Positions 1 through 64,000 of a DNA stretch of 64,000 nucleotides are shown here, piece after piece. Made by a program: the position numbers and the translations under genes. Numbering within the stretch: the first letter of the stretch is position 1; the number at the start of each line of letters is the position of its first letter. Location: the IMG/VR virus record IMGVR_UViG_3300013126_000021, positions 9,404-73,403 of that record. One strand, given 5' to 3'. The notes below the pieces were generated by a model that was not told the origin of the DNA, ran no database searches, and saw only the letters and a list, made by a program, of their open reading frames with translations. The stretch is from a virus.

Positions 1-163
1 CAACAAACGCAGGGTCTATCTTAAAATTAGTGTGATTATTAATAATGTTGACATGAAGATCAATGTTTTCAAGTTGGTTATCAAAGACTTGAAACAGAGT
101 AGAAAGGTTTCTGTTTAAAGAAACCTCATCTTGCCAAGTAACAATAAAAACTTTAATTTTCAT
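1..163 (-). CDS. Partial ORF (5' end only, runs off the window), MKIKVFIVTWQD...; possibly glycosyltransferase-like
   Basis: ATG at 163 directly after the stop of the 164..391 ORF; frame open to the window edge. Confidence 0.45.
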   Translation of the reverse strand, partial: MKIKVFIVTWQDEVSLNRNLSTLFQVFDNQLENIDLHVNIINNHTNFKIDPAFV

Positions 164-391
164 TTATCCACGCGCAGTGAATTCGGGAGGCACCTGAGTT
201 AAGACGGGGGTAACTTTACCAACAAAACCCAATTTATTATCACTTCCAATAGAATATCCTGATACAACCAAAAACTTTTGTATAATGTCTAAGGTTTCTT
301 CCAAAGTTTTATCAGAAAAATATATTTCGACTGATACTTTATCGTCAGACATGCTTCTCAATTCAAAAGATGAATTCATTTTATGCTCCAA
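164..391 (-). CDS. Hypothetical phage protein
   Basis: Tightly packed minus-strand ORF. Confidence 0.6.
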   Translation of the reverse strand: MEHKMNSSFELRSMSDDKVSVEIYFSDKTLEETLDIIQKFLVVSGYSIGSDNKLGFVGKVTPVLTQVPPEFTARG

Positions 392-695
392 AAGTTGGAA
401 TGTTTAGTTCGACACCCTTGTCGGATTGCGGTTTAATGTTTCCAATATCAGGTTTCTTTTTTGTTGGAAACCTTTTTGCAATATCTTCAGAGGTAACTGT
501 TTGCAAAACGAATTGCATAAACATAGAATAGTCATCGGATACTGTCATAGTTCGTGGTGAACCAGATTCGAGAGTGGAGAAATAAAGAACACATCCACCT
601 GCAACAAGTGGTGCTACCTCCATTATATTTTCCAGATTGATAATAACTTTACAGTTTTTAGGTACCAATGAATTTACTTCAATAAACATAGACAT
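381..695 (-). CDS. Hypothetical phage protein
   Basis: Tightly packed ORF overlapping its neighbour. Confidence 0.7.
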   Translation of the reverse strand: MSMFIEVNSLVPKNCKVIINLENIMEVAPLVAGGCVLYFSTLESGSPRTMTVSDDYSMFMQFVLQTVTSEDIAKRFPTKKKPDIGNIKPQSDKGVELNIPTFGA

Positions 696-935
696 TTACA
701 TCTCCTCAATTTTAAATTTCAAGTCTTTATTTCGTCTGTTCATCGTATAATTAGTTTGAATTCTTACTTCCGGATTTTGAAAAGCCCAACACTCTCCACC
801 ATCATCAAGAAAAACCACCCATTCAATATGGTGCTCTTGACTCCTTTCGATGAGAAAGTAAGCCCAACCATTTCCTTTTGGAGTTACAAGTGGTATAGGA
901 GGGTTTAATTGTGTGATCATTATAACATAAACCAA
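696..935 (-). CDS. Hypothetical phage protein (QLNPPIP...TPKG...W type)
   Basis: Packed ORF; start probably at the internal MITQL. Confidence 0.65.
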   Translation of the reverse strand: MVYVIMITQLNPPIPLVTPKGNGWAYFLIERSQEHHIEWVVFLDDGGECWAFQNPEVRIQTNYTMNRRNKDLKFKIEEM

Positions 936-1337
936 AATGAAAATACAAGAGCAATTGAAATGAAAAAAGCCACAGTAAAAAGAATTCTCCTCATTCTGCG
1001 GCGTTTTTCTATTTCCCGATAAATTTTTTCTAATTCCAAAAAAAGGTCAACATGTATCATAACAAACTCTTTTAATTTATACTACATTATTTAGTGATAC
1101 CAATTAGATGAAATATTTTTATTTTTAATATATAGCATTTCACAGTAACAATCTACCATAAAATATACGAAATTTTTAATTAGTTCCAAGATTTTCTCCC
1201 TAAGGTTCTTTGGTATTGAATTGTAAACCTTTCCACTTCGAATACTGTTTGAGGTCTTTTAGACTCAACATAATTCTGAATGGATGATTCATTCTTTTTT
1301 GCGAACGAATCAAGTATTTTATAAATTGTTTTTATCA

Positions 1338-1538
1338 TTATTTTACTTTTTTAATTACGCTTTCAGTAAAATAAGATAAAATGTCATTACTGGTTTTTAC
1401 AATCTGCTTGACGAATTCGGTTTGTGTATCCACATAAGCATGTAATGAATTTTGAATACTCTTATCAGTTACAAAAGTATTCACTACATATTTTTTACCA
1501 TTTTGGATGGTGTCAATCATTTGATCGGCTGCAAACAT
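1338..1538 (-). CDS. Small amphipathic helical protein, phasin-like (tentative)
   Basis: 66 aa, helical, AGGAG RBS, own promoter overlapped by a TGC-rich box. Confidence 0.5.
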   Translation of the reverse strand: MFAADQMIDTIQNGKKYVVNTFVTDKSIQNSLHAYVDTQTEFVKQIVKTSNDILSYFTESVIKKVK

Positions 1539-1600
1539 ATTTTTCTCCTAAAGTTAATGTTACTATTGTATATAGGAAATTTTATGCTGCAAGCGCACAA

Positions 1601-1849
1601 TTATCCGATGAGTTTTTGTAGGTGCAGTCTAGCAGAGTCCACCGAGGTACACTTTTGCCCATTGACGAAAATAGACTTAGGAGAATAAATTAAAACTTCA
1701 CCATTTCTCATAGACAAACGATAAAAAGTTTGCCCCTTTCGATCTTTATCTTTAGTTTTGAAACTGGAAAAATTATGTACAAGATCGCCCCACATGAGTG
1801 TTTCACACAATTCTTCACAAGCAAGCGAACGAAAATAATTTGCATTCAT
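1601..1849 (-). CDS. Hypothetical protein
   Basis: ORF with AAGGA RBS downstream of the promoter at 1874-1902. Confidence 0.65.
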   Translation of the reverse strand: MNANYFRSLACEELCETLMWGDLVHNFSSFKTKDKDRKGQTFYRLSMRNGEVLIYSPKSIFVNGQKCTSVDSARLHLQKLIG

Positions 1850-1873
1850 AACGAAATCCTTTGTCTATACAAT

Positions 1874-1921
1874 ATTATAGCATAGACAAAGGGTAATGGC
1901 AAGTGTTGCTTTTATACAACA
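1874..1921 (-). promoter_or_regulatory. Sigma70 early promoter TTGCCA-17-TATAAT with adjacent TGTTG-N8-CAACA palindrome
   Basis: -10 at 1874-1879, -35 at 1897-1902, box at 1904-1921. Confidence 0.75.
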
Positions 1922-2111
1922 GAATTAACAATATCTTTGAAATTTTTCCATTCGTTTTTATTCATAAAAAATTGAATTTTCGAACGGAGCGCATCAGGGT
2001 GTTTAGCTCCTTGATATTCCACTTCGAGAATGACCTGTTTCAGTTCACCCACATTGTTCGTTGTAAAATAATACCTATATTGCTGGTATTGGTCAGAAAA
2101 TTCAAAACGAA

Positions 2112-3260
2112 TCATATAAATCCTACCTTTCGTTCAAGTGGTTTTGAAGTATTTATGTTTTGCTCAAAGAAAATATCGGAGATAGTCCATTTTTCTTTCT
2201 TATCGTTGTTAAGAGAAACACCAACTTTTTCGGCCAGTTTTTTTGCGTCTACCAAATTCAACTCAGAAAAGGTAACAATATCATAACATCTACCTGGGCG
2301 AATGAGTGCTGGATCAATATCACGGATTGATGGTAGATTAGTGGAGAACACTAGTTTCTTATTTCGAGTTGTCACAAGCCCATCACCAACATTCAGAAAC
2401 TTGTGCATCATTGTATTGCCATCTTGACGAGATTTCAAAAACATATCCGCATCTTCAAGAACAAGAATAGATTTGTTACTCTCAATAAAATTAGCAAAAA
2501 CATAATCTTTTTCGAGAATATTCGAATCGTAGGACACCATTGCGGAGATATTGCAATGTTGTAGCAGCCCTCGAATAAAGGTTGTTTTTCCTGTACCGGG
2601 AGGACCAATCAAAAGGAGAATCGATGCAGAAGATTCCATAAAATCGTCATAGTAATCATCAAGTGATTTACCATTTAGAAAAGGATACATCTCTTCAATT
2701 GGTTTCCGATCATGCATGATGGGAATGTCAATAGAATGCCCTTCTGAACTGTACAACCATTCAATGTGATTGTTAACTATCTCAAAATTATTTACCAAAC
2801 CTGCCTTTTGCTTTCTAATAAATTTGCTATCACCTACTAGATCAATCGTTGCATGAGTGGGGTGAATATTGTATTCAAGATAAGAAATATTTTTGTCGTC
2901 AAAAAGATAACCGCGATTCGAACTAATCTGAACAACTCTCAGATTAAGATTTCTGATATATTCTTTCCAATTCTGCGCAGAAACATATACACCAAAGGTG
3001 TCATACTCACACTCCAGGTTTTGTCTGACACGCTCATATACAACTTTACTTGTGAGCATATCTGTCAAGTCTGATGCACCCAAGTAAATCTCTTGTTGTT
3101 TTAACTCTTTTACTGCAATATCCATAGGTATACCGTCTCCATAAATTCCTTTAGATGAATATCTAAAAAATCTTTTTTTAGATGTGGCTTTTCTTTTTTT
3201 ACCAGGGAAAAGCCGCATCTGATTTAATTTCATCAGCATCTCATTTAGAGAATACTTCAT
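2112..3260 (-). CDS. AAA+ ATPase
   Basis: Walker A GPPGTGKT, Walker B ILVLED, second region of homology DPALIRPGRC, C-terminal VGFI. Confidence 0.9.
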   Translation of the reverse strand: MKYSLNEMLMKLNQMRLFPGKKRKATSKKRFFRYSSKGIYGDGIPMDIAVKELKQQEIYLGASDLTDMLTSKVVYERVRQNLECEYDTFGVYVSAQNWKEYIRNLNLRVVQISSNRGYLFDDKNISYLEYNIHPTHATIDLVGDSKFIRKQKAGLVNNFEIVNNHIEWLYSSEGHSIDIPIMHDRKPIEEMYPFLNGKSLDDYYDDFMESSASILLLIGPPGTGKTTFIRGLLQHCNISAMVSYDSNILEKDYVFANFIESNKSILVLEDADMFLKSRQDGNTMMHKFLNVGDGLVTTRNKKLVFSTNLPSIRDIDPALIRPGRCYDIVTFSELNLVDAKKLAEKVGVSLNNDKKEKWTISDIFFEQNINTSKPLERKVGFI

Positions 3261-3597
3261 TTACTTAAAATTTCCCATGTTTTAAAATCAACTTTTTTTA
3301 TTTTTTTAATATCAATGTCATGTTTGCGACAATAGTTCCATGCATCCAAATAAAAGGTGAAATATTTTTCATTCACGGTATTTTCCTCTTCCACTTCTTT
3401 TTTATTTTTCTTCATTGTTTTTCATGAACCTTTGCAAAACCATCTTTGCATCTTTATATTCTGTCATTGAATAGATTTCTTTTTCAATTTTATCCTCAAC
3501 AGTCATCGTAACCAAATTTGAAACATGGTTCTCAGAGTTAGGTTGCAGTCGTAAGGAAAAAACAGGATCAATATTAAAACGATTCATTTATTATTCC

Positions 3598-3933
3598 TTA
3601 TGCGGCAAGTTCTTCAAGTTCTTCGCGTTTTGGAGTAGGCTGAATAGGTTCAACTGGTGTTACAGGCTTGATTTGTTTACCAATATAACGCCCATCTGGA
3701 TTGAATTCTTGTGGGTTCATCAATTGATATGCAAGCACTTTCGTTCCTTTTTTATGTACTCTAACCACACCACCGTCTTTCCTGATATTATAAATGTTGG
3801 TTGAAAGACGATACAGTACGGATTCCTGATCCGTGCCCTTAAAACATTCTCGAATATCATCTGGCGAAATAGGTTTACCAGACAAGAGCACACAAGCAAT
3901 TTTTTCGTGACGGTTAATTTTGCGTTTGTTCAT
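3598..3933 (-). CDS. Hypothetical protein, possible winged-helix DNA binder
   Basis: GAGGA RBS before MNKRK; promoter at 3973-4001. Confidence 0.6.
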   Translation of the reverse strand: MNKRKINRHEKIACVLLSGKPISPDDIRECFKGTDQESVLYRLSTNIYNIRKDGGVVRVHKKGTKVLAYQLMNPQEFNPDGRYIGKQIKPVTPVEPIQPTPKREELEELAA

Positions 3934-4010
3934 TATAAAGTTCCTCTTCAAATTGGAAAATACATACAATTCATTATAACATATTCAAAATGTTTCGGCA
4001 ACAATAAATT

Positions 4011-4592
4011 TTACTGTTGTTGTTTTGCAACACCATATAAAAGCTGCATCGCATCGGCAATACAATCATCCACCGGGTCATGTTTTGTTATATGTATGTC
4101 AAAATTAAACCCAGGATAATCTACCTCCACGTATCCGTTTTGTGTATTGTAGAAGATATCGATTGCTGTACGAACATCACGCCACCGAGCGTATGGAAAG
4201 ACTGGATCGATACCCAGTTGTTCTTCAATGTCATCCATGACCAACTGATCTAGATTACCTCTTGCCCACACCCAAGATTTATTATCATTGAATTGTGACG
4301 CATATTCTCGAAGCATTTCATAACCTTCTTCAAAAACAACATCTTTTGCGCTAGGACTAAATGACTTTCGTTTCACGTTGTCGCATTGTTTAGCCCACCA
4401 TTCCATGGTTGACCTACTTACCGACCTTTTCAGTCGAGTCATCTGGTCTTCTGCATTCAATTTAACAAAAAAAGCATTTAGTTGCAAATCGCCAAAGGTA
4501 GGTTTTTTAACTGGATCGAAGTGAATTGCGGCCATTGAAAGAATGACCGAATTCGACCTCTTACCAAGTGTCTCCACGTCGAATATGAACAT
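4011..4592 (-). CDS. dexA: DEDD 3'-5' exonuclease (T4 DexA-like)
   Basis: FDVETLG, WARG..D, RDVRT and HDPVDD motifs. Confidence 0.8.
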   Translation of the reverse strand: MFIFDVETLGKRSNSVILSMAAIHFDPVKKPTFGDLQLNAFFVKLNAEDQMTRLKRSVSRSTMEWWAKQCDNVKRKSFSPSAKDVVFEEGYEMLREYASQFNDNKSWVWARGNLDQLVMDDIEEQLGIDPVFPYARWRDVRTAIDIFYNTQNGYVEVDYPGFNFDIHITKHDPVDDCIADAMQLLYGVAKQQQ

Positions 4593-5761
4593 TATAGAGG
4601 AAGCTCGTCTTTAATTATTTCAGTTGCGGGAGCAGGTTGTTCCGCATCTGCAACTTTTGTATCAACTTTACTATACAGGTCAAGAAACGAAAGTTTTGTT
4701 TCTTCATCAAAACGATTCACGCAGAGTTCAATTGCTTTTTTCCTATCAGGGAAAATTGAATAAGTTTTTGCAATATGGACGAGGCGCCGAGTTGAAATAA
4801 TTTCATCAATACCGCCTTCGGCATAAGTTTTGCGAATTACATCTGCCCATTTAACAAGATTTTCACAAAACTCATCATCTCGAATAAGAGGTTTCAAAAT
4901 TTTCAATTCGACCCGAGATTCTGGATATTCCTGTTCGACAGTAATAGTAAACCTTTCTAAAAACGCATCATCGAGAATTTGTGAAAGATATTTACCTTCG
5001 TCAGAACCACGCCCTTTTGTGTTTGCCGTTGCAATGACATTGAATCCATCTTTAGCATGAATGTATTCACCAGACTTTTTATTGAAATATGGTTTACCTT
5101 CAAGAATACCTTGGAGGCACATGAGTTTATTTGATCCACGGTCGATTTCGTCAATCAGCAAAATAGCACCACGTTTCATTGCTGTGATAACTGGACCATC
5201 ACGGTATACGATATTGCCATCGATTAGCGTTTGCCCACCAATCAGATCAGTTTCATCAGTTTCAACTGAAATGTTTACGCGAATACATTCACGTTTCAAG
5301 TTTGCGCAAACTTGTTCAACCATCAAAGTTTTACCGTTACCTGACATTCCAGTAATGAAAACGGGAAAAAAACTTTTCGTTTGAACAATTGAAAGTAGGT
5401 CTTTATAGAATCCAAAAGGTACATAACCATCGTATTTTTCGGGAATAGAAACGTCAACATCATCTTGCATCTTCTTTTGACGCAATACATGAACCGTGGC
5501 AGACATATCTACCACCGGGAGCGTTTCTTGTTTTTCTACTGTTTTTGTAGTAACAATTTTTCCGTCAACTGTATCTGGGAGTTTATACAAACCACGATCA
5601 GCGCGAAATTCTTGTCGAGTCACAAACCAGAAAGGATACGGAACATTTCTTTCTTCAACAACTTTTTGAATTTGATCTCGGTTAATAACCGCATTTTGCC
5701 CAAATACTTCGGTGGCAGCATTAACGAAAGCCTTTGCATTTTTGTTCATCAAGTTCTCCAT
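4592..5761 (-). CDS. cobS: CobS/MoxR-type AAA+ ATPase of T4-like phages
   Basis: GMSGNGKT, LLIDEID, ATANTKGRG, LDDAFLERF, ISTRRL. Confidence 0.9.
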   Translation of the reverse strand: MENLMNKNAKAFVNAATEVFGQNAVINRDQIQKVVEERNVPYPFWFVTRQEFRADRGLYKLPDTVDGKIVTTKTVEKQETLPVVDMSATVHVLRQKKMQDDVDVSIPEKYDGYVPFGFYKDLLSIVQTKSFFPVFITGMSGNGKTLMVEQVCANLKRECIRVNISVETDETDLIGGQTLIDGNIVYRDGPVITAMKRGAILLIDEIDRGSNKLMCLQGILEGKPYFNKKSGEYIHAKDGFNVIATANTKGRGSDEGKYLSQILDDAFLERFTITVEQEYPESRVELKILKPLIRDDEFCENLVKWADVIRKTYAEGGIDEIISTRRLVHIAKTYSIFPDRKKAIELCVNRFDEETKLSFLDLYSKVDTKVADAEQPAPATEIIKDELPL

Positions 5762-6910
5762 AATTTAGAATGTTCCATATATTAACATCAATTTCAAACA
5801 ATGGCAAATGGTATTTTTGTTTTTTTACAACACATTTACCAAAAAACAACACATTTTTGTACCTATATACTTATGCCGTACCTTAGAATAAAAGGTTCTT
5901 AACAAAATCAAACAAAGAACCAAATGTAATTGATAAGACAATAATCAACAATATCAATAATGAAAAACAAATCAACGGCAAGAAAATAAAACCAATTATT
6001 CTTTCTAACATGTGTAATCGGAAATAATTAGTTTCAACGCATCAATTCTTTTTTTATTTCCTTCAATATCATCTAGATGAATATAACAATCATCTTTTAA
6101 TGATTCTTCCAGACATTCTAAATAATTTTTAAGAGCAATGACAACGATTTGATCCGCCGTTTCCGCATCAATTTTAATATCATAAAACATTTTTTTATTT
6201 CCTTATAGATTATCTGGATTACCACCCATATAAAAAGGCCTTTTTACCTTTTCTTTTTGTTGTTCATTAGTATTAGTATCTGTTTTTGGTGGGCAATAGA
6301 AGCACATCGGTGTCATTGGGCTGTATACTCTATGGCAAAGAGGGCATTGCCACCCCTGCTGAACAAAAAGATTTGGTGTATTCATTTTACATCACAAATA
6401 AAAGTTTTGTTACCGACATAAAATCCATTTAATCGTTCGCATTCTTTTGCAATCATGTTATGTGCGGAGACATATCCAATAAACAAACCAATAAACAAAC
6501 CACAAATCGCTGTTAGAATTGAGAACATAACTGCACCCGTTGAATCAATACTGGTTCGCATAATCACCTCTTAGCAACTTTGACTTGCATAATGATATCG
6601 TTGATATCAGGTCTTTCAATCCAACGCCCAACAAATTTAACATTTGGGTTTGAAGTACCCCTTAGACAATCTAAACCGTAAACAAATTTGTATTTCACTT
6701 CGTCTGTATTCTTATAACCAAAACTCCGATATTCATCATAATTTAGACATACAATATAAAGAGTTTTTGGGCTTAAAAGTTGTTGTTCGTAATTTTTAAT
6801 AACACGTTCTTTAGCAGCAAGACGATCTTCTTGCCAAACATTAGTTTCTACAATTGTTTTCATCCAATCATAAAATTCATTGAGTTTTTTCATATCTTTA
6901 TTAAGATCAA

Positions 6911-7108
6911 TCATTCTTCAACTCCGAAATGTTCAAAGATATTCAATGCTTCATTGCGGGTGACCTTGCTGGCACATTCCTTCACAATCAACTCGGCGAA
7001 CTTTTCGGCAAAGGCATCTAACTCGGCATTTTTAGAAATCTTTTTGTTCGTAGTTTCTTCAGCCATAAACTTGGCCTGCCCTACAAGTTCTCGAATTCGT
7101 TCGTTCAT
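6911..7108 (-). CDS. MNERI-family small protein, copy 1
   Basis: MNERIREL...EKFAELIVKECA...HFGVEE. Confidence 0.75.
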   Translation of the reverse strand: MNERIRELVGQAKFMAEETTNKKISKNAELDAFAEKFAELIVKECASKVTRNEALNIFEHFGVEE

Positions 7109-7494
7109 GAAAACTCTCTTTCTGAAAAACTGTAACCATCCTCATCATCCCAATCATATTCGGGATTGAACCAAGTGTGCCCATACTTGTTAGGTTTTCT
7201 TCCTTCATCATTGTGAAGCTGATTCTTGCGCCCAGACCCATTTACAAAATCAGGAGACTTTTGTCCTTCAATATACTGCACAAACCAATCGTAGTCAATT
7301 CGTTCGCGATACTCGTCCATGATGATCCGATCTTTTAGAAACTCTTTCCATTGTTTCCAAGACACCAGACGCTCTGCACGATACCCATGAAAAGAGAATG
7401 CCCAACCTCCGGAAGATTTACCGATATGGTATTCTTCATCGTAACGGTCACAACATTCGCAATGGTTAGAAGCAACATAATAATTAGTTCCCAT
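7105..7494 (-). CDS. Hypothetical protein (MGTNYY...HIGKSSGGW)
   Basis: Coupled ORF with CxxC. Confidence 0.75.
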   Translation of the reverse strand: MGTNYYVASNHCECCDRYDEEYHIGKSSGGWAFSFHGYRAERLVSWKQWKEFLKDRIIMDEYRERIDYDWFVQYIEGQKSPDFVNGSGRKNQLHNDEGRKPNKYGHTWFNPEYDWDDEDGYSFSEREFS

Positions 7495-7694
7495 TATTCA
7501 ATCCCAAAATGTTGTTTGATTTGATGCGCCACATGACGACCATAAAAAGGTTTATCAGGTTCTTCGGCAAAATTTTTAGCACATTCCCGAACAATCAACT
7601 CGGCAAACTTTTCCAACACTAACTCCAAAAGTATACCTTCTTTTTCAACAGCATGTTTGGCACTTTCGGCAAGTTCTTGCATTCGTTCGTTCAT
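7494..7694 (-). CDS. MNERI-family small protein, copy 2
   Basis: MNERMQELA...EKFAELIVRECA...HFGIE. Confidence 0.75.
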   Translation of the reverse strand: MNERMQELAESAKHAVEKEGILLELVLEKFAELIVRECAKNFAEEPDKPFYGRHVAHQIKQHFGIE

Positions 7695-7990
7695 AGTTCA
7701 ATACCATCCGTGTCGAGATTTGAAATCGCCCAATCGAGCCATGGCTGCACCTAACCCAAGACCACGGGCACGATACACTCTCAAAAGTTTTACGACTCGA
7801 ATCTGTGACAGCATCACAGCACCACCTTTTCAAGAATACTGACATCCCAAGCTATCATGGCATTACGCCCGAACTTGCGTTCAGCAAACTCATAGGCTTT
7901 GTCTCGGCTGTCAAACACATCATAAACTGTTCCTCGATAGTTGACAATGTAGACTGTCATCTCTTGCTCCGTTTTGTTCACCATATACAC

Positions 7991-8038
7991 ATTATAGCGA
8001 AAAGTATGGTGTTTGTCAAGTGTTGTTTCTATACAACA
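7991..8038 (-). promoter_or_regulatory. Consensus sigma70 promoter TTGACA-17-TATAAT with TGTTG-N8-CAACA box
   Basis: -10 at 7991-7996, -35 at 8014-8019, box at 8021-8038. Confidence 0.85.
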
Positions 8039-8046
8039 TATCTGTT

Positions 8047-8469
8047 TTATGCAACACTTGAGCGTTCGTATTTTTCCCCTGCTCCTCTGACCTCAGACAT
8101 GTTTCTTCGAGCAATATCCTCATAAAACTTTTCGTTCGGTTGTTGAATTCTGTACGCAAATTTACCACCAAAGTACACACAGAATCCTCCACCCTGATCA
8201 GATTCGAGAATAGTAGTGTAAGCTGATGTTATTGCCGCACCCCCAATACCACCAAACCCCAGTGCAGTTGAAGCCCATGTTTGCGGAAACATTGCGTAAA
8301 CTGAGATATTATACTCAGTATGCTTACCCTTCTTTGTGATTCGTCGATCTTCTTTCGTCTTACGATAGTGTTCCCAGTCACGATCTTCATACTCAAATTC
8401 GGGAAATCCTGCATAAACTGCATGAGCAAAAGCACTGTGAAGATCGTTGATTCCGTTGCCTGTTTTCAT
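8047..8469 (-). CDS. Hypothetical protein (FPQTWASTALGFGGIGG motif)
   Basis: Long ORF in the array. Confidence 0.75.
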   Translation of the reverse strand: MKTGNGINDLHSAFAHAVYAGFPEFEYEDRDWEHYRKTKEDRRITKKGKHTEYNISVYAMFPQTWASTALGFGGIGGAAITSAYTTILESDQGGGFCVYFGGKFAYRIQQPNEKFYEDIARRNMSEVRGAGEKYERSSVA

Positions 8470-9030
8470 AATTTAGTCCTTCATTTCAAAAACATAATGC
8501 CCACCACGCTGCGAAGAATACCAGTGCCATCTCCATAGTACATGGTTTTTTTGCATAGCCATGATGATAGCTTCATTGCCGCCCCACCCGGCTGTACTGA
8601 TGTAGATACGCTTTACAGGACGCTTAAAGATTTCATCAATTTCTTCTACTTCAGACCAGCCCCAAGATCGAAGATACCAGATTTCGTTGATGAAGGCAAA
8701 CCATCCTTCTGAATCTTCAAACTTCCAGTTGGCAATCTTGTTTAGTGCCTCATGGGTAGGATAGCCATCATCATCAACGTATTCAGACACTTTACACTCC
8801 ATCATTAAAATTAGATCCGCGCCAAACTTCAACAGTGTTTAGCATACCCTTTGCATGTTCAATTGCCATTTCTTCAGCACGATGTTTATTTCGGTAATGA
8901 TTAGGGCGGCTAGCATCCTCGTCAAATTTATAGCAGGAATCAAAATGCCACACGAACCAATTACGATACCAAATTTCGTATTGCTTCTGATGAGCATTAT
9001 AAATGACTTTGACAGATTTGTAAAGAGGTT

Positions 9031-9441
9031 TCATTCTCTATCTTCCTCTCTTGTATGCTCATCACATGCAGTATAATACCAACCACGCCCTCGAAACTTA
9101 CCAGGATTGCCACACACCTCACAGGTTACAGCACTCATGGCCTCAGCCATACGTGCCATGCCGTGAATTTGTTCATCGCCGCCATCATAGTAAAATCGCA
9201 AAGTACCATACTTCTCTTTGATTTGAGTAAGTATAAAAGGCACCTTTTCAATGTCATCCTTGCCCTTGTTGATCCAATCTAGATGGCTATTGATGCAAGC
9301 AAAAAGTTGATTGAGAATAGGATGCCACCCCGATCCACATTCAACACCAAACATGGGAAATGGTTCGATGGAAGATGCTTTGCGAGCAAACACAAGAGGA
9401 TACTTTTCAACCATTTCTGCTAGAAAATTTTCTTCACTCAT
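9031..9441 (-). CDS. Hypothetical protein (QIKEKYGTLRFY, CxxCG)
   Basis: Coupled ORF with a Zn-binding-like C-terminus. Confidence 0.75.
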   Translation of the reverse strand: MSEENFLAEMVEKYPLVFARKASSIEPFPMFGVECGSGWHPILNQLFACINSHLDWINKGKDDIEKVPFILTQIKEKYGTLRFYYDGGDEQIHGMARMAEAMSAVTCEVCGNPGKFRGRGWYYTACDEHTREEDRE

Positions 9442-9917
9442 TCTTCAATTCTTTCTTTATACTCTTTTGTGGGGATGTACGGAAAAGTCACCGGGACACG
9501 ACTACCTCGGCTAGTAAAATAGCTTTTGTATTTTTCGCCAGTCTCTTCATCCGTGTACCAATCGTAGAAAATAATACCTTCACAATCATATGCCCCAGTA
9601 TTATCTTTGAAAACATGCCCACACCGTTTGTTCTGAAATACAGGACCATTATCTCGCCCGGCGTATTCACTTACATCATGCCATTCCCAATCTTCACCAG
9701 TCAAAGGTGCAATAGGTTCAAACTTCGCCAACTTTTCAAATAGATTGATAGCATATGGTGCAGAAGAACCAGAGTGCCCCTCACCATGAAATACTTCCAG
9801 CAACTTCAGAACATGATTGCAGATCATCTCCTGCATTTCATCATTAAACTTTCCGTTCTCATCAGTCCAACCAGCCGCCCTAAATTCACGCATAGCATGA
9901 TTAATGTAATTATTCAT
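9438..9917 (-). CDS. Hypothetical protein (GHSGSSA, PLTGEDWEW)
   Basis: Coupled ORF. Confidence 0.75.
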   Translation of the reverse strand: MNNYINHAMREFRAAGWTDENGKFNDEMQEMICNHVLKLLEVFHGEGHSGSSAPYAINLFEKLAKFEPIAPLTGEDWEWHDVSEYAGRDNGPVFQNKRCGHVFKDNTGAYDCEGIIFYDWYTDEETGEKYKSYFTSRGSRVPVTFPYIPTKEYKERIEE

Positions 9918-10499
9918 TAAAAATATTTCCTTTGAATATATTGTGAAAGAACTTCAGCATCAATCTTAGCATAATCGGCAAACTCTTTCAATATCCGTTC
10001 TTCATCTTTACCAGTAAAGATTGCATTGTGAATTTCTAGATATCCTGCACATTGAGCAGGTACGTATGCTTCAGGACCAAAGCCGAAAACGTCATACAGC
10101 ACATAGCGGTAGGATCCACCTTGCTTGATTTCACCATCGAAGATCCGCCGGGAGATAGCGCAGAATGCCATCAACTGCTGTTCTTTAGTAAGAGAATTCC
10201 AATATTGTTCTTGGTGTTCTTCTTCGGCTTTCATTGCTTCTTGGAATCGCTCAGAAATTTCAGACAGTTCCTGCAATGCTTTTTCAGTCTTTTCGTCCAT
10301 TACCATTCCTCTTTCTTTAGCCATTCGTTTGCTTGTTCTTCGGTGTCGAATACATGATCTACTTCTTGATACTGATCGAGACACAGACCACACACGGTCA
10401 TGTAACCGATTGCCTTTTCACCTTTTCGACTTGTTTCTTTGACCATTACATCATAAGCGTGGTCAAAGTCAAATACCTCATGCCCGCAAGAAAGTATGA

Positions 10500-10763
10500 T
10501 CATATCAATCCATACCTATCTTGAATGCGTGATTTGACTAGTTTTACTGCATCTTCGCAACAATCTTGCTCAAGGTAGTGCTGAGAAAGAATTTCATCAC
10601 CACAGACATGAAGAATGTCTTTTAAAAGCATATCAACGAATAGATTAAACTCTTTCGTATAGTCTGCATTCCAATCAATATGCCCAGGACCAGGTCCCCA
10701 TTCTTCATCACTCCAAAAACAAAACTCTGCTTGGGTTAGGAGTTCTCGAATTCGTTCGTTCAT
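10500..10763 (-). CDS. MNERI-family small protein, divergent copy 3
   Basis: First 23 nt identical to copy 1. Confidence 0.7.
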   Translation of the reverse strand: MNERIRELLTQAEFCFWSDEEWGPGPGHIDWNADYTKEFNLFVDMLLKDILHVCGDEILSQHYLEQDCCEDAVKLVKSRIQDRYGLI

Positions 10764-11474
10764 TTTCTATACACCAAACTTTTTGTGGGTTGGTTAGTAA
10801 CGGGGCAAGTGTAATGCATAACATCTCGCCCTTGCATATCTTCCTCAACATTAAGAAACTCTACCTCGGTGGTAAGATGTTTCTCACCACATTCAGAACA
10901 AATTACAATATATCGTTCGTTCATCACCAGTTATTCTCATCAGTAATAACTACCGAGAACTCACCTGGAATAGATAGATGGTTAAGATAAAACTTAGCAG
11001 TCAGAATAGTACCAATACCATTACCTCCCTCCTGAATCAATTCTACGCTTGCATGACTCATATCACCATGCAATTTTTCGATGATTTCAAGGATTCGATC
11101 CAATTCACGACGATTAATTGTAATTCTGTTCATCATAGTCCTTCATGTAGATGCTGCCTGTTTTAGCGTAGAATTCGGCGTATTTCCAACCTCGTTTGAA
11201 ACCATGCCAGCGCATTAGGGTTAGCTTCTCACCCTCTTCGGTCATTGGTACAGCATATGCTTCCGAGTCTCGCCATGCATCATGAATTAGTTGTTCTTGT
11301 TCGTTCATTCTCCAACATCCTCATCGGTGTATTCTGCCCATTCTTTGTGAACAGAATGAATAATATATCCGGCATCAATTTGTTCTTTGATGAACTTTGA
11401 CGCATCCGAATACTTGGTGAAAATTTTCTGCTGATAAGGCACTTGCCCATACCAAACTCGATACACAAACTTTT

Positions 11475-11732
11475 TCATTCTTCAACACCAAACGATTGTT
11501 TCAATACATCAGGATATTCACTGGCAGGGACTCGACGATCAACACAATCTTGAACAATTGCAGAGCATTTCCTCACAATCAACTCGCCGAACTTTTGTAA
11601 ATCAATCGCCGCATACAATTTGTCACCAAGTTGCGGATAAACATTATCTTTCCATTCAACTCTACCCCAATTACCGATTGTTGCAATAGGACCTAATTCA
11701 TTAGCAAGTAGTCTAATCCGTTCGTTCATCAT
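11475..11732 (-). CDS. MNERI-family small protein, copy 4
   Basis: MNERIRLLA...KFGELIVRKC...SFGVEE. Confidence 0.75.
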   Translation of the reverse strand: MMNERIRLLANELGPIATIGNWGRVEWKDNVYPQLGDKLYAAIDLQKFGELIVRKCSAIVQDCVDRRVPASEYPDVLKQSFGVEE

Positions 11733-11920
11733 TCTACTCCAAAATGTTCCTGGATATTCTTTACATATTCATCATTGGGAAATTGCGATGGTGTCCATTT
11801 AACGACTTCCACGCATTCCCGCACAATCAAATCGGCGAACTTTTCTGAGTCAAACCAAGGAGGACCATATTTGCGTTCTTCCCAGCATTGGGATTCAAGG
11901 TCTTTAATTCGTTCGTTCAT
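11729..11920 (-). CDS. MNERI-family small protein, copy 5
   Basis: MNERIKDL...EKFADLIVREC...HFGVE. Confidence 0.75.
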   Translation of the reverse strand: MNERIKDLESQCWEERKYGPPWFDSEKFADLIVRECVEVVKWTPSQFPNDEYVKNIQEHFGVE

Positions 11921-12606
11921 TTTCTTGGATCCATTTCACCATTGCTAACGATATCAGTATAACATGAATTGGATTTGTTTTGCAAGTATTTTATTGCCTC
12001 TTCCCAACCTTCTTGAAAAGTCTGCCAATGATCTTCTAGACTGTCACTAACATATTCTCCATTAGGTTTGCGGCGTAGACTATGCCCAGATGTTACACCA
12101 AAGCTGGGATAACAAACTTTTTCAAATGCTTCACGGATAGGATCGATCATTTCCACATATCCTTAGAAAAGATAGGTTGACAATGATCGCCCATTTTATT
12201 GATATCACAAACCATATCAAGGTCTGATTCAAAGGGATAGTGACGCAGAAGTGCCCTAGCACGATCCCGAACCTCTTTGGGTATTCGCGGAGTCTTAGAC
12301 GGAATGGCTAGATCAAACAGGAATTCACGAGTCGAATTAACTGCGCGGAGTCTTTCAAATGGTAGAGTCATTTTGAAAAGTATCCTATAATGTAGAGTGA
12401 AACGATTACCAATTGCACCGTAATCAAAGACATTTTACGCCAAATCACGGCGACTGTCAACCATCCTAGATTACCTAGTATCGAAAAAACAACATTCAAT
12501 GGATAATAATTGATGGCTGTAAGCCATACACCTACCAAAAGAATAGCCGTTGAACCCCACTCTAGAATGAATTCTAGTTTTTTCTCGGTAAAAGCCACCG
12601 GGAGCA

Positions 12607-12924
12607 TTACGCCTGCATCCATTTAATATCAGATTTCAAGTGCAAGGATTCTGCACCATCATATTCCTCGATGATAAACTCCTCACCTTCATTCACCCAA
12701 TGAATGTACAATCCATCAGCACCGCCACCGTAAAAATCATCACCATATTTCTTTTCGGCATATTGTTCGATATCGTATGGAGCGGCTTCTTTTTCAACCA
12801 TATCCACGATAACAGGATCAAAAAGGCATTGAGTCACACCTTGATTCCAAGTGTACCAACCAGCACCCCAACCACGGGAAACCAAAACGGCGACCTTACC
12901 ATCACGTACAACTTTTTTCATCAT
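12607..12924 (-). CDS. Hypothetical protein (VAVLVSRGWGAGW...IEEYDGAE)
   Basis: ORF with GGAG RBS. Confidence 0.75.
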   Translation of the reverse strand: MMKKVVRDGKVAVLVSRGWGAGWYTWNQGVTQCLFDPVIVDMVEKEAAPYDIEQYAEKKYGDDFYGGGADGLYIHWVNEGEEFIIEEYDGAESLHLKSDIKWMQA

Positions 12925-13015
12925 ACTCTCCTATTGAGAATAATTCCCTTAATATCCCGCCATATTACTACAATATGGTGCTTAAATTGCTTGAAATAAT
13001 ATGCTCTATACGTCA

Positions 13016-13399
13016 TTATGCATCATCATCATTACAGAAATCCGAAAAATCTTTCCATGAACCAAGGAAAATAACCTCTCCGGAATAATTCATCACTCTT
13101 ACCTTCTCAGCATATAGGTCATATGTATATTCCTGCCAATGGTCAAAATCCTTGCATGAGACAATATAGAATGAGCCCGGCGTTTTTTTGAAATTGCACA
13201 CAAGTTGCGCGGCAAGGCATCCCATACCGTTTGCAATTCGTTTATTTTCGCCAATTGAAATTCCATTTACAAGTTGCATACCATTTAGGAAATCGGCCAA
13301 GTCTCGCCCAACACCAGACGGATATCCATCATATTGCCCATACAAGGAAAGAATTTTCTCCGATTCATCATATACATTGATAATTGAACGGGTTCCCAT
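13016..13399 (-). CDS. Hypothetical protein (MGTRS...YDGYP)
   Basis: ORF with AAGGAG RBS. Confidence 0.75.
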   Translation of the reverse strand: MGTRSIINVYDESEKILSLYGQYDGYPSGVGRDLADFLNGMQLVNGISIGENKRIANGMGCLAAQLVCNFKKTPGSFYIVSCKDFDHWQEYTYDLYAEKVRVMNYSGEVIFLGSWKDFSDFCNDDDA

Positions 13400-13686
13400 T
13401 ATTTTATCTCCTTAGAATACAAAAAGCATGAACAAAAACCAAGCAAAAACCACACCAAATAATCCTGGTGCACCATCCAGTTGGAAGGCTTTACTGGATA
13501 AAATATAAAAGCAAATATAATAAACCACCGGGTAGTATTCACCCATCACAAAATACCGAGGATGGTCAATAATACAAGAGAAAAGAAAAACATATAACCT
13601 ACAATTCCAATCCAATATGCATTGTCGAGGAGGTAAATCATTACTCTGTCAAAAAAATCTTTCATAATGCCACCGGGAGCCTTTTT

Positions 13687-13959
13687 TTAATAGTCATCGG
13701 AATATGAACCATAATCCTCATCGGTACCCCAGCCAACCGAGGCCAGCGCCGATGCATGGTCTCCATCCATGTTATCATAATCTTCCATGTCACGATAACG
13801 GATTGCCAATCGAGTCTCGGCATCGGCAATGAGTTCCATGCAGGTGTCGGCTGTATAATACGGAAAAAAGGATCGAATATAATCCACGATGGAGGAATAA
13901 TCCTCATCGAGTTCGAGCATTTCCTCAATGCCAATGCTCAGGTCTTTCATTTTACCCAT
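13687..13959 (-). CDS. Highly acidic small protein
   Basis: AAGGA RBS; D/E-rich; ends DGDHASALASVGWGTDEDYG. Confidence 0.75.
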   Translation of the reverse strand: MGKMKDLSIGIEEMLELDEDYSSIVDYIRSFFPYYTADTCMELIADAETRLAIRYRDMEDYDNMDGDHASALASVGWGTDEDYGSYSDDY

Positions 13960-14015
13960 GGTTTTTCCTTTTGGTTAGAGTGTAACAGGTTGCAAGAGGT
14001 TGCAAGAGGTTGTGG

Positions 14016-14372
14016 TCAGATACGGAAGAGGTAGGTCGTACCTTCATGGTCTACCTCCGAATAGTCCATGCGCAGGTTCTCGGCCGTGGCTTCCCAGTCC
14101 ACGACCACGTAAGAGGGCAGGTCGCGCGGAATCTCGCCGCAGTCTTCCAGGAGTTCCTGGCAGTATTCCGTGAAATCCTCTTCCGGAATCAATTGGACGC
14201 CATCCTTCCACGTATCCGAAGCATAGCCCTCCACCTCTTCCTTGAGGCTCTCCAGGGACGCCAATTCCTCCATCAGAACCGCCCGTTCGGTGTCGGGCAT
14301 TTCCAGGGTCTCCAGGTCATATTGAATCTCATCCATGCGGTCCTGAAGGTCGCGGGTGTCAATGATGTCCAT
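14016..14372 (-). CDS. Acidic ArdA-like antirestriction/DNA-mimic candidate
   Basis: Start revised to MDIID after AAGGA; very acidic; GEIPRDLPSYVVVDWEATAENL resembles the ArdA C-terminal segment. Confidence 0.6.
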   Translation of the reverse strand: MDIIDTRDLQDRMDEIQYDLETLEMPDTERAVLMEELASLESLKEEVEGYASDTWKDGVQLIPEEDFTEYCQELLEDCGEIPRDLPSYVVVDWEATAENLRMDYSEVDHEGTTYLFRI

Positions 14373-14412
14373 GCTTTTCTTTCCTTGTCTTAAAATTGAT
14401 TCGATGGAATGA

Positions 14413-14470
14413 ATTCTACAGGTACCAGCGCCCAAGGCAACCAACCCTGGAGTGTTGCATCGGTACAACA
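14413..14470 (-). promoter_or_regulatory. Island promoter repeat 1 (TTGCCT-16-TAGAAT plus box)
   Basis: Matches eight other copies in 14.4-20.2 kb. Confidence 0.8.
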
Positions 14471-14640
14471 AACCGATCCAATGCTCCAGGACCAACGGAT
14501 CGATCCGCCCATAGTGGGACCTTCCTCGATTCCTCCAGGCGCTTGGAGGCGCTCCTATCGGCTCGATTGTCTCGGTGCTGGTTGGTGGCTCTCACGGTGG
14601 AGCCTCTTATATAGTCTTATTCTATAAAAAAGGAACGATG

Positions 14641-14672
14641 ATAGCCTCCGCCTATCGATAGGCGGAGGCTAT
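14641..14672. repeat. Perfect 32-bp palindrome ATAGCCTCCGCCTATCGATAGGCGGAGGCTAT
   Basis: Self-complementary with no spacer, intergenic. Confidence 0.9.
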
Positions 14673-15032
14673 GAGCAGGATTTCCTGATTGATTTAGACT
14701 ATTAACGGAACCGGTGTTTTTTCTTGGAGACAACCCGAAGCCCCTCGGTGTACAGGTAGAATTCTACCAATTCGGTACCTGTACCTGCTTCCCTTTTAAG
14801 GTATGCGATCATATAATCCCAGCCCATTATTATTCCTTTATAAGATAAGAGCGGAAAGAATCCAAGAGGGCTTGGTACTCCAATGCCATCTCGGTAGAAT
14901 CCACCACGTTATTATATTCCCGAGCGGCGACATATGCTTGGTTAAACCAATTTATATCGCCATGCTTTTCTACATAATCGATGGCTTCACGCAGGAAAAC
15001 CATTGGGCTTTTATTCAACATAATACCTCCTA

Positions 15033-15860
15033 TCAACCGACGATGGTGTATTCCGCAAGGTCTTTCCACTTTGCACCTGCGGACTTGCGGATTTTCGTAA
15101 CCTGAATGAGAGTCCGAAGGGACAATTCCTTCACCTGATCCATGAGGGACTCAATCAACCCAAGGGCATCGACCTTGTGGGCTCTGTCATATTCGGGCAT
15201 GAAGCCCTTTTGATCGAGCAGGTACCGCATGCGGTCGATTTTCTGAGCATTGGACATGGTGAGGTCAACCGCCATGGATCGGGTGATGATAGCCTGATCG
15301 ATTGCTTCGGCTGGCAGGTTGGAGATAAAAACCACGCGCCCCTTGAATTCAAAGGACTGCGGAAGGTCGTCATCACGGAGATCCGCGCGCCATGAGATAA
15401 CACGGCGCGCATAGGAGTCCAATGCACCTTTGAGCAGGTTCAACGACACCGGATCCTTGAGGACTGAATCGCAATCATCGAACACGACCACGCCGTCCTT
15501 GTTTTCGTAGAGGGTGCGGTACAGCCCTTTGGGTGTAGAATAACCCTTGATGACTCGAAAGGACTTGCCCGTGTTAAGTTTGGAACCAACCTCGAATTCA
15601 TCCAGGAGCGTAACGTCGACCATGCCAGCCGCATTCAGGGCTTCGGACACGGTGTAGGACTTACCAAGCCCGCCAGGGCCGGACACGACCACGGACGCTT
15701 GGTCGCCTTTGGCCAACATGGTAACCATGTCGCCAAGGAAACCGAACCGTTGGTTGATCGAGAACCGCGATTCTACGGCCTTTTGGGTAAGGGCTTCGAC
15801 CGCGGTGGTCAGGCGGGACTTGGTACGACGGAAACCTGCTTTTGGTACGCCACGGGGCAT
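15033..15860 (-). CDS. P-loop ATPase (AAA-like)
   Basis: GPGGLGKS Walker A, VVVFDDCD Walker B, FISN sensor, SLRTL. Confidence 0.85.
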   Translation of the reverse strand: MPRGVPKAGFRRTKSRLTTAVEALTQKAVESRFSINQRFGFLGDMVTMLAKGDQASVVVSGPGGLGKSYTVSEALNAAGMVDVTLLDEFEVGSKLNTGKSFRVIKGYSTPKGLYRTLYENKDGVVVFDDCDSVLKDPVSLNLLKGALDSYARRVISWRADLRDDDLPQSFEFKGRVVFISNLPAEAIDQAIITRSMAVDLTMSNAQKIDRMRYLLDQKGFMPEYDRAHKVDALGLIESLMDQVKELSLRTLIQVTKIRKSAGAKWKDLAEYTIVG

Positions 15861-15936
15861 AGTCTAAACTCCTGTTGTTTTGTCTTGGTGTTGCGTTGGT
15901 GTTGCGTTGGTGTTGTTTAATCAATCGATGGAGAGA

Positions 15937-15995
15937 ATTCTACAGGAACCAGACGGTGTGGCAACCATGCTCCGGAGTGTTGTACCTATACAACA
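15937..15995 (-). promoter_or_regulatory. Island promoter repeat 2
   Basis: TTGCCA-16-TAGAAT; box at 15978-15995. Confidence 0.8.
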
Positions 15996-16277
15996 TCAGT
16001 TGAAGTGCTCATAACGCCGGATGGGGCTGTCCTTGTGAGGGGAGTTCCTATGCTCAATTTCCACAATATAACCCGCACCTTTCACGGCTTCAAGGAATCG
16101 AGGTGCATCATAATCCTCCTCCAGATAAACCGTTTTACCATTCATGTAGGAATAACCTGTAACAGGTTCTGACACCATATATTGGTCGACCAATACTCTT
16201 TTCACGGCCAACCAGCCATGCCCCGGATCGGTGTAGAATTTCAATTTCAAGGTTTTGGTTTTCATGTTAGCGGTCAC
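15996..16277 (-). CDS. Hypothetical protein (DPGHGWL...YLEED motif)
   Basis: ORF with a recognisable mobile-element motif. Confidence 0.7.
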   Translation of the reverse strand: MTANMKTKTLKLKFYTDPGHGWLAVKRVLVDQYMVSEPVTGYSYMNGKTVYLEEDYDAPRFLEAVKGAGYIVEIEHRNSPHKDSPIRRYEHFN

Positions 16278-16836
16278 TTACTGGAGCGATACGGTGGGAA
16301 TATCAACCACGGCAAAACCGAGGTCCGTATATTCCTGGATAAGGAGGTCGATCTCCATTAAATTTAGGAGTTCCTGCGCATATGCGATATCATCATCGGT
16401 GGCCTGATTGAACCAAGCCATCAGAACGGATTCTGATGCATTCAGGAGAAAATTCAGATTGGAACGGTCGTCGGTGTTCATTGTGTTTCCTTTCCAGGGT
16501 GTTTTGGTTTGCGTGAATACTTGGTTCGAATCGTATGCCGCTCCATCGGCTTGATGGGTGTACGGCATACGGGCTTGGGTACGGGTACGACAATCGGTTG
16601 GAGAACCTTCATTTCCTTACCTTTCCAATAGATTCAGCAATCCGCCGTTTGAGTTCCTGAATGTATTCATTATGCCAACCGAGTTCGAATTGAGGATGAT
16701 CCTTGGAAAAGGTCGTGGCACGCACCAATTCATTCTGTAGCATCCGAAGGGTCTTACCTTCGAAGTGCTTTGGATCCGTCGGGGACCATTTCCTGGGCTT
16801 GCTCATCATATACTCCAAAATTCAATCAATGGTTGG

Positions 16837-16896
16837 ATGATACAGGTACCAGACAGAATGGCAACCACCGGGCTGATCTGTTGCAGGAAAACAACT
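16837..16896 (-). promoter_or_regulatory. Island promoter repeat 3
   Basis: TTGCCA-16-TATCAT; box at 16879-16896. Confidence 0.7.
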
Positions 16897-17107
16897 TCAT
16901 TCCTCAGGTGCGCATTCGACATGATACGGTGCACCGGTACTCCAATCGGAGATCCATACTGTATCATCCTCGGGCACCCATTGGGTACAATGAGCGCACC
17001 TATATTCCGTTCGGTGCACTCGCCCCGAAAAGGTATCAAGGAAGGACCGAGAATTTCCAGTTTGTTCAATTTGAACCATTTTATTTCCTTATTTCATTAA
17101 GCCGCGA

Positions 17108-17863
17108 TTAAGCCGCTTTTAACATGATGGAGGGATACTTTACAAAGCCCGAGGTGTCCTTTTTGGCCTTGCCCTTTGCATAGAGCCCGACAACCACGCC
17201 TTTTGGATCGAGAAACCTAAGATCCGAATCGTCGCCATTGAATACTGCCCGCCCAGCATACGCCACCGGGAGGTCCTGGGATTTAGGTACACCGAAAACC
17301 ACGGCTACATTCATACCAGCATCCATGGCGCGAATTGCATCCGAATCATTGCCATCAGCGGCTGAAAAGGTCAGGTGGTAGTTGGAAATACCGACCACCT
17401 TACGCCCGAGGATTTTACTATAATCATAAAACTGGACATCAGAGAATGCAAGGAAGATATTAGCATACTCAATACCACCACGCACCACCGGGTACTTTTC
17501 CCATGCAATGTCAGAGGTGCCATTCAGGCGAAAAACGGGGACCAATCCAAGCTTGGTGGATTGACGGATGGCCTTTTCAATATCAGCCACCAACCGACTC
17601 ATGAAGGTAGTACGATCCTCGAAAAACAACCGGGTCTTACGCTTGCGCGCCTCTTGGATGACATTGGTTGATTCACCTTTGCGGAACATGCCACCGCGCC
17701 CAGCCGTGTTAAGACAAGCCGCCGAGCAACCAGCCGTACGCTTGGGGCAAGTCTCATAACCCGAAAGGTCAGCGGGCGCAAGGTGTAGCAGGTACGTCAT
17801 GTACCCCTGGTCCATACCTTTGAGGGTTTTCGGATTGCCAACGGTCAATAGTTGAAAGGTCAT
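17108..17863 (-). CDS. Gp88-like phage protein (Cys cluster)
   Basis: CPKRTAGCSAACL, RLNGTSDI, FYDYSK, YHLTFS, GDDSDLRFLD motifs. Confidence 0.75.
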   Translation of the reverse strand: MTFQLLTVGNPKTLKGMDQGYMTYLLHLAPADLSGYETCPKRTAGCSAACLNTAGRGGMFRKGESTNVIQEARKRKTRLFFEDRTTFMSRLVADIEKAIRQSTKLGLVPVFRLNGTSDIAWEKYPVVRGGIEYANIFLAFSDVQFYDYSKILGRKVVGISNYHLTFSAADGNDSDAIRAMDAGMNVAVVFGVPKSQDLPVAYAGRAVFNGDDSDLRFLDPKGVVVGLYAKGKAKKDTSGFVKYPSIMLKAA

Positions 17864-17911
17864 CAGAGGTCCTTGGTTGCTTTGTTGGTTGCTTCGTTCA
17901 TCATGTAATGG

Positions 17912-17970
17912 ATTCTACAGGTACCAGAACCGATGGCAATGATGTGGAGGAGTGTAGTGAGAAAACAACA
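17912..17970 (-). promoter_or_regulatory. Island promoter repeat 4
   Basis: TTGCCA-16-TAGAAT; TGTAG-N8-CAACA. Confidence 0.8.
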
Positions 17971-18388
17971 AGGATTGTGGGATAGATTATTCCAAATTGG
18001 ATTGGAATATGATAGGAAAAGGCTATTCGCCAGCCGATGGTGTCAAAAAACCGACACTTGTCGCGGTGTCGGTCGCGGATGGTCGGATGAGAATGATTGC
18101 TATTTAGGATGAGCGTGGATGGGCGTGAACCAGAGCCCACCAGTGCCAGCCGACCACTAGCAGCCAGAGCCAGCCAACCTAAGCCCGAGGCTCTCACGCG
18201 CCAAAACGATCTAGGAGCGCCTCGGAGGTGCGCAGGAAGGTCCCAGTACCATCCACACCGTTCCAAACGCTCCTACGCGCCTCCTTGGTTCCGTTGCATC
18301 GGAGCCACACTGGTGGGGTGCTGGTTGCCTCTACGGCTCTCCGCATGCTATAATGGTCCAAACGGCTTGCGCCGGTGCTGGTGGGCAG

Positions 18389-18490
18389 GCAGGGGCGGAT
18401 TAGAGCCTCGGACGTCCAGTGCTATGGTTCCATCCTACAGGAACCAGAACCGGTGGCAACCAACCCTGGACCTGTTGTATCAGGCCAACA
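18389..18490 (-). repeat. Promoter repeat 5 plus conserved ~40-nt non-coding downstream segment (copy A)
   Basis: 57/60 nt identical to 19208-19267. Confidence 0.8.
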
Positions 18491-18707
18491 CCTCTTGGAT
18501 ACCAATCTCATCCACCAGCAGGCGGGACACCGGTTCGGTACCACGCCAGCGGAGGTGGATAGGTTCATCCAGCACCAGCGTATGCTGAACGGTCCCTCCG
18601 TACTTTACACGGGACTCCACTACAGTACCGACCACGACGGTATCGGTAAGGTAAGCCGCTCGGACACGTTGACCCTCACGGATCCAGGTTGAATTGGTGG
18701 TTTTCAT
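18480..18707 (-). CDS. Hypothetical small beta-rich protein
   Basis: Coupled to the upstream ORF (TGATG). Confidence 0.65.
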   Translation of the reverse strand: MKTTNSTWIREGQRVRAAYLTDTVVVGTVVESRVKYGGTVQHTLVLDEPIHLRWRGTEPVSRLLVDEIGIQEVLA

Positions 18708-18913
18708 CAGACTAGGTCCCATCCGGAATCTCCGAAGTTTTCTTCGTAAAAGGAATGAAGCATGGAATCAATATATTCGGCATACGCTTGGCGCGCCTCT
18801 TCCTCATGGGACTCCTCTACCAATTCCCTCAATTCACGGTTCACCTCATCCATACGGACCTCCTCGATTGGTTTCTCGGTAAAAAAACGGTTGGAATCGT
18901 TTGGTCGCATCAA

Positions 18914-19099
18914 TTATTCTCCTTCCTCTTCCGACAGCCCCTGATCATATTCCATCACGGCCAACAGGTTGTTCCAGATATGCCGACGGTGCTCATTGTC
19001 GGCTTGGTTCCATTCATTCCAAAAGGAAGGATCCGGGCGAAAACCAAAGGCATCCTTGTGCAGGTCGGATACGAACCTGGTCATAGAATCGATGGGCAT
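18914..19099 (-). CDS. Hypothetical protein (SDLHKDAFGFRP motif)
   Basis: AAGGA RBS; downstream of promoter repeat 6. Confidence 0.7.
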   Translation of the reverse strand: MPIDSMTRFVSDLHKDAFGFRPDPSFWNEWNQADNEHRRHIWNNLLAVMEYDQGLSEEEGE

Positions 19100-19136
19100 G
19101 GTGCTTCCTTGTTTTGCTTCGTTCATCATGTAATGG

Positions 19137-19195
19137 ATTCTACAGGTGCCATGGGTGGTGGCAACCATTGGTGAACCTGTTGTATGGAAGCAACG
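19137..19195 (-). promoter_or_regulatory. Island promoter repeat 6
   Basis: TTGCCA-16-TAGAAT; box at 19178-19195. Confidence 0.8.
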
Positions 19196-19207
19196 GAAAA
19201 AAGGTGC

Positions 19208-19299
19208 GCAGGGGCGGATTAGAGCCTCGGGCATCCAGTGCTATGGTTCCATCCTACAGGTACCAGACTGGCTGGCAACCGTGTAGCATGGAAACAACA
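19208..19299 (-). repeat. Promoter repeat 7 plus conserved ~40-nt non-coding downstream segment (copy B)
   Basis: 57/60 nt identical to 18389-18448. Confidence 0.8.
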
Positions 19300-19301
19300 G
19301 G

Positions 19302-19523
19302 TCAGTCCAGAAGGACCATGTATTCCTCGGGGAAGTACCGACGGAACCAATCCAGGCCCTTCCTGACGATGGCATAATTCCCGACCATTTCCGCACCAAT
19401 GATGCAATCATATACGGCTACCGCATCAGGGGGAAGTGTCACCGACTGCCCGGTGAACCGGTTGGTGATCACCTCAGGTTCGGTCCCAAGGATGAGAGAA
19501 AAGGGAGGCTTTCGGTTGCTCAT
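19302..19523 (-). CDS. Hypothetical protein (NRFTG...AVYD...YMVLLD)
   Basis: GGAG RBS, packed ORF. Confidence 0.75.
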   Translation of the reverse strand: MSNRKPPFSLILGTEPEVITNRFTGQSVTLPPDAVAVYDCIIGAEMVGNYAIVRKGLDWFRRYFPEEYMVLLD

Positions 19524-19526
19524 CGT

Positions 19527-19709
19527 TCATTCTCCAGAAAAGGAAGGGGTTACACCGCAAGCTTCGAAAAACCGGATGGTATCGAAGCGGGGGTTAAGCT
19601 TCACGCAAGCCGACGCCACGGCCACCGAGGCATTCAGGCGGGCGGTGGGGTCCATCATCATACGGATGGATTCGGCGATGGTCTCGAAGTCTTTTTTGGA
19701 CATTGCCAT
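19527..19709 (-). CDS. Hypothetical protein (MSKKDFETIA...NPRFD...F..AC)
   Basis: AAGGA RBS downstream of promoter repeat 8. Confidence 0.75.
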   Translation of the reverse strand: MAMSKKDFETIAESIRMMMDPTARLNASVAVASACVKLNPRFDTIRFFEACGVTPSFSGE

Positions 19710-19755
19710 GGTATTTCCTTGGTTGGCTTGGTTGGTTTTTTGTTTCGATGGATGG

Positions 19756-19814
19756 ATTCTACAGGAACTAGACTGGCTGGCAACCTGTAGGGCCCCTGTT
19801 GTTTTTCTGCATCA
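19756..19814 (-). promoter_or_regulatory. Island promoter repeat 8
   Basis: TTGCCA-16-TAGAAT; TGTTG-N8-CATCA. Confidence 0.75.
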
Positions 19815-19890
19815 CCATGGTCTCCAAACGAAGAGGTCCAACAGGATCACCACCAGGGCGAAGAAAAACAACACCGAGAACACCGAGCGC

Positions 19891-20145
19891 TCAAGCATGG
19901 CGGCGCGCATTGGACATGTCACGGGCGACCATTTCCGTCCGCGCGACAAAGCTAGGCAGGAGGTCCGGATTGTCGGAGACCATATCGATCAGCATGGACT
20001 CCAGATAGCCGAGGGCATACAATCCGGAATTGGTTGAATCGGATCCACGCGAGACCTCCTCGCGGGTTCGGATCATACGGACGAAGGTCTCGACCACATT
20101 GGCGGCGAGGGCTCGGTCGACCTTGATGGTTTTGGCTTTGCTCAT
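19891..20145 (-). CDS. Hypothetical protein (YALGYLESML)
   Basis: AAGGAG RBS; first gene of the island. Confidence 0.7.
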   Translation of the reverse strand: MSKAKTIKVDRALAANVVETFVRMIRTREEVSRGSDSTNSGLYALGYLESMLIDMVSDNPDLLPSFVARTEMVARDMSNARRHA

Positions 20146-20179
20146 GCTTGGCTCCTTGTAAATTTTCATCATGGAATGG

Positions 20180-20237
20180 ATTCTACAGGGGCCACTGGTG
20201 GTGGCAACCAGTTCGGTAGTGTTGTGTGAGTGCAACA
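20180..20237 (-). promoter_or_regulatory. Island promoter repeat 9
   Basis: TTGCCA-16-TAGAAT; box at 20220-20237. Confidence 0.8.
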
Positions 20238-20665
20238 GGGGGGCTTAAAATTTGGCGGGCTGTTGCTTAAAAATTACGCGGTGTAAGTAATTTTGCGCTA
20301 TGGCCCAAACTCTTTTTTTTAAAAATTTATTTTCTGGGGGCCGGAAGAGAAATTTCGAAAAAATGCTATAGATAAAATTTTTTTGGAGGGCCCGGAGCCC
20401 TCCAACCTTTTTACTACTCTGTTTACTACTCTGTTATTACAACTACATCACCTACGAGCATTTCACCTGAGATATGGGCTGAACCCATCAATTCATTACC
20501 TTTTGCTTCGGCTAATTCAACTGTTGAAAATGGTCCTGCTGCTACAAAAAGGTCTCCTGAAATGTATTCAGTAATATATGTACCATCTACATCTACATAG
20601 ATTTTACAGGTCATATCATTGGCTGAAATGTCTTTTACTTCTACTGGATCGCTCATGTTTTTTCC

Positions 20666-21088
20666 TTATAGTTCGGGCTGATTTTTGGATTTCCATCGTT
20701 TAATACTGTAGTACTGTTCAACACGTTGTTTAGCATCACGAAGGTTTAGCCCTAGCACTGTGACATGGAGTATATTGTCTTGTATATAACTACGAAAAGG
20801 GCAATCTGGATTTACATGGATTTTATCGTCTGCAAGTTCTGCTTTAAGGTGGTAAAAATTTCCATCTTTTACTCTCTGTACAAGGTTCATTGATTCTGTG
20901 TGTATGTACATCATTTCTTTCCACCAGAATTCTGCATCTTCTTGTGTTAGGAAATCTCCTGATATTTTTGCTCCTGTTTTTGGATTAATCCAGAACCAAA
21001 CGAAGTCTTGTAGTTCTTCATCCCTATATCGAATGAGATGGGCTGTGAAGTATCTCTTATTATCTTTTTTCTGTTCGTTTATACTCAT
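20666..21088 (-). CDS. Hypothetical protein
   Basis: 140-aa packed ORF. Confidence 0.7.
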   Translation of the reverse strand: MSINEQKKDNKRYFTAHLIRYRDEELQDFVWFWINPKTGAKISGDFLTQEDAEFWWKEMMYIHTESMNLVQRVKDGNFYHLKAELADDKIHVNPDCPFRSYIQDNILHVTVLGLNLRDAKQRVEQYYSIKRWKSKNQPEL

Positions 21089-21093
21089 CTATT

Positions 21094-21657
21094 TTACGGA
21101 GATTTGTCTGATTTAGTGAACCATAGTTGGATTGAGTAACGTATTTGCGCATTGGGTGAAATTGGTGTCGTGCAATGCCATTCTGTGTTTGTCGTGTGAA
21201 TGGCTGTATTGTACTGTGGAATCCAGAAGTTACCGTACGGAACATTAAATGCTGGTTGAGACAGGTCATTTCCTGAATTCTCTGTCGTCCATGCGAACCA
21301 ACCACCCCAATTGGAATCCCATTCCCGTGATAGGTATATCGAGAGCGCATCATACTCCGGAAAATCTGGATGCCAATTTACACAAGACAAAGGAAAACCC
21401 ATATAGAAAAGCGCAGAGGTTGTCTCTGGTTTCCAAGAGATTTTACCTCTTGTATATAATTCGTCATAAATTTCTGCTCGAAGGTGCTCGGGCATTACAC
21501 GAGAAAGAATCGTTCCTGTCGTCGTGTATTTAAGCACATCCAACCACTTTACTTGATTGGATGCCCATACATCACCTTGTTTGGTCTCCTCATTCCAAGA
21601 AAAAATTCTATCAATGAGATTCTGAGAAAGCACATCTGTAAGTATATTAACTGCCAT
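21094..21657 (-). CDS. 2OG-Fe(II) oxygenase (prolyl-hydroxylase-like)
   Basis: WHPD, WGG, distal WH and RxS motifs. Confidence 0.8.
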   Translation of the reverse strand: MAVNILTDVLSQNLIDRIFSWNEETKQGDVWASNQVKWLDVLKYTTTGTILSRVMPEHLRAEIYDELYTRGKISWKPETTSALFYMGFPLSCVNWHPDFPEYDALSIYLSREWDSNWGGWFAWTTENSGNDLSQPAFNVPYGNFWIPQYNTAIHTTNTEWHCTTPISPNAQIRYSIQLWFTKSDKSP

Positions 21658-21666
21658 TATTTCACC

Positions 21667-23760
21667 TTATGAAATCAACTGAATAAACCGATTCAGTAAA
21701 ATACGATCATTTACACGCCCGGCTCTATATTTAGAAAAAGCAGAAACAAGGGAACGTGTCGTGTTTTTAGTGGGTTCGAAATCAACCTCATCATCTAATC
21801 CTATTTTATCGGAACGCAGAAAGTAGTATTCATCATATCCATCAACCTTTGCAAAAGTAAATTTCTTACGAGAAAAATCTGAAATAAGTTTATCTTTTTC
21901 AAAGTAATTAATTTCTTTTTCAAAGGAATAACTGGACAAAAATCTACGAAGCTCACGGTTCATTGCAATATAGAAACCGATAAAATTTCCACCAACACGT
22001 TCTTTTAACAATTTCAAAAGCGCAGACGTCTGAAGGCTGGAAACATCTTTGCCATATTTACTTTCATCATTTGTTGATACAACGCTTTTGGTTTTTGTGT
22101 CACGGAAAAAGATTTTTGTATTGTATGGAAATGCTCCAAAGGTCAATTTTCCTTCTTCATTTGCGGAAGTAACATAAGAAGAAAGTTGCGAACCATCTCC
22201 ATCACTTAGAAAAACAGTATTTACAATTTCGACTTTATTTTTTTCCTTGAATTGTGGAATTACATCAAACGCAGCAATGATACATTCATTCAAAGGAGTA
22301 CCGGAAAGAGACATGATATGTGGAATACTATAGTTGCACATATATTTTCTTCCACCTTGTGGTGGGTAATTTACAAGGTAAGAACACATTTTTACGTATT
22401 CATTTGAAGTCATTTTTGAAGAAAGAAGATTTAGTAGAGAAAACTTTCCAATGCAGATATCACCATATTTTGGATTTGATAAAGAACTTGAATGCGAAAA
22501 ATCTCCCGTATCATTGTTGGTGTGAGTAGAAAATGCATACACTTCAAACGGAAGGTTCACTTTCTTACAAAAGAATACGATATTCAACAATTGTTTGATC
22601 GTTGAATTAATATGTTCTTGCATCGATCCGGACCAATCAATAAACAAAACCAATCCGTGTGATTTACCATTAGGTACTTTTGTCATTCTTGCGAAAATGT
22701 CATCGGTGAATTTGTATTCATGAATTTTGTTCATGTTAATATCACCGGTTTTTGAGATTTTTGCGCGAGCCATCTGAGATGCATTTTTCCTAAGCTCGAA
22801 TTCTTTTACAAGATACGAAACAACTTTACTTGATTCCTTTTTGAATTTATTGAATTCTTTCATCATTTCAGAAAAATCCAAAAATTCATTACCTGAATTG
22901 TGATCATCCAGTTTCCGAATAAGCTCACTATATGGAATAATAATATTTTTTAGATTCAGTTCAGGAATATTCAGATATTTCAAATCTTTCCGATCACTTG
23001 AAAATAATTGTTTTTCATTTTCCCGAAAAACATTATCGGTTTTTGATTCGATGTATTCTTCAAACAGGTTGGAATCATTTTTTTTATATTTTTCCGTATC
23101 TGATTCATTATCTTCATATTCATTTTCCTGATAATCACCTTCATCTTCATCTTCATCTGAATCATCCAATTCAAATAAACGAACAGTTTGATTTTGAATT
23201 TGTTCGAATTCACTTTTCATAAACTGTTCGATTTTTTGAGCGATTTTTACGACCTCATCGAAAGTTTCGGTACTCTCAACTTCTCTCAGTAGGAGTTCTT
23301 CCTCAAATGAAAATTGAATTCCTTGAGCAGAACCACCTTTTGTGTATAAATTAACACGATCAATGAAGTTAAGTTCATTCAAATTTTGATTTTTTACACC
23401 GAAAAAATCTTTTTCTAGTAGTTCCCGATAACCTTTTACGAAGGAGTAACGAATGCCCGGAAATTTTCGTTTGATTTTCTTTTCGATTCTAGCATCTTCA
23501 CACACATTAAGTATGGAGCGATTGACTTTTAGATCAACGACTGAATGATGCCATCCATCTTTAGGCGTTTCAAGCGCATGCCCGACTTCATGCCCCAAAA
23601 GTAGATCAAGAAGTTCAGAGGAAAGATTACCATCAAGAATGGGAATCGTCAGAGTTCGATTTTCTAGATCGAAAAACGCCGTCGGAACTTTTTTTTGCTC
23701 GATGAAAATATTTTCTGTAGCCATCAGACGAGCAAGATTTGATTTTGACTGAATAATCAC
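21667..23760 (-). CDS. CobT-like metallopeptidase/VWA-domain protein
   Basis: HEVGH zincin motif, acidic linker, MIDAS DWSGSM, GTPL, LSDG. Confidence 0.85.
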   Translation of the reverse strand: MIIQSKSNLARLMATENIFIEQKKVPTAFFDLENRTLTIPILDGNLSSELLDLLLGHEVGHALETPKDGWHHSVVDLKVNRSILNVCEDARIEKKIKRKFPGIRYSFVKGYRELLEKDFFGVKNQNLNELNFIDRVNLYTKGGSAQGIQFSFEEELLLREVESTETFDEVVKIAQKIEQFMKSEFEQIQNQTVRLFELDDSDEDEDEGDYQENEYEDNESDTEKYKKNDSNLFEEYIESKTDNVFRENEKQLFSSDRKDLKYLNIPELNLKNIIIPYSELIRKLDDHNSGNEFLDFSEMMKEFNKFKKESSKVVSYLVKEFELRKNASQMARAKISKTGDINMNKIHEYKFTDDIFARMTKVPNGKSHGLVLFIDWSGSMQEHINSTIKQLLNIVFFCKKVNLPFEVYAFSTHTNNDTGDFSHSSSLSNPKYGDICIGKFSLLNLLSSKMTSNEYVKMCSYLVNYPPQGGRKYMCNYSIPHIMSLSGTPLNECIIAAFDVIPQFKEKNKVEIVNTVFLSDGDGSQLSSYVTSANEEGKLTFGAFPYNTKIFFRDTKTKSVVSTNDESKYGKDVSSLQTSALLKLLKERVGGNFIGFYIAMNRELRRFLSSYSFEKEINYFEKDKLISDFSRKKFTFAKVDGYDEYYFLRSDKIGLDDEVDFEPTKNTTRSLVSAFSKYRAGRVNDRILLNRFIQLIS

Positions 23761-23829
23761 TATTATTCCTTGAAAAACTTTTGAAAATTATTGATTTATA
23801 AGTTATTTTATCAAAAAATATGAAAAAAG

Positions 23830-24081
23830 TCAAGAAAAATCAAACGAAAGTTGTTCCGGTGCGACTTTTTTGACAATTATTTGTTTTTTTTCTTCATCAA
23901 AAGAGAAATGTAACTTGTCACCTTCGTTCCAATTCAGTTTTTCACACAATCCTTCAGGAAATGTCAAAAATCCATCACCGGAACCATCATCAGCATCAAC
24001 AATTTCTACATAACCACTAAAAATGTCTTGAGGTTGAATCCAATTGTGAATTATTTCATTTAATTGTTGCCATGCTTCCAT
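23830..24081 (-). CDS. AbrB/MazE-like swapped-hairpin DNA-binding protein
   Basis: LTFPEGLCEKLNWNEGDKL pattern. Confidence 0.65.
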   Translation of the reverse strand: MEAWQQLNEIIHNWIQPQDIFSGYVEIVDADDGSGDGFLTFPEGLCEKLNWNEGDKLHFSFDEEKKQIIVKKVAPEQLSFDFS

Positions 24082-24082
24082 T

Positions 24083-24424
24083 TTATCTCCTCATTTTTGC
24101 AATATCCTTAGCTTCTTCATCAGAAAAAATAGGAATAGCATTAGATTTGTGTAGAGTACCAATTCCAATAATTTTTGTACCAGTATAAACTTTTTTCTGT
24201 GGCGCAGGAGCGACTTGCAATCCAGAGTCAACAGACGGAATATGTTTTGTCGTGAACCTTCCAGGAGGAATCTTAGGAACGTACTTTAGTGTTTTCGAAT
24301 TGGTTTTTGGTTTGTTTGTCGGTGTAGCACTAGTATGTTTTTTTAACCATGCGGCATACTCTTCTCGCTCCTTTTGAGGAGCGAGTTTATGTTTTGACTT
24401 TTCGGCACCAGTGTAAATCATCAT
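24083..24424 (-). CDS. Conserved T4-like hypothetical protein (HKSNAIPIF)
   Basis: GGAG RBS; promoter at 24451-24479. Confidence 0.75.
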   Translation of the reverse strand: MMIYTGAEKSKHKLAPQKEREEYAAWLKKHTSATPTNKPKTNSKTLKYVPKIPPGRFTTKHIPSVDSGLQVAPAPQKKVYTGTKIIGIGTLHKSNAIPIFSDEEAKDIAKMRR

Positions 24425-24450
24425 TTTTCATACTCCGTTAAACAGTTTTT

Positions 24451-24504
24451 ATTATAACGGATATCATTACAATTGTCAAGAAATTTCGTTGTTTATATAC
24501 AACT
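24451..24504 (-). promoter_or_regulatory. Sigma70 promoter TTGACA-17-TATAAT with GTTG-N8-CAAC box
   Basis: Consensus hexamers. Confidence 0.8.
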
Positions 24505-24714
24505 TACTACTTGTTTGATTCTACTGTATCATAACCACCGGAATAATTCTCATCCTCAAGACTACGCATTTTCATTTTACGCATTTCTCTATAGATTTCC
24601 TTTTTTCTTTTTTTGTTTTTAGTGAAATCTCTAGAATATCCTTCATCATCATTATAATTACGATTTTGACGAAATTTTCCAACAAATTTTGACACTTAGT
24701 TTTTCTCCTTAAAA

Positions 24715-25137
24715 TTATAGAACATCTGGAATATTGTCTTTGACAAATTTATATGTAAGCCCTTTAATACCAAGGTCTTTTTTGAAGATACCAATAATAA
24801 CATCCGCTTCACGAGGTTCAAGAGATTCAAGTAGAATAATTAGAAGTTCTTTACTCCTTTTTTCTGACAATTTCTCTGCGGTTTCATTACCTTTTTGAAA
24901 GAGATACAACCTTTTCAATTCAGTATCAAGTGACGCAAAAGAAATACCTTTCACTGTGTCAGGAATTTTATACTCCTTTGGATAGCTATTGTATTTCCAT
25001 TGCACTTCTGGGCGAAACGTAAGTTGCAAAACTAATTTTAGTGTTGGAGTCCAATTTCTAGCCAACACATCAATTTTCCCCTGTTTCGTACTTTCTTTTT
25101 GAAATTCATCAAAAATTTCGTAAATATTTTTTCTCAT
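24715..25137 (-). CDS. Conserved T4-like hypothetical protein downstream of rnh
   Basis: LLESLEPREA motif; position. Confidence 0.75.
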   Translation of the reverse strand: MRKNIYEIFDEFQKESTKQGKIDVLARNWTPTLKLVLQLTFRPEVQWKYNSYPKEYKIPDTVKGISFASLDTELKRLYLFQKGNETAEKLSEKRSKELLIILLESLEPREADVIIGIFKKDLGIKGLTYKFVKDNIPDVL

Positions 25138-25979
25138 TAGAATTCCTCAATAACATCAATAAGATTTTTAAGTTTGTTTTGCATAAAATAAGTAATCAAA
25201 GTTGCGCGTGGTGCTGGCTTTGTATTTTCAAATGAAACGACGATTGATTTTTTTATATCTTCTGGAATACAATTCAAATCAATAAGAGTTTGATTTCTAG
25301 AAAATCCAATTCGACAATTTTCATCATATTGTGAATAGTGTTCATCTAGAAACTGTGTTAATTTCCCCTTTGTAATAGGTTTTTGCCTTTGTTCAAGAAC
25401 AAAACAATTCGAAGGTGACATGATATTGGGAATACCATCACCTTTGTCGCCTTTGATAATTTTTTCTTTAAGTTCGAGTATTGGATTTTTTGAAGTAACA
25501 AATTTCTTAGTTGCAGGATTATACTGTTTGATATTTTTGTGAGCCTGCAATTGAAGAAAATCACCATCACTGGACAGAATAAGAATTTTTTCTTGTGATG
25601 AAAATCTAGGAGCCAACACACCAATTATGTCATCGGCTTCTGCCCTTTCAACATCAAGCACCTTGTATGGAAAGTTGTCTTTCAATTCTTGTTTAATTTT
25701 ACCAAGAATATCAAAAATAAGTTGCCAATCAAGGTTGGTTTTATCACGAGCCTTTTTTCTTCCAGCTTTGTAAAAAGGAAAGAATTCTTTTCTCCAGTAC
25801 TGTTTGTTGTCGCAACAGAGTACTGCATCTCCATATTCTTTTTTAAACTGCTTGATGTGTGAACGAAGAACATTCAAAACTAAATGTCGGACTAAACCTT
25901 CTTCCAGTTTGGTATTCTTATCTGAGATTTGTGCCATTAATCCTGATAATAGTACCTGATTGAGATCAATGAGAATCAT
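25137..25979 (-). CDS. rnh: T4-type RNase H (5'-3' exonuclease/flap nuclease)
   Basis: LIDLNQ, YKAGR, EADDIIG, SSDGDFLQL, GDKGDGIPN. Confidence 0.95.
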   Translation of the reverse strand: MILIDLNQVLLSGLMAQISDKNTKLEEGLVRHLVLNVLRSHIKQFKKEYGDAVLCCDNKQYWRKEFFPFYKAGRKKARDKTNLDWQLIFDILGKIKQELKDNFPYKVLDVERAEADDIIGVLAPRFSSQEKILILSSDGDFLQLQAHKNIKQYNPATKKFVTSKNPILELKEKIIKGDKGDGIPNIMSPSNCFVLEQRQKPITKGKLTQFLDEHYSQYDENCRIGFSRNQTLIDLNCIPEDIKKSIVVSFENTKPAPRATLITYFMQNKLKNLIDVIEEF

Positions 25980-25987
25980 GATAACCT

Positions 25988-27076
25988 TTATTTGTTAATT
26001 CTTAACAGAATTGTATCAGAATTGATCCTGCCTGTCAAATTCTGTTCAACGGAATTGATATCAGGTAAGATTTTTTTCAGTGTAATTTTTCCAGCTTTTA
26101 ATAGTGTCGGAAGTATTGCATCAGGTTTCCTAACTTTTTTCTGAATAGAAGTTTGTTCATTGAAATTTAGAATGGTCGTACCTTTTACTGACAATCCAGA
26201 AGAATCAATTGAATTGTATACTCCCAAATTTCTAGTTTTGGTATTAAACACCCATAGTTGCGAACAACCAATTATTTCAGATGGATTTACTGATGCAATT
26301 TTAAAATCATTATCTTCTTTTTTGTATTGTAGTTTTGCAATTACTTTATCAACAGGTTTTGCTTTTTTCTTACGAGGTGCGCGTGTAAGTTTGGTAACTT
26401 GTGAAATTTTTTCTGCATCAGAAATGATTTTTCTAATATATTCCAAATATTGCTTTAGTTCTTTTTTGGAGAAATTGGAATACCCCTCTACAAATTGTGG
26501 ATCTTTACTTTTAATGACTTCTTCAAATTCTTCTTCACGTTTTTTAAAAAAACTGATAATATGATTTGCATGCACACCCTTTACGGATAATGCTTGCATG
26601 ATATCATAAGGATCAACTGCATCAAAATCCCTTACAAGAAAACAATCATCAATTACACTTTCAATTTCACCAATGATTTCTTTTGATTTTTCTTGTATGC
26701 GTTCTTGAATTGAAACTGGTTTAGTTTCAACAATTTTAGGTTTTTGATTTTTTTGCGTTTTAGTTTTAATCGTTTGTAGCATTGTATCAATCCATTTGAC
26801 ATCTTTATCTGTCAATGGACCGCCGCGCTGTTTAATTCTACAAACAAAACCCAAGTTAAGAAAAAGGTTTTCTGATGCTTTTTCCAAAGCATCGATTGTT
26901 TCTTTCTTTTCTTTAATTTCTTTTAGATATTGAATTGTGTATTTTTTGCTATCATTCATATCACAATGATAGTTATACCAATTCAAAGCTTTGACAATAG
27001 ATTGTTCGCCGTTTTTCCAGGTGGGTTCGCCACCTGAAAGAACTTTTTCATAATCTTTAACGGATGTGAGTCTCAT
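25988..27076 (-). CDS. Conserved T4-like hypothetical protein
   Basis: 362-aa ORF ending GRINSDTILLR. Confidence 0.8.
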   Translation of the reverse strand: MRLTSVKDYEKVLSGGEPTWKNGEQSIVKALNWYNYHCDMNDSKKYTIQYLKEIKEKKETIDALEKASENLFLNLGFVCRIKQRGGPLTDKDVKWIDTMLQTIKTKTQKNQKPKIVETKPVSIQERIQEKSKEIIGEIESVIDDCFLVRDFDAVDPYDIMQALSVKGVHANHIISFFKKREEEFEEVIKSKDPQFVEGYSNFSKKELKQYLEYIRKIISDAEKISQVTKLTRAPRKKKAKPVDKVIAKLQYKKEDNDFKIASVNPSEIIGCSQLWVFNTKTRNLGVYNSIDSSGLSVKGTTILNFNEQTSIQKKVRKPDAILPTLLKAGKITLKKILPDINSVEQNLTGRINSDTILLRINK

Positions 27077-27335
27077 TTTTGGTTACAGTTTTAATTGAGT
27101 CAATACGGAATGATCGCCAGGCATTATTTTCCAAATCCCATACTGCAATTGTATTAGGATTTTCGGCTTTTGGCAAACTTTCCGTAAGAAGTTGTTGTTT
27201 TTCGGCAACAACTTGTGGAATGTACTCGGGAAGTAAAGTGCAATTCATCACTCTTTCTGTACCATCAACCTTTGTAAATATAACAGTAACCACGGAATTC
27301 TGTAATACCTCTTTCAATTCATATTTATTCATCAT
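27057..27335 (-). CDS. SH3/WYL-like protein
   Basis: FTKVDGTERVMNCTL...VWDLENNAWRSFR; start revised to MMNKY. Confidence 0.75.
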   Translation of the reverse strand: MMNKYELKEVLQNSVVTVIFTKVDGTERVMNCTLLPEYIPQVVAEKQQLLTESLPKAENPNTIAVWDLENNAWRSFRIDSIKTVTKNETHIR

Positions 27336-27690
27336 TTTTGTTTTCCTCATTATTTTCAATATATTTAACGACAACTTCATTTAATTGCTTATAAACTTTA
27401 TCCATATATTTACCACTTTTTTCTGTTGACCTAACTACAACTCCTTGAAAACCATCATCTATCATTCTTTCTACATAGTCAATAGGTGATGTTAAGATTG
27501 CCTCAAATCTTTCGGGTATAAATTGTTTTTTATGTATATCTGCAAGGATAATAATATCGTACCAATCACCCATAACTGATCCTGGCTTTTTTTCACCAAT
27601 ATCATCTAAAGTGAAGCCTTCAATTTTAACACTTGTTTCATCAAAGCGAAAAAAATTAATTCCGTCAAATTTACTTTCCGCTACATTCAT
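27325..27690 (-). CDS. Hypothetical protein
   Basis: Packed ORF. Confidence 0.7.
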   Translation of the reverse strand: MNVAESKFDGINFFRFDETSVKIEGFTLDDIGEKKPGSVMGDWYDIIILADIHKKQFIPERFEAILTSPIDYVERMIDDGFQGVVVRSTEKSGKYMDKVYKQLNEVVVKYIENNEENKNDE

Positions 27691-28099
27691 TTAATATACC
27701 TTTTATATGTGTTTTTCTGACTCGTACCATTATCCAACTATTGTAGTAGTCATTAGACTCTAATACTTTTTTTGTGAATTGTTCTCTAGCTTCAATATAA
27801 CCACATTCGCCTTTGGACTTACACAAATAAAGTATCTCTCTTTTGAAATTTTCCTTTCCTTGTATTATAACATCATTTTGCAATTCTGTGTTAGATCCAT
27901 AGTAAGTTTTCCAATCTGATTGCAATTTTTGTTTTTTTCTTTTTCCTTTAATTACTTTTGTTTTTATTGAATAGAAAAATTTTTTACCAATATATTTTTT
28001 ACCAGTTTTTAAATTGGTAATTTCATAAACGAATCCGTAGTTATCACCTATTTCATTTTCGGAAAATTCTTTGTCTCCAAAAATCCATTCTAACGCCAT
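27671..28099 (-). CDS. GIY-YIG endonuclease (T4 endonuclease II-like)
   Basis: GFVYEITN...KYIGKK, YYGS, YYN. Confidence 0.8.
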   Translation of the reverse strand: MALEWIFGDKEFSENEIGDNYGFVYEITNLKTGKKYIGKKFFYSIKTKVIKGKRKKQKLQSDWKTYYGSNTELQNDVIIQGKENFKREILYLCKSKGECGYIEAREQFTKKVLESNDYYNSWIMVRVRKTHIKGILNECSGK

Positions 28100-28270
28100 T
28101 CGTCTTGCCAGTCTTTGATTAAATCATCAGAATCATCTTCATCATATTCTTCTTCCATAACCTCTTCTATTTTTTCACCACAAAAGGGGCAAAAGCAAGG
28201 AAGGTCTTCAGAAACCAATTCTTCTTCGTATACTATTTCAAAGGATGATTCACATTCGGAACACTCCGCT
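28090..28270 (-). CDS. Small Zn-ribbon protein with acidic tail
   Basis: CSEC...CPFCG; GGAG RBS before TTG. Confidence 0.65.
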
Positions 28271-28309
28271 AAAATTGTTTTATCATTCAAAATATTTCTC
28301 CGTTTTTTG

Positions 28310-29299
28310 TTATTGTTTCCCCCAAACGCTACTCCAATCACCTGTTAAAGCACCTTTTGCATAATCAGTTGCTCTATTTTCAAAAAAGTTTGTGTGTGTC
28401 GGAGCATTGATCATTTCTTCCACCCAAGGTAAAGGGTTCTTTTTAACTTTCATTATACCTTTGAGGCCCATACTAATAAGGCGCCTATCAGCAATATAGC
28501 GAATATAGCGTTTAACTTCATCAGAAGATAACCCAGGCATATCACCCATGCTGAATGATAAATCAATAAACTTATCTTCGAGTTCAACCATTTTTGTTGC
28601 AATAGTGTAAATTTCAGATTTGAGAGAATCATTCCAAATTTCTCTATTTTCTTCAACATATGCCCTAAAAAGTTTAATCATTGATTCAGCATGTTGTGTT
28701 TCATCGACAATAGACCATGTAACAATTTGACCCATGCCTTTCATTTTTCCATTTCTAGGAAAATTTAATAACATAATAAAAGATGAAAACAACTGCATAC
28801 CTTCAGTAAATGCAGAAAATGCTGCAATGTGTGTTGCAGTAGACTGCACTGTCCCATTATTTAATGATACCTTCATTATATATTCATGTTTATCTTTCAT
28901 TTGTTCATATTCGAGAAACTGATTATAAGTGGTTTCAGGTAGCCCAAGCGTTTCAATTAAATGTGAGTATGCTGCAATATGAAGTGCTTCACGGGCAGCA
29001 AAGCCCAACAACATCATACGTACTTCAGGCTGAGGAAAATGAGGCAAATAATTGTTGACGTAACCACCAGCAACGTCGATATCTCCCTGCGTAAAAAATC
29101 TAAAAATATGGGTGAGAAATTGTTTTTCTTCATTAGATAACCTATTTTTCCAATCTTTGACATCCTCAAGCATTGGTACTTCAGTATGAAGCCAGTGCGA
29201 TTGCTCATGTTTAATCCAAGCGTCATAAGCCCAAGGATAATTGAACGGCTTAAAATGATTTCTTTCGTCCGTCAAAATTGAAGTTTTTTTCTTAATCAT
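28310..29299 (-). CDS. nrdB: Ribonucleotide reductase class Ia beta subunit
   Basis: EALHIAAY, EGMQLFSSF, DETQH, NFFENRATDY. Confidence 0.97.
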   Translation of the reverse strand: MIKKKTSILTDERNHFKPFNYPWAYDAWIKHEQSHWLHTEVPMLEDVKDWKNRLSNEEKQFLTHIFRFFTQGDIDVAGGYVNNYLPHFPQPEVRMMLLGFAAREALHIAAYSHLIETLGLPETTYNQFLEYEQMKDKHEYIMKVSLNNGTVQSTATHIAAFSAFTEGMQLFSSFIMLLNFPRNGKMKGMGQIVTWSIVDETQHAESMIKLFRAYVEENREIWNDSLKSEIYTIATKMVELEDKFIDLSFSMGDMPGLSSDEVKRYIRYIADRRLISMGLKGIMKVKKNPLPWVEEMINAPTHTNFFENRATDYAKGALTGDWSSVWGKQ

Positions 29300-29537
29300 T
29301 TGCCCACTCTCTTATTTGTTGTGGTGTGTGTACACCTACTAGTCTCGTTTTTTCTTTTCCGTCATCAAGTAAAAGCAAAGTTGGCACAGAACGAATTGCA
29401 TGATCTACTGCAATATTATCAAAAACATCAATGTCAACAATTTCAATAGGAATGTCTAATTTAGCTTCTTCTAGATTTTTTGACAAAGAAATGCATGGCT
29501 TACACCAAGACGCCGTAAATCTTAATATTTTTTTCAT
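29292..29537 (-). CDS. Thioredoxin
   Basis: WCKPC active site, SVPTL. Confidence 0.9.
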   Translation of the reverse strand: MKKILRFTASWCKPCISLSKNLEEAKLDIPIEIVDIDVFDNIAVDHAIRSVPTLLLLDDGKEKTRLVGVHTPQQIREWAND

Positions 29538-30146
29538 TTATACTCCTGAGGACAAAACTATTTTGCATATATGTTCAAGTCTTTCGATATGTTCGAATGC
29601 TCTCCACGGGCTCGTATCAACAGCGATTGCTCCGTGACGATCCATACCAATAATATTATACTTTAAACTTCCGTCATTTGCAACACCTAAATTTTCAATG
29701 CATGCATCGGCCAATTCTTGTGTAATTGGCGGAATCATTGGTACAGTTGGTCCAACAGTTGTGTATCGACTCAATTCTGGAAATTCCGCAACTAAATTCT
29801 GTAAGTTTATTCCTTTATACATTGCAGCAGTAATGTATGTTGGATGCATATGTATAACAACACGAACTTCAGTATTGATTTTTCTCTGAAGCCCCCAATG
29901 CATAGGAATTTCACCACTCGGCTCTAGCTCAGAACTAATTTTGGTATATGGTAAAATGTTCCAACTATTTTCACCAATTCCAATTTTTTTGAACATATCA
30001 GGTTGTAAAGTTTGTTTTCTAACACCCTTCGGCGAGATATGAAAATGGTCTACAGCATTATAACGCAAGCTAGCATTACCATCTCTTGTGGTAACCCAGC
30101 CTCGTCGATATCCTTCTTTGAAAATTTCACCAATAGTTTCTAACAT
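29538..30146 (-). CDS. Class II aldolase/adducin family protein
   Basis: DGNAS, PSGEIPMH, HMHPTY, RHG. Confidence 0.9.
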   Translation of the reverse strand: MLETIGEIFKEGYRRGWVTTRDGNASLRYNAVDHFHISPKGVRKQTLQPDMFKKIGIGENSWNILPYTKISSELEPSGEIPMHWGLQRKINTEVRVVIHMHPTYITAAMYKGINLQNLVAEFPELSRYTTVGPTVPMIPPITQELADACIENLGVANDGSLKYNIIGMDRHGAIAVDTSPWRAFEHIERLEHICKIVLSSGV

Positions 30147-30149
30147 AGG

Positions 30150-31958
30150 TCATCCTTCACATGCCAAACATTCTTCACCCTGTGCAAGTGCCTTTAAATC
30201 AATTTCTTGAATGACTTGGCGTTCGATCTTCTTGGATACTTTATCTGCCTTTGCAAGTTTTTCGCTTCGGCAATAGTAAAGAGTTTTGAGCCCCTGTTTC
30301 CATGCTTGAAAATGCACAGCATGGAGATACATGACATTTACATCTGGCCTGAAAAAGAGGTTAAGGGATTGTGCTTGGTCAATGAAACTTTGTCGGTGAC
30401 TTGCGTGCTCCACAAGCCATCGCTGGTCAATCTCCATAGCCGTTTTGTATACGTCTTTTTCCCAGTCAGACAAAAACTCAAGGTGCTGTACTGATCCGTC
30501 GTTTGCAATAATACTTGACCAGACTTCTTGATAATCCAATCGCTTGTCAGCATCGCATTTCTCCTTGATGAGTTTGTCTAAATGCTTATTCTTATTAAGA
30601 TAAGCACCTGAAAGAGTATCTTGACGATAAGCATTAGCACGATAAGGCTCAATGGAAGGGCTTGTGTTGCCCATAATAATACTAGAAGAAGCGTTAGGAG
30701 CGATTGCCATCGTATGACTAAACCTACGTCCGGTTCCTTTGGCATCAGGTGCTTCACCGCGTTCTTTACCCAATTCAAGATTTGCATCGTTAAGTTTTTC
30801 ATTAATGTGTTTAAAGATTGTTCTGTTCTTTCCGATTGCAAGAGGTGATTCCCACGGGAGGTTACTTTTTTGTAGATATGCATGAAAACCGAGGGCACCA
30901 ACACCAATAGACCGTTCCATGCTAGCAGAATATCTTGCGCGTGATATGCTGTCAGGAGCATTATCAATGAAATACTGTAGAACGTTATCAAGCATTTCTG
31001 CCACGTCCCGAAGAAAAAGTTTGTTATCTTTCCAATCATCATAATACTCCAAATTCAAAGAGGATAAACAGCACACGGCCGTCCTGTCTTTATCTGTCGG
31101 TAACACAATCTCAGAACAAAGATTCGACTGGCGAATTTTCAAACCAAGTGCTTTTTGAGATTCAGGCATCATTTTATTACTTGTATCAATAAAATGAATG
31201 TAGGGTTCACCAGTCAACATTCTGGTTTCTAGAATTTTTTGCCATAGTTCTTTTGCAGAAACAGTTTCTTTAATTTCACCGTTGTTTGGATCCTTCAGAT
31301 GCCATGAATCGTCAAAATCGGATTCTAGCATGCTTTTTTCAATCAACTCCATGAAATCGTCTGTAATATTAATTCCATGGTGCAGATTTAGGGCTCTCAT
31401 GTTAGGATCACCCGTAGCCTTTCTCATCTCAAGAAAAATAAGAATATCAGGATGGGAAATATCAAGATAAGCAGCATAGCTACCACGACGAGTACGCCCT
31501 TGGCGATAAGCCAAAGAGCTAGCATCATAGGTACGAAGATGAGGCATAATACCAGTAGACTTATCATCAGCAGAACGAATTCCAACACCGATACCAATTC
31601 CACCTCCTAACATTGAGAGCCAATTTACTTCCGCAAGACAATCAACCAAGCCCTCTGCGCTATCGTGCAGATATGGTAGAAAGCATGAAATAGGCAAGCC
31701 CCTAGAACTACGCCCAAAAGAAAGAATGGGAGTAGAATAACTGAGCCAATGACGACTACTGTACTCATATAACCTCTGAGCGTGTTCCGGCGAGGAAGAG
31801 AAAGATTTTGAGACATATGCAAACCTTTGTTGTGGAGAAGTTTCTTCTTCACGCATGTAACTTTCTTTTAATCTTTTAAGACCCAATTCATCAAATAATG
31901 AATCTCTCGCATAATCTATTGTAATACCTTGATATTCTGTCATTTTAATTTCCGTCAT
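30150..31958 (-). CDS. nrdA: Ribonucleotide reductase class Ia alpha subunit (short, no ATP cone)
   Basis: ISCFL, SNLCSEI, APNASSS, KTLYY, C-terminal CLACEG. Confidence 0.97.
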   Translation of the reverse strand: MTEIKMTEYQGITIDYARDSLFDELGLKRLKESYMREEETSPQQRFAYVSKSFSSSPEHAQRLYEYSSRHWLSYSTPILSFGRSSRGLPISCFLPYLHDSAEGLVDCLAEVNWLSMLGGGIGIGVGIRSADDKSTGIMPHLRTYDASSLAYRQGRTRRGSYAAYLDISHPDILIFLEMRKATGDPNMRALNLHHGINITDDFMELIEKSMLESDFDDSWHLKDPNNGEIKETVSAKELWQKILETRMLTGEPYIHFIDTSNKMMPESQKALGLKIRQSNLCSEIVLPTDKDRTAVCCLSSLNLEYYDDWKDNKLFLRDVAEMLDNVLQYFIDNAPDSISRARYSASMERSIGVGALGFHAYLQKSNLPWESPLAIGKNRTIFKHINEKLNDANLELGKERGEAPDAKGTGRRFSHTMAIAPNASSSIIMGNTSPSIEPYRANAYRQDTLSGAYLNKNKHLDKLIKEKCDADKRLDYQEVWSSIIANDGSVQHLEFLSDWEKDVYKTAMEIDQRWLVEHASHRQSFIDQAQSLNLFFRPDVNVMYLHAVHFQAWKQGLKTLYYCRSEKLAKADKVSKKIERQVIQEIDLKALAQGEECLACEG

Positions 31959-32319
31959 ATAAAATACTTTTAATATTGGGAGGAGAGTATGTATCCGGTT
32001 TAAGAACTTTTCCGTCCGTTCTTTTTATAAGTTTACCATCTATAGTCTTTGATGCATTTGATCGCGCAACTTCATCCCAAACTTTTTGAAGAGGAATACC
32101 AAGAGAATGACAGAGGCCTTCGATTACCCAAATCAAATCTGCACAAGCATCCGCTGTCTCCACCATATCAAAATTTCTTACTGCCTCCGCAAGTTCATAA
32201 AATTCTTCTTTGACTAGATCCATATACATTGCGGATTGTTGATCAAAATGATGCAACTGTTCATGTACATTTTGATTACCTGCTTTCATAAAATCAGCCA
32301 CATCATTTTTTGTGTTCAT
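31945..32319 (-). CDS. MazG-like/PRA-PH NTP pyrophosphohydrolase
   Basis: EEFYEL...DACADL...SNASK...DGKVLKP. Confidence 0.85.
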   Translation of the reverse strand: MNTKNDVADFMKAGNQNVHEQLHHFDQQSAMYMDLVKEEFYELAEAVRNFDMVETADACADLIWVIEGLCHSLGIPLQKVWDEVARSNASKTIDGKLIKRTDGKVLKPDTYSPPNIKSILYDGN

Positions 32320-32993
32320 ACACTCTCCTGAATAAATTCTTTAGCCATTGGAAAAATAGTTTCAATTACCTTCGCGCATTCAATTGCAATTTCTCTATGT
32401 TCTTTTTGTGTTCCATTAGAAGAACGAAGTTGTATATAGTGAATCCACGAACGAAGCGTTCCCGACATATACAATTTTGATAGTGTTATTCCCTCCGGAA
32501 GTACTGCTCTTGCCTGCTCTTTTGCGATACCCTTATCAATTGCCCATTTATATGCATTTTCACATTCAGTTATTACTCTATTTTGCATTGATTGCCATTG
32601 ATATGCTAAGATTCTCTCTTCATCATTAGACAGGTCCAATTCTTTTGAATTTTGTCTATTTTTGTCATCTTGTTTTCTAGCTTCTTTTAGTAAAAAGCCG
32701 TTATCAGCTACTGCATATCTTTGACTGAATTCTTGAAAACTGAAACTGCGATGCCTCAAAATTTGCCTAGCGATATCTCTTGTTGTATTGATTTCTAGAC
32801 AAACACTCACCATTTCAAACGGCGACCAATGATTATGTTTAATTAAATACCTGACCAATTTTTCTGCGGTCGAATCATTATTTTGATTTGATGGATTCGA
32901 CACTCTTGCCACATAAGCAATTTGTTCCAATAGGTTTTTATTTTCATCATTTCTAGAATAACTAATCAATTTTACATTCATATTTTTTTCCAC
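32316..32993 (-). CDS. thyX: FAD-dependent thymidylate synthase
   Basis: HWSPFE, RHRSFSFQEFSQRY, TQKEH. Confidence 0.97.
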   Translation of the reverse strand: MEKNMNVKLISYSRNDENKNLLEQIAYVARVSNPSNQNNDSTAEKLVRYLIKHNHWSPFEMVSVCLEINTTRDIARQILRHRSFSFQEFSQRYAVADNGFLLKEARKQDDKNRQNSKELDLSNDEERILAYQWQSMQNRVITECENAYKWAIDKGIAKEQARAVLPEGITLSKLYMSGTLRSWIHYIQLRSSNGTQKEHREIAIECAKVIETIFPMAKEFIQESV

Positions 32994-33997
32994 TGTATAA
33001 ACTCCATTTTTGCTCTCAAATTAACAAACGTATTTTTGTCAATGATATCAACTAATTCATCTTTTGAAAAACCGGCTAGTATCATTTCATTTATATCTTT
33101 CTCACGAATCATTTCAGGCCAAATACAAATGGCAAAATGATTTTCAATTGCTTTGTCCATTAAATCACAAATATTTTTATTTCTAGGTTCATTATCAAAT
33201 ATTAAAACAATATTTTCCTTTGGAACAAAATTCGTCGCATTTAATAAATTTGCATCTGCTGTTGCAATACAATTCGGTAGAAATAGGGAATCTATCGGAC
33301 CTTCAGTAACGTAAACTTTTTTTTCTTTATTTACCTTATCGAGACCAAATACTTTTATTGTTTCTGAATTTAATTTTATTGTGATATATCGCAATTTTGA
33401 ATCATTTATTGTTCTACCTTGAACTGCTAAAAGTGAACCATCTTCATCGAAAAAAGGAATAATTAGTCTAGAGTCATTCTCTTTTAAATCTTTATTATGA
33501 TCAGGTTTTATTTCATCAACAAAGTTTTTAAAATCTTCTGCAAAGTATATGTTATCATATGTATCCTCCGGAATCTTTCTAGATAAACAATACTCTCTTG
33601 CCTTATGTGATTTTTCCAAAGTGTTAATCGTCGGTAAATTAATTACCGCCTTCATCTTTGTAAAAACTGGCGTTTCAAACTTTATTTCTGGTTTAGGATA
33701 CTTATATTTACTGTCAGTTTCACCATTCAAATATCTTTCAAGTGAATATTCTTTTGCTAGATTCGCATCCAAAGAATTGATAAAATTATACATATTATAA
33801 CCTATGCTACAATTTTGGCATTTATAGAAATACTCATTCTTTTTTCTATAAATGTACCCTCTTGCTTTTAATACATGTTTTTTTGAATCACCACAAAATG
33901 GGCAACGAAAGTTAAATAGATCATCTTTTTTTTGTGAAAACCTATTTAATTTTGGAGAAAGGAGTTTTAAGTATTTGCGATCAATGAATATAGACAT
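32978..33997 (-). CDS. gp61: DNA primase (T4 gp61-like)
   Basis: CPFCGDS Zn finger, QGR, TEGPIDSLF, DNEPRN, KDINEM. Confidence 0.95.
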   Translation of the reverse strand: MSIFIDRKYLKLLSPKLNRFSQKKDDLFNFRCPFCGDSKKHVLKARGYIYRKKNEYFYKCQNCSIGYNMYNFINSLDANLAKEYSLERYLNGETDSKYKYPKPEIKFETPVFTKMKAVINLPTINTLEKSHKAREYCLSRKIPEDTYDNIYFAEDFKNFVDEIKPDHNKDLKENDSRLIIPFFDEDGSLLAVQGRTINDSKLRYITIKLNSETIKVFGLDKVNKEKKVYVTEGPIDSLFLPNCIATADANLLNATNFVPKENIVLIFDNEPRNKNICDLMDKAIENHFAICIWPEMIREKDINEMILAGFSKDELVDIIDKNTFVNLRAKMEFIQWKKI

Positions 33998-34015
33998 AAT
34001 GTAGTGACATGTTAT

Positions 34016-34453
34016 TTAACCAATAAGTTTCATTATTGTATCAAATTTTATCTGAGAAAGCAACCATGCTATTACAATTATTCCACCTGCTGCCATCCAT
34101 TTCCATTCTAGTATTTTTTTGATATCATTGTCTTCTTTTTGATTATGTTCTTTGATTTCATTATGTAAATTTTTTATTTCGTCCATTATTCGTCTTTCGG
34201 TAAGTTCAAGTTTATCCGAAAGATTTCTATCAACTGTGGTTATTCTGGAATGTAATTCTTTAATGTCTACATTCGTATCGCTTTTTCTTTTTTCCATGTC
34301 CATATATATTTGTGTTACCATACGTTCGTGAGTGGACGACAGTTTTTCTATAACTGTGTCCATTTTATTACAAAGTGATGTTAATGTTGAAACTTGTGTT
34401 TTTAAAACTTCTACATCAACTTTCAGTTCTACTGTATCATCCTGGTTTAACAT
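34016..34453 (-). CDS. Coiled-coil protein with C-terminal TM helix
   Basis: Heptad pattern; WKWMAAGGIIVIAWLL. Confidence 0.75.
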   Translation of the reverse strand: MLNQDDTVELKVDVEVLKTQVSTLTSLCNKMDTVIEKLSSTHERMVTQIYMDMEKRKSDTNVDIKELHSRITTVDRNLSDKLELTERRIMDEIKNLHNEIKEHNQKEDNDIKKILEWKWMAAGGIIVIAWLLSQIKFDTIMKLIG

Positions 34454-34669
34454 TTATTTTTTTGGCACTTGTGTGCCTTCTAATTTTTTATGTACTTTGA
34501 TTTCTTTACAATCTTGTACAGGTTTGCCATCTTTGCCCATAACTTTCTTGCCATCATTCGTGATTTTGTCAACGCAAACCTTTTTTACTTCAGCAGCAAA
34601 AGATATATTATGATAGCTTAGAAGTGGAATAGAACCAACTACGAGAGCAATGAATAGAATTTTTTTCAT
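34454..34669 (-). CDS. Small secreted protein with two Cys
   Basis: Signal-peptide-like N-terminus. Confidence 0.7.
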   Translation of the reverse strand: MKKILFIALVVGSIPLLSYHNISFAAEVKKVCVDKITNDGKKVMGKDGKPVQDCKEIKVHKKLEGTQVPKK

Positions 34670-34923
34670 TTTAACAGCCCTTTATATTTAGGATTAGGTT
34701 GTTCTTCTTTTTTTGCAAACTTTTCTGCTACAGTCACTCCTAGCCCCATGATTGCGATATACATCATGCCATCGTAAAGATGTGGATCTACTTGATACCC
34801 GAAAAATATATTAGCAAAGAAAGCTATTGAACAAAAAATAAATGCAAGAAAAGTTACAACACGTTTACTGCTAATACCATCATCATTTATATTCGATTGG
34901 AAGATAGACAGTAAACTTGGCAT
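34666..34923 (-). CDS. Two-TM holin-like protein
   Basis: SSKR followed by two TM helices; in the lysis cassette. Confidence 0.6.
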   Translation of the reverse strand: MPSLLSIFQSNINDDGISSKRVVTFLAFIFCSIAFFANIFFGYQVDPHLYDGMMYIAIMGLGVTVAEKFAKKEEQPNPKYKGLLK

Positions 34924-35363
34924 TATAGTTCTGGGTGTTGTGTGGGAGGAGGTGCTAGCTTTCCATTGTATCCTACAACAACCGGACCGGTATAATGCAT
35001 TGTCGGAAGGGAAGGTTCTATCTTAGCAGGTTTTGCCGGCTTCTTAACTTCTTCCATAGTTGTTTTGAATGAATCTGTCGCTTGTTTTTGTGCAGCAAGC
35101 ATTGCTTCTTTATCTTCTTTACTAGTGCCCGCAAGCATAATGCCAGACAATGTTCCCGTTAAGAATGTTGCAATCGGCACAATCAACTCAAAGAATTTTT
35201 GATCGATGGGTGACATTGCATCAAGAGGTTGTGTTACAAAAATAATTGAATAGAGAACAACAAACACGATTCCCGTGAGTGTCATTGCAAGACAAATTCC
35301 TACAAAGAATTTAAGTCTCGCCATCAATTGTTCTTCAGTGTAAATCATTGGCTTATTTTCCAT
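34923..35363 (-). CDS. Two-TM membrane protein
   Basis: Two hydrophobic helices, Pro-rich tail. Confidence 0.7.
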   Translation of the reverse strand: MENKPMIYTEEQLMARLKFFVGICLAMTLTGIVFVVLYSIIFVTQPLDAMSPIDQKFFELIVPIATFLTGTLSGIMLAGTSKEDKEAMLAAQKQATDSFKTTMEEVKKPAKPAKIEPSLPTMHYTGPVVVGYNGKLAPPPTQHPEL

Positions 35364-35616
35364 TTTTCACTCCTGCTTGCTGTTGACATGTTGTGCATTG
35401 TGCTGGGGCAACATTTTCAATAGCTTTTTTATTTTTGAATATGTGCTCTGGGCAAGTTCTGGTAACTTCGCATTGAGGTTTTTTGCACATTTCACTTTCC
35501 CAATTTTTGGGGTCTTGGCAAGGATAACGAAATCTATCCGCAGCAAATAGTGCAAGAGTAAGGGGAATGAATAAGATTACAGCAAATGATAGTAGTAGTT
35601 TTTTATCACTCACCAT
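35353..35616 (-). CDS. Membrane-anchored Cys-rich protein
   Basis: TM then RYPCQDP...C...C...CP. Confidence 0.7.
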   Translation of the reverse strand: MVSDKKLLLSFAVILFIPLTLALFAADRFRYPCQDPKNWESEMCKKPQCEVTRTCPEHIFKNKKAIENVAPAQCTTCQQQAGVKNGK

Positions 35617-35617
35617 A

Positions 35618-36238
35618 TCAAACTCCTAGGGCATGTAACGCATGCTCATAATGCTTGATTCTATCATCTAGCCCTATTGTACCACCATTGATTCGCTTAG
35701 TCAATGTCAGAATGTCACCTTTGTCTGCCCATTGATTCAGTTTATTTGTTTCCCAAAACCAACATGCGGATTGTGCAGCACCTTCAAATGTTATTAAATA
35801 CTCAGATGCTTCTTCTGGGCTAATTTCAAGTGATGCAGCAAACCATGTATAGTTGTGTCGCCCTGTAAGTTGTATTAACCCTCGCCCACGAAATCTGAAT
35901 CCGTCTCCGCTTTCTTCATCGCCATTACCCATACGACTTGCATAAATTCGATTCGCAATTGCTTCTTGCTTGTTAGGTCTTGACGCATAGTCCTGAGCAA
36001 TTGCATCGTTCGGAAAATACTTAGGAAATACTTTACGAAGTGACTGCCAACGATAATTAAGATTTTCTACTAGTGCAGTAAATCCTGCCGATTCATGCGA
36101 GCATTGTGCAATGAAAGCGGCAACACGTTGAGGAGTATTGATTTCATATTCAGGCAATAGTTGTTCAAGAGCGGTATGCCAATGCTCAACATAAGGATTT
36201 TTTGGTAGTAATTGTTTTAATTGTTCTTGTGTAATCAT
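35618..36238 (-). CDS. GH19 endolysin
   Basis: AQCSHES, ENLNY, FRGRGLIQLTGR, RINGG. Confidence 0.95.
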   Translation of the reverse strand: MITQEQLKQLLPKNPYVEHWHTALEQLLPEYEINTPQRVAAFIAQCSHESAGFTALVENLNYRWQSLRKVFPKYFPNDAIAQDYASRPNKQEAIANRIYASRMGNGDEESGDGFRFRGRGLIQLTGRHNYTWFAASLEISPEEASEYLITFEGAAQSACWFWETNKLNQWADKGDILTLTKRINGGTIGLDDRIKHYEHALHALGV

Positions 36239-36504
36239 TTTACTTCCTCAAAAATTTTTTTATGCGCTTTGTACCATCCTATCCATGCTTGACTTTTAAT
36301 TGAACATTCGTGGTAAAGTGTATAGTTATCTGTTACAGTTTTTGCCACATCACTTAGTTTTGCATCTTTTTCTAATTTTTTTAAATCAGTACAAGGGGTT
36401 AAAAGTGTTTCTGGTGCAAGAGGAAAATTTTGTTTTACTGGTACTGGTGTTGAAAAACACCCAGTCAATAAAAAACAAAACGATATTATGACAGCAACTT
36501 TCAT
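36235..36504 (-). CDS. o-spanin (Rz1-like lipoprotein)
   Basis: Lipobox LLTGC, Pro-rich, follows the i-spanin. Confidence 0.8.
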   Translation of the reverse strand: MKVAVIISFCFLLTGCFSTPVPVKQNFPLAPETLLTPCTDLKKLEKDAKLSDVAKTVTDNYTLYHECSIKSQAWIGWYKAHKKIFEEVK

Positions 36505-36935
36505 TTTATATTTTCAGTTGCTTGATTGTGCGCATCAATGAAAGTGGGCGGTATTTCACATTTATTATCAAATTTGACAACTTCACGATCAATATATTGA
36601 ACTATATTTTGGCCTCTTTCTTTTACTATTCTTTCTTTATAGACAACCTTTTCAACGACTTTAATTGTTTCTTTCACACCTTTTGCTTCAGCTTCAGCTA
36701 ATTTTGCTTTAACTTCATTTACTTTAGCTAACCAAGATTCATTATTTGCAATTGACCCTGCCATGTAAACACCAATTACAACTAGTATAATTGAAACAAT
36801 TTGTATGGGCGTTCTGTAAATATAAATTGCTGGTATTGGAATAAATTTAATTAAATAAGTTGCAAAGAATCCTAGTAATCCTATTATCAATAAAGCATAA
36901 AAAAACCAATTTGGAATCCATTGAAGTATCCACAT
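36501..36935 (-). CDS. i-spanin (Rz-like)
   Basis: TM helices, coiled coil, C-terminal Cys. Confidence 0.75.
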   Translation of the reverse strand: MWILQWIPNWFFYALLIIGLLGFFATYLIKFIPIPAIYIYRTPIQIVSIILVVIGVYMAGSIANNESWLAKVNEVKAKLAEAEAKGVKETIKVVEKVVYKERIVKERGQNIVQYIDREVVKFDNKCEIPPTFIDAHNQATENIK

Positions 36936-36936
36936 T

Positions 36937-37119
36937 TTAGTTTATCTTAGGTTTTCTTTTTACCATTGGTTGTAGAATTGTTTTCTTTTTTCTTTTTAAA
37001 TAAACACCAGGTTCACCACCCTTTTCACCAGTTCCGGCTATAGCACCACCTGAAACAACGTTCGTTGGTCCTGGTGAACCTCCCATCATATCCTCATTGA
37101 ATTGCTTAAAAGTTTTCAT
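36937..37119 (-). CDS. Small putative head internal protein
   Basis: N-terminus MKTFKQFNE resembles the T4 capsid-targeting sequence. Confidence 0.65.
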   Translation of the reverse strand: MKTFKQFNEDMMGGSPGPTNVVSGGAIAGTGEKGGEPGVYLKRKKKTILQPMVKRKPKIN

Positions 37120-37502
37120 ATTTTCCTTAAAATATCTGCGATATTCATATCAATTAAAATATCACTTGAAAAGATATCTTTACCTTTTATTCCTTTAACT
37201 TTTTCTGGCATATAATTTAAGTATAACAAAAAAGTTTTTAGAACATCGTAATCTTTTTCATCTATTTTAAAAAATAAAATTCTAGTTGCAGGTTCTATAT
37301 CAAAAACATTATAGAGTAATATAATGTGATTTAAAATTAATCTTTCTTTTAATGTCTTTGTGACCTTATATCTTCTAAACAATCTTTTTAAATACTTTGT
37401 CCTCTTTAAATCACTTTCAAATTCACTCATAATACAATGAGGTGAATTATATGCCTTCATAGCATATAAAATAATATTTTCATCATTTAAATCCTCAAAC
37501 AT
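37116..37502 (-). CDS. Conserved T4-like hypothetical protein (ERLILNHII.LYNVF)
   Basis: Recognisable motif, packed ORF. Confidence 0.8.
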   Translation of the reverse strand: MFEDLNDENIILYAMKAYNSPHCIMSEFESDLKRTKYLKRLFRRYKVTKTLKERLILNHIILLYNVFDIEPATRILFFKIDEKDYDVLKTFLLYLNYMPEKVKGIKGKDIFSSDILIDMNIADILRKI

Positions 37503-37507
37503 AATTT

Positions 37508-37532
37508 AAAATGGGCCACCTCAGGTGGCCCA
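37508..37532 (-). terminator. Intrinsic terminator
   Basis: TGGGCCACC-3nt-GGTGGCCCA hairpin followed by TTTT on the minus strand. Confidence 0.75.
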
Positions 37533-37537
37533 ATTCA

Positions 37538-38224
37538 TTACAGAAGAGTGAGAATTGCGTTCGAAGAGGTATATACCGTGTTCGAATTAGCCAAGTTGTT
37601 ATTTGCTGTAATTTGAACACGATAGTAATACAAGTTAGCATCAACGTCAGTTGCATAGACTGTCAATGAGCTTGTCGTGTTACCAACATATGTTGTATTT
37701 GTTGTTATACCATTCGCCGCTGTAGCATAAGTTGTACCATCTGTTGAATATTGCCATAGATATGAAAGTGTTGCATTTTCTGGAACAACAGTTGTAGTAA
37801 CAGAGAATGTTCCGCTATTTCCTGCTCCAGCAATGTATTGTACATTTGTTGGTGATGTAACAAACGTCAATGTCGTATCGACAAGAACAGCATCTTCTGT
37901 GGCTGCTGCATCATTTTGAACTTCTGCGACACAGGCTAATACTTCCCATGTGATACGCCCGGCGCGCCCGCCGGAACCAGTAGTTTTTAATACCCATCCT
38001 GTGCCAGGAATTGTACTGTCCGCTGCCTGCACTTCGAATTTGTCCGCCATGAAAAGACCGACTGTTTCATTCGTAACGTAAACGTCTGAAGTTGTGTTAC
38101 CGAATAATAGAGCAACGTTTGCTGCTGTTGGTGCTGCGGCAGCTTTGTTTACACCAGTTGATACCTGGCTAACAGCCCAATATGGTGCATTTGCTGCATT
38201 ATCGTGATTTCCCCATGAGGACAT
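37538..38224 (-). CDS. Virion structural/decoration protein with C-terminal Ig-like domain
   Basis: YLWQYSTDG...SLTV...YYRVQIT; A/T/N-rich; TAAATA late-promoter motif upstream. Confidence 0.7.
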   Translation of the reverse strand: MSSWGNHDNAANAPYWAVSQVSTGVNKAAAAPTAANVALLFGNTTSDVYVTNETVGLFMADKFEVQAADSTIPGTGWVLKTTGSGGRAGRITWEVLACVAEVQNDAAATEDAVLVDTTLTFVTSPTNVQYIAGAGNSGTFSVTTTVVPENATLSYLWQYSTDGTTYATAANGITTNTTYVGNTTSSLTVYATDVDANLYYYRVQITANNNLANSNTVYTSSNAILTLL

Positions 38225-38255
38225 TTTTTTCTCCCTAAAAGATTCTATTTACTAT

Positions 38256-40391
38256 TTATTGTGAATTAGAATTAGATCCATTCTTCATATTTAATTTCGT
38301 TTTGAGAACAGGGTCTATTTCTATAGTGTCTCTAGGTTTTCCTGTCATCGTTTTTCCACCTTTCAAAATCATTTTCGCATTATTTAATTCCGAATCGGAT
38401 AAATTTTTATTCTTTTCTGTTTTTTCCCAATCATATATTGTTTCTTTTCTAAGCCCCTTTTTCTTGTAGAGAGCTTTGATCATTCTGGCGGATTTTGATT
38501 TTTCTTTAGTCATTTTTGACTCCATTGCCTTGACAGAGTTATTTGCAGACAATGGTGAATCTTCTATTCCGTAAATTCCTTCGTTAACATTTTCAACTTC
38601 TTCTTTTGTTGCTCTCCAGCCACCACCTTTAGATTTATACCACTTTGATGCCCAACCATTTGCATATGCAGAGTTACCTGTAATAGTAATTAATCCGTTC
38701 TGAACCATAACCCATGTTTCATTTTCCGTAGTTGGGCACCATACATCTTCATAACCAGCATCCTTTCTGTAAAGATTTTGTGTTGAATGATATTTTTTGT
38801 TTCTGATGTATGTTGCATTGACCATGTCATCACGATTATTTGTGTTTACATAATATCCGTTTAGATACGAAGCAAGAAGTGATGCCCAAAGATGTTCATA
38901 TTCTTTCTGAACGAAACCAAAAGTATGTCTGTCTTTTATTTTCGGAGAAACTCCTTTATCCCAACCATCATAAACAATAGAACTTGCTAAAAATATTTCT
39001 CTTTCTTTTTCATTCATAGATAATATTTTTTCAATCCAGTTATCTTTTTTTGACCAATTCTCTATTATTAAAGAAGATTGATTTTTTAATACTGAACACA
39101 TTAAAATTTTCATGTGGGTGTTCAAATCTTTAGTTTCAATCAGTTCACTGCCATTTGATTTCGATATCACCCACTTATGATTTGGTGTACAACGAATTGA
39201 AAATCCTGTTGGTTTTCCTATTTCCAATAAAGGTGCATTTTCGTAATAATGTTTATGTAAAACTGGTTTCCATTCCAACTCATCAATCTTCATATTGTAC
39301 GTTAATATCTCATCACCAATTTCCAGGTCTTCATGTGAAATTGGTCCTTTTTTAGAAATTGCTAAACTATCTAAAGGCACACATGGATATACATCAAACT
39401 TTGATCTAGCAAGAGACTTTGCTCTTGCCCAAAGTTTTGGATTTGTTGGCGAATTCTTTTCGTCGATTTGTTCAATTTCTTCATTTTTTGGTACACAATC
39501 TGGTACCATCTTGTTACCCTTCTTCTTCATACCAACTTGTTTGTGTGTAACCCAGCAAGCTTCATCGACAGATTCCTTTGACAGTTTGCCTTTACCAAAG
39601 TTTGATACATTTACTGGCTTGCCACCCTTACCGGCTCTATCTGCAACTGGGTCATGCTTGCGTTTTGCAGCAACAGCGGCCGCTCTTTCTTTTTTGGAAA
39701 GTTTTGCTCGCTTTTCATTTGACATACATTTCGGTTTTGGTTCACCTGGCTCACGGGCGCAAGGACCAATTGCTTCACCTTTGCTATTAATTCTTTTCCA
39801 ACCACCTTCAGGATCTGTTTTACTGAACCACTTTCTTAAGTCTTCTCTAGTGATATGAGAATCTAAGTCTTGCGTGTCGGATTGTTTTTTTAGTTCATTA
39901 ATATGCTCGACTTCTTCGTTCCAATCATCACCGCGTTCACCCATACCAGATGTTTCGGCTTTCATTTTTCTATGTTTGAACAATTTGAATTCGCTGGACT
40001 TTGAATATTTGTTTCTTTGATTGCCGTCCATAGCCCTTGGATCAAGCCCTTTTGACTTGATAAATGACATGAGTAAACCGGTACCAGCTTCATTCACAAC
40101 TTCTTCTGTTGTGCCCATATCAGTATATTTGGCATGATCTCTTGAGAATTTCTTAAATCGATCCGTTCGAGCAAGATTTAAACGATCATTGAGTGAAATT
40201 GTTCTAGGATCACGACCCATTGCTTTGATATACTTCCATAGAATCTGCGTATTCACTTCATCCAATGGAGCATGTTTTTTTGACCATGGCTCCATTGGAT
40301 CAGTATCACCATTTGCCAATTTACCCATTACAGATTCTTTTTTGCTTTTTTTATAAGCTTCTAAAAAAATCTGTTTTTTGCGTTCAGTCAT
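38256..40391 (-). CDS. Modular putative internal head protein containing an intein
   Basis: Basic modules separated by EE-x-x-(I/V)-x-E linkers; Hint motifs. Confidence 0.8.
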   Translation of the reverse strand: MTERKKQIFLEAYKKSKKESVMGKLANGDTDPMEPWSKKHAPLDEVNTQILWKYIKAMGRDPRTISLNDRLNLARTDRFKKFSRDHAKYTDMGTTEEVVNEAGTGLLMSFIKSKGLDPRAMDGNQRNKYSKSSEFKLFKHRKMKAETSGMGERGDDWNEEVEHINELKKQSDTQDLDSHITREDLRKWFSKTDPEGGWKRINSKGEAIGPCAREPGEPKPKCMSNEKRAKLSKKERAAAVAAKRKHDPVADRAGKGGKPVNVSNFGKGKLSKESVDEACWVTHKQVGMKKKGNKMVPDCVPKNEEIEQIDEKNSPTNPKLWARAKSLARSKFDVYPCVPLDSLAISKKGPISHEDLEIGDEILTYNMKIDELEWKPVLHKHYYENAPLLEIGKPTGFSIRCTPNHKWVISKSNGSELIETKDLNTHMKILMCSVLKNQSSLIIENWSKKDNWIEKILSMNEKEREIFLASSIVYDGWDKGVSPKIKDRHTFGFVQKEYEHLWASLLASYLNGYYVNTNNRDDMVNATYIRNKKYHSTQNLYRKDAGYEDVWCPTTENETWVMVQNGLITITGNSAYANGWASKWYKSKGGGWRATKEEVENVNEGIYGIEDSPLSANNSVKAMESKMTKEKSKSARMIKALYKKKGLRKETIYDWEKTEKNKNLSDSELNNAKMILKGGKTMTGKPRDTIEIDPVLKTKLNMKNGSNSNSQ
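38673..39383 (-). mobile_element. Intein (237 aa) with a degenerate LAGLIDADG-like core
   Basis: N-terminal CVPLDS, block B CTPNHKW, block F DVWCPTT, end ITGN followed by Ser+1; exteins rejoin as DVYP-SAYANGW. Confidence 0.9.
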
Positions 40392-40403
40392 GGTCTTTCC
40401 TTT

Positions 40404-42380
40404 TTACTTTTCACCATAAACATTTGGATATTTTTTCTCCATTTCTTCTCTTTCTTTTTTATGTTTATCTATAAGCGCATTCATTTTTTTAGCTCTTTCT
40501 TCTGGGTCATATCCTGACTTTTTCAGTGATGCTTTAAATTTTTCTAAAGCTGTCATTTTAGGTTTTGCTGCTTCTTCTACATGTTTTGGTAACCCAGAGT
40601 GTTTAGTTTTTGCAAAATCTCTAGCCGCTTTAGTTGTCATAGATTTTGCCGCTTTAGCAACTTCTGGGCTTGCAGGTTTCATACCTTTTTTAGCAGCATA
40701 CACCATACCCATAAACTTTTGTTGTGCTTGGCTTACAGATTTTTCATTAATCTGTTCTTCACTTATCTTTTTTTTTTCACTTACCTCGACACTTTCTTCA
40801 TGCTTACCTCTTCTTGGATCCCATCTACCTGCATATGGGCTTTTGCTAGACATTTTATCTGTCATTCGGTCCTCTGGAGGCCTGGGAGGTGCGGCTTGTG
40901 CTCTTGCTTTTAAAGCTGCATCTGATTGTGACTTAGACATTGGTGCTTTTGCTTTGATGCCCTTTTTATTTGCAAAAGCTGCAAATTCTGCTCCTAGGTC
41001 ACCTTCCATTACATCGTTTGATTCCTTTTTCATTTTCTTTTCATCTGATGAAGCACCGAAAGTACCGTGAACAAGTTTATCAAGATTTCTGTGAAATTTA
41101 TTTTCCTTTTCTGCACTTACACCAGAGGTGGCTTCATCAATTTGAATTTCTTCTCTAACTAATTTAATTTTTTTAAAATTACCACTTTTTGACATTTTGT
41201 AATGTGTCGATAGTGCCTTTTCTTTTGTTGGATGAATTTTTGAATTAAAAGTTTCACCTTCTTTTGTTTGAGCTGTAACTCTCCAACCTTCTGTCACACC
41301 TTGCCCTGCTATTTTGTCGCCGGGAACACCGCCCCTCAACTTGATAACACTTTTAGCACCGTGACCTGCGGCAATGCGTTTGGCATCAGCATCATCTTTG
41401 GCAACGAACTTTTTGACTTGTCCATTACGCATCATCAACTCATACTTTTGTGTCTTACCTTCGCCTTCCGACACAACTTCTTCCATTCTGGCAGATGCTC
41501 TTTTAATGCCTCTTGCTCGCATATCAGCTTTGTGTTGTTGACGGTCAGCCAACTCTGAAGATGCCGTTCGTTGTGCCTTAGTTAATTCTGTGTTGTTTGC
41601 CTTTTCTCTATCCGATGCAGCAATTCGGGTATGGACTCCTAGACGCCTTGTTGCTTTTTCCTTGTATCTTGCGGCTAGGTCTGCACTAATCTCATCAATT
41701 TGTTCGACTTCTTCTTTTTGTGCTTTACTTATTATTCCTCCACTTTGTGCTTTACCTTTTATTCGTCTACCTGTAACTTGGCGAGCTAAAAATTTAGCAG
41801 CACGTTCATCATGCCCAGGCATTAAACTTGTCATAGGCACATTACCTTCTGGTGGTTTGCGAACATTATCTTCGCTGTCATAACCTTTTCCCTTTACTTT
41901 TCTAGCTGGGATTTCTGCTTTTTTTGGTTTTGAATCTGGCTCACCTTTTCGTTTTAAACCATATGAATCACCATAACCCCAACTGCCCTCATCAACTTGC
42001 TCCGATTCTTCTTGAACTTTAACATATTTGCTGATAGGTTCACCTGCTTTTGGCATTTTACCGCCAGTGTCTTTAGCAGAAATCTCATGTCGTGCACCAG
42101 CATTGGTAATTGCAACAATCTTACCTGCTCCACCACTTACAGTTTTAATATGATGTGGATTTTTTCCTGTATATGCCGACTCTTTAACTTGTTCAGCACC
42201 TTTCTTTTCACCACGGAGTATGGCAAAATCATGGGCATCGATTTTGTTGTTTTTATTTTTATCGATCTTATGCTGCCCACCTTTTAATTCTTCCATTTTT
42301 GCTTTTAAGTCAGCTTCGAGGATCGTTTTAACTAGGTTGGCAATTGAGTCCATTTTTGCAAATTTATTATCAGAATACAT
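40404..42380 (-). CDS. Modular putative internal head polyprotein
   Basis: About ten Lys/Ala-rich modules separated by EEVEQIDE-like linkers; EF-hand-like DKNKNNKIDAHDF. Confidence 0.75.
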   Translation of the reverse strand: MYSDNKFAKMDSIANLVKTILEADLKAKMEELKGGQHKIDKNKNNKIDAHDFAILRGEKKGAEQVKESAYTGKNPHHIKTVSGGAGKIVAITNAGARHEISAKDTGGKMPKAGEPISKYVKVQEESEQVDEGSWGYGDSYGLKRKGEPDSKPKKAEIPARKVKGKGYDSEDNVRKPPEGNVPMTSLMPGHDERAAKFLARQVTGRRIKGKAQSGGIISKAQKEEVEQIDEISADLAARYKEKATRRLGVHTRIAASDREKANNTELTKAQRTASSELADRQQHKADMRARGIKRASARMEEVVSEGEGKTQKYELMMRNGQVKKFVAKDDADAKRIAAGHGAKSVIKLRGGVPGDKIAGQGVTEGWRVTAQTKEGETFNSKIHPTKEKALSTHYKMSKSGNFKKIKLVREEIQIDEATSGVSAEKENKFHRNLDKLVHGTFGASSDEKKMKKESNDVMEGDLGAEFAAFANKKGIKAKAPMSKSQSDAALKARAQAAPPRPPEDRMTDKMSSKSPYAGRWDPRRGKHEESVEVSEKKKISEEQINEKSVSQAQQKFMGMVYAAKKGMKPASPEVAKAAKSMTTKAARDFAKTKHSGLPKHVEEAAKPKMTALEKFKASLKKSGYDPEERAKKMNALIDKHKKEREEMEKKYPNVYGEK

Positions 42381-42393
42381 TTTTTTCTCCGTT

Positions 42394-42705
42394 TTAGCAG
42401 TTCCACTTTCTTAAAGAAAGTGCTTTTCTTGTTGGTCTTCCCTTTTCATCTTTCATTGGTCCTGGCATTCCACTCATTCTTGCGCAGAAAGATTTTCTTC
42501 TATTCCAAGCCTTTGAGCCTTTTTTTAGCTTTGAAGGTTTTGTAGTAACGGCCATGGAAAGTTTTGAACCTGGATTTTCTCTTCGATAAGAAGCAATACC
42601 TTTACGATTCAAACCTCCAGATGGATTTTTTCCTTCTTTTCTTTGCCAAGCGGCGCTAGCTTCATCTAAAGATTCTTCATTTATAAATTGTTTGAAACTT
42701 TTCAT
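42394..42705 (-). CDS. Basic putative internal head protein
   Basis: MKSFKQFINEESLDE leader; RRKSFCARM...LRKWNC. Confidence 0.75.
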   Translation of the reverse strand: MKSFKQFINEESLDEASAAWQRKEGKNPSGGLNRKGIASYRRENPGSKLSMAVTTKPSKLKKGSKAWNRRKSFCARMSGMPGPMKDEKGRPTRKALSLRKWNC

Positions 42706-44591
42706 TTTTTCTTCTTTTTATTTTGGAGGTTAGTTTCAATTTTATTTAATGTTTCCATGGGCTCTTTATTCGTGGGACCGTGAGCAGTTCCAGTAACACC
42801 CATATCTGCGCTAGGCGAATCAATTGCTTCATTTCTAAAATTTGCGAAAGATTTGTGTTTTACCTCTGCGGTACTATTATATTTATTTTCTTTTTGTTCT
42901 CTATATGTGACCATTCCAAGCCCAGACATAGGATAAACTGTTCCTGATCCTCTTGTATCATATTCTGGTGATGTACCGGAAACTTTTAAGACCTTCCCTG
43001 CTTCTGAGTTATTGGCTTTTTGCTTCTTGGCTTTGATTTTGTCGGCGTCTTGTTGAAATTTTGTTTCTTTCTTTTCGGTGCTTCTGATGATGGTTGGAGA
43101 GCTTTCGGAGTAGGTTCTGAAGACATAGTTGGTGTTGGATTTAACGTCTCCGTCTGTAACTGAGTCTGCTCTACCTTGTTTTCTGACGAGTTGGCAACTG
43201 GGGCAGATGTTGTCAAGTAGGCGTTGACCTTTCTTTCTTGGGAATCCACTAAAGCGTCCAGTGGATGTCTTGTTTGTTCCACAGGTACAGTTTCTTTTTT
43301 CGGTAATAAAAGTTTTGCTATTTGTTTTATTCTTTGGAACATATTTTTCTCCAGTTATAGCTTGTTCAAATAAATTATTAATGTTCATCTTTTTGTTTCT
43401 TAACATCCAAGTATTTGCTATTTCATTTTCAACTTCAATATCTAAAAACAAATTTATTAATTCATATATTAATGTTAAGTCCTTTTCCTTTTCACTTTTT
43501 TCGAATTCGTTTGCTTCCTTTAAATCAACAGAATTGTCAAATTCGAAATACTTTTTAAATGTTTTCTTAAAATTTTCAGAAATTAATTGTGTTTTTTGCC
43601 ATCTTTCTAGTCGGACAGATTCTTCAAGAACTCTTGTATGTTTTTCGTTTCTTTGCTTTGAAGAATCGTTTGAAGTGTTAACAAACACCATCAATGTCTC
43701 ATATCCGAGTTCTTCCAGTTCATTTTTTATTTCGACGATCATATATTGATCATTTGTCGTACTATTAATTATCAATGGATTCCTGTTTCTTATTGCTTCC
43801 TGTCGAATATCATTTGAAGATTCATATAATTTATGTTTATTGTTTAGAATAGATATTGCCAAATTAGCATTCATTTCAACAATTTTTTGACTAGGGATAC
43901 ATTCTCTGATAATGATATCTTTTCCTGATCCAGGACCACCTGTCACGAAAATTGCTTTAAATTTTCCATGGTTTACATTTTCATGTATTCCCATTCCTGA
44001 CCTTACATCACGAAACAATTCTTTAGCGTGTGCCTCCGAAACATGAGCAGGTACCCCTTGCTTAAAGGAAACAAAATCATTATTTTTTGCATGTTCACGC
44101 ATTTTTGATGCAGACATTCCTTCGACACCTTCGGAATCCGGATCTCTTTGCCCAGCAGATTTGACTTCTATTTTCTTAAAATTAAATAATGCCCCCTCGT
44201 GTGCCCCATTATATTTGTTCAATGTTTTTTCGTATTCATCAACACGATCTGAACCTGCAACCATAACTAGATGATCGTGCCCTGAATGGTAAAGTTTAGA
44301 TGCGTGCTGTATAAAAGAGGGTGTTTCCTTACTTGAGGAATAGATATTGGTTCCTGGAAAAAACCTTTTAGCATGTTTTACTTTTTTTGTAACTTCTAGA
44401 GGATTCTTTTTAGAATCTGTTGAATGTGAAATTATTATATGATGTGGAGCATTATAATCCCTTGCTATGTCTTTGACATGTTTTACAAGTTTTTCATGCC
44501 CAATAGTAGGTGGATTCATTCTACCAAAAGCCATTATAACAGGCCTTTCGGTCTTTTCGTTTTCTTCTACTTTTTCTAGAAAGGTTTTCAT
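42702..44591 (-). CDS. HxGH-type nucleotidyltransferase (cytidyltransferase-like) fused to a P-loop kinase domain
   Basis: FGRMNPPTIGH, GSDR, MSASKMR; GGPGSGKD. Confidence 0.85.
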   Translation of the reverse strand: MKTFLEKVEENEKTERPVIMAFGRMNPPTIGHEKLVKHVKDIARDYNAPHHIIISHSTDSKKNPLEVTKKVKHAKRFFPGTNIYSSSKETPSFIQHASKLYHSGHDHLVMVAGSDRVDEYEKTLNKYNGAHEGALFNFKKIEVKSAGQRDPDSEGVEGMSASKMREHAKNNDFVSFKQGVPAHVSEAHAKELFRDVRSGMGIHENVNHGKFKAIFVTGGPGSGKDIIIRECIPSQKIVEMNANLAISILNNKHKLYESSNDIRQEAIRNRNPLIINSTTNDQYMIVEIKNELEELGYETLMVFVNTSNDSSKQRNEKHTRVLEESVRLERWQKTQLISENFKKTFKKYFEFDNSVDLKEANEFEKSEKEKDLTLIYELINLFLDIEVENEIANTWMLRNKKMNINNLFEQAITGEKYVPKNKTNSKTFITEKRNCTCGTNKTSTGRFSGFPRKKGQRLLDNICPSCQLVRKQGRADSVTDGDVKSNTNYVFRTYSESSPTIIRSTEKKETKFQQDADKIKAKKQKANNSEAGKVLKVSGTSPEYDTRGSGTVYPMSGLGMVTYREQKENKYNSTAEVKHKSFANFRNEAIDSPSADMGVTGTAHGPTNKEPMETLNKIETNLQNKKKKK

Positions 44592-45784
44592 ATGTTTCTT
44601 ATTCCCTCAAAATTTCTTCTGGAGAATTCTTGTCTGTTTACAAATTTATCCGTATCGTTTTTGTGATGGAAGACATATCCTTCCGGATTTGCATTTTCAC
44701 CTGCATGTTGGTGTTGAAATTGTTGGTGTTGATTCATAACATTAATCAGAACATTCTTGGCATTCTGTAAATGTTTATGCATTTTAAATAAATTATTATA
44801 ATGTTTCTTATTTAATTCTATTTTATTCAGTTCACTTTTTAAATCATTTTGTCTAGAAATTTTGTTTTTTTCAACTTTTAATTTATCGATTTCTTTAGTT
44901 TTCTTGTTTTCTAACCAATTTTTAAAATTTTGATGTGTGGGCGTTTCACCGCTTCTTACAGTGTGATTCATATAAGCTTCTAAATGCCCACCGACACCTT
45001 GATGCATTTTAGTTCCGGCATACATGTCGTCACCATGTGTATTATGTATTTCTTCAGCTTTACTTATATGTTTATTGAATTCTGCGCGGTCTTTTGGACC
45101 AAAATGCACTTTTGAAGTATCCATTCTTGGATCGACACCAAAGACGTCAGAATGCTCATTAAAATTTTCATGATCAACTTCATGGTACGCATTTAAGCTT
45201 CCTGAATTTTTACCTTCATATTTTAAATGAGTAACAACACCTATTTGTGCTTTTTTTGCTTTTTTACCCAGTTCACCCTTTGCGGTGTAAGTTAAACCGG
45301 AAGGATTAGGATTAAACGAAACACCACCTTCCTTACTTGCTTTTTTATCTTCAGGAGAAAACATCATATCACCTTGATACACACCTTCTTTTGGTGCAAT
45401 TTTAGGTAAATGTTTTAACGCATGTTTAAGTTTTTCTACAAGCCCAGGAGCATGCCCATGATTTCTCACAATGTCTTCTGGTGTGTAATTTATTTTTGGT
45501 GTTTTATTAAAGGCAGATTTTGATGCTACGAAAAACTTTCCGTTATCAGGATGTCGACCATATACGATTGCAGGTGAGCCATCATATTTCGTGGTAAGTT
45601 CAGATGTTTTTTTGCCTTGAGAAATATGGTCTGCGGATGCTCTAAGTGAAGAAAATGAGCGTAATGCACCTTTTTCACCGTTTTGAAGTGCTCGATCCTC
45701 AACATGTGTTAAATGTTTAATTTGACGACTGGCGCCTTCTTCTGGATCTTCTTGTTCCAGTAAAAACTTGGCAAAAGATAACAT
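44588..45784 (-). CDS. ATP-dependent ligase-fold (RNA ligase-like) protein
   Basis: KYDG motif I, QGD, EGYV, KFV; start revised to MLSFAKFLLE after GAGG. Confidence 0.65.
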   Translation of the reverse strand: MLSFAKFLLEQEDPEEGASRQIKHLTHVEDRALQNGEKGALRSFSSLRASADHISQGKKTSELTTKYDGSPAIVYGRHPDNGKFFVASKSAFNKTPKINYTPEDIVRNHGHAPGLVEKLKHALKHLPKIAPKEGVYQGDMMFSPEDKKASKEGGVSFNPNPSGLTYTAKGELGKKAKKAQIGVVTHLKYEGKNSGSLNAYHEVDHENFNEHSDVFGVDPRMDTSKVHFGPKDRAEFNKHISKAEEIHNTHGDDMYAGTKMHQGVGGHLEAYMNHTVRSGETPTHQNFKNWLENKKTKEIDKLKVEKNKISRQNDLKSELNKIELNKKHYNNLFKMHKHLQNAKNVLINVMNQHQQFQHQHAGENANPEGYVFHHKNDTDKFVNRQEFSRRNFEGIRNI

Positions 45785-45822
45785 ATTTCCTCTAATTAGT
45801 ACACTGTGACTATAATGGTTAT

Positions 45823-46539
45823 TTAGTAACCCCAAATCTTTAAATCAACCCATTTATCCATATCATCACGTATAATTGAATGTTTACCTATATTAAATTT
45901 TCCATCTACAAATGGATGATCAATATCAATTCTTTGATATGGTATCTTAAATAGTTGCAGTTGTGCTTCGAGCATAGCATGCCCACAAAATTCAACTGCT
46001 CTGTTATAATGATGTTTTAGGAAAAGATATGTTGAAGAATATATTTTCATTGTTTCAGGATCAGCAATCGCAAATTGATCGTTAAATAGAGGATTAGTTC
46101 CATTTGTGTCTTTTGATATGTACACTAAACCATTTCGCAATTCTTCGAAATTAATTTTTTTATTCAGCGCGAAATCAAATCTACTTCTTATAACAAAATC
46201 ATATTTTTTGTTTAGAAAAAGTTCACCTAAATTTCTTAAGTGATCAGATTTAAAAATTGAATAAAACATTGATGTGCAAAAATTTGCTGGATGTGATGCG
46301 TTTCTGACCAGCATATCTGAGTTAATATTTTTATTTAATGGAGTATCAAATATTGAAAGGACGGGTTTGTATAAACTTTTTACTTCTTCGTAAATTTTTA
46401 ATTGTTTTTGTGCGTTATCATTCTTCCAAGAATGAAGGAAAATATCTACATCATATTGTTGTAAAAGATTTTTTTCTATGTATGCATAGGATTCTTTATA
46501 ACTTCTAGGTTGCCCGGATAGACAAAGCGCCAATTTCAT
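45823..46539 (-). CDS. Putative glycosyltransferase
   Basis: ALCLSGQPR, DIFLHSW, RSRFD, NDQFA. Confidence 0.7.
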   Translation of the reverse strand: MKLALCLSGQPRSYKESYAYIEKNLLQQYDVDIFLHSWKNDNAQKQLKIYEEVKSLYKPVLSIFDTPLNKNINSDMLVRNASHPANFCTSMFYSIFKSDHLRNLGELFLNKKYDFVIRSRFDFALNKKINFEELRNGLVYISKDTNGTNPLFNDQFAIADPETMKIYSSTYLFLKHHYNRAVEFCGHAMLEAQLQLFKIPYQRIDIDHPFVDGKFNIGKHSIIRDDMDKWVDLKIWGY

Positions 46540-46984
46540 TTGAGAATTTTTCGACATAATCTGTACACACTCCAAAAATTTTACTATTTTTTACATATTC
46601 CCAATAATCTTTATTCACTTCAGGTAAAACTGCAATTGAATTTTTAGTTAAGTGTTTCCCCGGATAAGCCCAGATAAAATTGCCTGATGTTAATGTGTAA
46701 TCATCGTTTTGGTGCCAAAAATATTCATAATGAATAGGTAAATCATTAAGCGCATGTAGTGCATCTAAATTTTTACAGTGTATCCATAAACCTTGCTTAC
46801 CTAAAAAATTAATCGGCACTTCATATTGTGGTTCATCATGGCCAAGAAACCATTTATTGTAAATTAACCAAACATCAATTTCACAATCATAACCTCTGCT
46901 TAGTGATTCTAAAATAAGATCGGGGGTATTTTCAATTTTTTTGTTCGGTCCATTAGTAAGCCCCCTATGTGCAATTAACTTCAT
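46505..46984 (-). CDS. PLC/GDPD-like phosphodiesterase
   Basis: IAHRG, EN, EIDVW, LGHD, IHCKN, GVCTD. Confidence 0.8.
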   Translation of the reverse strand: MKLIAHRGLTNGPNKKIENTPDLILESLSRGYDCEIDVWLIYNKWFLGHDEPQYEVPINFLGKQGLWIHCKNLDALHALNDLPIHYEYFWHQNDDYTLTSGNFIWAYPGKHLTKNSIAVLPEVNKDYWEYVKNSKIFGVCTDYVEKFSNEIGALSIRAT

Positions 46985-47700
46985 TTTATATACATCTCTT
47001 TTGGTTTATACTCGCCTAATGGCGTGTGCATTATTGTTTTACTTACCATGAATTCTTCCCAAGGAAACCCAAGTCTTTTTATGAAATGTTCAGTGACAAC
47101 GTGTGGGCAAAGTAATCCAGTCTCCCTGTAAATTTGTGGCAAATGATGAAGCAACTTAGAAAAAAGCCCGATTGTAAAGAAATTTCCAATCTGAATCATG
47201 TCAGAAGTTCCCTGACCCTTATGATTTCTATAACCCATAGTGTAAAATTTATTTCTATCAAAATTTGACAACTCTTGATTGAAAACTAAATCGGGGCGCA
47301 TTCGAATAACAAGATCATAAGTTTTACCCGTTTTGAACATGTAGTCTTCCATCAATGCTACGCCACGCCCAAGTTTAAAAAACATTGAGATTATGTTTTT
47401 AGGTACATGATAAAAATTTTCATATTGTCTGGCTCTCTGTTCAAAATTTTTTTCATAGTCTTCATAATGTTCTTTTCTCAACATTACAGGTTTATATGTT
47501 TCGATGAGTCTATCAAAATTAACCTCAGGTGCATTTTTGACGATGCCATGTGAACTATGTGGATCCCAATATGCTTCATTGTCCCATGTGTCTATAAAAA
47601 TATCTGGGGTATACTTATCGACAAAATGATGTTTGAAGTTGGGATATACTTTATCCCAACAACGCATATGTCCCGTTAATATTATGGCAACGTTCATCAC
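46981..47700 (-). CDS. Putative glycosyltransferase (paralogue of 45823..46539)
   Basis: AIILTGHMR, DIFIDTW, RMRPD. Confidence 0.7.
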   Translation of the reverse strand: MMNVAIILTGHMRCWDKVYPNFKHHFVDKYTPDIFIDTWDNEAYWDPHSSHGIVKNAPEVNFDRLIETYKPVMLRKEHYEDYEKNFEQRARQYENFYHVPKNIISMFFKLGRGVALMEDYMFKTGKTYDLVIRMRPDLVFNQELSNFDRNKFYTMGYRNHKGQGTSDMIQIGNFFTIGLFSKLLHHLPQIYRETGLLCPHVVTEHFIKRLGFPWEEFMVSKTIMHTPLGEYKPKEMYIK

Positions 47701-48302
47701 ACTCTCTCAAAAAACAAATTATCTTCATTAACTTGTGAAACTACACTTTTCAAAACAAAACCATTTTCCGTTAAAAATTGTAAAGCATCTTCTTTTGTAT
47801 GCCGCCCTTTATATAATCTTAATTCTGGTGCTTGTGGCACTTCTACAACACCACTTTGAACAATTTTAATTTTTTCTCCTAAACCTTTTAGTACGGCTAA
47901 ATCTGAGCCTTGAGCATCAATATGTAAGTGATAAATTTCGGAAATATGTGGAGCAAACTGTTCTAGCCAAGTGTCAAGGCGAAAAACAGGAACTTTAATT
48001 GTTTCACGCACTACAAAATCTGTTCTTCCGGGCCATGATTTATCTAAATTGTCGGAAAAAGAATTAAGCGATGCACTACCTGTATCACCTTGTACAAGAT
48101 TAAAATCAGAATGCCCGTTATAATCTGAAACAGCATGTTCGTAAACTTTATATCTATCTGAAAAATTTTTTGATTTTTCACGAAGCATATTTGCAAGTTC
48201 AGGTGTAGGCTCAAATGCATATACAGTAACATCTGAATTGTCTCTTGCAATATGCAAAGAATCTTGCCCCCAGTGTGCACCAACATCAAATAAAAATTTC
48301 AT
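47697..48302 (-). CDS. FkbM-family methyltransferase
   Basis: DVGAHWG, AFEP, HIDAQGSD. Confidence 0.9.
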   Translation of the reverse strand: MKFLFDVGAHWGQDSLHIARDNSDVTVYAFEPTPELANMLREKSKNFSDRYKVYEHAVSDYNGHSDFNLVQGDTGSASLNSFSDNLDKSWPGRTDFVVRETIKVPVFRLDTWLEQFAPHISEIYHLHIDAQGSDLAVLKGLGEKIKIVQSGVVEVPQAPELRLYKGRHTKEDALQFLTENGFVLKSVVSQVNEDNLFFERV

Positions 48303-48305
48303 TTA

Positions 48306-49688
48306 TTATTCCTTATGATTATCCAAAAAGTAATTTAAGTCTTCTGGAGTTCCGATGCCCCACATACGTTGAATATTTTTGACACGAATTTTTTTACCAT
48401 CACCAATTGCTTCATTGAAAACGGGGCAAACATAAAATTCATTATTTGTGCGAACATCTTTTGAAATCATTTGTTCGGCATATTTTACATAGTCTGAACC
48501 ATGTTTCCAATAGTAAATTCCTACAGTTGCCATATTGCTGATCGGGCGTTTTTCTGCAACTTCAGACACAAAACCACCATCACCTAGTTTAGCATAGGAC
48601 CATTTGGGGTGTGTCGCTTCAAAAGTAACTATGCCACCATCAATCGAATCAGCCGTAAAGGCGTACATACATTCGTTTGAGTTCCATTCGACAAATTGAT
48701 CAGAATTTGCCATAACAAGCGGGCTATCATTATCAATAAATTCTTTTGCAAGCAAAGTTGTACATGCGGCACCTTCTGTTAAACCATCAACTTGAACAAT
48801 TTTACAATTTGGTGCAATGAGGTTAAGCAAATATTTTAGATTATATTTTTCATAATGTTCTTTTTGAACAATGAAAATATAGTTAGCTTCGATATTAAGA
48901 TTCTCCACCACAACTTGAATCATCGGCTTACCACGAACTTCAATAAGTGGTTTAGGGAATGTATAACCTACTGATGCAAACCTTGACCCTGCTCCTGCCA
49001 TAGGTATCAATACATTTAGTTTGCTATCTCTCCATGGCATTGTTTTTTTACTTTTTCCTTCGATTGTTTCCATCATATCATATAACCTCTGTTTCATGCG
49101 TTCTGAACTTACTTCTTGTGAATTTTCCACAGGCAATAGGTGTGCTCCTGAATCCATTGCACCTTGACGCCCGATGTGACTATCTTCAACAATAATTGTA
49201 TTTTTTGGCAACACATCAAGTGCAGTCATACATTTCCAATACATTTCTGGATATGGTTTTGTTCTGCTCACATCTTCATTGCTCACAAAATAATCTACTG
49301 AATCGATGACACCAACACTTATTAAAGATAATTTTACGGTCTCTCTAATTGAATTCGATGCTACAGCTATTTTATAACCTTTTGATTTAATTTCCGAAAA
49401 AAGAGATGAAAGAAAATAATTTTTATTGAATCCTCGAATTAAATTAAAAGTTGCTTCTTGTTTGTCTTTCCAAACTCGATCATAAAATTCTAAGGGTAAT
49501 CCTTTTCTTTCAGTTAGCATTTTAAGTTTTTTTGTTGTATTTAAACCATCATATAAACTTAAATGTTCTTCTCTGGAAATTACATATTTTGAGTCTATTT
49601 TTCTAAGAGCATCATTAAGTGCATCATAATGCAACTCTCTTGAATCAATTAAAACTCCGTCCAAATCAAAAATAATCAATTTATTCAT
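48306..49688 (-). CDS. HAD phosphatase fused to sugar nucleotidyltransferase
   Basis: FDLDGVL, KPYP, EDS; PMAGAGSRF, PKPLI, GTPEDL; start revised to MNKLII. Confidence 0.9.
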   Translation of the reverse strand: MNKLIIFDLDGVLIDSRELHYDALNDALRKIDSKYVISREEHLSLYDGLNTTKKLKMLTERKGLPLEFYDRVWKDKQEATFNLIRGFNKNYFLSSLFSEIKSKGYKIAVASNSIRETVKLSLISVGVIDSVDYFVSNEDVSRTKPYPEMYWKCMTALDVLPKNTIIVEDSHIGRQGAMDSGAHLLPVENSQEVSSERMKQRLYDMMETIEGKSKKTMPWRDSKLNVLIPMAGAGSRFASVGYTFPKPLIEVRGKPMIQVVVENLNIEANYIFIVQKEHYEKYNLKYLLNLIAPNCKIVQVDGLTEGAACTTLLAKEFIDNDSPLVMANSDQFVEWNSNECMYAFTADSIDGGIVTFEATHPKWSYAKLGDGGFVSEVAEKRPISNMATVGIYYWKHGSDYVKYAEQMISKDVRTNNEFYVCPVFNEAIGDGKKIRVKNIQRMWGIGTPEDLNYFLDNHKE

Positions 49689-50511
49689 ACTTATTAAATC
49701 TCCTGATAATTGAACGTACTTCCTCAATATCTTCATCGAGAGGCATTTTATGCAGTTCATATTTTTCAGGATTTCTAAAATACGACATAAGTAGAAGACC
49801 CTGATCATCATCAACAAGCTCATTTTTCATTAGAATTTCCATAGATTTATCCATGTGGGTTTCTAACATATCCCATTGTTCTCTTTGCCCAACAAAGATT
49901 CCACCAATGATATAAACAATATTATTCAATACTGCAAGTTGAATTTGTTCTGCTGACCGCCCAATGTCAGGATCTCTGTAATTAAACAGATGCATTTTAC
50001 CTTCTGCGAAATCGAATTCCCATTTTTTAGACGTTGGTATATGTTTTTCATCTCGACAATAACCAAAATCAATCCAAGAAGCCCAATCATTGGTTATAAT
50101 ACCCCTTTTATATGCATCATTTACATAAAAGGCCTTGAGCGAAGTGATGCCAACATAATCCTTTGACCAGTATTCGGGATTTCTGACCTGATAAGGATTA
50201 ATACGACGAACAAAATTTTCCGAAGACTGTATTTCTTGGATTTTTTGCCTCAAGTCCTTTCGTTCATTGAAATAATCATATTCAACAACTTTGACTTTTG
50301 GTGAAATGGATGAAATTTTTTCAGACAGATCAGGTGAAGTGTAGACAACAATTTCGGTATCGATTTCACACATACGAGAAAAATGATCGAGATATTTGTC
50401 TACTGATCTTTGTAGATAATGAGGAAGAGGACCACCGTTTTTATGTACATTTGACGACCAATCAGCTCGCCCAATGTCATAGAATGCAGTCACTAAAGTA
50501 ATTTTACTCAT
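49681..50511 (-). CDS. HtrL/YibB-family protein (glycosyltransferase-like)
   Basis: VTAFYDIGR, PEYW, WIDFG, DDDQ. Confidence 0.75.
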   Translation of the reverse strand: MSKITLVTAFYDIGRADWSSNVHKNGGPLPHYLQRSVDKYLDHFSRMCEIDTEIVVYTSPDLSEKISSISPKVKVVEYDYFNERKDLRQKIQEIQSSENFVRRINPYQVRNPEYWSKDYVGITSLKAFYVNDAYKRGIITNDWASWIDFGYCRDEKHIPTSKKWEFDFAEGKMHLFNYRDPDIGRSAEQIQLAVLNNIVYIIGGIFVGQREQWDMLETHMDKSMEILMKNELVDDDQGLLLMSYFRNPEKYELHKMPLDEDIEEVRSIIRRFNKYE

Positions 50512-50529
50512 AACAAACCTTTTTTTCAA

Positions 50530-51414
50530 TTATGATTGATATAGAAAATATTTAGGTGATGTACCTGTATTTGTATCTTTTGTTATATTAATTTGATATT
50601 TTTCGGAAACTTTATTCATCCATGATGGTATTCTATCATACTGATGTACAATTGTAAATGGAACTCCTTCTGAATTTACAATTATACCATCTTTGTTCAT
50701 TGATGGGCGCTGTTCCAAAAGGTATGGACCAAATTCATTCATTTGATCGGGTTTATTTGTTACATGAGCATTGAGTGCCCATGCATCTTTGAGTCGCAAC
50801 ACATTACATTTTGATTTCCAAGGTTCATATGACATAATCATATTATATGCTGCTTGATCTGCCACCCAGTCAGGGCGATTCAATGACATTTGAAATAAAG
50901 AAAAACATAGGTCTTTAATTAACTCAGCTTTACCTGCTATAATTCCAACATTCAAAACTTCTTGCTCAGCCACATCATCATAAAAATAGTTTCCAAAATT
51001 TTTGATAATATTTTCTCTATTCCATTTTTCATTTTTAATTTTAATAGCTTCTGAAGCCGCTATTACATTAATATTATAGAATTTATTTAAAAGATAATCA
51101 AATGGATTTTTTTGGAAAATAACGTCCCTAACATCAGTAGAAACCACATAACGATACTTACCTTTATTATTTTTTAGATAGTCATATATTGTTAAAAATC
51201 TTAACATATGCACCATCATCTTTTGTGCATTCGAACGTCTTACTACTATTACACCTCTTTTTTTGAGCGTTTCTACTAAATTTTCTGAGGCATCAATCGC
51301 AATCAGAACAATGTCACCTGTGAATCCTGTTTCTTTTATAGATTCCACCCAAGGCTTTAAAACATCATAATCTGTATAATTTGTGAATGCACCTATAATT
51401 AAATCTTTCTCCAA
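50530..51414 (-). CDS. GT-A-fold glycosyltransferase
   Basis: TDVRDVIFQ, NVG, DQAAYN, VHQYDR. Confidence 0.75.
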   Translation of the reverse strand: MEKDLIIGAFTNYTDYDVLKPWVESIKETGFTGDIVLIAIDASENLVETLKKRGVIVVRRSNAQKMMVHMLRFLTIYDYLKNNKGKYRYVVSTDVRDVIFQKNPFDYLLNKFYNINVIAASEAIKIKNEKWNRENIIKNFGNYFYDDVAEQEVLNVGIIAGKAELIKDLCFSLFQMSLNRPDWVADQAAYNMIMSYEPWKSKCNVLRLKDAWALNAHVTNKPDQMNEFGPYLLEQRPSMNKDGIIVNSEGVPFTIVHQYDRIPSWMNKVSEKYQINITKDTNTGTSPKYFLYQS

Positions 51415-52136
51415 GGGTATTCTCCATTCATAATTTTGTTCATACGTTCATTACCATTTTGAAAAAACGCCGCTTGAACGGAATCGCTTCTGCTGGCAAC
51501 TCTATAATTTAATGTATATAGCCCATTTGTATCAGACTGTTCTTTTGGTATCTGATTTAGAAGTAGTTGTGATAACAACCTATCAACTTCAGGTTGTTCT
51601 TGGGGGTGTCGCGCCCTTCGATACCAACCTGGTGAAAATCTTAATGCCAGTAGTTTAGGTAAAAGAAAACAACCAACATCAACAAAGTTGTCATTAAGCA
51701 CCGATTTCCATTTACCTAAAGATTCGCAATCATCATTACAAATATAATTTCCAGATTGATCTACAATTTTTCTCAAAGAATATGCCCACACTTTGTTACT
51801 AACAGTTTCTACAAGTGTTTCTACATGATTTGGTTCATACCAATTGTCTTGATCAAGAAAGCACAGATATTCACCTTCTGCAATGTATGTCATTGCTCCG
51901 TAAATTCTATGCCCATTGTATTGTTCATAACCAGTAACTTGAGGTAATGTGATTAGACTATATCTTGTGCAAGAAAGTGAATCTAAAACTTGTCTTGTTT
52001 TTTCTTCTCTTTCTTTGCCATCGATGACGACAAGATATTGAATATTTTCGTATGTTTGATTTTCAACAGATCGAACGGCATCAGCTAATTGTTCACTGCC
52101 CGTTGTTGGTGTTATAATTGTCACTAAAGGTTTCAT
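51399..52136 (-). CDS. Glycosyltransferase family 2
   Basis: VTIITPT, SVENQTY, FLDQD. Confidence 0.85.
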   Translation of the reverse strand: MKPLVTIITPTTGSEQLADAVRSVENQTYENIQYLVVIDGKEREEKTRQVLDSLSCTRYSLITLPQVTGYEQYNGHRIYGAMTYIAEGEYLCFLDQDNWYEPNHVETLVETVSNKVWAYSLRKIVDQSGNYICNDDCESLGKWKSVLNDNFVDVGCFLLPKLLALRFSPGWYRRARHPQEQPEVDRLLSQLLLNQIPKEQSDTNGLYTLNYRVASRSDSVQAAFFQNGNERMNKIMNGEYPWRKI

Positions 52137-52155
52137 AATACTCCCATTATTTAAA

Positions 52156-53136
52156 TCAAGGAAACTCAGTTCCTTTTCTGCCACCTACTGGTGATATAAC
52201 AATTCTTGTACCTTTTACTCCAGCGTCACTTCTGTCGCCCTTATATATTGCCATTAAAACCGGATCAAAACCATCTCCATCAACAGAATCTCCGTTGAAG
52301 TGAACATGATTCGCCGTTAATTCATAATTTTTTCCAACTTTTTTTAACCCAGGAGGACCTTGCAATAAAATAGTCACATTTTGCTCACCTAATTTGTCCC
52401 CGTACATATTACCATAAACTGAATAATATTTTAATGTCACATCTTTAATATGTCTATAAACTGTTGTAGCTGGAGGTAATCCTTTTGGATATACTCTTTT
52501 TAGGTCAGAGATAAATTTTTGAGTTTCTGGATGATTAAATATTTTAGGTTCTTTTCTTTCGGAAATTCCGCCCCATTGTTGAAAATCTTTTGCAGTTGAA
52601 CCATCTTTGTGAGAAATCCAAATTACAGCCTCACCTTTGTTGTTTATAAGATGAAAATCTGATTTGGGTGTGCCGCTTGTTTTCTCCACACCTACTATGT
52701 CAGAATAGGTTTTTTTGCCACATTTTATAGTTATTGGTCCATTATTTTTTTTAATTGCATCATCAATTTCTTTTTGTAAATCTTTTTGAGCGGCTTCTTC
52801 TTTTATCAATCCTCCACCCGCTCCTTTTCCACCAAATTCTTGATTTTTTACTATTTGTGATAGTGTTACTTCTTTTATACCGTCAGAAATAACAATCTTA
52901 TCACTTGATGTTGCTTTTTTACTTAAAAAGTTGATTGCATCTTTAAATTGTTTATCATCTTTTTTCTTTGGTGTAAAAGCTTCCACCATGACATTTTTAT
53001 TATAAACTCTTATCGAATTTGCAATAAAAGTTTTTGATCCAGAAAGTTCGAAGGGTGTTCGTTCAACCAATTTTGTAACTAAAATTGGTATTCTTGCTGA
53101 TCTTTTTTTAATTTCGGTAAGTGATAAGTTTGCCAT
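52156..53136 (-). CDS. PD-(D/E)xK restriction-like nuclease candidate
   Basis: E...PKSDF...ISHK pattern, FQQWGG. Confidence 0.6.
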   Translation of the reverse strand: MANLSLTEIKKRSARIPILVTKLVERTPFELSGSKTFIANSIRVYNKNVMVEAFTPKKKDDKQFKDAINFLSKKATSSDKIVISDGIKEVTLSQIVKNQEFGGKGAGGGLIKEEAAQKDLQKEIDDAIKKNNGPITIKCGKKTYSDIVGVEKTSGTPKSDFHLINNKGEAVIWISHKDGSTAKDFQQWGGISERKEPKIFNHPETQKFISDLKRVYPKGLPPATTVYRHIKDVTLKYYSVYGNMYGDKLGEQNVTILLQGPPGLKKVGKNYELTANHVHFNGDSVDGDGFDPVLMAIYKGDRSDAGVKGTRIVISPVGGRKGTEFP

Positions 53137-53172
53137 GGTTTTATTTTATGATTTACTTATCACTATTTATTA

Positions 53173-54561
53173 CTACACTTTAAACGATTTAAAATCCTTT
53201 TTTTCAAATTTATTTTCAGATTTCATTACCGGATTACTTCCTGCATCTGCAATACCACCTTGTGCAGACTGTTCAACATCATATAGTTTCATTTTTGATC
53301 TGTCAATACCAAGCACAAATCTTTTGTGTGTAGTTGGATCAGAGTAACGGTTTTTCAACTGCTTGACCATTATTTGATTGAGGGCTTCAAGCTCTTCGGA
53401 AGAAATCAAAGCAAACATCAAGTCAGCAGTTGCGGGCAAACCAAAACTTTCACTTGTGTCTTCAAGTCCGGGGTCGGAAGAGGTATAACCACTCCGTGTT
53501 GTCTGTGTAGCAGAAACAATTGGAACTCCGAACTCAACTGCAAGACCTCGCAATTCTTCTGCAATAGCTTTGACATAAGTGTATGAGTTGACATTTGCTC
53601 CAGCCTTGATACGAGCAGAACAGCAAATATTGAGGTAGTCAATAAAAATAATATCAGGAACAAAATTCTTTTTAAGATTAAGCTCATTTAAAAGAGTCCT
53701 AAAGTGTATTGAGGAAGCTGATGCAGTTGGGTACTCTTTAATAATCAATTTACCCATAGTCATATCTTTCACTCTTTTCACTTTTTTATCATAAACATCT
53801 TTGGGTAATTCCATCAGATCATCGATTGAAACATTCAAAAGATTTGCGTCAATCCTTTCTGCAATCTTTTCTTCTGCCATTTCCATAGTTATGTATAGAA
53901 CATTTTTACCTTGTGTCATACATCCTGCTGCAACATGACACATGAACAAGGATTTACCCACGCCTGTACCTGCAAGTGCAATATTCAAAGTCTTAGCTGG
54001 TAATCCACCTTTAGTAATTTTATTGAAATAGTCTAGATCAAAAGGAATTCTTTCTTCTTTACGGTGATAAAATTCATATCGGTTATCCGAATCTTCAAGA
54101 TAATCGTGCCCAACTGAATTGTCAAAACTGACAGAAAGGGCATCAGACAGAAGTTTAGGAATAGATCCTTTGTCATTAGATTTATCTTTGCCCTCTAGGA
54201 TTGTAATAGAATTCCTAACTGCATTATAAACTGCCTTTTCTTGACAGAATTTTTCAGTTTTATCAATGAGCCATCGTTCATCGGTCTTTTCAATTTCTTT
54301 TATACTTTTTTCAATTTCTTTCAAATATGAATTACAATTGTTATATTCTTCCTCAGACAAAAATTTGCTCTCTTTTGAAGAGAGAGATAGGGCCTCGACA
54401 CTTGGGCATGTATTATATTTGTTTGTGAATTCAGTTATTTCTTTGAAAATAACCTTTTCTGTTTTATCAAAAAAATATTCATCTTTTAAAAAAGGCAAAA
54501 CTTTCCTCAAATAATCTTCATTTTGAATTAGATTCCTCAATATAGTTTGTTCCAGCCTCAT
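53173..54561 (-). CDS. gp41: Replicative DNA helicase (T4 gp41-like)
   Basis: AGTGVGKS, IIKEYPT, IDYLNI, SATQTTR, SESFGLP. Confidence 0.97.
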   Translation of the reverse strand: MRLEQTILRNLIQNEDYLRKVLPFLKDEYFFDKTEKVIFKEITEFTNKYNTCPSVEALSLSSKESKFLSEEEYNNCNSYLKEIEKSIKEIEKTDERWLIDKTEKFCQEKAVYNAVRNSITILEGKDKSNDKGSIPKLLSDALSVSFDNSVGHDYLEDSDNRYEFYHRKEERIPFDLDYFNKITKGGLPAKTLNIALAGTGVGKSLFMCHVAAGCMTQGKNVLYITMEMAEEKIAERIDANLLNVSIDDLMELPKDVYDKKVKRVKDMTMGKLIIKEYPTASASSIHFRTLLNELNLKKNFVPDIIFIDYLNICCSARIKAGANVNSYTYVKAIAEELRGLAVEFGVPIVSATQTTRSGYTSSDPGLEDTSESFGLPATADLMFALISSEELEALNQIMVKQLKNRYSDPTTHKRFVLGIDRSKMKLYDVEQSAQGGIADAGSNPVMKSENKFEKKDFKSFKV

Positions 54562-54856
54562 CTAGTAATCCTTTGTCAAGGTTTTGGGAAATAATATCGA
54601 CAAGAATGTCACCAATATAATTTTTAAATTCTTCATTCAAAAAGTCTTCTTCTGATGGTGACTCAATAACATTATATACGAATTTCAAGTAAATGTCACC
54701 TGTTTTTTCTTCTTCGAATTTTACTTTACCATACTGATAAACGACTCCAGAATATTTTCCAGAAATAAGCTTAATACCGATTGTAGTATCTTCGTTTTCT
54801 GGAATAATAAAATTATAATCTGTGCCTTCTTTAAATTTCATTGTCATTTTCCTCAT
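54518..54856 (-). CDS. Conserved small protein between uvsX and 41
   Basis: Synteny with T4 gene 40 position; YQYGKV...IGDIL. Confidence 0.7.
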   Translation of the reverse strand: MRKMTMKFKEGTDYNFIIPENEDTTIGIKLISGKYSGVVYQYGKVKFEEEKTGDIYLKFVYNVIESPSEEDFLNEEFKNYIGDILVDIISQNLDKGLLDEAGTNYIEESNSK

Positions 54857-55880
54857 CTTTAATTATTACGCCAGTTGTTACTTGATATTTTGCTTTAATA
54901 AAATCTTGAAAAGAACTTGTTTTTAAAATTGGTAACCAAAAATCTTTTGTATTTGTGTCCTTTTCTCTGTATTTTTTATCTTCTATTTCCGCAGTTTCGA
55001 TATTTACCTTAGAATACCAGCCGTTTGATGGCTTAATAACATGCCCAGATTCGATTGCAATATCCAAAAGACCAGACCATTTACTAATACCACCATCAAA
55101 AGATACAGTAACAGGTATTTTAGATTTTTCTTTAACGTACCTAGATTTTTCGACGTTGATGATAAAATTGTATCCAACAATTTCATTTGCTTCCTTTTCT
55201 TGTTGACGCCCAATAATAAAAATATTATCGGCAGAATAATATGATCCTGTTCCACCTCCAATTATGTCTTTAGGAAACATTCCAATTTCTTTATAAGTGT
55301 GATTTACAACTACCATAGGAATGTCTTTAAGAGTTAAGTGTGGAGTGATCATTCTAAAAAGAGATTTGATTTGTTTTGCTCGACTCATGTCTGCAACTGC
55401 TTTTTGATCAAGCGCATCTTCAACTTCTTTTTTAGATGCCAAATTACCTATCGAATCGATAATTATTATCAGATGATCACCTCTTTGAACATTTTGTAAT
55501 TGATTCATAATATCAAATTTTAATTGTTCAATATCGGTAATTGGAGTATGCAAAACTCGATCAGTATCGATATTAAAGGTGTTAAAATATGACTGAGGTG
55601 TTCCAAATTCAGAATCATAAAAAAGCAATGCGGCATCCTCATATTTTTCCATATACGATTTGGCCATCAGTAAACTAAAGGCCGTTTTAAAATGTTTAGA
55701 TGGACCTGCCCACATTGTTAGCCCAGGTGTTAATCCACCATCAAGCCGCCCACTCAATGCAACATTGATTATGGGTATTGATGTGGGTATCATATCTTTT
55801 TCTGTGAAAAATTTGGATTTGGACAGAATTGATGAATCTTTAATACTTGTATTTTTCTTAATTTTTTCAAGAATGCTCAT
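54831..55880 (-). CDS. uvsX: RecA-like recombinase UvsX
   Basis: GPSKHFKT, YDSEFG, DSIGNLAS, GGTGSYY. Confidence 0.97.
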   Translation of the reverse strand: MSILEKIKKNTSIKDSSILSKSKFFTEKDMIPTSIPIINVALSGRLDGGLTPGLTMWAGPSKHFKTAFSLLMAKSYMEKYEDAALLFYDSEFGTPQSYFNTFNIDTDRVLHTPITDIEQLKFDIMNQLQNVQRGDHLIIIIDSIGNLASKKEVEDALDQKAVADMSRAKQIKSLFRMITPHLTLKDIPMVVVNHTYKEIGMFPKDIIGGGTGSYYSADNIFIIGRQQEKEANEIVGYNFIINVEKSRYVKEKSKIPVTVSFDGGISKWSGLLDIAIESGHVIKPSNGWYSKVNIETAEIEDKKYREKDTNTKDFWLPILKTSSFQDFIKAKYQVTTGVIIKDEENDNEI

Positions 55881-55888
55881 GTTATTCC

Positions 55889-58423
55889 TTAATCAAAAAG
55901 TGAGATTTGCTTTTCAGTTGACCAATTCATGCAGTCAAGAATTACTTTGATGGGGTCTAAAAATGTTTTTTCGAATTGCATATCATAATCAATATAACTT
56001 TTTAGATCGAATTCAGGAGGAAGTCTACCAGGGAATGAGATTACACTATCTTTAATTGGATTAGGCTTTTTAAGATATGTAAACTTTATCTTTTCGCCTT
56101 CTTGTATAAGTGGATATTTTTTAGTAAGCCCTTTTTCATGTAAATATTTATTATATAGAAGCGCACCTTTTACATGTATTGGTGTACCTTTCGAATAAAT
56201 TGTTGTGCTATTGTGGTATTCTTTCAATCCATTAATACCTCTCGGAAAAGAAATATCTTCGGCAGGTAAATTTTTGAATTCTTTTTTAAATTTGTCAATT
56301 AGCGCATGAATATCCGTTTCAGTACCTTTCATAATGATCTCTAGTACTTGTTTCATTTTCTCTCTAACAGGTGCTGGTGTTGAAGATTTGATCATTTCCA
56401 GACCCATTACTTTCATATCAGGCTCTGAATATTGCACTCCTTCATTGTTATAAACATGCATAATGTAACGCTTTTTTGCTGTCCAGATACCCCTATCAGC
56501 CAGAGCCTCACGTTTCATTTGCATTTTTTGCGCATATGCATTTACATAAATTGCCAACTCTTCATATGATTTATCAATATAAGGTTGAATTTTTTGCTCA
56601 CACACTTTATCCATAAATTCGATAATTTTATTTTTGGATAAAGATATGACACCATCAACGCCATAAACTTTTTGAACAAGTTCAGATAGACGAAGATAAA
56701 TTGAATCAGTATCAGAAGCGATTACATAATCCTTGTTTGTCTTTAACACTCCATTCATATATTCATTTAGTTTATTTTCAATCCAACGAATACTTAATTG
56801 CCCGGCAGTGGTAACTCCAAGAGCCATACGAAGATCATAGAAACGAAAGTATTGTGAGCCCAGAGCACCATAAGCACTATTCAATGATACTTTTTTAGCC
56901 AACTGTAGATTATTGTACCTAGCGATACGCTTTTCAATTTCGTATTTTTTCGTTTCGTCTTTTTGATTTTCTTTTTCCTGTTTAGCTTGAAGCATCAGCT
57001 TTTTGAATTTTTTCCGATCCTCATACATCTCTTCCATCATCTTCGGTAAAAAACCTTGAATATCTGTACGAAAAAACTGCCCATTCGGTGTCAGTGTAAC
57101 ATTACTCATTTCCTTTGTGTCAATATTTTTTGAAAGCAATTTATCAACTGAAACACCTTGCGTCAAAATTTCTCTCATTTCTTGAGTATAATTTTCAGGT
57201 TCAATCAATGTTTCAGGTGAAATGTTATACTGAATCATCAAATGTGGATAAAGTGAATTCAAATCAAAAGAAGCAACCCATTCATGCATACCAACTTGAG
57301 GATCTTTTACATATGCACCTTCAAAGGCAGCACTTTTTTCTTTAATGATTTTTGGAGGAACAATAATATTTTTTTCGAAAAGATGATTATATGTAAGTGC
57401 ATCCCACATTCTCGTTTGAGCGAAAACATCATCATAATTAGTTTTTGTATCATATGCAAGAGTAATTCCTAGCTCAAGTAACTTTAACTTATCTTCAAGC
57501 CTTAGAATTAGTTCAACGTCTTTGATATTATATTCAATAAACTTTTGATAATCAAGTTTGTATAACTGATGTAAAGATTCATATTCCGAATAGTCTAATT
57601 TCTTTTCACCAATTTCCACGTTTGCAATATTATCAAGACGATACGATTCTTGTGATTTGCCATTAGGAGAATACCATTTATAAAGTTCAAGGTAATCGAA
57701 ATCACCAATACCGACCAGTTCATAAACAGTCATTTTTCGGTTCATGACATATGCTTCACGCTCTCGAATTAAATTCCAAGGTGAAAGATTTTTCATTTCA
57801 GCTTCACCTACAATTTTACGAAAACGATTAACGAGATAGGGAACATCAAAAAACTTTGTGTTCCATCCTGTTAAAATATCTGGGCACTTGTACATCCAAA
57901 GCTTTAAGAAGTTTTTTATGAGAGTGTATTCATCTGCGCATTTTGTGTATATTTCCTGCCCTTTAATTTCATATTCACCACAACCAAATACATGCATTTC
58001 GCCATTGAGATATTTTAATGCAATTGCGGTAATAGGCTCATTTGCTTCGTATGGATCTGGAAATCCATTTTCCGATCCAACTTCAATATCAAGAATGCCA
58101 ATGGATATATTATTGATATCCCATTCGATCATACCTTTATATTGTTCACCTATGAATACATATTCGAATCGTGTGTTTCCATAGATAGTTTTACCTGAAA
58201 CATCTTCAAATTGTTTCAGGTATTCTTTAGCTTCTTTCAGAGAGTCGAATTTTATTTCTTGCAGATATTCACCATTTAAAGCGGTGAATTGTGTGATTTT
58301 TTTAGCGGGCTCAAAAAGACTTGGCTTGTATGCAATTCTGTTTTTGATTTTTTTGCCATTAACAACACCCCTGTAAAGGATGTTGTTTCCGTAAACTTGA
58401 ACATTAGTATAAAAGTTTTTCAT
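55889..58423 (-). CDS. gp43: Family B DNA polymerase (T4 gp43-like), uninterrupted
   Basis: DIE exonuclease motif, FDLNSLYP, KVSLNSAYG, SDTDS, KKRY. Confidence 0.98.
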   Translation of the reverse strand: MKNFYTNVQVYGNNILYRGVVNGKKIKNRIAYKPSLFEPAKKITQFTALNGEYLQEIKFDSLKEAKEYLKQFEDVSGKTIYGNTRFEYVFIGEQYKGMIEWDINNISIGILDIEVGSENGFPDPYEANEPITAIALKYLNGEMHVFGCGEYEIKGQEIYTKCADEYTLIKNFLKLWMYKCPDILTGWNTKFFDVPYLVNRFRKIVGEAEMKNLSPWNLIREREAYVMNRKMTVYELVGIGDFDYLELYKWYSPNGKSQESYRLDNIANVEIGEKKLDYSEYESLHQLYKLDYQKFIEYNIKDVELILRLEDKLKLLELGITLAYDTKTNYDDVFAQTRMWDALTYNHLFEKNIIVPPKIIKEKSAAFEGAYVKDPQVGMHEWVASFDLNSLYPHLMIQYNISPETLIEPENYTQEMREILTQGVSVDKLLSKNIDTKEMSNVTLTPNGQFFRTDIQGFLPKMMEEMYEDRKKFKKLMLQAKQEKENQKDETKKYEIEKRIARYNNLQLAKKVSLNSAYGALGSQYFRFYDLRMALGVTTAGQLSIRWIENKLNEYMNGVLKTNKDYVIASDTDSIYLRLSELVQKVYGVDGVISLSKNKIIEFMDKVCEQKIQPYIDKSYEELAIYVNAYAQKMQMKREALADRGIWTAKKRYIMHVYNNEGVQYSEPDMKVMGLEMIKSSTPAPVREKMKQVLEIIMKGTETDIHALIDKFKKEFKNLPAEDISFPRGINGLKEYHNSTTIYSKGTPIHVKGALLYNKYLHEKGLTKKYPLIQEGEKIKFTYLKKPNPIKDSVISFPGRLPPEFDLKSYIDYDMQFEKTFLDPIKVILDCMNWSTEKQISLFD

Positions 58424-58734
58424 TATCCAGTAATAATTTGTTTCGTTGGAGTGACAATACCACTAAAAGCGGCTCTGTAGTTTGACACAATTTCATCGTC
58501 AGGTGTATAAGTATACACTATATGAATAGGTTCTACAATAGTAAACGAGTCATTTGTCTGTTTTGACAGCGCAGGAAATGGTGCAAATCCCATGGCAGGT
58601 TCTGCTCCAGGTCTCTGTGGTGGTACAACTCTTAATTGAACCGAATTTTCTAATTTAAATCTACCATCTTCAGTGATTGATACATTTGAAATAATTTCTT
58701 CACCAGTCACTAGTTTAATTCCTAAAATATTCAT
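58423..58734 (-). CDS. Sm-like small protein upstream of gp43
   Basis: IKLVTGEEII...SGIVTP; start revised after GAGG. Confidence 0.7.
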   Translation of the reverse strand: MNILGIKLVTGEEIISNVSITEDGRFKLENSVQLRVVPPQRPGAEPAMGFAPFPALSKQTNDSFTIVEPIHIVYTYTPDDEIVSNYRAAFSGIVTPTKQIITG

Positions 58735-58735
58735 T

Positions 58736-59302
58736 TTAATCCTCTGTGTTAAAAAAGAAAGTTTGAAAAAGTCTTCCATCATATTGTGTTTTACCAAAAC
58801 CTGGGCGAACACTCCTATGATAATATTCACCACGATACATGATAAGCCGGTTAAATATATTTGCAACTTGAAAAATAGGTGTCCATTTTGTTACATCATT
58901 TACGTCTTGATTACCGTTTAAATCTGTTGCTGGATTTTTCCTATCTAACATGTAAATTTTAGTTTCATTATGCATGTATATGGCTGTACCTGAATCTAAA
59001 GGAGCATTTGGTGTAAGATACAGTACTGCCGCCCAATTGGTTGGATCATAGTGAATCCAAGTTTGACTATCTTCTGTTGTATACTGAAATGATGTATTAT
59101 ATTCTTCAGGCCACCAGATTATTTTTTTATTTAATAATTGTTCAAATAATGCTTTGGCATTTGAAAAATTTGTGCCACTCAAAGGTTTAGTTCTTGCGCC
59201 CGGAAAGTTTCCAGTAATTTCAAATGGTAAACTTAAAGCATATTGTCTTACATCCAATGCATTTGAATAAAAATTATCAAAAGCCATTATCGTTGGTGTC
59301 AT
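58736..59302 (-). CDS. 2OG-Fe(II) oxygenase-like protein
   Basis: DNFY, IHYD, VLYL, NRL, H...R. Confidence 0.75.
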   Translation of the reverse strand: MTPTIMAFDNFYSNALDVRQYALSLPFEITGNFPGARTKPLSGTNFSNAKALFEQLLNKKIIWWPEEYNTSFQYTTEDSQTWIHYDPTNWAAVLYLTPNAPLDSGTAIYMHNETKIYMLDRKNPATDLNGNQDVNDVTKWTPIFQVANIFNRLIMYRGEYYHRSVRPGFGKTQYDGRLFQTFFFNTED

Positions 59303-59388
59303 AATAATCCTGTTGTTTTATTTTATATAGTCATGAAAACCTAAATAAGGATACATTAAACAGCAAAAAAAGTCAAGAAAGGAAAAAT

Positions 59389-59934
59389 ATGTACAAAAAG
59401 ATACCATTTCTGGTTCTTTTTGTTATGTCATCGCTAGTATTTGCACAATCTGATGTGATAGTAACAGATTCCACTTCAAAAAGTTCTGTAGAAACAAAAA
59501 GCACCAGTATTAACGAAACAACAGTTAAATCTCCTCCTGCATCCGCTATTTCACCAAGTATGAACATTCTTAATAATGATGTATGTACTACGGGTGTTAG
59601 TGGCGCTGTTCAAACACAAATTCTAGGTATTTCTGCTGGAAGCACTGTCAGAGATATGAATTGTGAACGATTGAAATTATCTAAGACGCTATTTGACATG
59701 GGTATGAAAGTGGCTGCTGTTGCTACATTATGTCAAGATGATCGTGTGTTTACTGCTATGATGAATGCAGGAACACCTTGCCCCGTTGATGGTAAGATTG
59801 GTGAAGATGCAAAGAAAGTTTGGGATGCGAATCCGGATCGTAAACCTGTACCAATGAAAGAGAGTTCAAATGACACACTTTGGAAAACAATATCTGGTTT
59901 CCTTGGCGTTGCTCTTCTTTTCATCCTTCTCTAA
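59389..59934 (+). CDS. Exported Cys-rich protein with C-terminal TM anchor
   Basis: Signal peptide, four Cys, C-terminal hydrophobic helix; CTAAATA late-type motif at 59341. Confidence 0.8.
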   Translation: MYKKIPFLVLFVMSSLVFAQSDVIVTDSTSKSSVETKSTSINETTVKSPPASAISPSMNILNNDVCTTGVSGAVQTQILGISAGSTVRDMNCERLKLSKTLFDMGMKVAAVATLCQDDRVFTAMMNAGTPCPVDGKIGEDAKKVWDANPDRKPVPMKESSNDTLWKTISGFLGVALLFILL

Positions 59935-61117
59935 TAGCCAACAACAGTCACTACCACTAACTGCAACACCTTTAGGGCAAGCAGTCATAGCACCTAGTTC
60001 TGGGTATACTTTTGGGTCGAAGGGTGGTGAGTGGATATTTGATGCAGCAGTATCTAAAGCATTAGAGAATGCAGGATTTCCAGTTTTAGCATATGGTATG
60101 AACTATGGTTGGCAATATTACCATTTTGGATCAGGGGGTGGTAGAACAACTGCAACCGCAGAGGTATCTTTGACTAATAAATCAGGAGAAGATATTTTTC
60201 GAAATAATTACACCTATAATATTTACAATAACAACACTAGGGAAAATGTAAGTGTAATATTTAGAGATACTCCGGGTAATGATCTGGGAACATTTAGAAT
60301 AAACTTTCGGTATCTAGAAGGCGATGTTTGGCCCGGAGCATATGGAAATTATGGACCGAGGATTCGAGATGTGTACGCAAACATTCTGTATAAACCAAAT
60401 GAATGTTTGATTAATCCTTTGAGTAATACTTCTTGTGAAGGCTATCAAAAGGCGTATTTAAATCAGCAATGCTCTTTAAATACACTGTACGATCCACGAT
60501 GTTCTGGCTATGAACAAGCATTTCTCAATCAACAATGTTCAGCAAATCCATTATATAGTTCTCAGTGTGTAGGATATCAACAAGCATTTCTCAATCAACA
60601 ATGTTCAGCAAATCCTATGTTCAATCCACAATGTGCCGGGTATGTTGTGAAAGTTGAATTACCTGATGCATTACCTTCGGATCCTATTAAAGATTCAATG
60701 CCTAAAGTAATTGCTGATCCGGTTATTGAAAATGTATTAACAGCAAAACCAGAAACAACTCAGACTGTAGAGATACCAACTCCACCAAAATCAAGAGAGG
60801 AAGCTAAGAAACAAGCACGAGATACCAAAAAAGTAGAAGAAACAGCTAAAAAGACGACACCACAAGTGTCTGTTGCAAGACGACAGGAGACAAGTGTCCC
60901 AAAAGGACCACAAGAACAAACCGTCCAATCTATACAAGATGCTGGGCCTGATATTACATCATACACTATAGTAAAACTTCCTGACATTCCATTTTATCCA
61001 ACAACTGAAATTTATACCAGTACCAGAATCCGTGATAACGACAGAGCTTTGAGAATGATGAATCAAAGATCGGACAGAATTCACGGGAGAATGGTAGATG
61101 AACAATACCAAAGATAA
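59870..61117 (+). CDS. Exported protein with 22-aa Cys repeats
   Basis: Four C-x2-N-(P/T)-x5-C-x-GY repeats; 66-nt DNA period at 60513/60579. Confidence 0.8.
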   Translation: MTHFGKQYLVSLALLFFSSFSNSQQQSLPLTATPLGQAVIAPSSGYTFGSKGGEWIFDAAVSKALENAGFPVLAYGMNYGWQYYHFGSGGGRTTATAEVSLTNKSGEDIFRNNYTYNIYNNNTRENVSVIFRDTPGNDLGTFRINFRYLEGDVWPGAYGNYGPRIRDVYANILYKPNECLINPLSNTSCEGYQKAYLNQQCSLNTLYDPRCSGYEQAFLNQQCSANPLYSSQCVGYQQAFLNQQCSANPMFNPQCAGYVVKVELPDALPSDPIKDSMPKVIADPVIENVLTAKPETTQTVEIPTPPKSREEAKKQARDTKKVEETAKKTTPQVSVARRQETSVPKGPQEQTVQSIQDAGPDITSYTIVKLPDIPFYPTTEIYTSTRIRDNDRALRMMNQRSDRIHGRMVDEQYQR

Positions 61118-61721
61118 AAATTTAGATGAGAAGGTGGAAAAGTTAGAAGCAGCAGTAGACCCAAACACAGTGATAAGTGTTGGTGGTTTTTCTTTCACCC
61201 CAGCAAAACTTATGATTGCAGGTACCATAATTTCTGGCGCACTTGGTGGATTATACGCAACCTTTGAAGTATACAAAGATTATATGGACATGAAAGAAGC
61301 AATAAAAAATTATACAGCACCTGATTTTAGCGAGTATGAAAAACGCATAATTGTCCTAGAGCAAAACAGCGAGAAGGGGCTTGAATATACTAGAGAGATC
61401 AACACCAATTTAAAAGGCGATATTCGCCGTATAGAACAAGTTGTTGATGGTGTAGAAAGAGGTAGCAAAAAAGCGCAGCGTGAGGTAGAAAAGGATATTA
61501 ATGAAATTCGACGACAAGTTGACGGCGAAATAAAAGAAGTTCGTAAAGGAGTTGATTCTTCTGTCCGTGAAATGCAAAAACAAGTTGACTCAACTGTTCA
61601 AAATGTAAATGAAAGAGTGAATAGAATTGAAAGAGAAACATCAACTGAACTGAGAGCTATACGTCGTGAGGTCGATGATAAGATCAAGAAGGCTATGGAT
61701 AACCCACTAGCCGATAAATAA
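61098..61721 (+). CDS. Single-TM long coiled-coil protein
   Basis: TM near residues 37-55, then 11-residue amphipathic repeats; ends DNPLA. Confidence 0.8.
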   Translation: MNNTKDKNLDEKVEKLEAAVDPNTVISVGGFSFTPAKLMIAGTIISGALGGLYATFEVYKDYMDMKEAIKNYTAPDFSEYEKRIIVLEQNSEKGLEYTREINTNLKGDIRRIEQVVDGVERGSKKAQREVEKDINEIRRQVDGEIKEVRKGVDSSVREMQKQVDSTVQNVNERVNRIERETSTELRAIRREVDDKIKKAMDNPLADK

Positions 61722-61723
61722 TT

Positions 61724-62101
61724 TGGTGGGCCCCCTGGGAGTCGAACCCAGCACCAATGGATTATGCGTACCACTACAACTTTCGTTGCCCGTTTCCAGT
61801 TTGTGGTCTGGACTATACCTTGCCTTTACGGCTGTACCGTCTAGTCTCTACACCTTCCTATTTCTAGGCTTGGCTCGGTATTGGCATCAGCATAACCTGT
61901 TAAGCTTTCACCGAATTTGATACATTCTATTTTTGATCCTTAGGTTTAATTATGAAAATGTTCATAATCATAAATAAAAATGTGAATCAAAAACAACCCT
62001 ATAGGAGAAATCATATGTTAAAGTGTCACACTCCGGAACACACTAACACTTAGATTTCTCCTTTTAAGTCCACTGCTCTAACCAACATGAGCTAGAGGCC
62101 C
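61724..62101 (-). tRNA. tRNA-Ile2 (CAU) interrupted by a group I intron; exons 62101-62067 and 61766-61724
   Basis: Joined exons give a full cloverleaf GGGCCTC...GGACT/CATAATCC...GGGGCCCACCA; C4-G69 and C5-G68 favour Ile2 over Met. Confidence 0.85.
61767..62066 (-). ncRNA. Group I self-splicing intron (300 nt) after U33
   Basis: P AAATTCGGTGAA, Q AATACCGAG, R AGAGACTA, S AAGGTATAGTCC, terminal G, U33-G wobble in P1. Confidence 0.9.
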
Positions 62102-62107
62102 TTTAAA

Positions 62108-62190
62108 TGGTGCGACTGGCCGGACTCGAACCGGCACGCCGAAGCGAGGGATTTTAAGTCCCTTGCGGCTACCTATTACGCCACAGTCGC
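62108..62190 (-). tRNA. tRNA-Leu (UAA)
   Basis: Cloverleaf, long variable arm, encoded CCA. Confidence 0.95.
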
Positions 62191-62196
62191 AGTGCT

Positions 62197-62271
62197 TGGT
62201 GCCTCCTGACAGGATCGAACTGCCGCTATTCGCCGTGTAAAGGCGACGTTTTACCATTAAACTAAGGAGGC
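62197..62271 (-). tRNA. tRNA-Val (UAC)
   Basis: TCGCC-TTTACAC-GGCGA arm, CCA. Confidence 0.95.
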
Positions 62272-62274
62272 TTT

Positions 62275-62348
62275 TGGAGCAGGATGTCAGAATCGAACTG
62301 ACAACATCAGCTTGGAAGGCTGTAGTTTTACCATTAAACTAATCCTGC
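62275..62348 (-). tRNA. tRNA-Gly (UCC)
   Basis: CAGC-CTTCCAA-GCTG, U73, CCA. Confidence 0.95.
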
Positions 62349-62827
62349 TATGCTACTAGACTTTTTAGACGATCTGCTGCGCCTGATGCAGCAAATGCAT
62401 TTGGTTTGACCAAAGGAACAACATTACACATTCCTTTTATATATCCAATTGCTTCATTCATTACGATATTAGAATTATACTCTTCACTTGGATTAATGTC
62501 AAGATGTACTTCAATATCATTGTCAATGATTGCTGCGAGTTGTAAATACATTTCTGCAACTTTATAAACTTCTGTCATAAGCCTCATTCTTGGTTTGTTT
62601 TGAGCCTTATCAAAATCTCTTTCACGAATTACTTCACCGAAGATTTTGCAACCATTATTACCATTGATATGTACAACAATTGCAATTGTGTAATCTGCAT
62701 AATTTACTCCATTGACTTTAAGTGTTTCTGAATCGCAACCAAGATAAACTTTGGTATTAGGTCCACAGTTATCAATGAATTCTTTTACTTTGTTCAGATC
62801 AATTTTTTTGTTATACACAATAATCAC
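62348..62827 (-). CDS. RNase H-like YkuK/DUF458 family protein
   Basis: YLGCDS, RLMTEV, EVHLDIN, KPNAFAASGAAD. Confidence 0.8.
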   Translation of the reverse strand: MIIVYNKKIDLNKVKEFIDNCGPNTKVYLGCDSETLKVNGVNYADYTIAIVVHINGNNGCKIFGEVIRERDFDKAQNKPRMRLMTEVYKVAEMYLQLAAIIDNDIEVHLDINPSEEYNSNIVMNEAIGYIKGMCNVVPLVKPNAFAASGAADRLKSLVA

Positions 62828-62837
62828 CTTTTAATAA

Positions 62838-62911
62838 TGGCCTCCCAGCACGGATTCGAACCGCAATCGAAAGTTTTGGAGACTTCTATGTTGCCTTTAC
62901 ACCACTGGGAG
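62838..62911 (-). tRNA. tRNA-Trp (CCA)
   Basis: Loop CTCCAAA, G73, CCA. Confidence 0.92.
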
Positions 62912-63155
62912 TTTCTATAGTTAGACTTTCTTCTGTCGTAAGAAGATCATAATATTCATTTTTATATATAGCAAGCTCAAATTCGGCTAGTTGATTTATT
63001 TTTCTCTGATCAAGTAAACGATTATTTTCGCACCAAGGGCAACCACCATGATGTTCACAAGAAACAGAAACATATTGTCTTGTACCATCACGAACAATTT
63101 TTTTTGTCTTTCTTTCTTTTCGATAAGTACTAGACATTTTACAACCTCTAAAAAG

Positions 63156-63230
63156 TGGCTCCGGATCCTGGGCTCGAACCAGGGACCAAATGATTAACAG
63201 TCATCTACTCTACCACTGAGCTAATCCGGA
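63156..63230 (-). tRNA. tRNA-Asn (GUU)
   Basis: Loop CTGTTAA, G73, CCA. Confidence 0.95.
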
Positions 63231-63241
63231 ATAAATCTAAT

Positions 63242-63319
63242 TGGTCCGAGTGGTGTGATTCGAACACACGATTTCCTGCTCCCAAAGCAGGCGGAATGAC
63301 CGGGCTATCCTACACTCGG
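63242..63319 (-). tRNA. tRNA-Pro (UGG)
   Basis: CCTGC-TTTGGGA-GCAGG, CCA. Confidence 0.95.
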
Positions 63320-63326
63320 AAAAACT

Positions 63327-63400
63327 TGGTGCCTCCACCTGGAATCGAACTAGGAATAGCGGGTTACAAAGCCGCTGTTATACCATTTAACTATAGAGGC
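63327..63400 (-). tRNA. tRNA-Thr (UGU)
   Basis: Loop TTTGTAA; C31-C39 mismatch and one T-stem mismatch. Confidence 0.85.
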
Positions 63401-63407
63401 AAAAACT

Positions 63408-63482
63408 TGGTGGACCGCTGGAGGATCGAACTCCAACCTCCGCCGTGCAAAGGCGGCGTGCTCCCATTATCACTAGCAGCCC
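63408..63482 (-). tRNA. tRNA-Ala (UGC)
   Basis: G3-U70, loop TTTGCAC, CCA. Confidence 0.95.
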
Positions 63483-63484
63483 AA

Positions 63485-63681
63485 ATTTTTAAAGTTGTTA
63501 TCTTGTTATAGATGCCTTCACCGTACATCGTTTGGTTTTAACGTTCAGGCTTATTCTTCAAGCGTCCAAGAAGTCTTCACCTTTCAACCAACTCCTGATT
63601 GCAAGTATCCGGTCATGCAACCATTCAGAGATCCACTAACCTGCGAACACAGGTATATTCCAAAATAACAACTTTAAAAAT
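63485..63681 (-). ncRNA. Candidate structured ncRNA closed by a 17-bp terminal stem
   Basis: Perfect inverted repeat 63485-63501 / 63665-63681; no credible ORF. Confidence 0.55.
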
Positions 63682-63753
63682 CCTGCTTACCGTATACAGG
63701 ATTACCCAAGGGTAACGGCTTAACTACATAAAGTCTCCCGACTTGATATATAC

Positions 63754-63806
63754 ATTGTATCAGTAAATAATTTATATGTCAATATTAGTGTTGTATATAT
63801 GCAACC
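63754..63806 (-). promoter_or_regulatory. Sigma70 promoter TTGACA-17-TACAAT with TGTTG-N8-CAAC box, driving the tRNA operon
   Basis: -10 at 63754-63759, -35 at 63777-63782. Confidence 0.8.
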
Positions 63807-63954
63807 ATATTGAAGCACACTCTCTCACGGCTTTCACGTGCGAATACCCTATCCTTACGGACCTTACTTACCCTATTTACTAGGTTGCTTCTGTGTTTCA
63901 TCCGGATTTTACTAGACAGAAGTTAGGGGGTTTTAGAATGTGCTTCAATATGGT
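63804..63954 (-). ncRNA. Candidate structured ncRNA closed by a 16-bp terminal stem, abutting the tRNA-Leu 3' end
   Basis: Perfect inverted repeat 63804-63819 / 63939-63954. Confidence 0.55.
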
Positions 63955-64000
63955 GCCCCAGGCGAGACTCGAACTCGCAAAATTTGGCTTCTAAGACCAA
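63951..64000 (-). tRNA. tRNA-Leu (UAG), 3' part (truncated by the window)
   Basis: TTGGT-CTTAGAA-GCCAA, T arm, ACCA. Confidence 0.85.

Follow-up and report, generated by a model that had tools for sequence, protein, structure and literature searches.

In an uncultured T4-like phage from lake water, the early region carries two copies of a unit composed of a specialised early promoter and a sequence-constrained 38-nt leader, and both copies lie in a hyperplastic stretch where gene cassettes are shuffled. The window analysed here covers 64 kb; the IMG/VR virus record from which it comes is 73.4 kb long, with a completeness estimated at 44%. One of the two copies (copy A, or paired copy) faces a conserved opposing promoter, which we call P(+); the other (copy B, or solo copy) does not. 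The best reading of this arrangement, to which we give somewhat less than an even chance, is a sense/antisense pair made from face-to-face promoters; the activity of such a circuit, that is promoter firing, RNA pairing and a regulated target, is something we infer from the sequence.

In the usual picture of T4-type phages, simple host-type promoters serve the early programme and the variable regions shuffle orphan genes. Here, a shuffling region contains a non-coding element that exceeds its neighbouring genes in conservation, is linked to an opposing promoter and persists through the turnover of cassettes. If the sense/antisense reading is true, it would add an RNA-level layer of control in lytic aquatic myoviruses and would help to show how the control of transcription is coupled to the exchange of cassettes. 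With the element and its class-2 relative (described below), this uncultured freshwater phage group can also be traced by short exact markers.

The repeated promoter-leader and its surroundings

The assignment of the source rests on several features. The window encodes a DNA polymerase with about 51% identity to the polymerases of T4-like Synechococcus myoviruses, along with a ribonucleotide reductase, a DnaB-like helicase and further T4-type replication genes, and the DNA sequencing runs that match the stretch are lake-water metagenomes. Nearly all the long ORFs between 2 and 58 kb are on the minus strand. The G+C content of the genome is about 33%, with an island at 14.0-20.3 kb where it rises to 48-54% and reaches local peaks of 63%; the duplicated promoter-leader falls within this island, and a lower-GC stretch follows the terminator at 18072-18045. 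Blastn against INPHARED, using 17900-19400 and one class-2 element as queries, returned no isolate-phage match, and the protein of the 73-aa gene preceding the solo copy has a sole match among isolate phages (39%, in one Pelagibacter phage). No match was listed when RNA sequencing runs were searched for 17900-19350.

A single direct-repeat family was found, composed of 18389-18461 and 19208-19280 (73 nt, 90% identical, spacing 819 nt). The earlier note on this DNA had described a duplication of 18389-18448 and 19208-19267 with 57/60 identity, and both the repeat search and a count by eye agree with it; of the three differences, the promoter spacer has one and a 4-nt stretch of the leader the other two. 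On the minus strand both copies read TTGCCA-N16-TAGGAT, 5 nt, and then CATAGCACTGG-N4-CCGAGGCTCTAATCCGCCCCTGC. The note's other descriptive claims also stand: the promoter scan and the ORF list confirm that each copy is a TAGGAT promoter followed by a leader with neither ribosome-binding site nor ORF, copy B runs into the next promoter (19164-19137), conservation is higher in the transcribed part than in the spacer, whether the copies of the window or those of different phages are compared, and two early promoters do each precede the same conserved non-coding leader, with homologues in many related phages. The leader always starts at the predicted +1 of an early promoter, and the leader is strongly G/C-asymmetric.

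According to the ORF list, neither a conserved ORF nor a ribosome-binding site is found downstream of either promoter. The sole ATG is in the variable loop of copy B and is absent from the copies of other phages; a 106-aa ORF starting in that loop was rejected since this ATG is not conserved. ARAGORN found nothing in the promoter-leader region, and a tRNA-like leader was rejected as well, local alignment of either sense with the eight tRNAs of the phage giving at most 8 matched bases.

The two promoters belong to a larger family. TTGCCA-N16-TAGRAT occurs at 8 minus-strand sites between 14413 and 20207; the expected number is 0.96, and none of 100 shuffles exceeded 4. An alignment of the 8 promoters places a short stem-loop with the consensus TGTTGTATnCATACAACA upstream of each of them, and most of these stem-loops in the window have no U-tail. 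The only difference between the two leader copies and the ordinary cassette promoters is that the 38-nt leader takes the place of the ribosome-binding site and gene. The genes between family promoters, including the cassette ORFs that separate the two copies, showed no Pfam, PHROG or PADLOC family. The features are collected in Table 1.

Table 1. Features of the two promoter-leader copies and of the sequence around them (window coordinates)
Feature	Position	Strand	Basis
Terminator-like hairpin, CCGACAC/GTGTCGG followed by T6	18045..18072	-	sequence reading and folding
ORF-free unit headed by copy A, about 380 nt	18045..18425	-	ORF list, sequence reading
Site complementary to the leader, 12 nt, RNA AGAGCCUCGGGC	18183..18194	-	inverted repeats I3 and I6, helix of the minimum-energy fold; shuffle duplex test not significant
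Opposing promoter P(+): -35 TTGCCT 18325-18330, TG 18346-18347, -10 TATAAT 18349-18354, predicted start ~18361	18325..18375	+	promoter scan
Stretch between the two predicted starts, 65 nt, holding the entire leader	18361..18425	.	from coordinates; transcription of both strands predicted
Leader copy A (paired), predicted start A 18425	18389..18426	-	repeat search, sequence reading
Copy A promoter: -35 18459-18454, -10 TAGGAT 18437-18432	18432..18459	-	consensus scan and family search
Cassette of three small ORFan genes: 18914-19099, 18707-18913, 18480-18722	18480..19099	-	ORF list
Next early promoter, TTGCCA-N16-TAGAAT, driving the cassette genes	19137..19164	-	consensus scan and family search
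Short stem-loop, GTTG...CAAC type, before the next promoter	19179..19196	-	8-promoter alignment
T6 run, 5 nt past leader B	19197..19202	-	sequence reading
Leader copy B (solo), 38 nt, predicted start A 19244	19208..19245	-	repeat search, sequence reading
Copy B promoter: -35 TTGCCA 19278-19273, -10 TAGGAT 19256-19251	19251..19278	-	consensus scan and family search
Conserved 73-aa gene before the solo copy	19302..19523	-	204 IMG/VR relatives

Two elements at copy A had been overlooked by the earlier note: the ORF-free unit of about 380 nt and the conserved P(+). Conserved blocks of the unit are common to seven other loci (L004, L008, L094, L100, L101, L104 and L105), and a coding reading of 18045-18425 was rejected because, read by eye, the frames of the window and L008 differ across the shared blocks. 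The hairpin that closes the unit was omitted by the terminator scan, its loop exceeding the loop rule of the scan. The note had also expected a discrete RNA of about 40 nt from the two loci, which the layout does not bear out: transcription from copy A is predicted to run about 380 nt to the terminator, and neither reading nor folding finds a hairpin before the T-run of copy B. A T- or AT-rich tract follows 8/8 solo copies and none of the paired copies examined, and the solo unit lies directly after the stop codon of the 73-aa gene in 8 phage lineages.

P(+) has the form TTGCCT-N18-TGcTATAAT (18325-18354), a promoter of the extended -10 sigma-70 type located 34 nt beyond leader A. It scores 10/12 plus the TG extension, it is the top plus-strand promoter match in the 10 kb scanned, and the window has no other site of its kind; its start region, GGTCCAAACG...CGCCGG, is conserved to 18375. 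The predicted starts of the two promoters face each other, so the whole leader is predicted to be transcribed in both senses, with a predicted transcript overlap of 65 nt. No plus-strand terminator is predicted near P(+): the first one lies where the G+C island has its edge, at 20383-20405, and the window has no plus-strand genes downstream of P(+).

Conservation of the leader and of P(+) among related phages

Homologues were gathered by several routes. The 73-aa protein has 204 relatives in IMG/VR, from which 80 loci were retained; 5 IMG/VR contigs contain an exact leader 23-mer, two of them twice; and degenerate patterns of the P(+) core matched 7 stretches from viruses and 11 from metagenomes. 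When 185,579 species genomes were scanned for exact matches to a 21-mer, one contig was returned, an 8-kb phage-like sequence with both copies in a Cyclobacteriaceae MAG bin. P(+) is common to two classes of leader. Class 1 is the leader of the window, and class 2 has another promoter, TTGACG-N17-TGGTATAAT, and a G-rich leader with ACTGGGGTGGAC; the window has no second copy of the class-2 motif.

Of class 1 we counted 18 distinct copies, 10 of them with a facing extended -10 promoter within 170 nt and 8 solo, the distance from leader end to -10 being 34 or 53 nt. The corresponding census of class 2 gave 20 distinct copies, 8 facing such a promoter within 170 nt and 12 solo, at a distance of 66-67 nt (53 in one case). 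Altogether 18/38 distinct leaders have a facing promoter within 170 nt, against a background of 0.0095 per 170 nt over all the loci gathered. Solo and paired class-1 copies occur together in 8 genomes, where the paired copy lies 600-1400 nt beyond the solo one with different small genes in between, and also in a divergent ninth genome (G001), where the two copies, 603 nt apart, flank a homologue of the first cassette gene of the window.

In class-2 phages the paired element is sited at the divergence of early genes. In one of them (L091), the leader promoter points rightward and the P(+) after it leftward, and this pair is preceded by a leftward promoter and followed by a rightward one; the inner two are the upstream promoters of opposite operons and their leaders overlap. 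A solo class-2 leader (L047) forms a compact ORF-free unit of a promoter, about 85 nt and a clear hairpin with U5.

Seventeen distinct P(+) homologues keep the -35 (TTGCC, with TTGAC in L009), a spacing of 18-19 nt and TGnTAYAAT followed by GGTCCAAACG, while the 10-11 nt of spacer beside the -35 vary freely. Since inside the conserved block only the third base of the -10 and the N that follows TG vary, P(+) appears to be conserved as a promoter and not as a helix. The invariance of its 22-mer core is in part a matter of ascertainment, because 10 of the 17 sequences were retrieved using the core as search pattern; the -35 was outside any search pattern. The core is present in all 7 of the P(+) sequences found by other routes (the window, L004, L008, L009, L016, L020 and L105). 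Two class-2 loci found through their leader, L031 and L023, keep the -35 and the extended -10 with changed flanking letters.

The leader is under stronger constraint than its neighbourhood. Over the 21 pairwise comparisons of 7 solo copies, mean identity is 100% for the 34 non-loop leader positions, 37% for the 4-nt loop, 75% for the 45-nt promoter and 83% for 200 nt of the adjacent gene. The solo and paired loops of the same genome are unlike in 7/8 genomes, and the identity of the remaining leader positions therefore cannot be put down to recent gene conversion. The loop also varies within the population: contigs from four DNA runs were compared with the window, leaving aside the uncovered parts in runs X2-X4, and those of all four have A instead of G at loop position 19231. 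The sequence record argues that the leader has been kept under selection; with conservation this high and homologues in many related phages, the repeat is not the recent neutral duplication that the earlier note had given as the implication of a refuting result. In the 3 genomes whose two leaders differ at the R position, the solo copy has G and the paired copy A, which would keep a G.U pair with the plus-strand RNA.

A weak 5' hairpin of -2.5 to -4.5 kcal/mol with a loop of 3, 4 or 5 nt is predicted for ten distinct leader variants, three of them divergent and with an additional C-G pair, and the fold is the same in 9/10. As the centre of the leader is free in both sequence and length, it is better explained as a hairpin loop than as the gap within a palindrome bound by a protein.

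Origin of the duplication and related systems

A relative from run X4, about 89% identical over 19208-19506, has a single copy. In it, 18375 is joined to 19208 via 32 letters that form a stem-loop of the family type, and the order is 73-aa gene, promoter-leader, stem-loop and P(+), with no cassette. PeSL, promoter-early stem-loop cassettes, are described in two papers as elements of the hyperplastic regions of T4-type phages (PMC2839356, PMC4122927); the first of them reports exchanges between the -10 and the ATG as well as cassette circles (PMC2839356). The single-copy relative, the differing cassettes and these reports together favour recombination of a cassette into the promoter-leader as the event that produced copy B, and the relative fits a duplication through PeSL-type insertion.

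The likeness to PeSL is extensive. The region has a repeated sigma-70-like early promoter, an adjacent stem-loop (with short stems) and an ORFan variable region that gains and loses cassettes; the published descriptions of PeSL likewise give a repeated promoter of sigma-70 type and a stem-loop between small ORFans in a variable region (PMC2839356, PMC4122927), acting as exchange points at which cassettes are inserted, deleted or swapped by crossovers between the -10 and the ATG. Two differences should be noted. Unlike PeSL, two of the promoters here carry an invariant 38-nt leader in place of a gene, one of them facing a conserved opposing promoter; moreover, the stem-loops here are short, AU-rich and only putative terminators, whereas the stems described for PeSL are polyG/polyC. 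A literature search covering listings, abstracts and selected passages found no published description of the element.

Antisense control from face-to-face promoters has several precedents, among them RNA-IN/RNA-OUT of IS10 and RNA II/RNA I of ColE1. The icsA/RnaG report describes convergent promoters 120 bp apart with antisense-induced attenuation (PMC2879508). Together with coliphage 186 pR/pL (PMC3675496), these systems resemble ours in having facing promoters tens of bases apart and complementary 5' ends of the transcripts, and in ours too an antisense RNA could interfere in cis and act in trans on a second copy of the target. In contrast to the face-to-face antisense systems, this one belongs to a lytic phage, its transcripts are predicted only, and what they would act on is non-coding or else a leader that precedes another promoter.

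Possible functions of the leader

With a conserved opposing promoter in place, the picture shifts to a sense/antisense arrangement. Copy A would be the primary copy, its leader made both as a sense RNA, the 5' end of the non-coding RNA of about 380 nt, and as an antisense RNA, and copy B would be the footprint of a gene cassette inserted via homologous exchange in the promoter-leader and then kept under selection. The plus-strand RNA, convergent transcription or both would damp the leader-bearing early transcripts, in cis at copy A and in trans at copy B, where a contiguous match of 23 nt ends 5 nt before the T-run and pairing could favour premature termination. The conservation of P(+), the frequency of facing promoters (18/38), the frozen leader, the co-occurrence of solo and paired copies, the single-copy relative, the T-tracts, the R position that keeps G.U pairing and the published precedents all count for this reading.

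Several observations count against it. A cis-encoded antisense does not by itself explain 34 frozen leader positions across lineages. In G001, 2 positions of the tail are not the same in the solo and the paired copy, so that pairing in trans would be broken there, and loops are unlike in 7/8 genomes. Since copy B has its own downstream promoter, attenuating it would change little. The lack of a nearby plus-strand terminator and of plus-strand genes past P(+), and the 12/20 class-2 leaders with no facing promoter, also weigh against the sense/antisense reading.

The leader might instead be a cis-acting RNA signal for processive antitermination through the stem-loop terminators between cassettes, a reading that we consider unlikely. 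In lambdoid phages the put and nut antitermination RNAs come in pairs, each copy having a hairpin and a conserved tract close behind an early promoter, and the two promoter-proximal copies here are reminiscent of these paired sites: the leader always starts at the predicted +1, a small hairpin with a loop free in sequence and length (3-5 nt) is followed by an invariant tract, and stem-loops and a terminator are found downstream of both copies. The hairpin here is much weaker than in put and nut, neither a second hairpin nor covariation was seen, no Rfam family matches, no factor is known and the facing promoter is left unexplained.

It is equally improbable in our judgement that copy A is the 5' end of a structured early non-coding RNA of about 380 nt, in which the leader closes a long-range helix with 18194-18183 and copy B is a competing 5' arm. 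The unit is ORF-free with a promoter and a terminator at its ends, and its conserved blocks are separated by variable stretches. The inverted repeats and the minimum-energy fold give a 12-bp helix of leader positions 18411-18400 with 18194-18183, and the complement of CCGAGGC recurs, by eye, in 7 long forms with differing extensions. Against these points, the 387-nt copy A unit folds no better than its shuffles (z = -0.77), short pieces of both strands and two class-2 units gave z from -1.21 to +1.06, and 0/10 folds in all beat the shuffles. The covariation term of RNAalifold over 6 long forms was +1.46, and the duplex of the leader with downstream sequence, compared with 200 dinucleotide shuffles at each of 8 loci, was significant at none (11/200 in the window, 27-198/200 in the other seven). 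Because the folding, covariation and duplex tests were negative or weak, a structured RNA is not claimed; in addition, the compact forms (L016 and class 2) have no 3' part. The Rfam covariance models gave no match at the gathering threshold, the sole hit at E up to 10 being RgsA with 14 bits against a gathering score of 88.4.

A role in replication, in which the promoters make an R-loop or primer RNA and its antisense regulator, or activate unwinding as part of an origin, has a similarly small probability. More than 20 related loci have clusters of DnaA boxes, frequently in pairs spaced by 11 bp, at 230-690 nt (twice at about 1.45 kb) downstream of the promoter-leader, and those of L009, L100 and L107 share a non-coding stretch with a class-1 leader. 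The unit is at the divergence of early genes in L091, L047 and G001, and both the G/C asymmetry of the leader and the lower-GC stretch after the terminator would suit an origin. However, the 73-kb record of the window itself has no DnaA-box cluster (24 matches with at most 1 mismatch, against 26 in the reversed control), the cumulative GC skew of a complete relative (G005) climbs monotonically with no turn near 169 kb and no extremum near the unit, and copy B is left unexplained. No T4-type origin is known to use DnaA.

We give still less credence to the possibility that the copies are only by-products, direct repeats left by the entry of a cassette through homologous exchange, with a functionless leader. 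The existence of a single-copy relative, the different cassettes between the copies and the position of PeSL crossovers (PMC2839356) count for it. Against it, 34 positions are invariant around a loop that is near random and beside a gene at 83%, and gene conversion would have homogenised the loops too, yet these are mostly unlike. It is very unlikely that the leader is a DNA operator, bound by a phage regulator immediately past the two promoters: the sequence is invariant and contains an imperfect palindrome with a free centre, AGCnnnGG-N4-CCnnnGCT, but a centre of 3, 4 or 5 nt rotates the half-sites, the invariant tail is not palindromic and no DNA-binding domain is found among the neighbours. 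An RNA decoy, the anti-CRISPR repeat mimic or type III antitoxin of the earlier note, is highly improbable: the element is short, non-coding, promoter-driven and duplicated, but its copies are 819 nt apart with no tandem array, PADLOC finds no toxin-like or defence family among the neighbours, and the exact 21-mer was found among the species genomes only in the one phage-like contig, a scan for exact matches in a set where the host may be unsampled.

The sense/antisense reading could be carried one step further, with low probability, to an RNA control circuit new for T4-type phages. Its core would be the RNA of about 380 nt with its first 65 nt covered by an antisense RNA, much as in a plasmid primer and its antisense, and the solo copy would either serve as an antisense sponge or form a split terminator, dependent on the antisense acting in trans. 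Because the same non-coding region of the relatives carries DnaA-box clusters, such a circuit might time origin firing.

A second leader family in related phages

A second, G-rich leader family, class 2, which includes ACTGGGGTGGAC, was found in related phage loci, namely L047 (1560-1675) and 16 others. The class-2 leader follows a consensus extended -10 promoter and is present in at most one copy per near-complete genome. The 38-nt ORF-free leader of the window (class 1) follows a minus-strand early promoter, and has a tail, TCCRCCCC, complementary to the core GGGGTGGA of the class-2 leader; the chance of such a shared 8-mer was estimated at about 0.03. In one related locus, L104, a class-2-like piece lies 130 nt upstream of a class-1 unit.

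Leader copy B itself varies in the population: at window position 19231, in the loop, contigs of all four DNA runs compared carry A and not G, and these runs include one that covers 95% of the stretch. Both class-1 leader copies, together with the conserved 73-aa gene and the long non-coding unit headed by copy A, are also present in L105, an 8-kb contig of a Cyclobacteriaceae MAG that is phage-like in character; its assignment to this MAG may have arisen from faulty binning, or it may point to the host.

DnaA-box clusters in early non-coding stretches

Early-region non-coding stretches of this uncultured T4-like phage group contain clusters of 3-6 DnaA boxes, counted at no more than one mismatch, and within the clusters of the related loci the boxes often form pairs 11 bp apart. 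In these loci the clusters may point to an origin, or they may be a sink for DnaA. At the same threshold no DnaA-box cluster was found in the window's own record.

Features of the window and of related phage loci
Feature	Locus	Position	Strand	Description
Class-2 unit	L047	1560-1675		compact, about 85 nt, own terminator, without ORF
DnaA-box clusters	L010, L014/L107, L015, L017, L018, L023, L030, L035, L036			
Further DnaA-box clusters	L044, L047, L052, L062, L063, L066, L069; also L009, L100			
AT-rich ORF-free stretch	window	20230-20425		about 190 nt; right edge of G+C island
Strong hairpin	window	20383-20405		end of the AT-rich stretch
tRNA cluster	window	62108-64000	minus	8 genes and a ninth truncated by the window end

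The G+C island and the tRNA cluster

Positions 14000-20300 of the window form an island of 48-54% G+C, with local peaks of 63%, against about 33% for the genome. This island has the look of a block taken up from a relative of higher G+C content, and all eight promoters of the early family TTGCCA-N16-TAGRAT are located inside it. Only on the plus strand is the hairpin near its right edge accompanied by a U-run, yet the genes nearby are on the minus strand.

In the tRNA cluster, CCA is encoded at the 3' end of 8/8 genes, the cut ninth gene not being included in this count.

Follow-up and report, generated by a model that had tools for sequence, protein, structure and literature searches.

A probable polyprotein variant of the T4 internal-protein system in a T4-like marine myovirus

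The window analysed here, a stretch of 64,000 nucleotides, is a fragment of the genome of a T4-like marine myovirus, and it raises the question of what is encoded by two long open reading frames, of 658 and 711 aa, that consist of basic segments strung together by short acidic linkers. The cluster to which they belong is embedded in the replication module, between helicase and primase genes and outside the head-gene block. The contig is 44% complete, and neither a prohead protease nor capsid genes were found on it. We propose, as the probable reading, that the cluster extends the principle of T4 IPI-III and Alt to polyproteins, a form of internal-protein packaging that has apparently not been described before; its linker-joined basic modules suggest a plug-and-play way in which numerous small proteins could be loaded into the head. 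All features below lie on the minus strand, and a slash within a peptide marks a candidate cut or an insertion point.

Linkers and segments of the two long reading frames

The 658-aa putative polyprotein (40404..42380) comprises seven basic segments with six acidic linkers between them: EESEQVDE (aa 124-131; 41988..42011), directly preceded by VQE and so open to a possible double cut; EEVEQIDE (aa 223-230; 41691..41714), which also recurs in many homologues; EEVVSE (aa 300-305; 41466..41483); EEIQIDE, with VRE before it (aa 410-416; 41133..41153); EESVEVSE (aa 528-535; 40776..40799); and EEQINE, with ISE before it (aa 541-546; 40743..40760). The 711-aa putative polyprotein (38256..40391), which matched several PHROG families at different positions, has five segments and four linkers, EEVVNE (aa 96-101; 40089..40106), EEVEHINE (aa 159-166; 39894..39917), EEIEQIDE (aa 304-311; 39459..39482) and EEVENVNE (aa 597-604; 38580..38603). 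All nine linkers quoted in an earlier note on this DNA were found, and EESVEVSE was added as the tenth.

The pattern E[ES]x(1-5)[IV][DNSE]E matched six times in the 658-aa ORF, four times in the 711-aa ORF and not once in six neighbouring proteins. When all 268 six-frame ORFs of at least 60 aa in the whole 73-kb contig were considered, the strict form EE-x(1-4)-[IV][DNS]E gave 10 matches in these two, compared with a single match in the remaining 266 (34,736 aa); none of 5000 residue shuffles per protein matched the observed linker count (means 0.026 and 0.032; maximum 2). The strict linkers delimit 12 segments, every one of which is basic once the linkers are taken away (pI 8.9-11.2, net charge +3 to +15). 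The bead-on-a-string build is real, and the modules are mutually unrelated, as the earlier note had said. Its module size of 30-90 aa is approximate, the strict-linker segments running from 11 to 145 aa with a further one of 293 aa, unless the weaker [LIV]xE sites enter the count as well. Its figure of about 15-20 effectors is conjectural: strict linkers give 12 pieces, and up to 22 would result from cutting at all [LIV]xE sites that lie outside the intein.

This intein, which had been overlooked, accounts for 237 aa of the longest segment, the fourth of the 711-aa ORF (Cys337-Asn573, with Ser at +1; 38673..39383), and is inserted at the conserved DVYP/SAYANGW of a module of about 56 aa. Residues 330-574 are 34% identical to DNA polymerase inteins of phi92-like phages (tblastn, E 9e-27); Pfam Intein_splicing is matched weakly, at an E of 0.0019 that falls short of the cut-off. 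In the close relative L039, the ortholog of the 711-aa ORF is uninterrupted exactly where the intein sits.

Recurrent modules and the motif at their junctions

Three modules recur widely. M4a, a 60-aa mini-domain (aa 306-364 of the 658-aa ORF; 41289..41465) at whose borders BLAST matches pile up, has a highly conserved core of about 45 aa, MMRNGQVKKFVAKDDADAKRIAAGHGAKSVIKL, and ends in GVTE/G. The DUF3008 module (KSVSQAQQKF...HVEE; aa 547-603 of the same ORF; 40572..40742) matched Pfam PF11450 (E 2.5e-5), and DUF6321 (PF19846, E 6.6e-23) is present as a free-standing 103-aa module (42394..42705) with the leader MKSFKQFINE/ESLDE/A. All three were found at varying positions in thousands of phage proteins; DUF6321, 80-98% identical across contexts, is C-terminally fused in thousands of longer ones. 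The 658-aa ORF has 2674 homologues at E<=1e-3, and those among the 150 listed measure 83-1477 aa and carry the modules at many positions. The modules occur both free-standing and reshuffled, and module content proved variable even between close relatives: in L039 the flanking genes are 84-91% identical (90% for the DUF6267 ortholog), the module content is different, the DUF3008 gene is split off and the intein is missing. The same modules are strung with a HicA-like domain in 15 of the 120 matches listed, and with Zeta-toxin/AAA_33-type kinase domains in 6 of those 120.

That assembly or sequencing errors fused neighbouring small genes into long ORFs is hardly credible. The window is a metagenome-derived viral contig and one module forms a separate gene in L039, but hundreds of independent homologues have the same linker-joined multi-module build, and the linkers are conserved in-frame peptide motifs.

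Predicted structures bore out the absence of a single globular fold. The AlphaFold2 model of the 658-aa ORF had a pLDDT of 55.8 and a pTM of 0.26, with 352 of its 658 residues below 50, and the pTM of the ESM Atlas model was 0.20. The M4a core folds by itself (beta-beta-alpha-beta, pLDDT 83-89, with floppy flanks), and the DUF3008 module reached pLDDT 86-96 over residues ~551-590. The M4a fold had no PDB match at E<=0.001, and no recognisable enzymatic or inhibitor fold was found in any module.

Directly before nearly every copy of M4a, DUF3008 and DUF6321 stands [LIVM]-x-Glu, and it is kept whatever lies upstream, be it another module, an acidic linker, an internal capsid-targeting fossil or a short N-terminal leader. 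At the upstream junctions of M4a (n=78), P1 is Glu in 62 and P3 is V/M/I in 59; for DUF3008 (n=63) P1 is Glu in 60 and P3 is L/I/V in 60, P2 being variable. Among 83 distinct DUF6321 contexts the corresponding counts are 66 (Glu) and 63 (L/I/M/V), and another 13 read as if the Glu were displaced by one residue. The motif of the T4 prohead protease gp21 is given as L/I-X-E in parts of PMC9026906; the aligned junctions match this type of cut motif, as had been suggested, and cleavage at them is predicted. An S77 (gp21-type) prohead protease is indeed encoded by relatives: PF03420 was detected in 5/5 related contigs at least 90% complete, a co-occurrence that comes from hand-picked large contigs and is without base-rate control, and in 13/47 contigs overall, the 34 contigs without it being fragments (6-44% complete).

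Leader and linker appear to be equivalent, judging from the modules found behind them. The module behind EEQINE/ in the window, DUF3008, comes directly after an N-terminal leader, MKINQVITE/, in P0089 and P0120. An internal K-x-F-x-x-F-x-x-E is present in 11 of the 83 DUF6321 contexts, some retaining the Met (NMKTFGEFIQE/A), and S-SZBM1_194, a 707-aa module string, contains an internal ITYREFIAE/G, comparable to the leader MKTYQEFIAE/A of T4 IPII and IPIII.

A motif as short as [LIV]xE need not be a protease site; it could instead cap the N-terminus of each module structurally. In that case the products would be uncleaved multi-domain proteins, of "polyvalent" type or DNA-binding, acting intact in the virion or the infected cell, and [LIV]-x-E with its acidic stretch would serve as a flexible spacer or a cap. 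We regard this as rather improbable. The junction motif always abuts a module and could therefore belong to it, and in its QGVAE/G version P2 Ala and P4 Gly are conserved, more than the T4 motif demands; polyvalent phage proteins are known, moreover, and some, such as N4 vRNAP, are packaged unprocessed (PMC5512222). However, three unrelated folds are preceded by the same motif, which also closes N-terminal leaders just 9-12 residues long that are similar to the capsid-targeting sequence defined by experiment in T4; complete leader fossils, Met included, lie exactly at junctions; and a Pfam search of the cluster found no polyvalent signature domains.

Leaders, syntenic genes and virion proteomes

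The four N-termini quoted in the earlier note are present, all on the minus strand, and a check against the T4 record (MKTYQEFIAE/A) upheld their likeness to the T4 capsid-targeting sequence. Besides the 103-aa DUF6321 protein, they belong to a 60-aa basic protein (36937..37119; phrog_3286, E 9.9e-7; leader MKTFKQFNE/DMMGG, with Phe at P3), a 629-aa protein (42702..44591; leader MKTFLEKVEE/N) and a DUF6267 protein of 398 aa from its ATG (44588..45784; PF19782, E 1.2e-91). That two of the four "MK..F" proteins are enzymes had escaped the note. The 629-aa protein combines a cytidylyltransferase/NMNAT-like domain with a P-loop kinase and a basic tail; it matched phrog_3041 and phrog_395 ("cytidyltransferase") and, weakly and below cut-off, Zeta_toxin and AAA_33. 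In the DUF6267 protein, which has a KxDG motif (TTKYDGSP), MLSFAKFLLE/Q is an extension N-terminal to the conserved core; tblastn matched it to 458 phage records, chiefly of T4-like cyanophages. Its ATG is at 45784, and the ORF listing runs on to a TTG at 45835.

The first 10 residues of the 103-aa protein share 5 with MKTYQEFIAE of T4 IPII/IPIII, a similarity that is not significant alone (E 2.2). Only three matches to K[ST][FY]xxFx(1,2)E exist among all six-frame ORFs of the contig. Two are the N-termini of the 103-aa and 60-aa proteins; the third, an internal capsid-targeting-like KSFANFRNE/A (42828..42854), is in the tail of the 629-aa protein. Of 142 homologues, 71 have [ILVFM]xE within the N-terminal 17 residues, compared with 30 +/- 4.8 when internal windows are taken. 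The N-terminus of the 711-aa ORF, MTERKKQIFLE, is a poorer leader, and the HTVC008M cytidylyltransferase leader is without the Glu. Neither T4 IPII nor IPIII is significantly similar to the mature parts (best E 0.04).

Two further members of the cluster are syntenic. The DUF7207 protein (128 aa; 37116..37502; PF23837, E 8.5e-38) has a similar ORF at its position in S-PM2 and S-CREM2, as judged by eye and without statistics. The other, of 228 aa (37538..38224), matched phrog_613 "head protein" (E 1.4e-8). At 29 nt upstream of its ATG lies ATAAATA (38253..38259), a candidate late-promoter core that we take to be the T4-type consensus and that is rarer than expected in the window (8 observed, 25.9 +/- 5.3 expected). 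The positional counterparts of the 228-aa protein are annotated as head protein (S-PM2p148) and virion structural protein (S-SZBM1_136), and the latter is listed in the S-SZBM1 virion proteome (PMC9146016).

Homologues of the cluster occur in purified cyanophage virions, in keeping with the packaging that had been postulated. The S-CREM2 virion proteome includes ORF154, a cytidylyltransferase, and ORF160 (PMC10665884); the 629-aa protein is 32% identical to gp154 (E 5e-26), residues 185-336 of the 711-aa ORF are homologous to gp160 (E 4e-12), and the 60-aa protein resembles the gp160 N-terminus, not significantly (E 0.096). That of S-SZBM1 includes S-SZBM1_140, a cytidylyltransferase with the leader MRFRQFIIE/A, and S-SZBM1_139, which occupies the syntenic slot of the polyproteins; S-SZBM1_194 is not named in the text of the same paper (PMC9146016). 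NMNAT-like proteins were noted in several cyanophage virions, and the cytidylyltransferase family was reported in those of S-SCSM1 and S-CBWM1 (PMC9602691).

It is very unlikely that these are replication-phase or metabolic (AMG-type) proteins whose virion detections reflect carry-over contamination. The cluster does lie within the replication module, cytidylyltransferase is usually classed as an auxiliary metabolic gene (PMC9146016), and in one virion-proteome study the authors warn that CsCl preparations may retain non-structural proteins (PMC12801897). Against this, four cyanophages (S-CREM2, S-SZBM1, S-SCSM1 and S-CBWM1) each provided an independent detection of the cytidylyltransferase family, the phrog_613 head protein forms an integral and syntenic part of the cluster, the leaders are capsid-targeting-like, and module strings adjoin the small-terminase gene in S-SZBM1 and Sf-CH phages, in S-SZBM1 between both terminase genes.

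Proposed processing and related systems

From these observations we infer targeting, cleavage, retention and ejection of the polyprotein pieces as follows. The short amphipathic leaders (MKSFKQFINE, MKTFKQFNE, MKTFLEKVEE, MLSFAKFLLE) would bring the proteins into the prohead scaffolding core, a helix ending in ...KTILE playing this role in the 658-aa protein. A T4-type (S77, gp21-like) prohead protease would then cut after the Glu of [LIVM]-x-E, at the leader ends and the inter-module linkers, and the acidic spacer itself might be excised where a second [LIV]xE precedes it (VQE/ESEQVDE/, VRE/EIQIDE/, ISE/EQINE/). About a dozen or more small basic pieces would be released, mostly helical or disordered, together with a few folded mini-domains; they would stay associated with the DNA and exit the head alongside it. 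Cargo may be gained, lost and moved through gene fusion and fission at leaders and linkers, so that any module with the junction motif could be packaged and released.

Most of the pieces look like DNA counter-ions, and their basic, largely disordered character suits internal proteins associated with DNA no less well than it does specific effectors against host defences. The proteins might be cut and packaged, yet structural: sacrificial prohead-core or scaffold-like proteins, expelled like the T4 gp22/gp67/gp68 fragments, or counter-ions that merely neutralise DNA charge, with no host role after ejection. We consider this unlikely, though worth weighing, given that every segment is strongly basic and mostly predicted to be disordered or a single helix, that an enzymatic or inhibitor fold is recognisable in no module, that gp21 cuts T4 core proteins into multiple fragments (parts of PMC9026906) and that lysines of T4 internal proteins contact DNA phosphates (PMC3012670). 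On the other hand, homologues were detected in mature virions, which implies that at least some pieces are retained, and relatives join the same modules to HicA-like or Zeta-toxin/AAA_33-type kinase domains. The extreme conservation of some modules, such as DUF6321, and the homing of an intein into one argue for specific functions rather than bulk charge.

Our preferred reading, a polyprotein form of internal-protein packaging, has several known neighbours. The cut motif of phiKZ is S/A/G-x-E; the inner-body and ejection proteins of this type thus differ from the window's in their cut motif and have no homology to them, and neither a repeated conserved linker nor a build of shuffled mini-modules is known to us from such systems. 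As described in parts of PMC9026906, PMC5694885 and PMC10052503, phiKZ, 201phi2-1 and SPN3US have many head-internal proteins that a diverged homologue of gp21 cleaves after Glu, frequently at several positions in one protein, and that are ejected into the host. Polyvalent proteins, known from phages and conjugative elements, have 2-15 domains per polypeptide and extensive domain shuffling (Iyer et al. 2017, PMC5512222), and capsid packaging, injection with the DNA and sometimes proteolytic processing were proposed for them; unlike the window modules, they have large enzymatic domains and often their own MPTase peptidase. That paper describes no conserved inter-domain linker, capsid-targeting sequence or prohead-protease link, and the word "cyanophage" is absent from it.

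In T4 itself, gp21 breaks gp22, gp67 and gp68 down into multiple fragments by cutting at several L/I-x-E sites (parts of PMC9026906). These scaffold proteins are acidic or helical, and most of their fragments are lost from the head, whereas the window pieces are basic, modular and shuffled, and have homologues in mature virions. T4 IPI, IPII, IPIII and Alt share with the window a leader of about 10 residues ending in hydrophobic-x-Glu (MKTYQEFIAE/A and MKSFKQFINE/E, respectively); T4 internal proteins are likewise small and basic, and their mature parts are diverse behind a conserved common leader (PMC3012670 and parts of PMC9026906). Those mature parts are not homologous to the window's, and T4 internal proteins are single-module genes, in contrast to the window ORFs, which join up to seven modules through cleavage-type linkers whose processing is predicted.

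Linkers, leaders and module junctions

The earlier note had proposed that two ORFs on the minus strand, p658 (658 aa, 40404..42380) and p711 (711 aa, 38256..40391), encode strings of small basic modules joined by acidic linkers, which would be packaged into the prohead and cut there. All four N-termini and all nine linkers that it quoted were found, as was a tenth linker. The strict form EE-x(1-4)-[IV][DNS]E occurs six times in p658 and four times in p711, and once in the remaining 266 of the 268 six-frame ORFs of at least 60 aa of the contig; none of 5000 residue shuffles matched the observed linker counts. The basic character of the modules was borne out in all 12 inter-linker segments, which have a pI of 8.9-11.2 and a net charge of +3 to +15, linker excluded. 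One of the two main rival explanations takes such pieces to be mere scaffold debris or DNA counter-ions. In our preferred reading, as released cargo, the acidic spacer itself could also be excised at three of the six p658 linkers, in which the acidic run is preceded by a second [LIV]xE.

DUF3008 (residues 550-601; score 24.8, Pfam gathering threshold 24) is the sole Pfam family in p658. A weak intein match is all that Pfam gave for p711, its extein parts having no match, and PHROG placed the same modules at differing positions in several families. Elsewhere in the cluster, the scores lie well above the gathering thresholds for DUF6321 (p103, 42394..42705, minus strand; 81.6 vs 28.5), DUF6267 (p398, 44588..45784, minus strand; 308.3 vs 27) and DUF7207 (129.4 vs 27). 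The polyvalent proteins described by Iyer et al. (2017) carry several effector or enzymatic domains per polypeptide, whereas Pfam revealed no such feature in p658 and p711, nor any of the polyvalent repertoire (MPTase, ArdC-N, methylases, PBECR and others). A phrog_459 'peptidase' at 21667-23760 was not taken as a candidate for the linker protease, as it has no Pfam match and nothing ties it to the linkers.

For three unrelated modules, we surveyed the residues directly before the module in all available homologues, counting P1, P2 and P3 back from the putative cut point (shown here by an arrow). Upstream of M4a, a conserved module of p658 (aa 306-364), P1 was Glu in 62 of 78 junctions and P3 was V/M/I in 59, QGVAE↓GSLNEG being typical. 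For DUF3008, 60 of the 63 junctions had Glu at P1 and 60 had L/I/V at P3, with a varied P2 (D/T/N/S/E/Q) and unrelated sequence further upstream. Among 83 distinct DUF6321 contexts, Glu occupied P1 in 66, plus 13 read as a one-residue shift, and L/I/M/V occupied P3 in 63. These junctions match the rule for gp21, the T4 prohead protease, which is L/I-X-E with the cut after Glu (PMC9026906). From their sequence, the module junctions look like protease sites. The other main rival holds that the motif is a structural cap and that the proteins stay intact.

The reading of the junctions as protease sites extends to the N-termini of the cluster proteins, which carry a capsid-targeting-type leader of about 10 aa ending in (L/I)-x-E. 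The leader of p103, MKSFKQFINE, shares 5 of 10 residues with that of T4 IPII and IPIII, whose N-terminus we could confirm as MKTYQEFIAE↓A, the type given in the earlier note. The starts of p629 (42702..44591, minus strand), p398 and p60 (36937..37119, minus strand) are MKTFLEKVEE, MLSFAKFLLE and MKTFKQFNE, the last having Phe in the P3 position; p658 shows ...KTILE at residue 22, and the N-terminus of p711 is a poorer fit. Within the first 17 residues, [ILVFM]xE was present in 71 of 142 homologues, internal windows giving 30 ± 4.8 for comparison. Only three stretches of the contig fit K[ST][FY]xxFx(1,2)E, namely the N-termini of p103 and p60 and KSFANFRNE↓A inside p629. A BLASTP comparison of T4 IPII and IPIII with the window proteins gave no significant match in the mature parts (best E 0.04); because the T4 internal proteins are mutually diverse, homology of the mature part is a weakly defining feature.

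Three kinds of sequence precede the same junctions: an acidic linker (EEQINE↓ in the window; EE-type in 23 of the 83 DUF6321 contexts), an N-terminal leader on its own (MKINQVITE↓KSVSK, as in the homologues P0089 and P0120) and, within the protein, a copy of a capsid-targeting sequence like that of T4 (11 of the 83 DUF6321 contexts, NMKTFGEFIQE↓A for one). The third kind is also present in S-SZBM1_194, a 707-aa string of cyanophage S-SZBM1, as internal ITYREFIAE↓G, and the KSFANFRNE↓A of p629 belongs to it as well. This interchangeability of leader and linker led us to read the strings as in-frame fusions of leader-bearing internal-protein genes: the polyproteins would have arisen as such genes were fused, and the leader cleavage site retained after each fusion would be the present linker.

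Module exchange, folding units and inserted domains

In an exhaustive phmmer search with p658, 2674 proteins passed E<=1e-3 and 602 of them E<=1e-10; the 150 matches listed are 83-1477 aa long, with the matched stretch at any position in the protein. The starts and ends of BLAST matches to p658 cluster at the borders of two modules (residues 291-310 to 361-370 and 531-550 to 601-610). DUF6321 recurs with 80-98% identity in at least 7942 longer proteins and is C-terminal in 82 of 83 distinct contexts; among the 120 matches listed, a HicA-like domain precedes it in 15 and kinase domains of Zeta_toxin/AAA_33 type in 6. The locus of a close relative, L039, has flanking genes 84-91% identical to those of the window, and its p658 counterpart contains other modules and lacks M3 and M4. 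There DUF3008 is a separate gene with the linker-like start NEELIDE↓, and the p711 counterpart is intein-free and carries an insertion of about 127 residues at a linker. Judged from this comparison, the relative is a natural experiment on module exchange. Free-standing and reshuffled homologues, for which the earlier note had advised searching, were found.

A group of phage proteins of 194-199 aa (P0172-P0236, for example P0176 and P0204, the latter present on 45 contigs) would bear a toxin-type domain between cleavage-type linkers: a capsid-targeting-like leader, a CW...C mini-module, a linker, a HicA-like mRNA-interferase domain, a further linker and DUF6321. In some cyanophages, module strings adjoin the small-terminase gene (S-SZBM1_194, at 6980-9103 of the S-SZBM1 locus; H64/H65 in the Sf-CH5 and Sf-CH8 records). 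The S-SZBM1_194 gene is flanked by the small and large terminase genes, away from the replication-side cluster; this location implies that the cassette is mobile within genomes.

The expectation of independent mini-domains agreed with structure prediction. Whole p658 had no global fold in AlphaFold2 (pLDDT 55.8, pTM 0.26, 352 of 658 residues below 50), the confident islands being isolated helices and the DUF3008 bundle, and its ESM Atlas model had a pTM of 0.20. M4a modelled alone gave a beta-beta-alpha-beta core with a pLDDT of 83-89 and floppy flanks. This confident core came from a dedicated alignment; the MAFFT alignment of 47 shuffled homologues was poor (9% mean column identity), so the low pLDDT of M4a in the whole-protein model is partly an alignment artefact. 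Foldseek found no match for M4a in the PDB at E<=0.001 (best 0.15), and its weak rows, including the small phage inhibitors Dmd and p56, were not usable; an ESM Atlas search with M4a returned unnamed viral clusters only, with scores <=0.80. Since modules are shuffled and no global fold is predicted, what we found is not the single globular fold of invariant module order that would have spoken against the polyprotein reading.

Residues 337-573 of p711 (237 aa; 38673-39383, minus strand) are an intein that had escaped the earlier note, with Cys337, a TPNH block and a ...GN end at residue 573 before Ser574, the penultimate residue being Gly and not His. Inteins of phi92-type phage DNA polymerases share 34% identity with it (E 9e-27), and in the L039 ortholog residues 336 and 574 are joined directly, the intein missing to the residue. 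Its insertion point, between DVYP and SAYANGW, is a conserved site of a module of about 56 aa that is intein-free in gp160 of cyanophage S-CREM2. The insertion implies that this site is strongly conserved, and a putative internal head protein is an unusual intein host.

Enzyme domains were likewise overlooked. p629 consists of a cytidylyltransferase/NMNAT-like domain, a P-loop kinase and a basic tail. DUF6267 of p398 may be ligase-like, in the manner of nucleotidyl-transferase ligases, the sole basis being a KxDG motif (TTKYDGSP) recognised by eye; PDB sequence searches with DUF6267 and p629 gave no matches. The DUF6267 gene always neighbours an NMNAT-like/cytidylyltransferase gene, which in the window is fused to the P-loop kinase, and the pair may constitute a virion-carried RNA-repair or NAD-related enzyme set.

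Prohead protease and virion homologues

The gp21 family (Peptidase_S77, PF03420) had no match on the 73-kb, 44%-complete contig, from which capsid genes and the head-gene block are likewise missing. The loci that encode M4a or DUF3008 relatives are from large phages. PF03420 was present in 5 of 5 related contigs that are at least 90% complete (2/2 and 3/3) and in 13 of 47 overall, the large contigs having been chosen by the analyst with no base-rate control; the remaining 34 are fragments of 6-44% completeness, with no complete small phage among them. In two complete jumbo phage genomes, G001 and G002, a gp23-type capsid protein is encoded beside the protease, and in G001 a cytidylyltransferase-like gene is followed by a string of 542 aa beginning with MKAREFITE↓A, in which there are five GV[AT]E linkers.

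Homologues of the cluster proteins are present in CsCl-purified virions. The proteome of S-CREM2 includes ORF154, ORF155, ORF156 and ORF160 (PMC10665884, Table 3). ORF154 is a cytidylyltransferase that starts MKNFSSFLTE↓A and aligns to p629 (E 5e-26), and ORF160 aligns to p711 residues 185-336 (E 4e-12), the alignment bringing a KEETEISE linker into register. For S-SZBM1, _140, _139 and _136 were detected (PMC9146016): _140 is a cytidylyltransferase with the start MRFRQFIIE↓A, and _139 occupies the syntenic slot of the polyproteins and, by eye, shares the CW...C mini-module. NMNAT-like proteins are recurrent in cyanophage virions (PMC9602691). The string S-SZBM1_194 is unnamed in the text of the S-SZBM1 virion-proteome paper (PMC9146016); very Lys/Arg-rich proteins yield few usable tryptic peptides, which we offer as an excuse and not as a result.

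The best-supported interpretation is that the cluster extends the T4 internal-protein system to polyproteins. The short leaders would direct the polyproteins to the head, where cleavage by the S77 protease would free many small basic pieces to be retained, ejected and put to their function. What the analysis establishes is the build of the strings, the statistics of the motif, the exchange of modules, the association with protease-bearing genomes and the occurrence of homologues in virions; the steps from targeting through cleavage, retention and ejection to function are inference. Original virion proteomes reportedly exist for S-PM2, Syn9 and P-SSM as well. A wider proposal, which we regard as possible and rather doubtful, is that T4-like marine and jumbo phages use a combinatorial 'cassette' head cargo, in which leader and [LIVM]-x-E linker together would act as a universal adaptor: any coding piece joined to it in frame (mini-inhibitors, HicA-type RNases, kinases, NMNAT-like enzymes) would automatically enter the head, be freed by the prohead protease and be injected before the DNA. 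The strings would then be fast-reshuffled anti-defence arsenals, and the very conserved DUF6321, M4a and DUF3008 would form a core of injected factors aimed at specific targets in the host.

Precedents exist for capsid-targeting leaders, for processing by gp21, for giant-phage head proteins that are cut more than once and for injected proteins of the 'polyvalent' kind. The open-access literature searched gave no description of linker-joined strings of shuffled mini-modules in T4-like cyanophage, pelagiphage or jumbo lineages, nor of the equivalence of leader and linker; DUF3008, DUF6321, DUF6267 and DUF7207 are unmentioned there, as are the linker and module peptides, save for one unrelated fungal match. 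Should the prohead protease indeed cut at the linkers, a single rule (leader plus [LIVM]-x-E) would cover three puzzles: how the phages of a very large ocean and freshwater group load diverse small proteins into the head, how fusion and fission of genes diversify this cargo, and why cytidylyltransferase/NMNAT-like enzymes are repeatedly seen in cyanophage virion proteomes. It would also give a functional context to these four widespread DUF families, which jointly comprise thousands of metagenomic proteins, supply dozens of candidate injected factors for bacterial-defence screens, and hint at a natural multi-cargo counterpart of the T4 packaging tag already in use in phage engineering.

Genomic setting of the cluster

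The window covers 64 kb of a 73.4-kb IMG/VR contig with an estimated completeness of 44%. PHROG matches across it outline a T4-type replication module on the minus strand, with DNA polymerase (55889-58423, phrog_262), a DnaB-like helicase (53173-54561), primase (32978-33997), NrdA, NrdB and a CobS-like ATPase. With p398, tblastn recovered 458 phage records, nearly all of T4-like cyanophages plus a few Pelagibacter and Methylophilales phages. Synteny around the cluster extends to S-PM2, HTVC008M, S-CREM2 and S-SZBM1, in the order helicase ... DUF6267, cytidylyltransferase, small basic proteins, 'head protein', DUF7207, ... primase. Megablast of the region against phage records gave no matches, which indicates that it has no near-identical cultured phage.

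Immediately downstream of the cluster lies a lysis cassette (34016-36935, minus strand), with a GH19-type endolysin (35618-36238) amid several small membrane-protein ORFs; in the T4 record, ipII and ipIII likewise adjoin the lysozyme gene e. The interval between helicase and DUF6267 (45823-53136, minus strand) holds genes of sugar/nucleotide-sugar type, among them DUF7796 and a HAD hydrolase fused to NTP_transferase (48306-49823), where S-PM2 has MazG and one small ORF only; the run looks like an inserted glycan-modification cassette.

The sequence TATAAATA is absent from the whole window (0 found vs 5.6 expected) and ATAAATA, a candidate T4-type late-promoter core, is depleted in it (8 vs 25.9 ± 5.3 expected), with copies at 38253-38259, 29 nt upstream of the head-protein gene, and at 42880-42886, inside the p629 ORF. 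Selection against spurious T4-type late promoters would fit the absence of TATAAATA and the depletion of ATAAATA; late transcription of the cluster was not called, these counts being too thin a basis for it.

Between 14000 and 20000 lies a G+C-rich island (48-54%, vs 31-40% elsewhere in the window) that contains a GP88-family protein (17108-17863, E 7e-38) and a sub-cut-off ArdA-like antirestriction match (14016-14495, E 3e-5); the segment may be a recent acquisition, either mobile or of host origin. At least eight tRNA genes (Leu, Val, Gly, Trp, Asn, Pro, Thr and Ala) are located at 62108-64000 on the minus strand, and a ninth is truncated by the end of the window.
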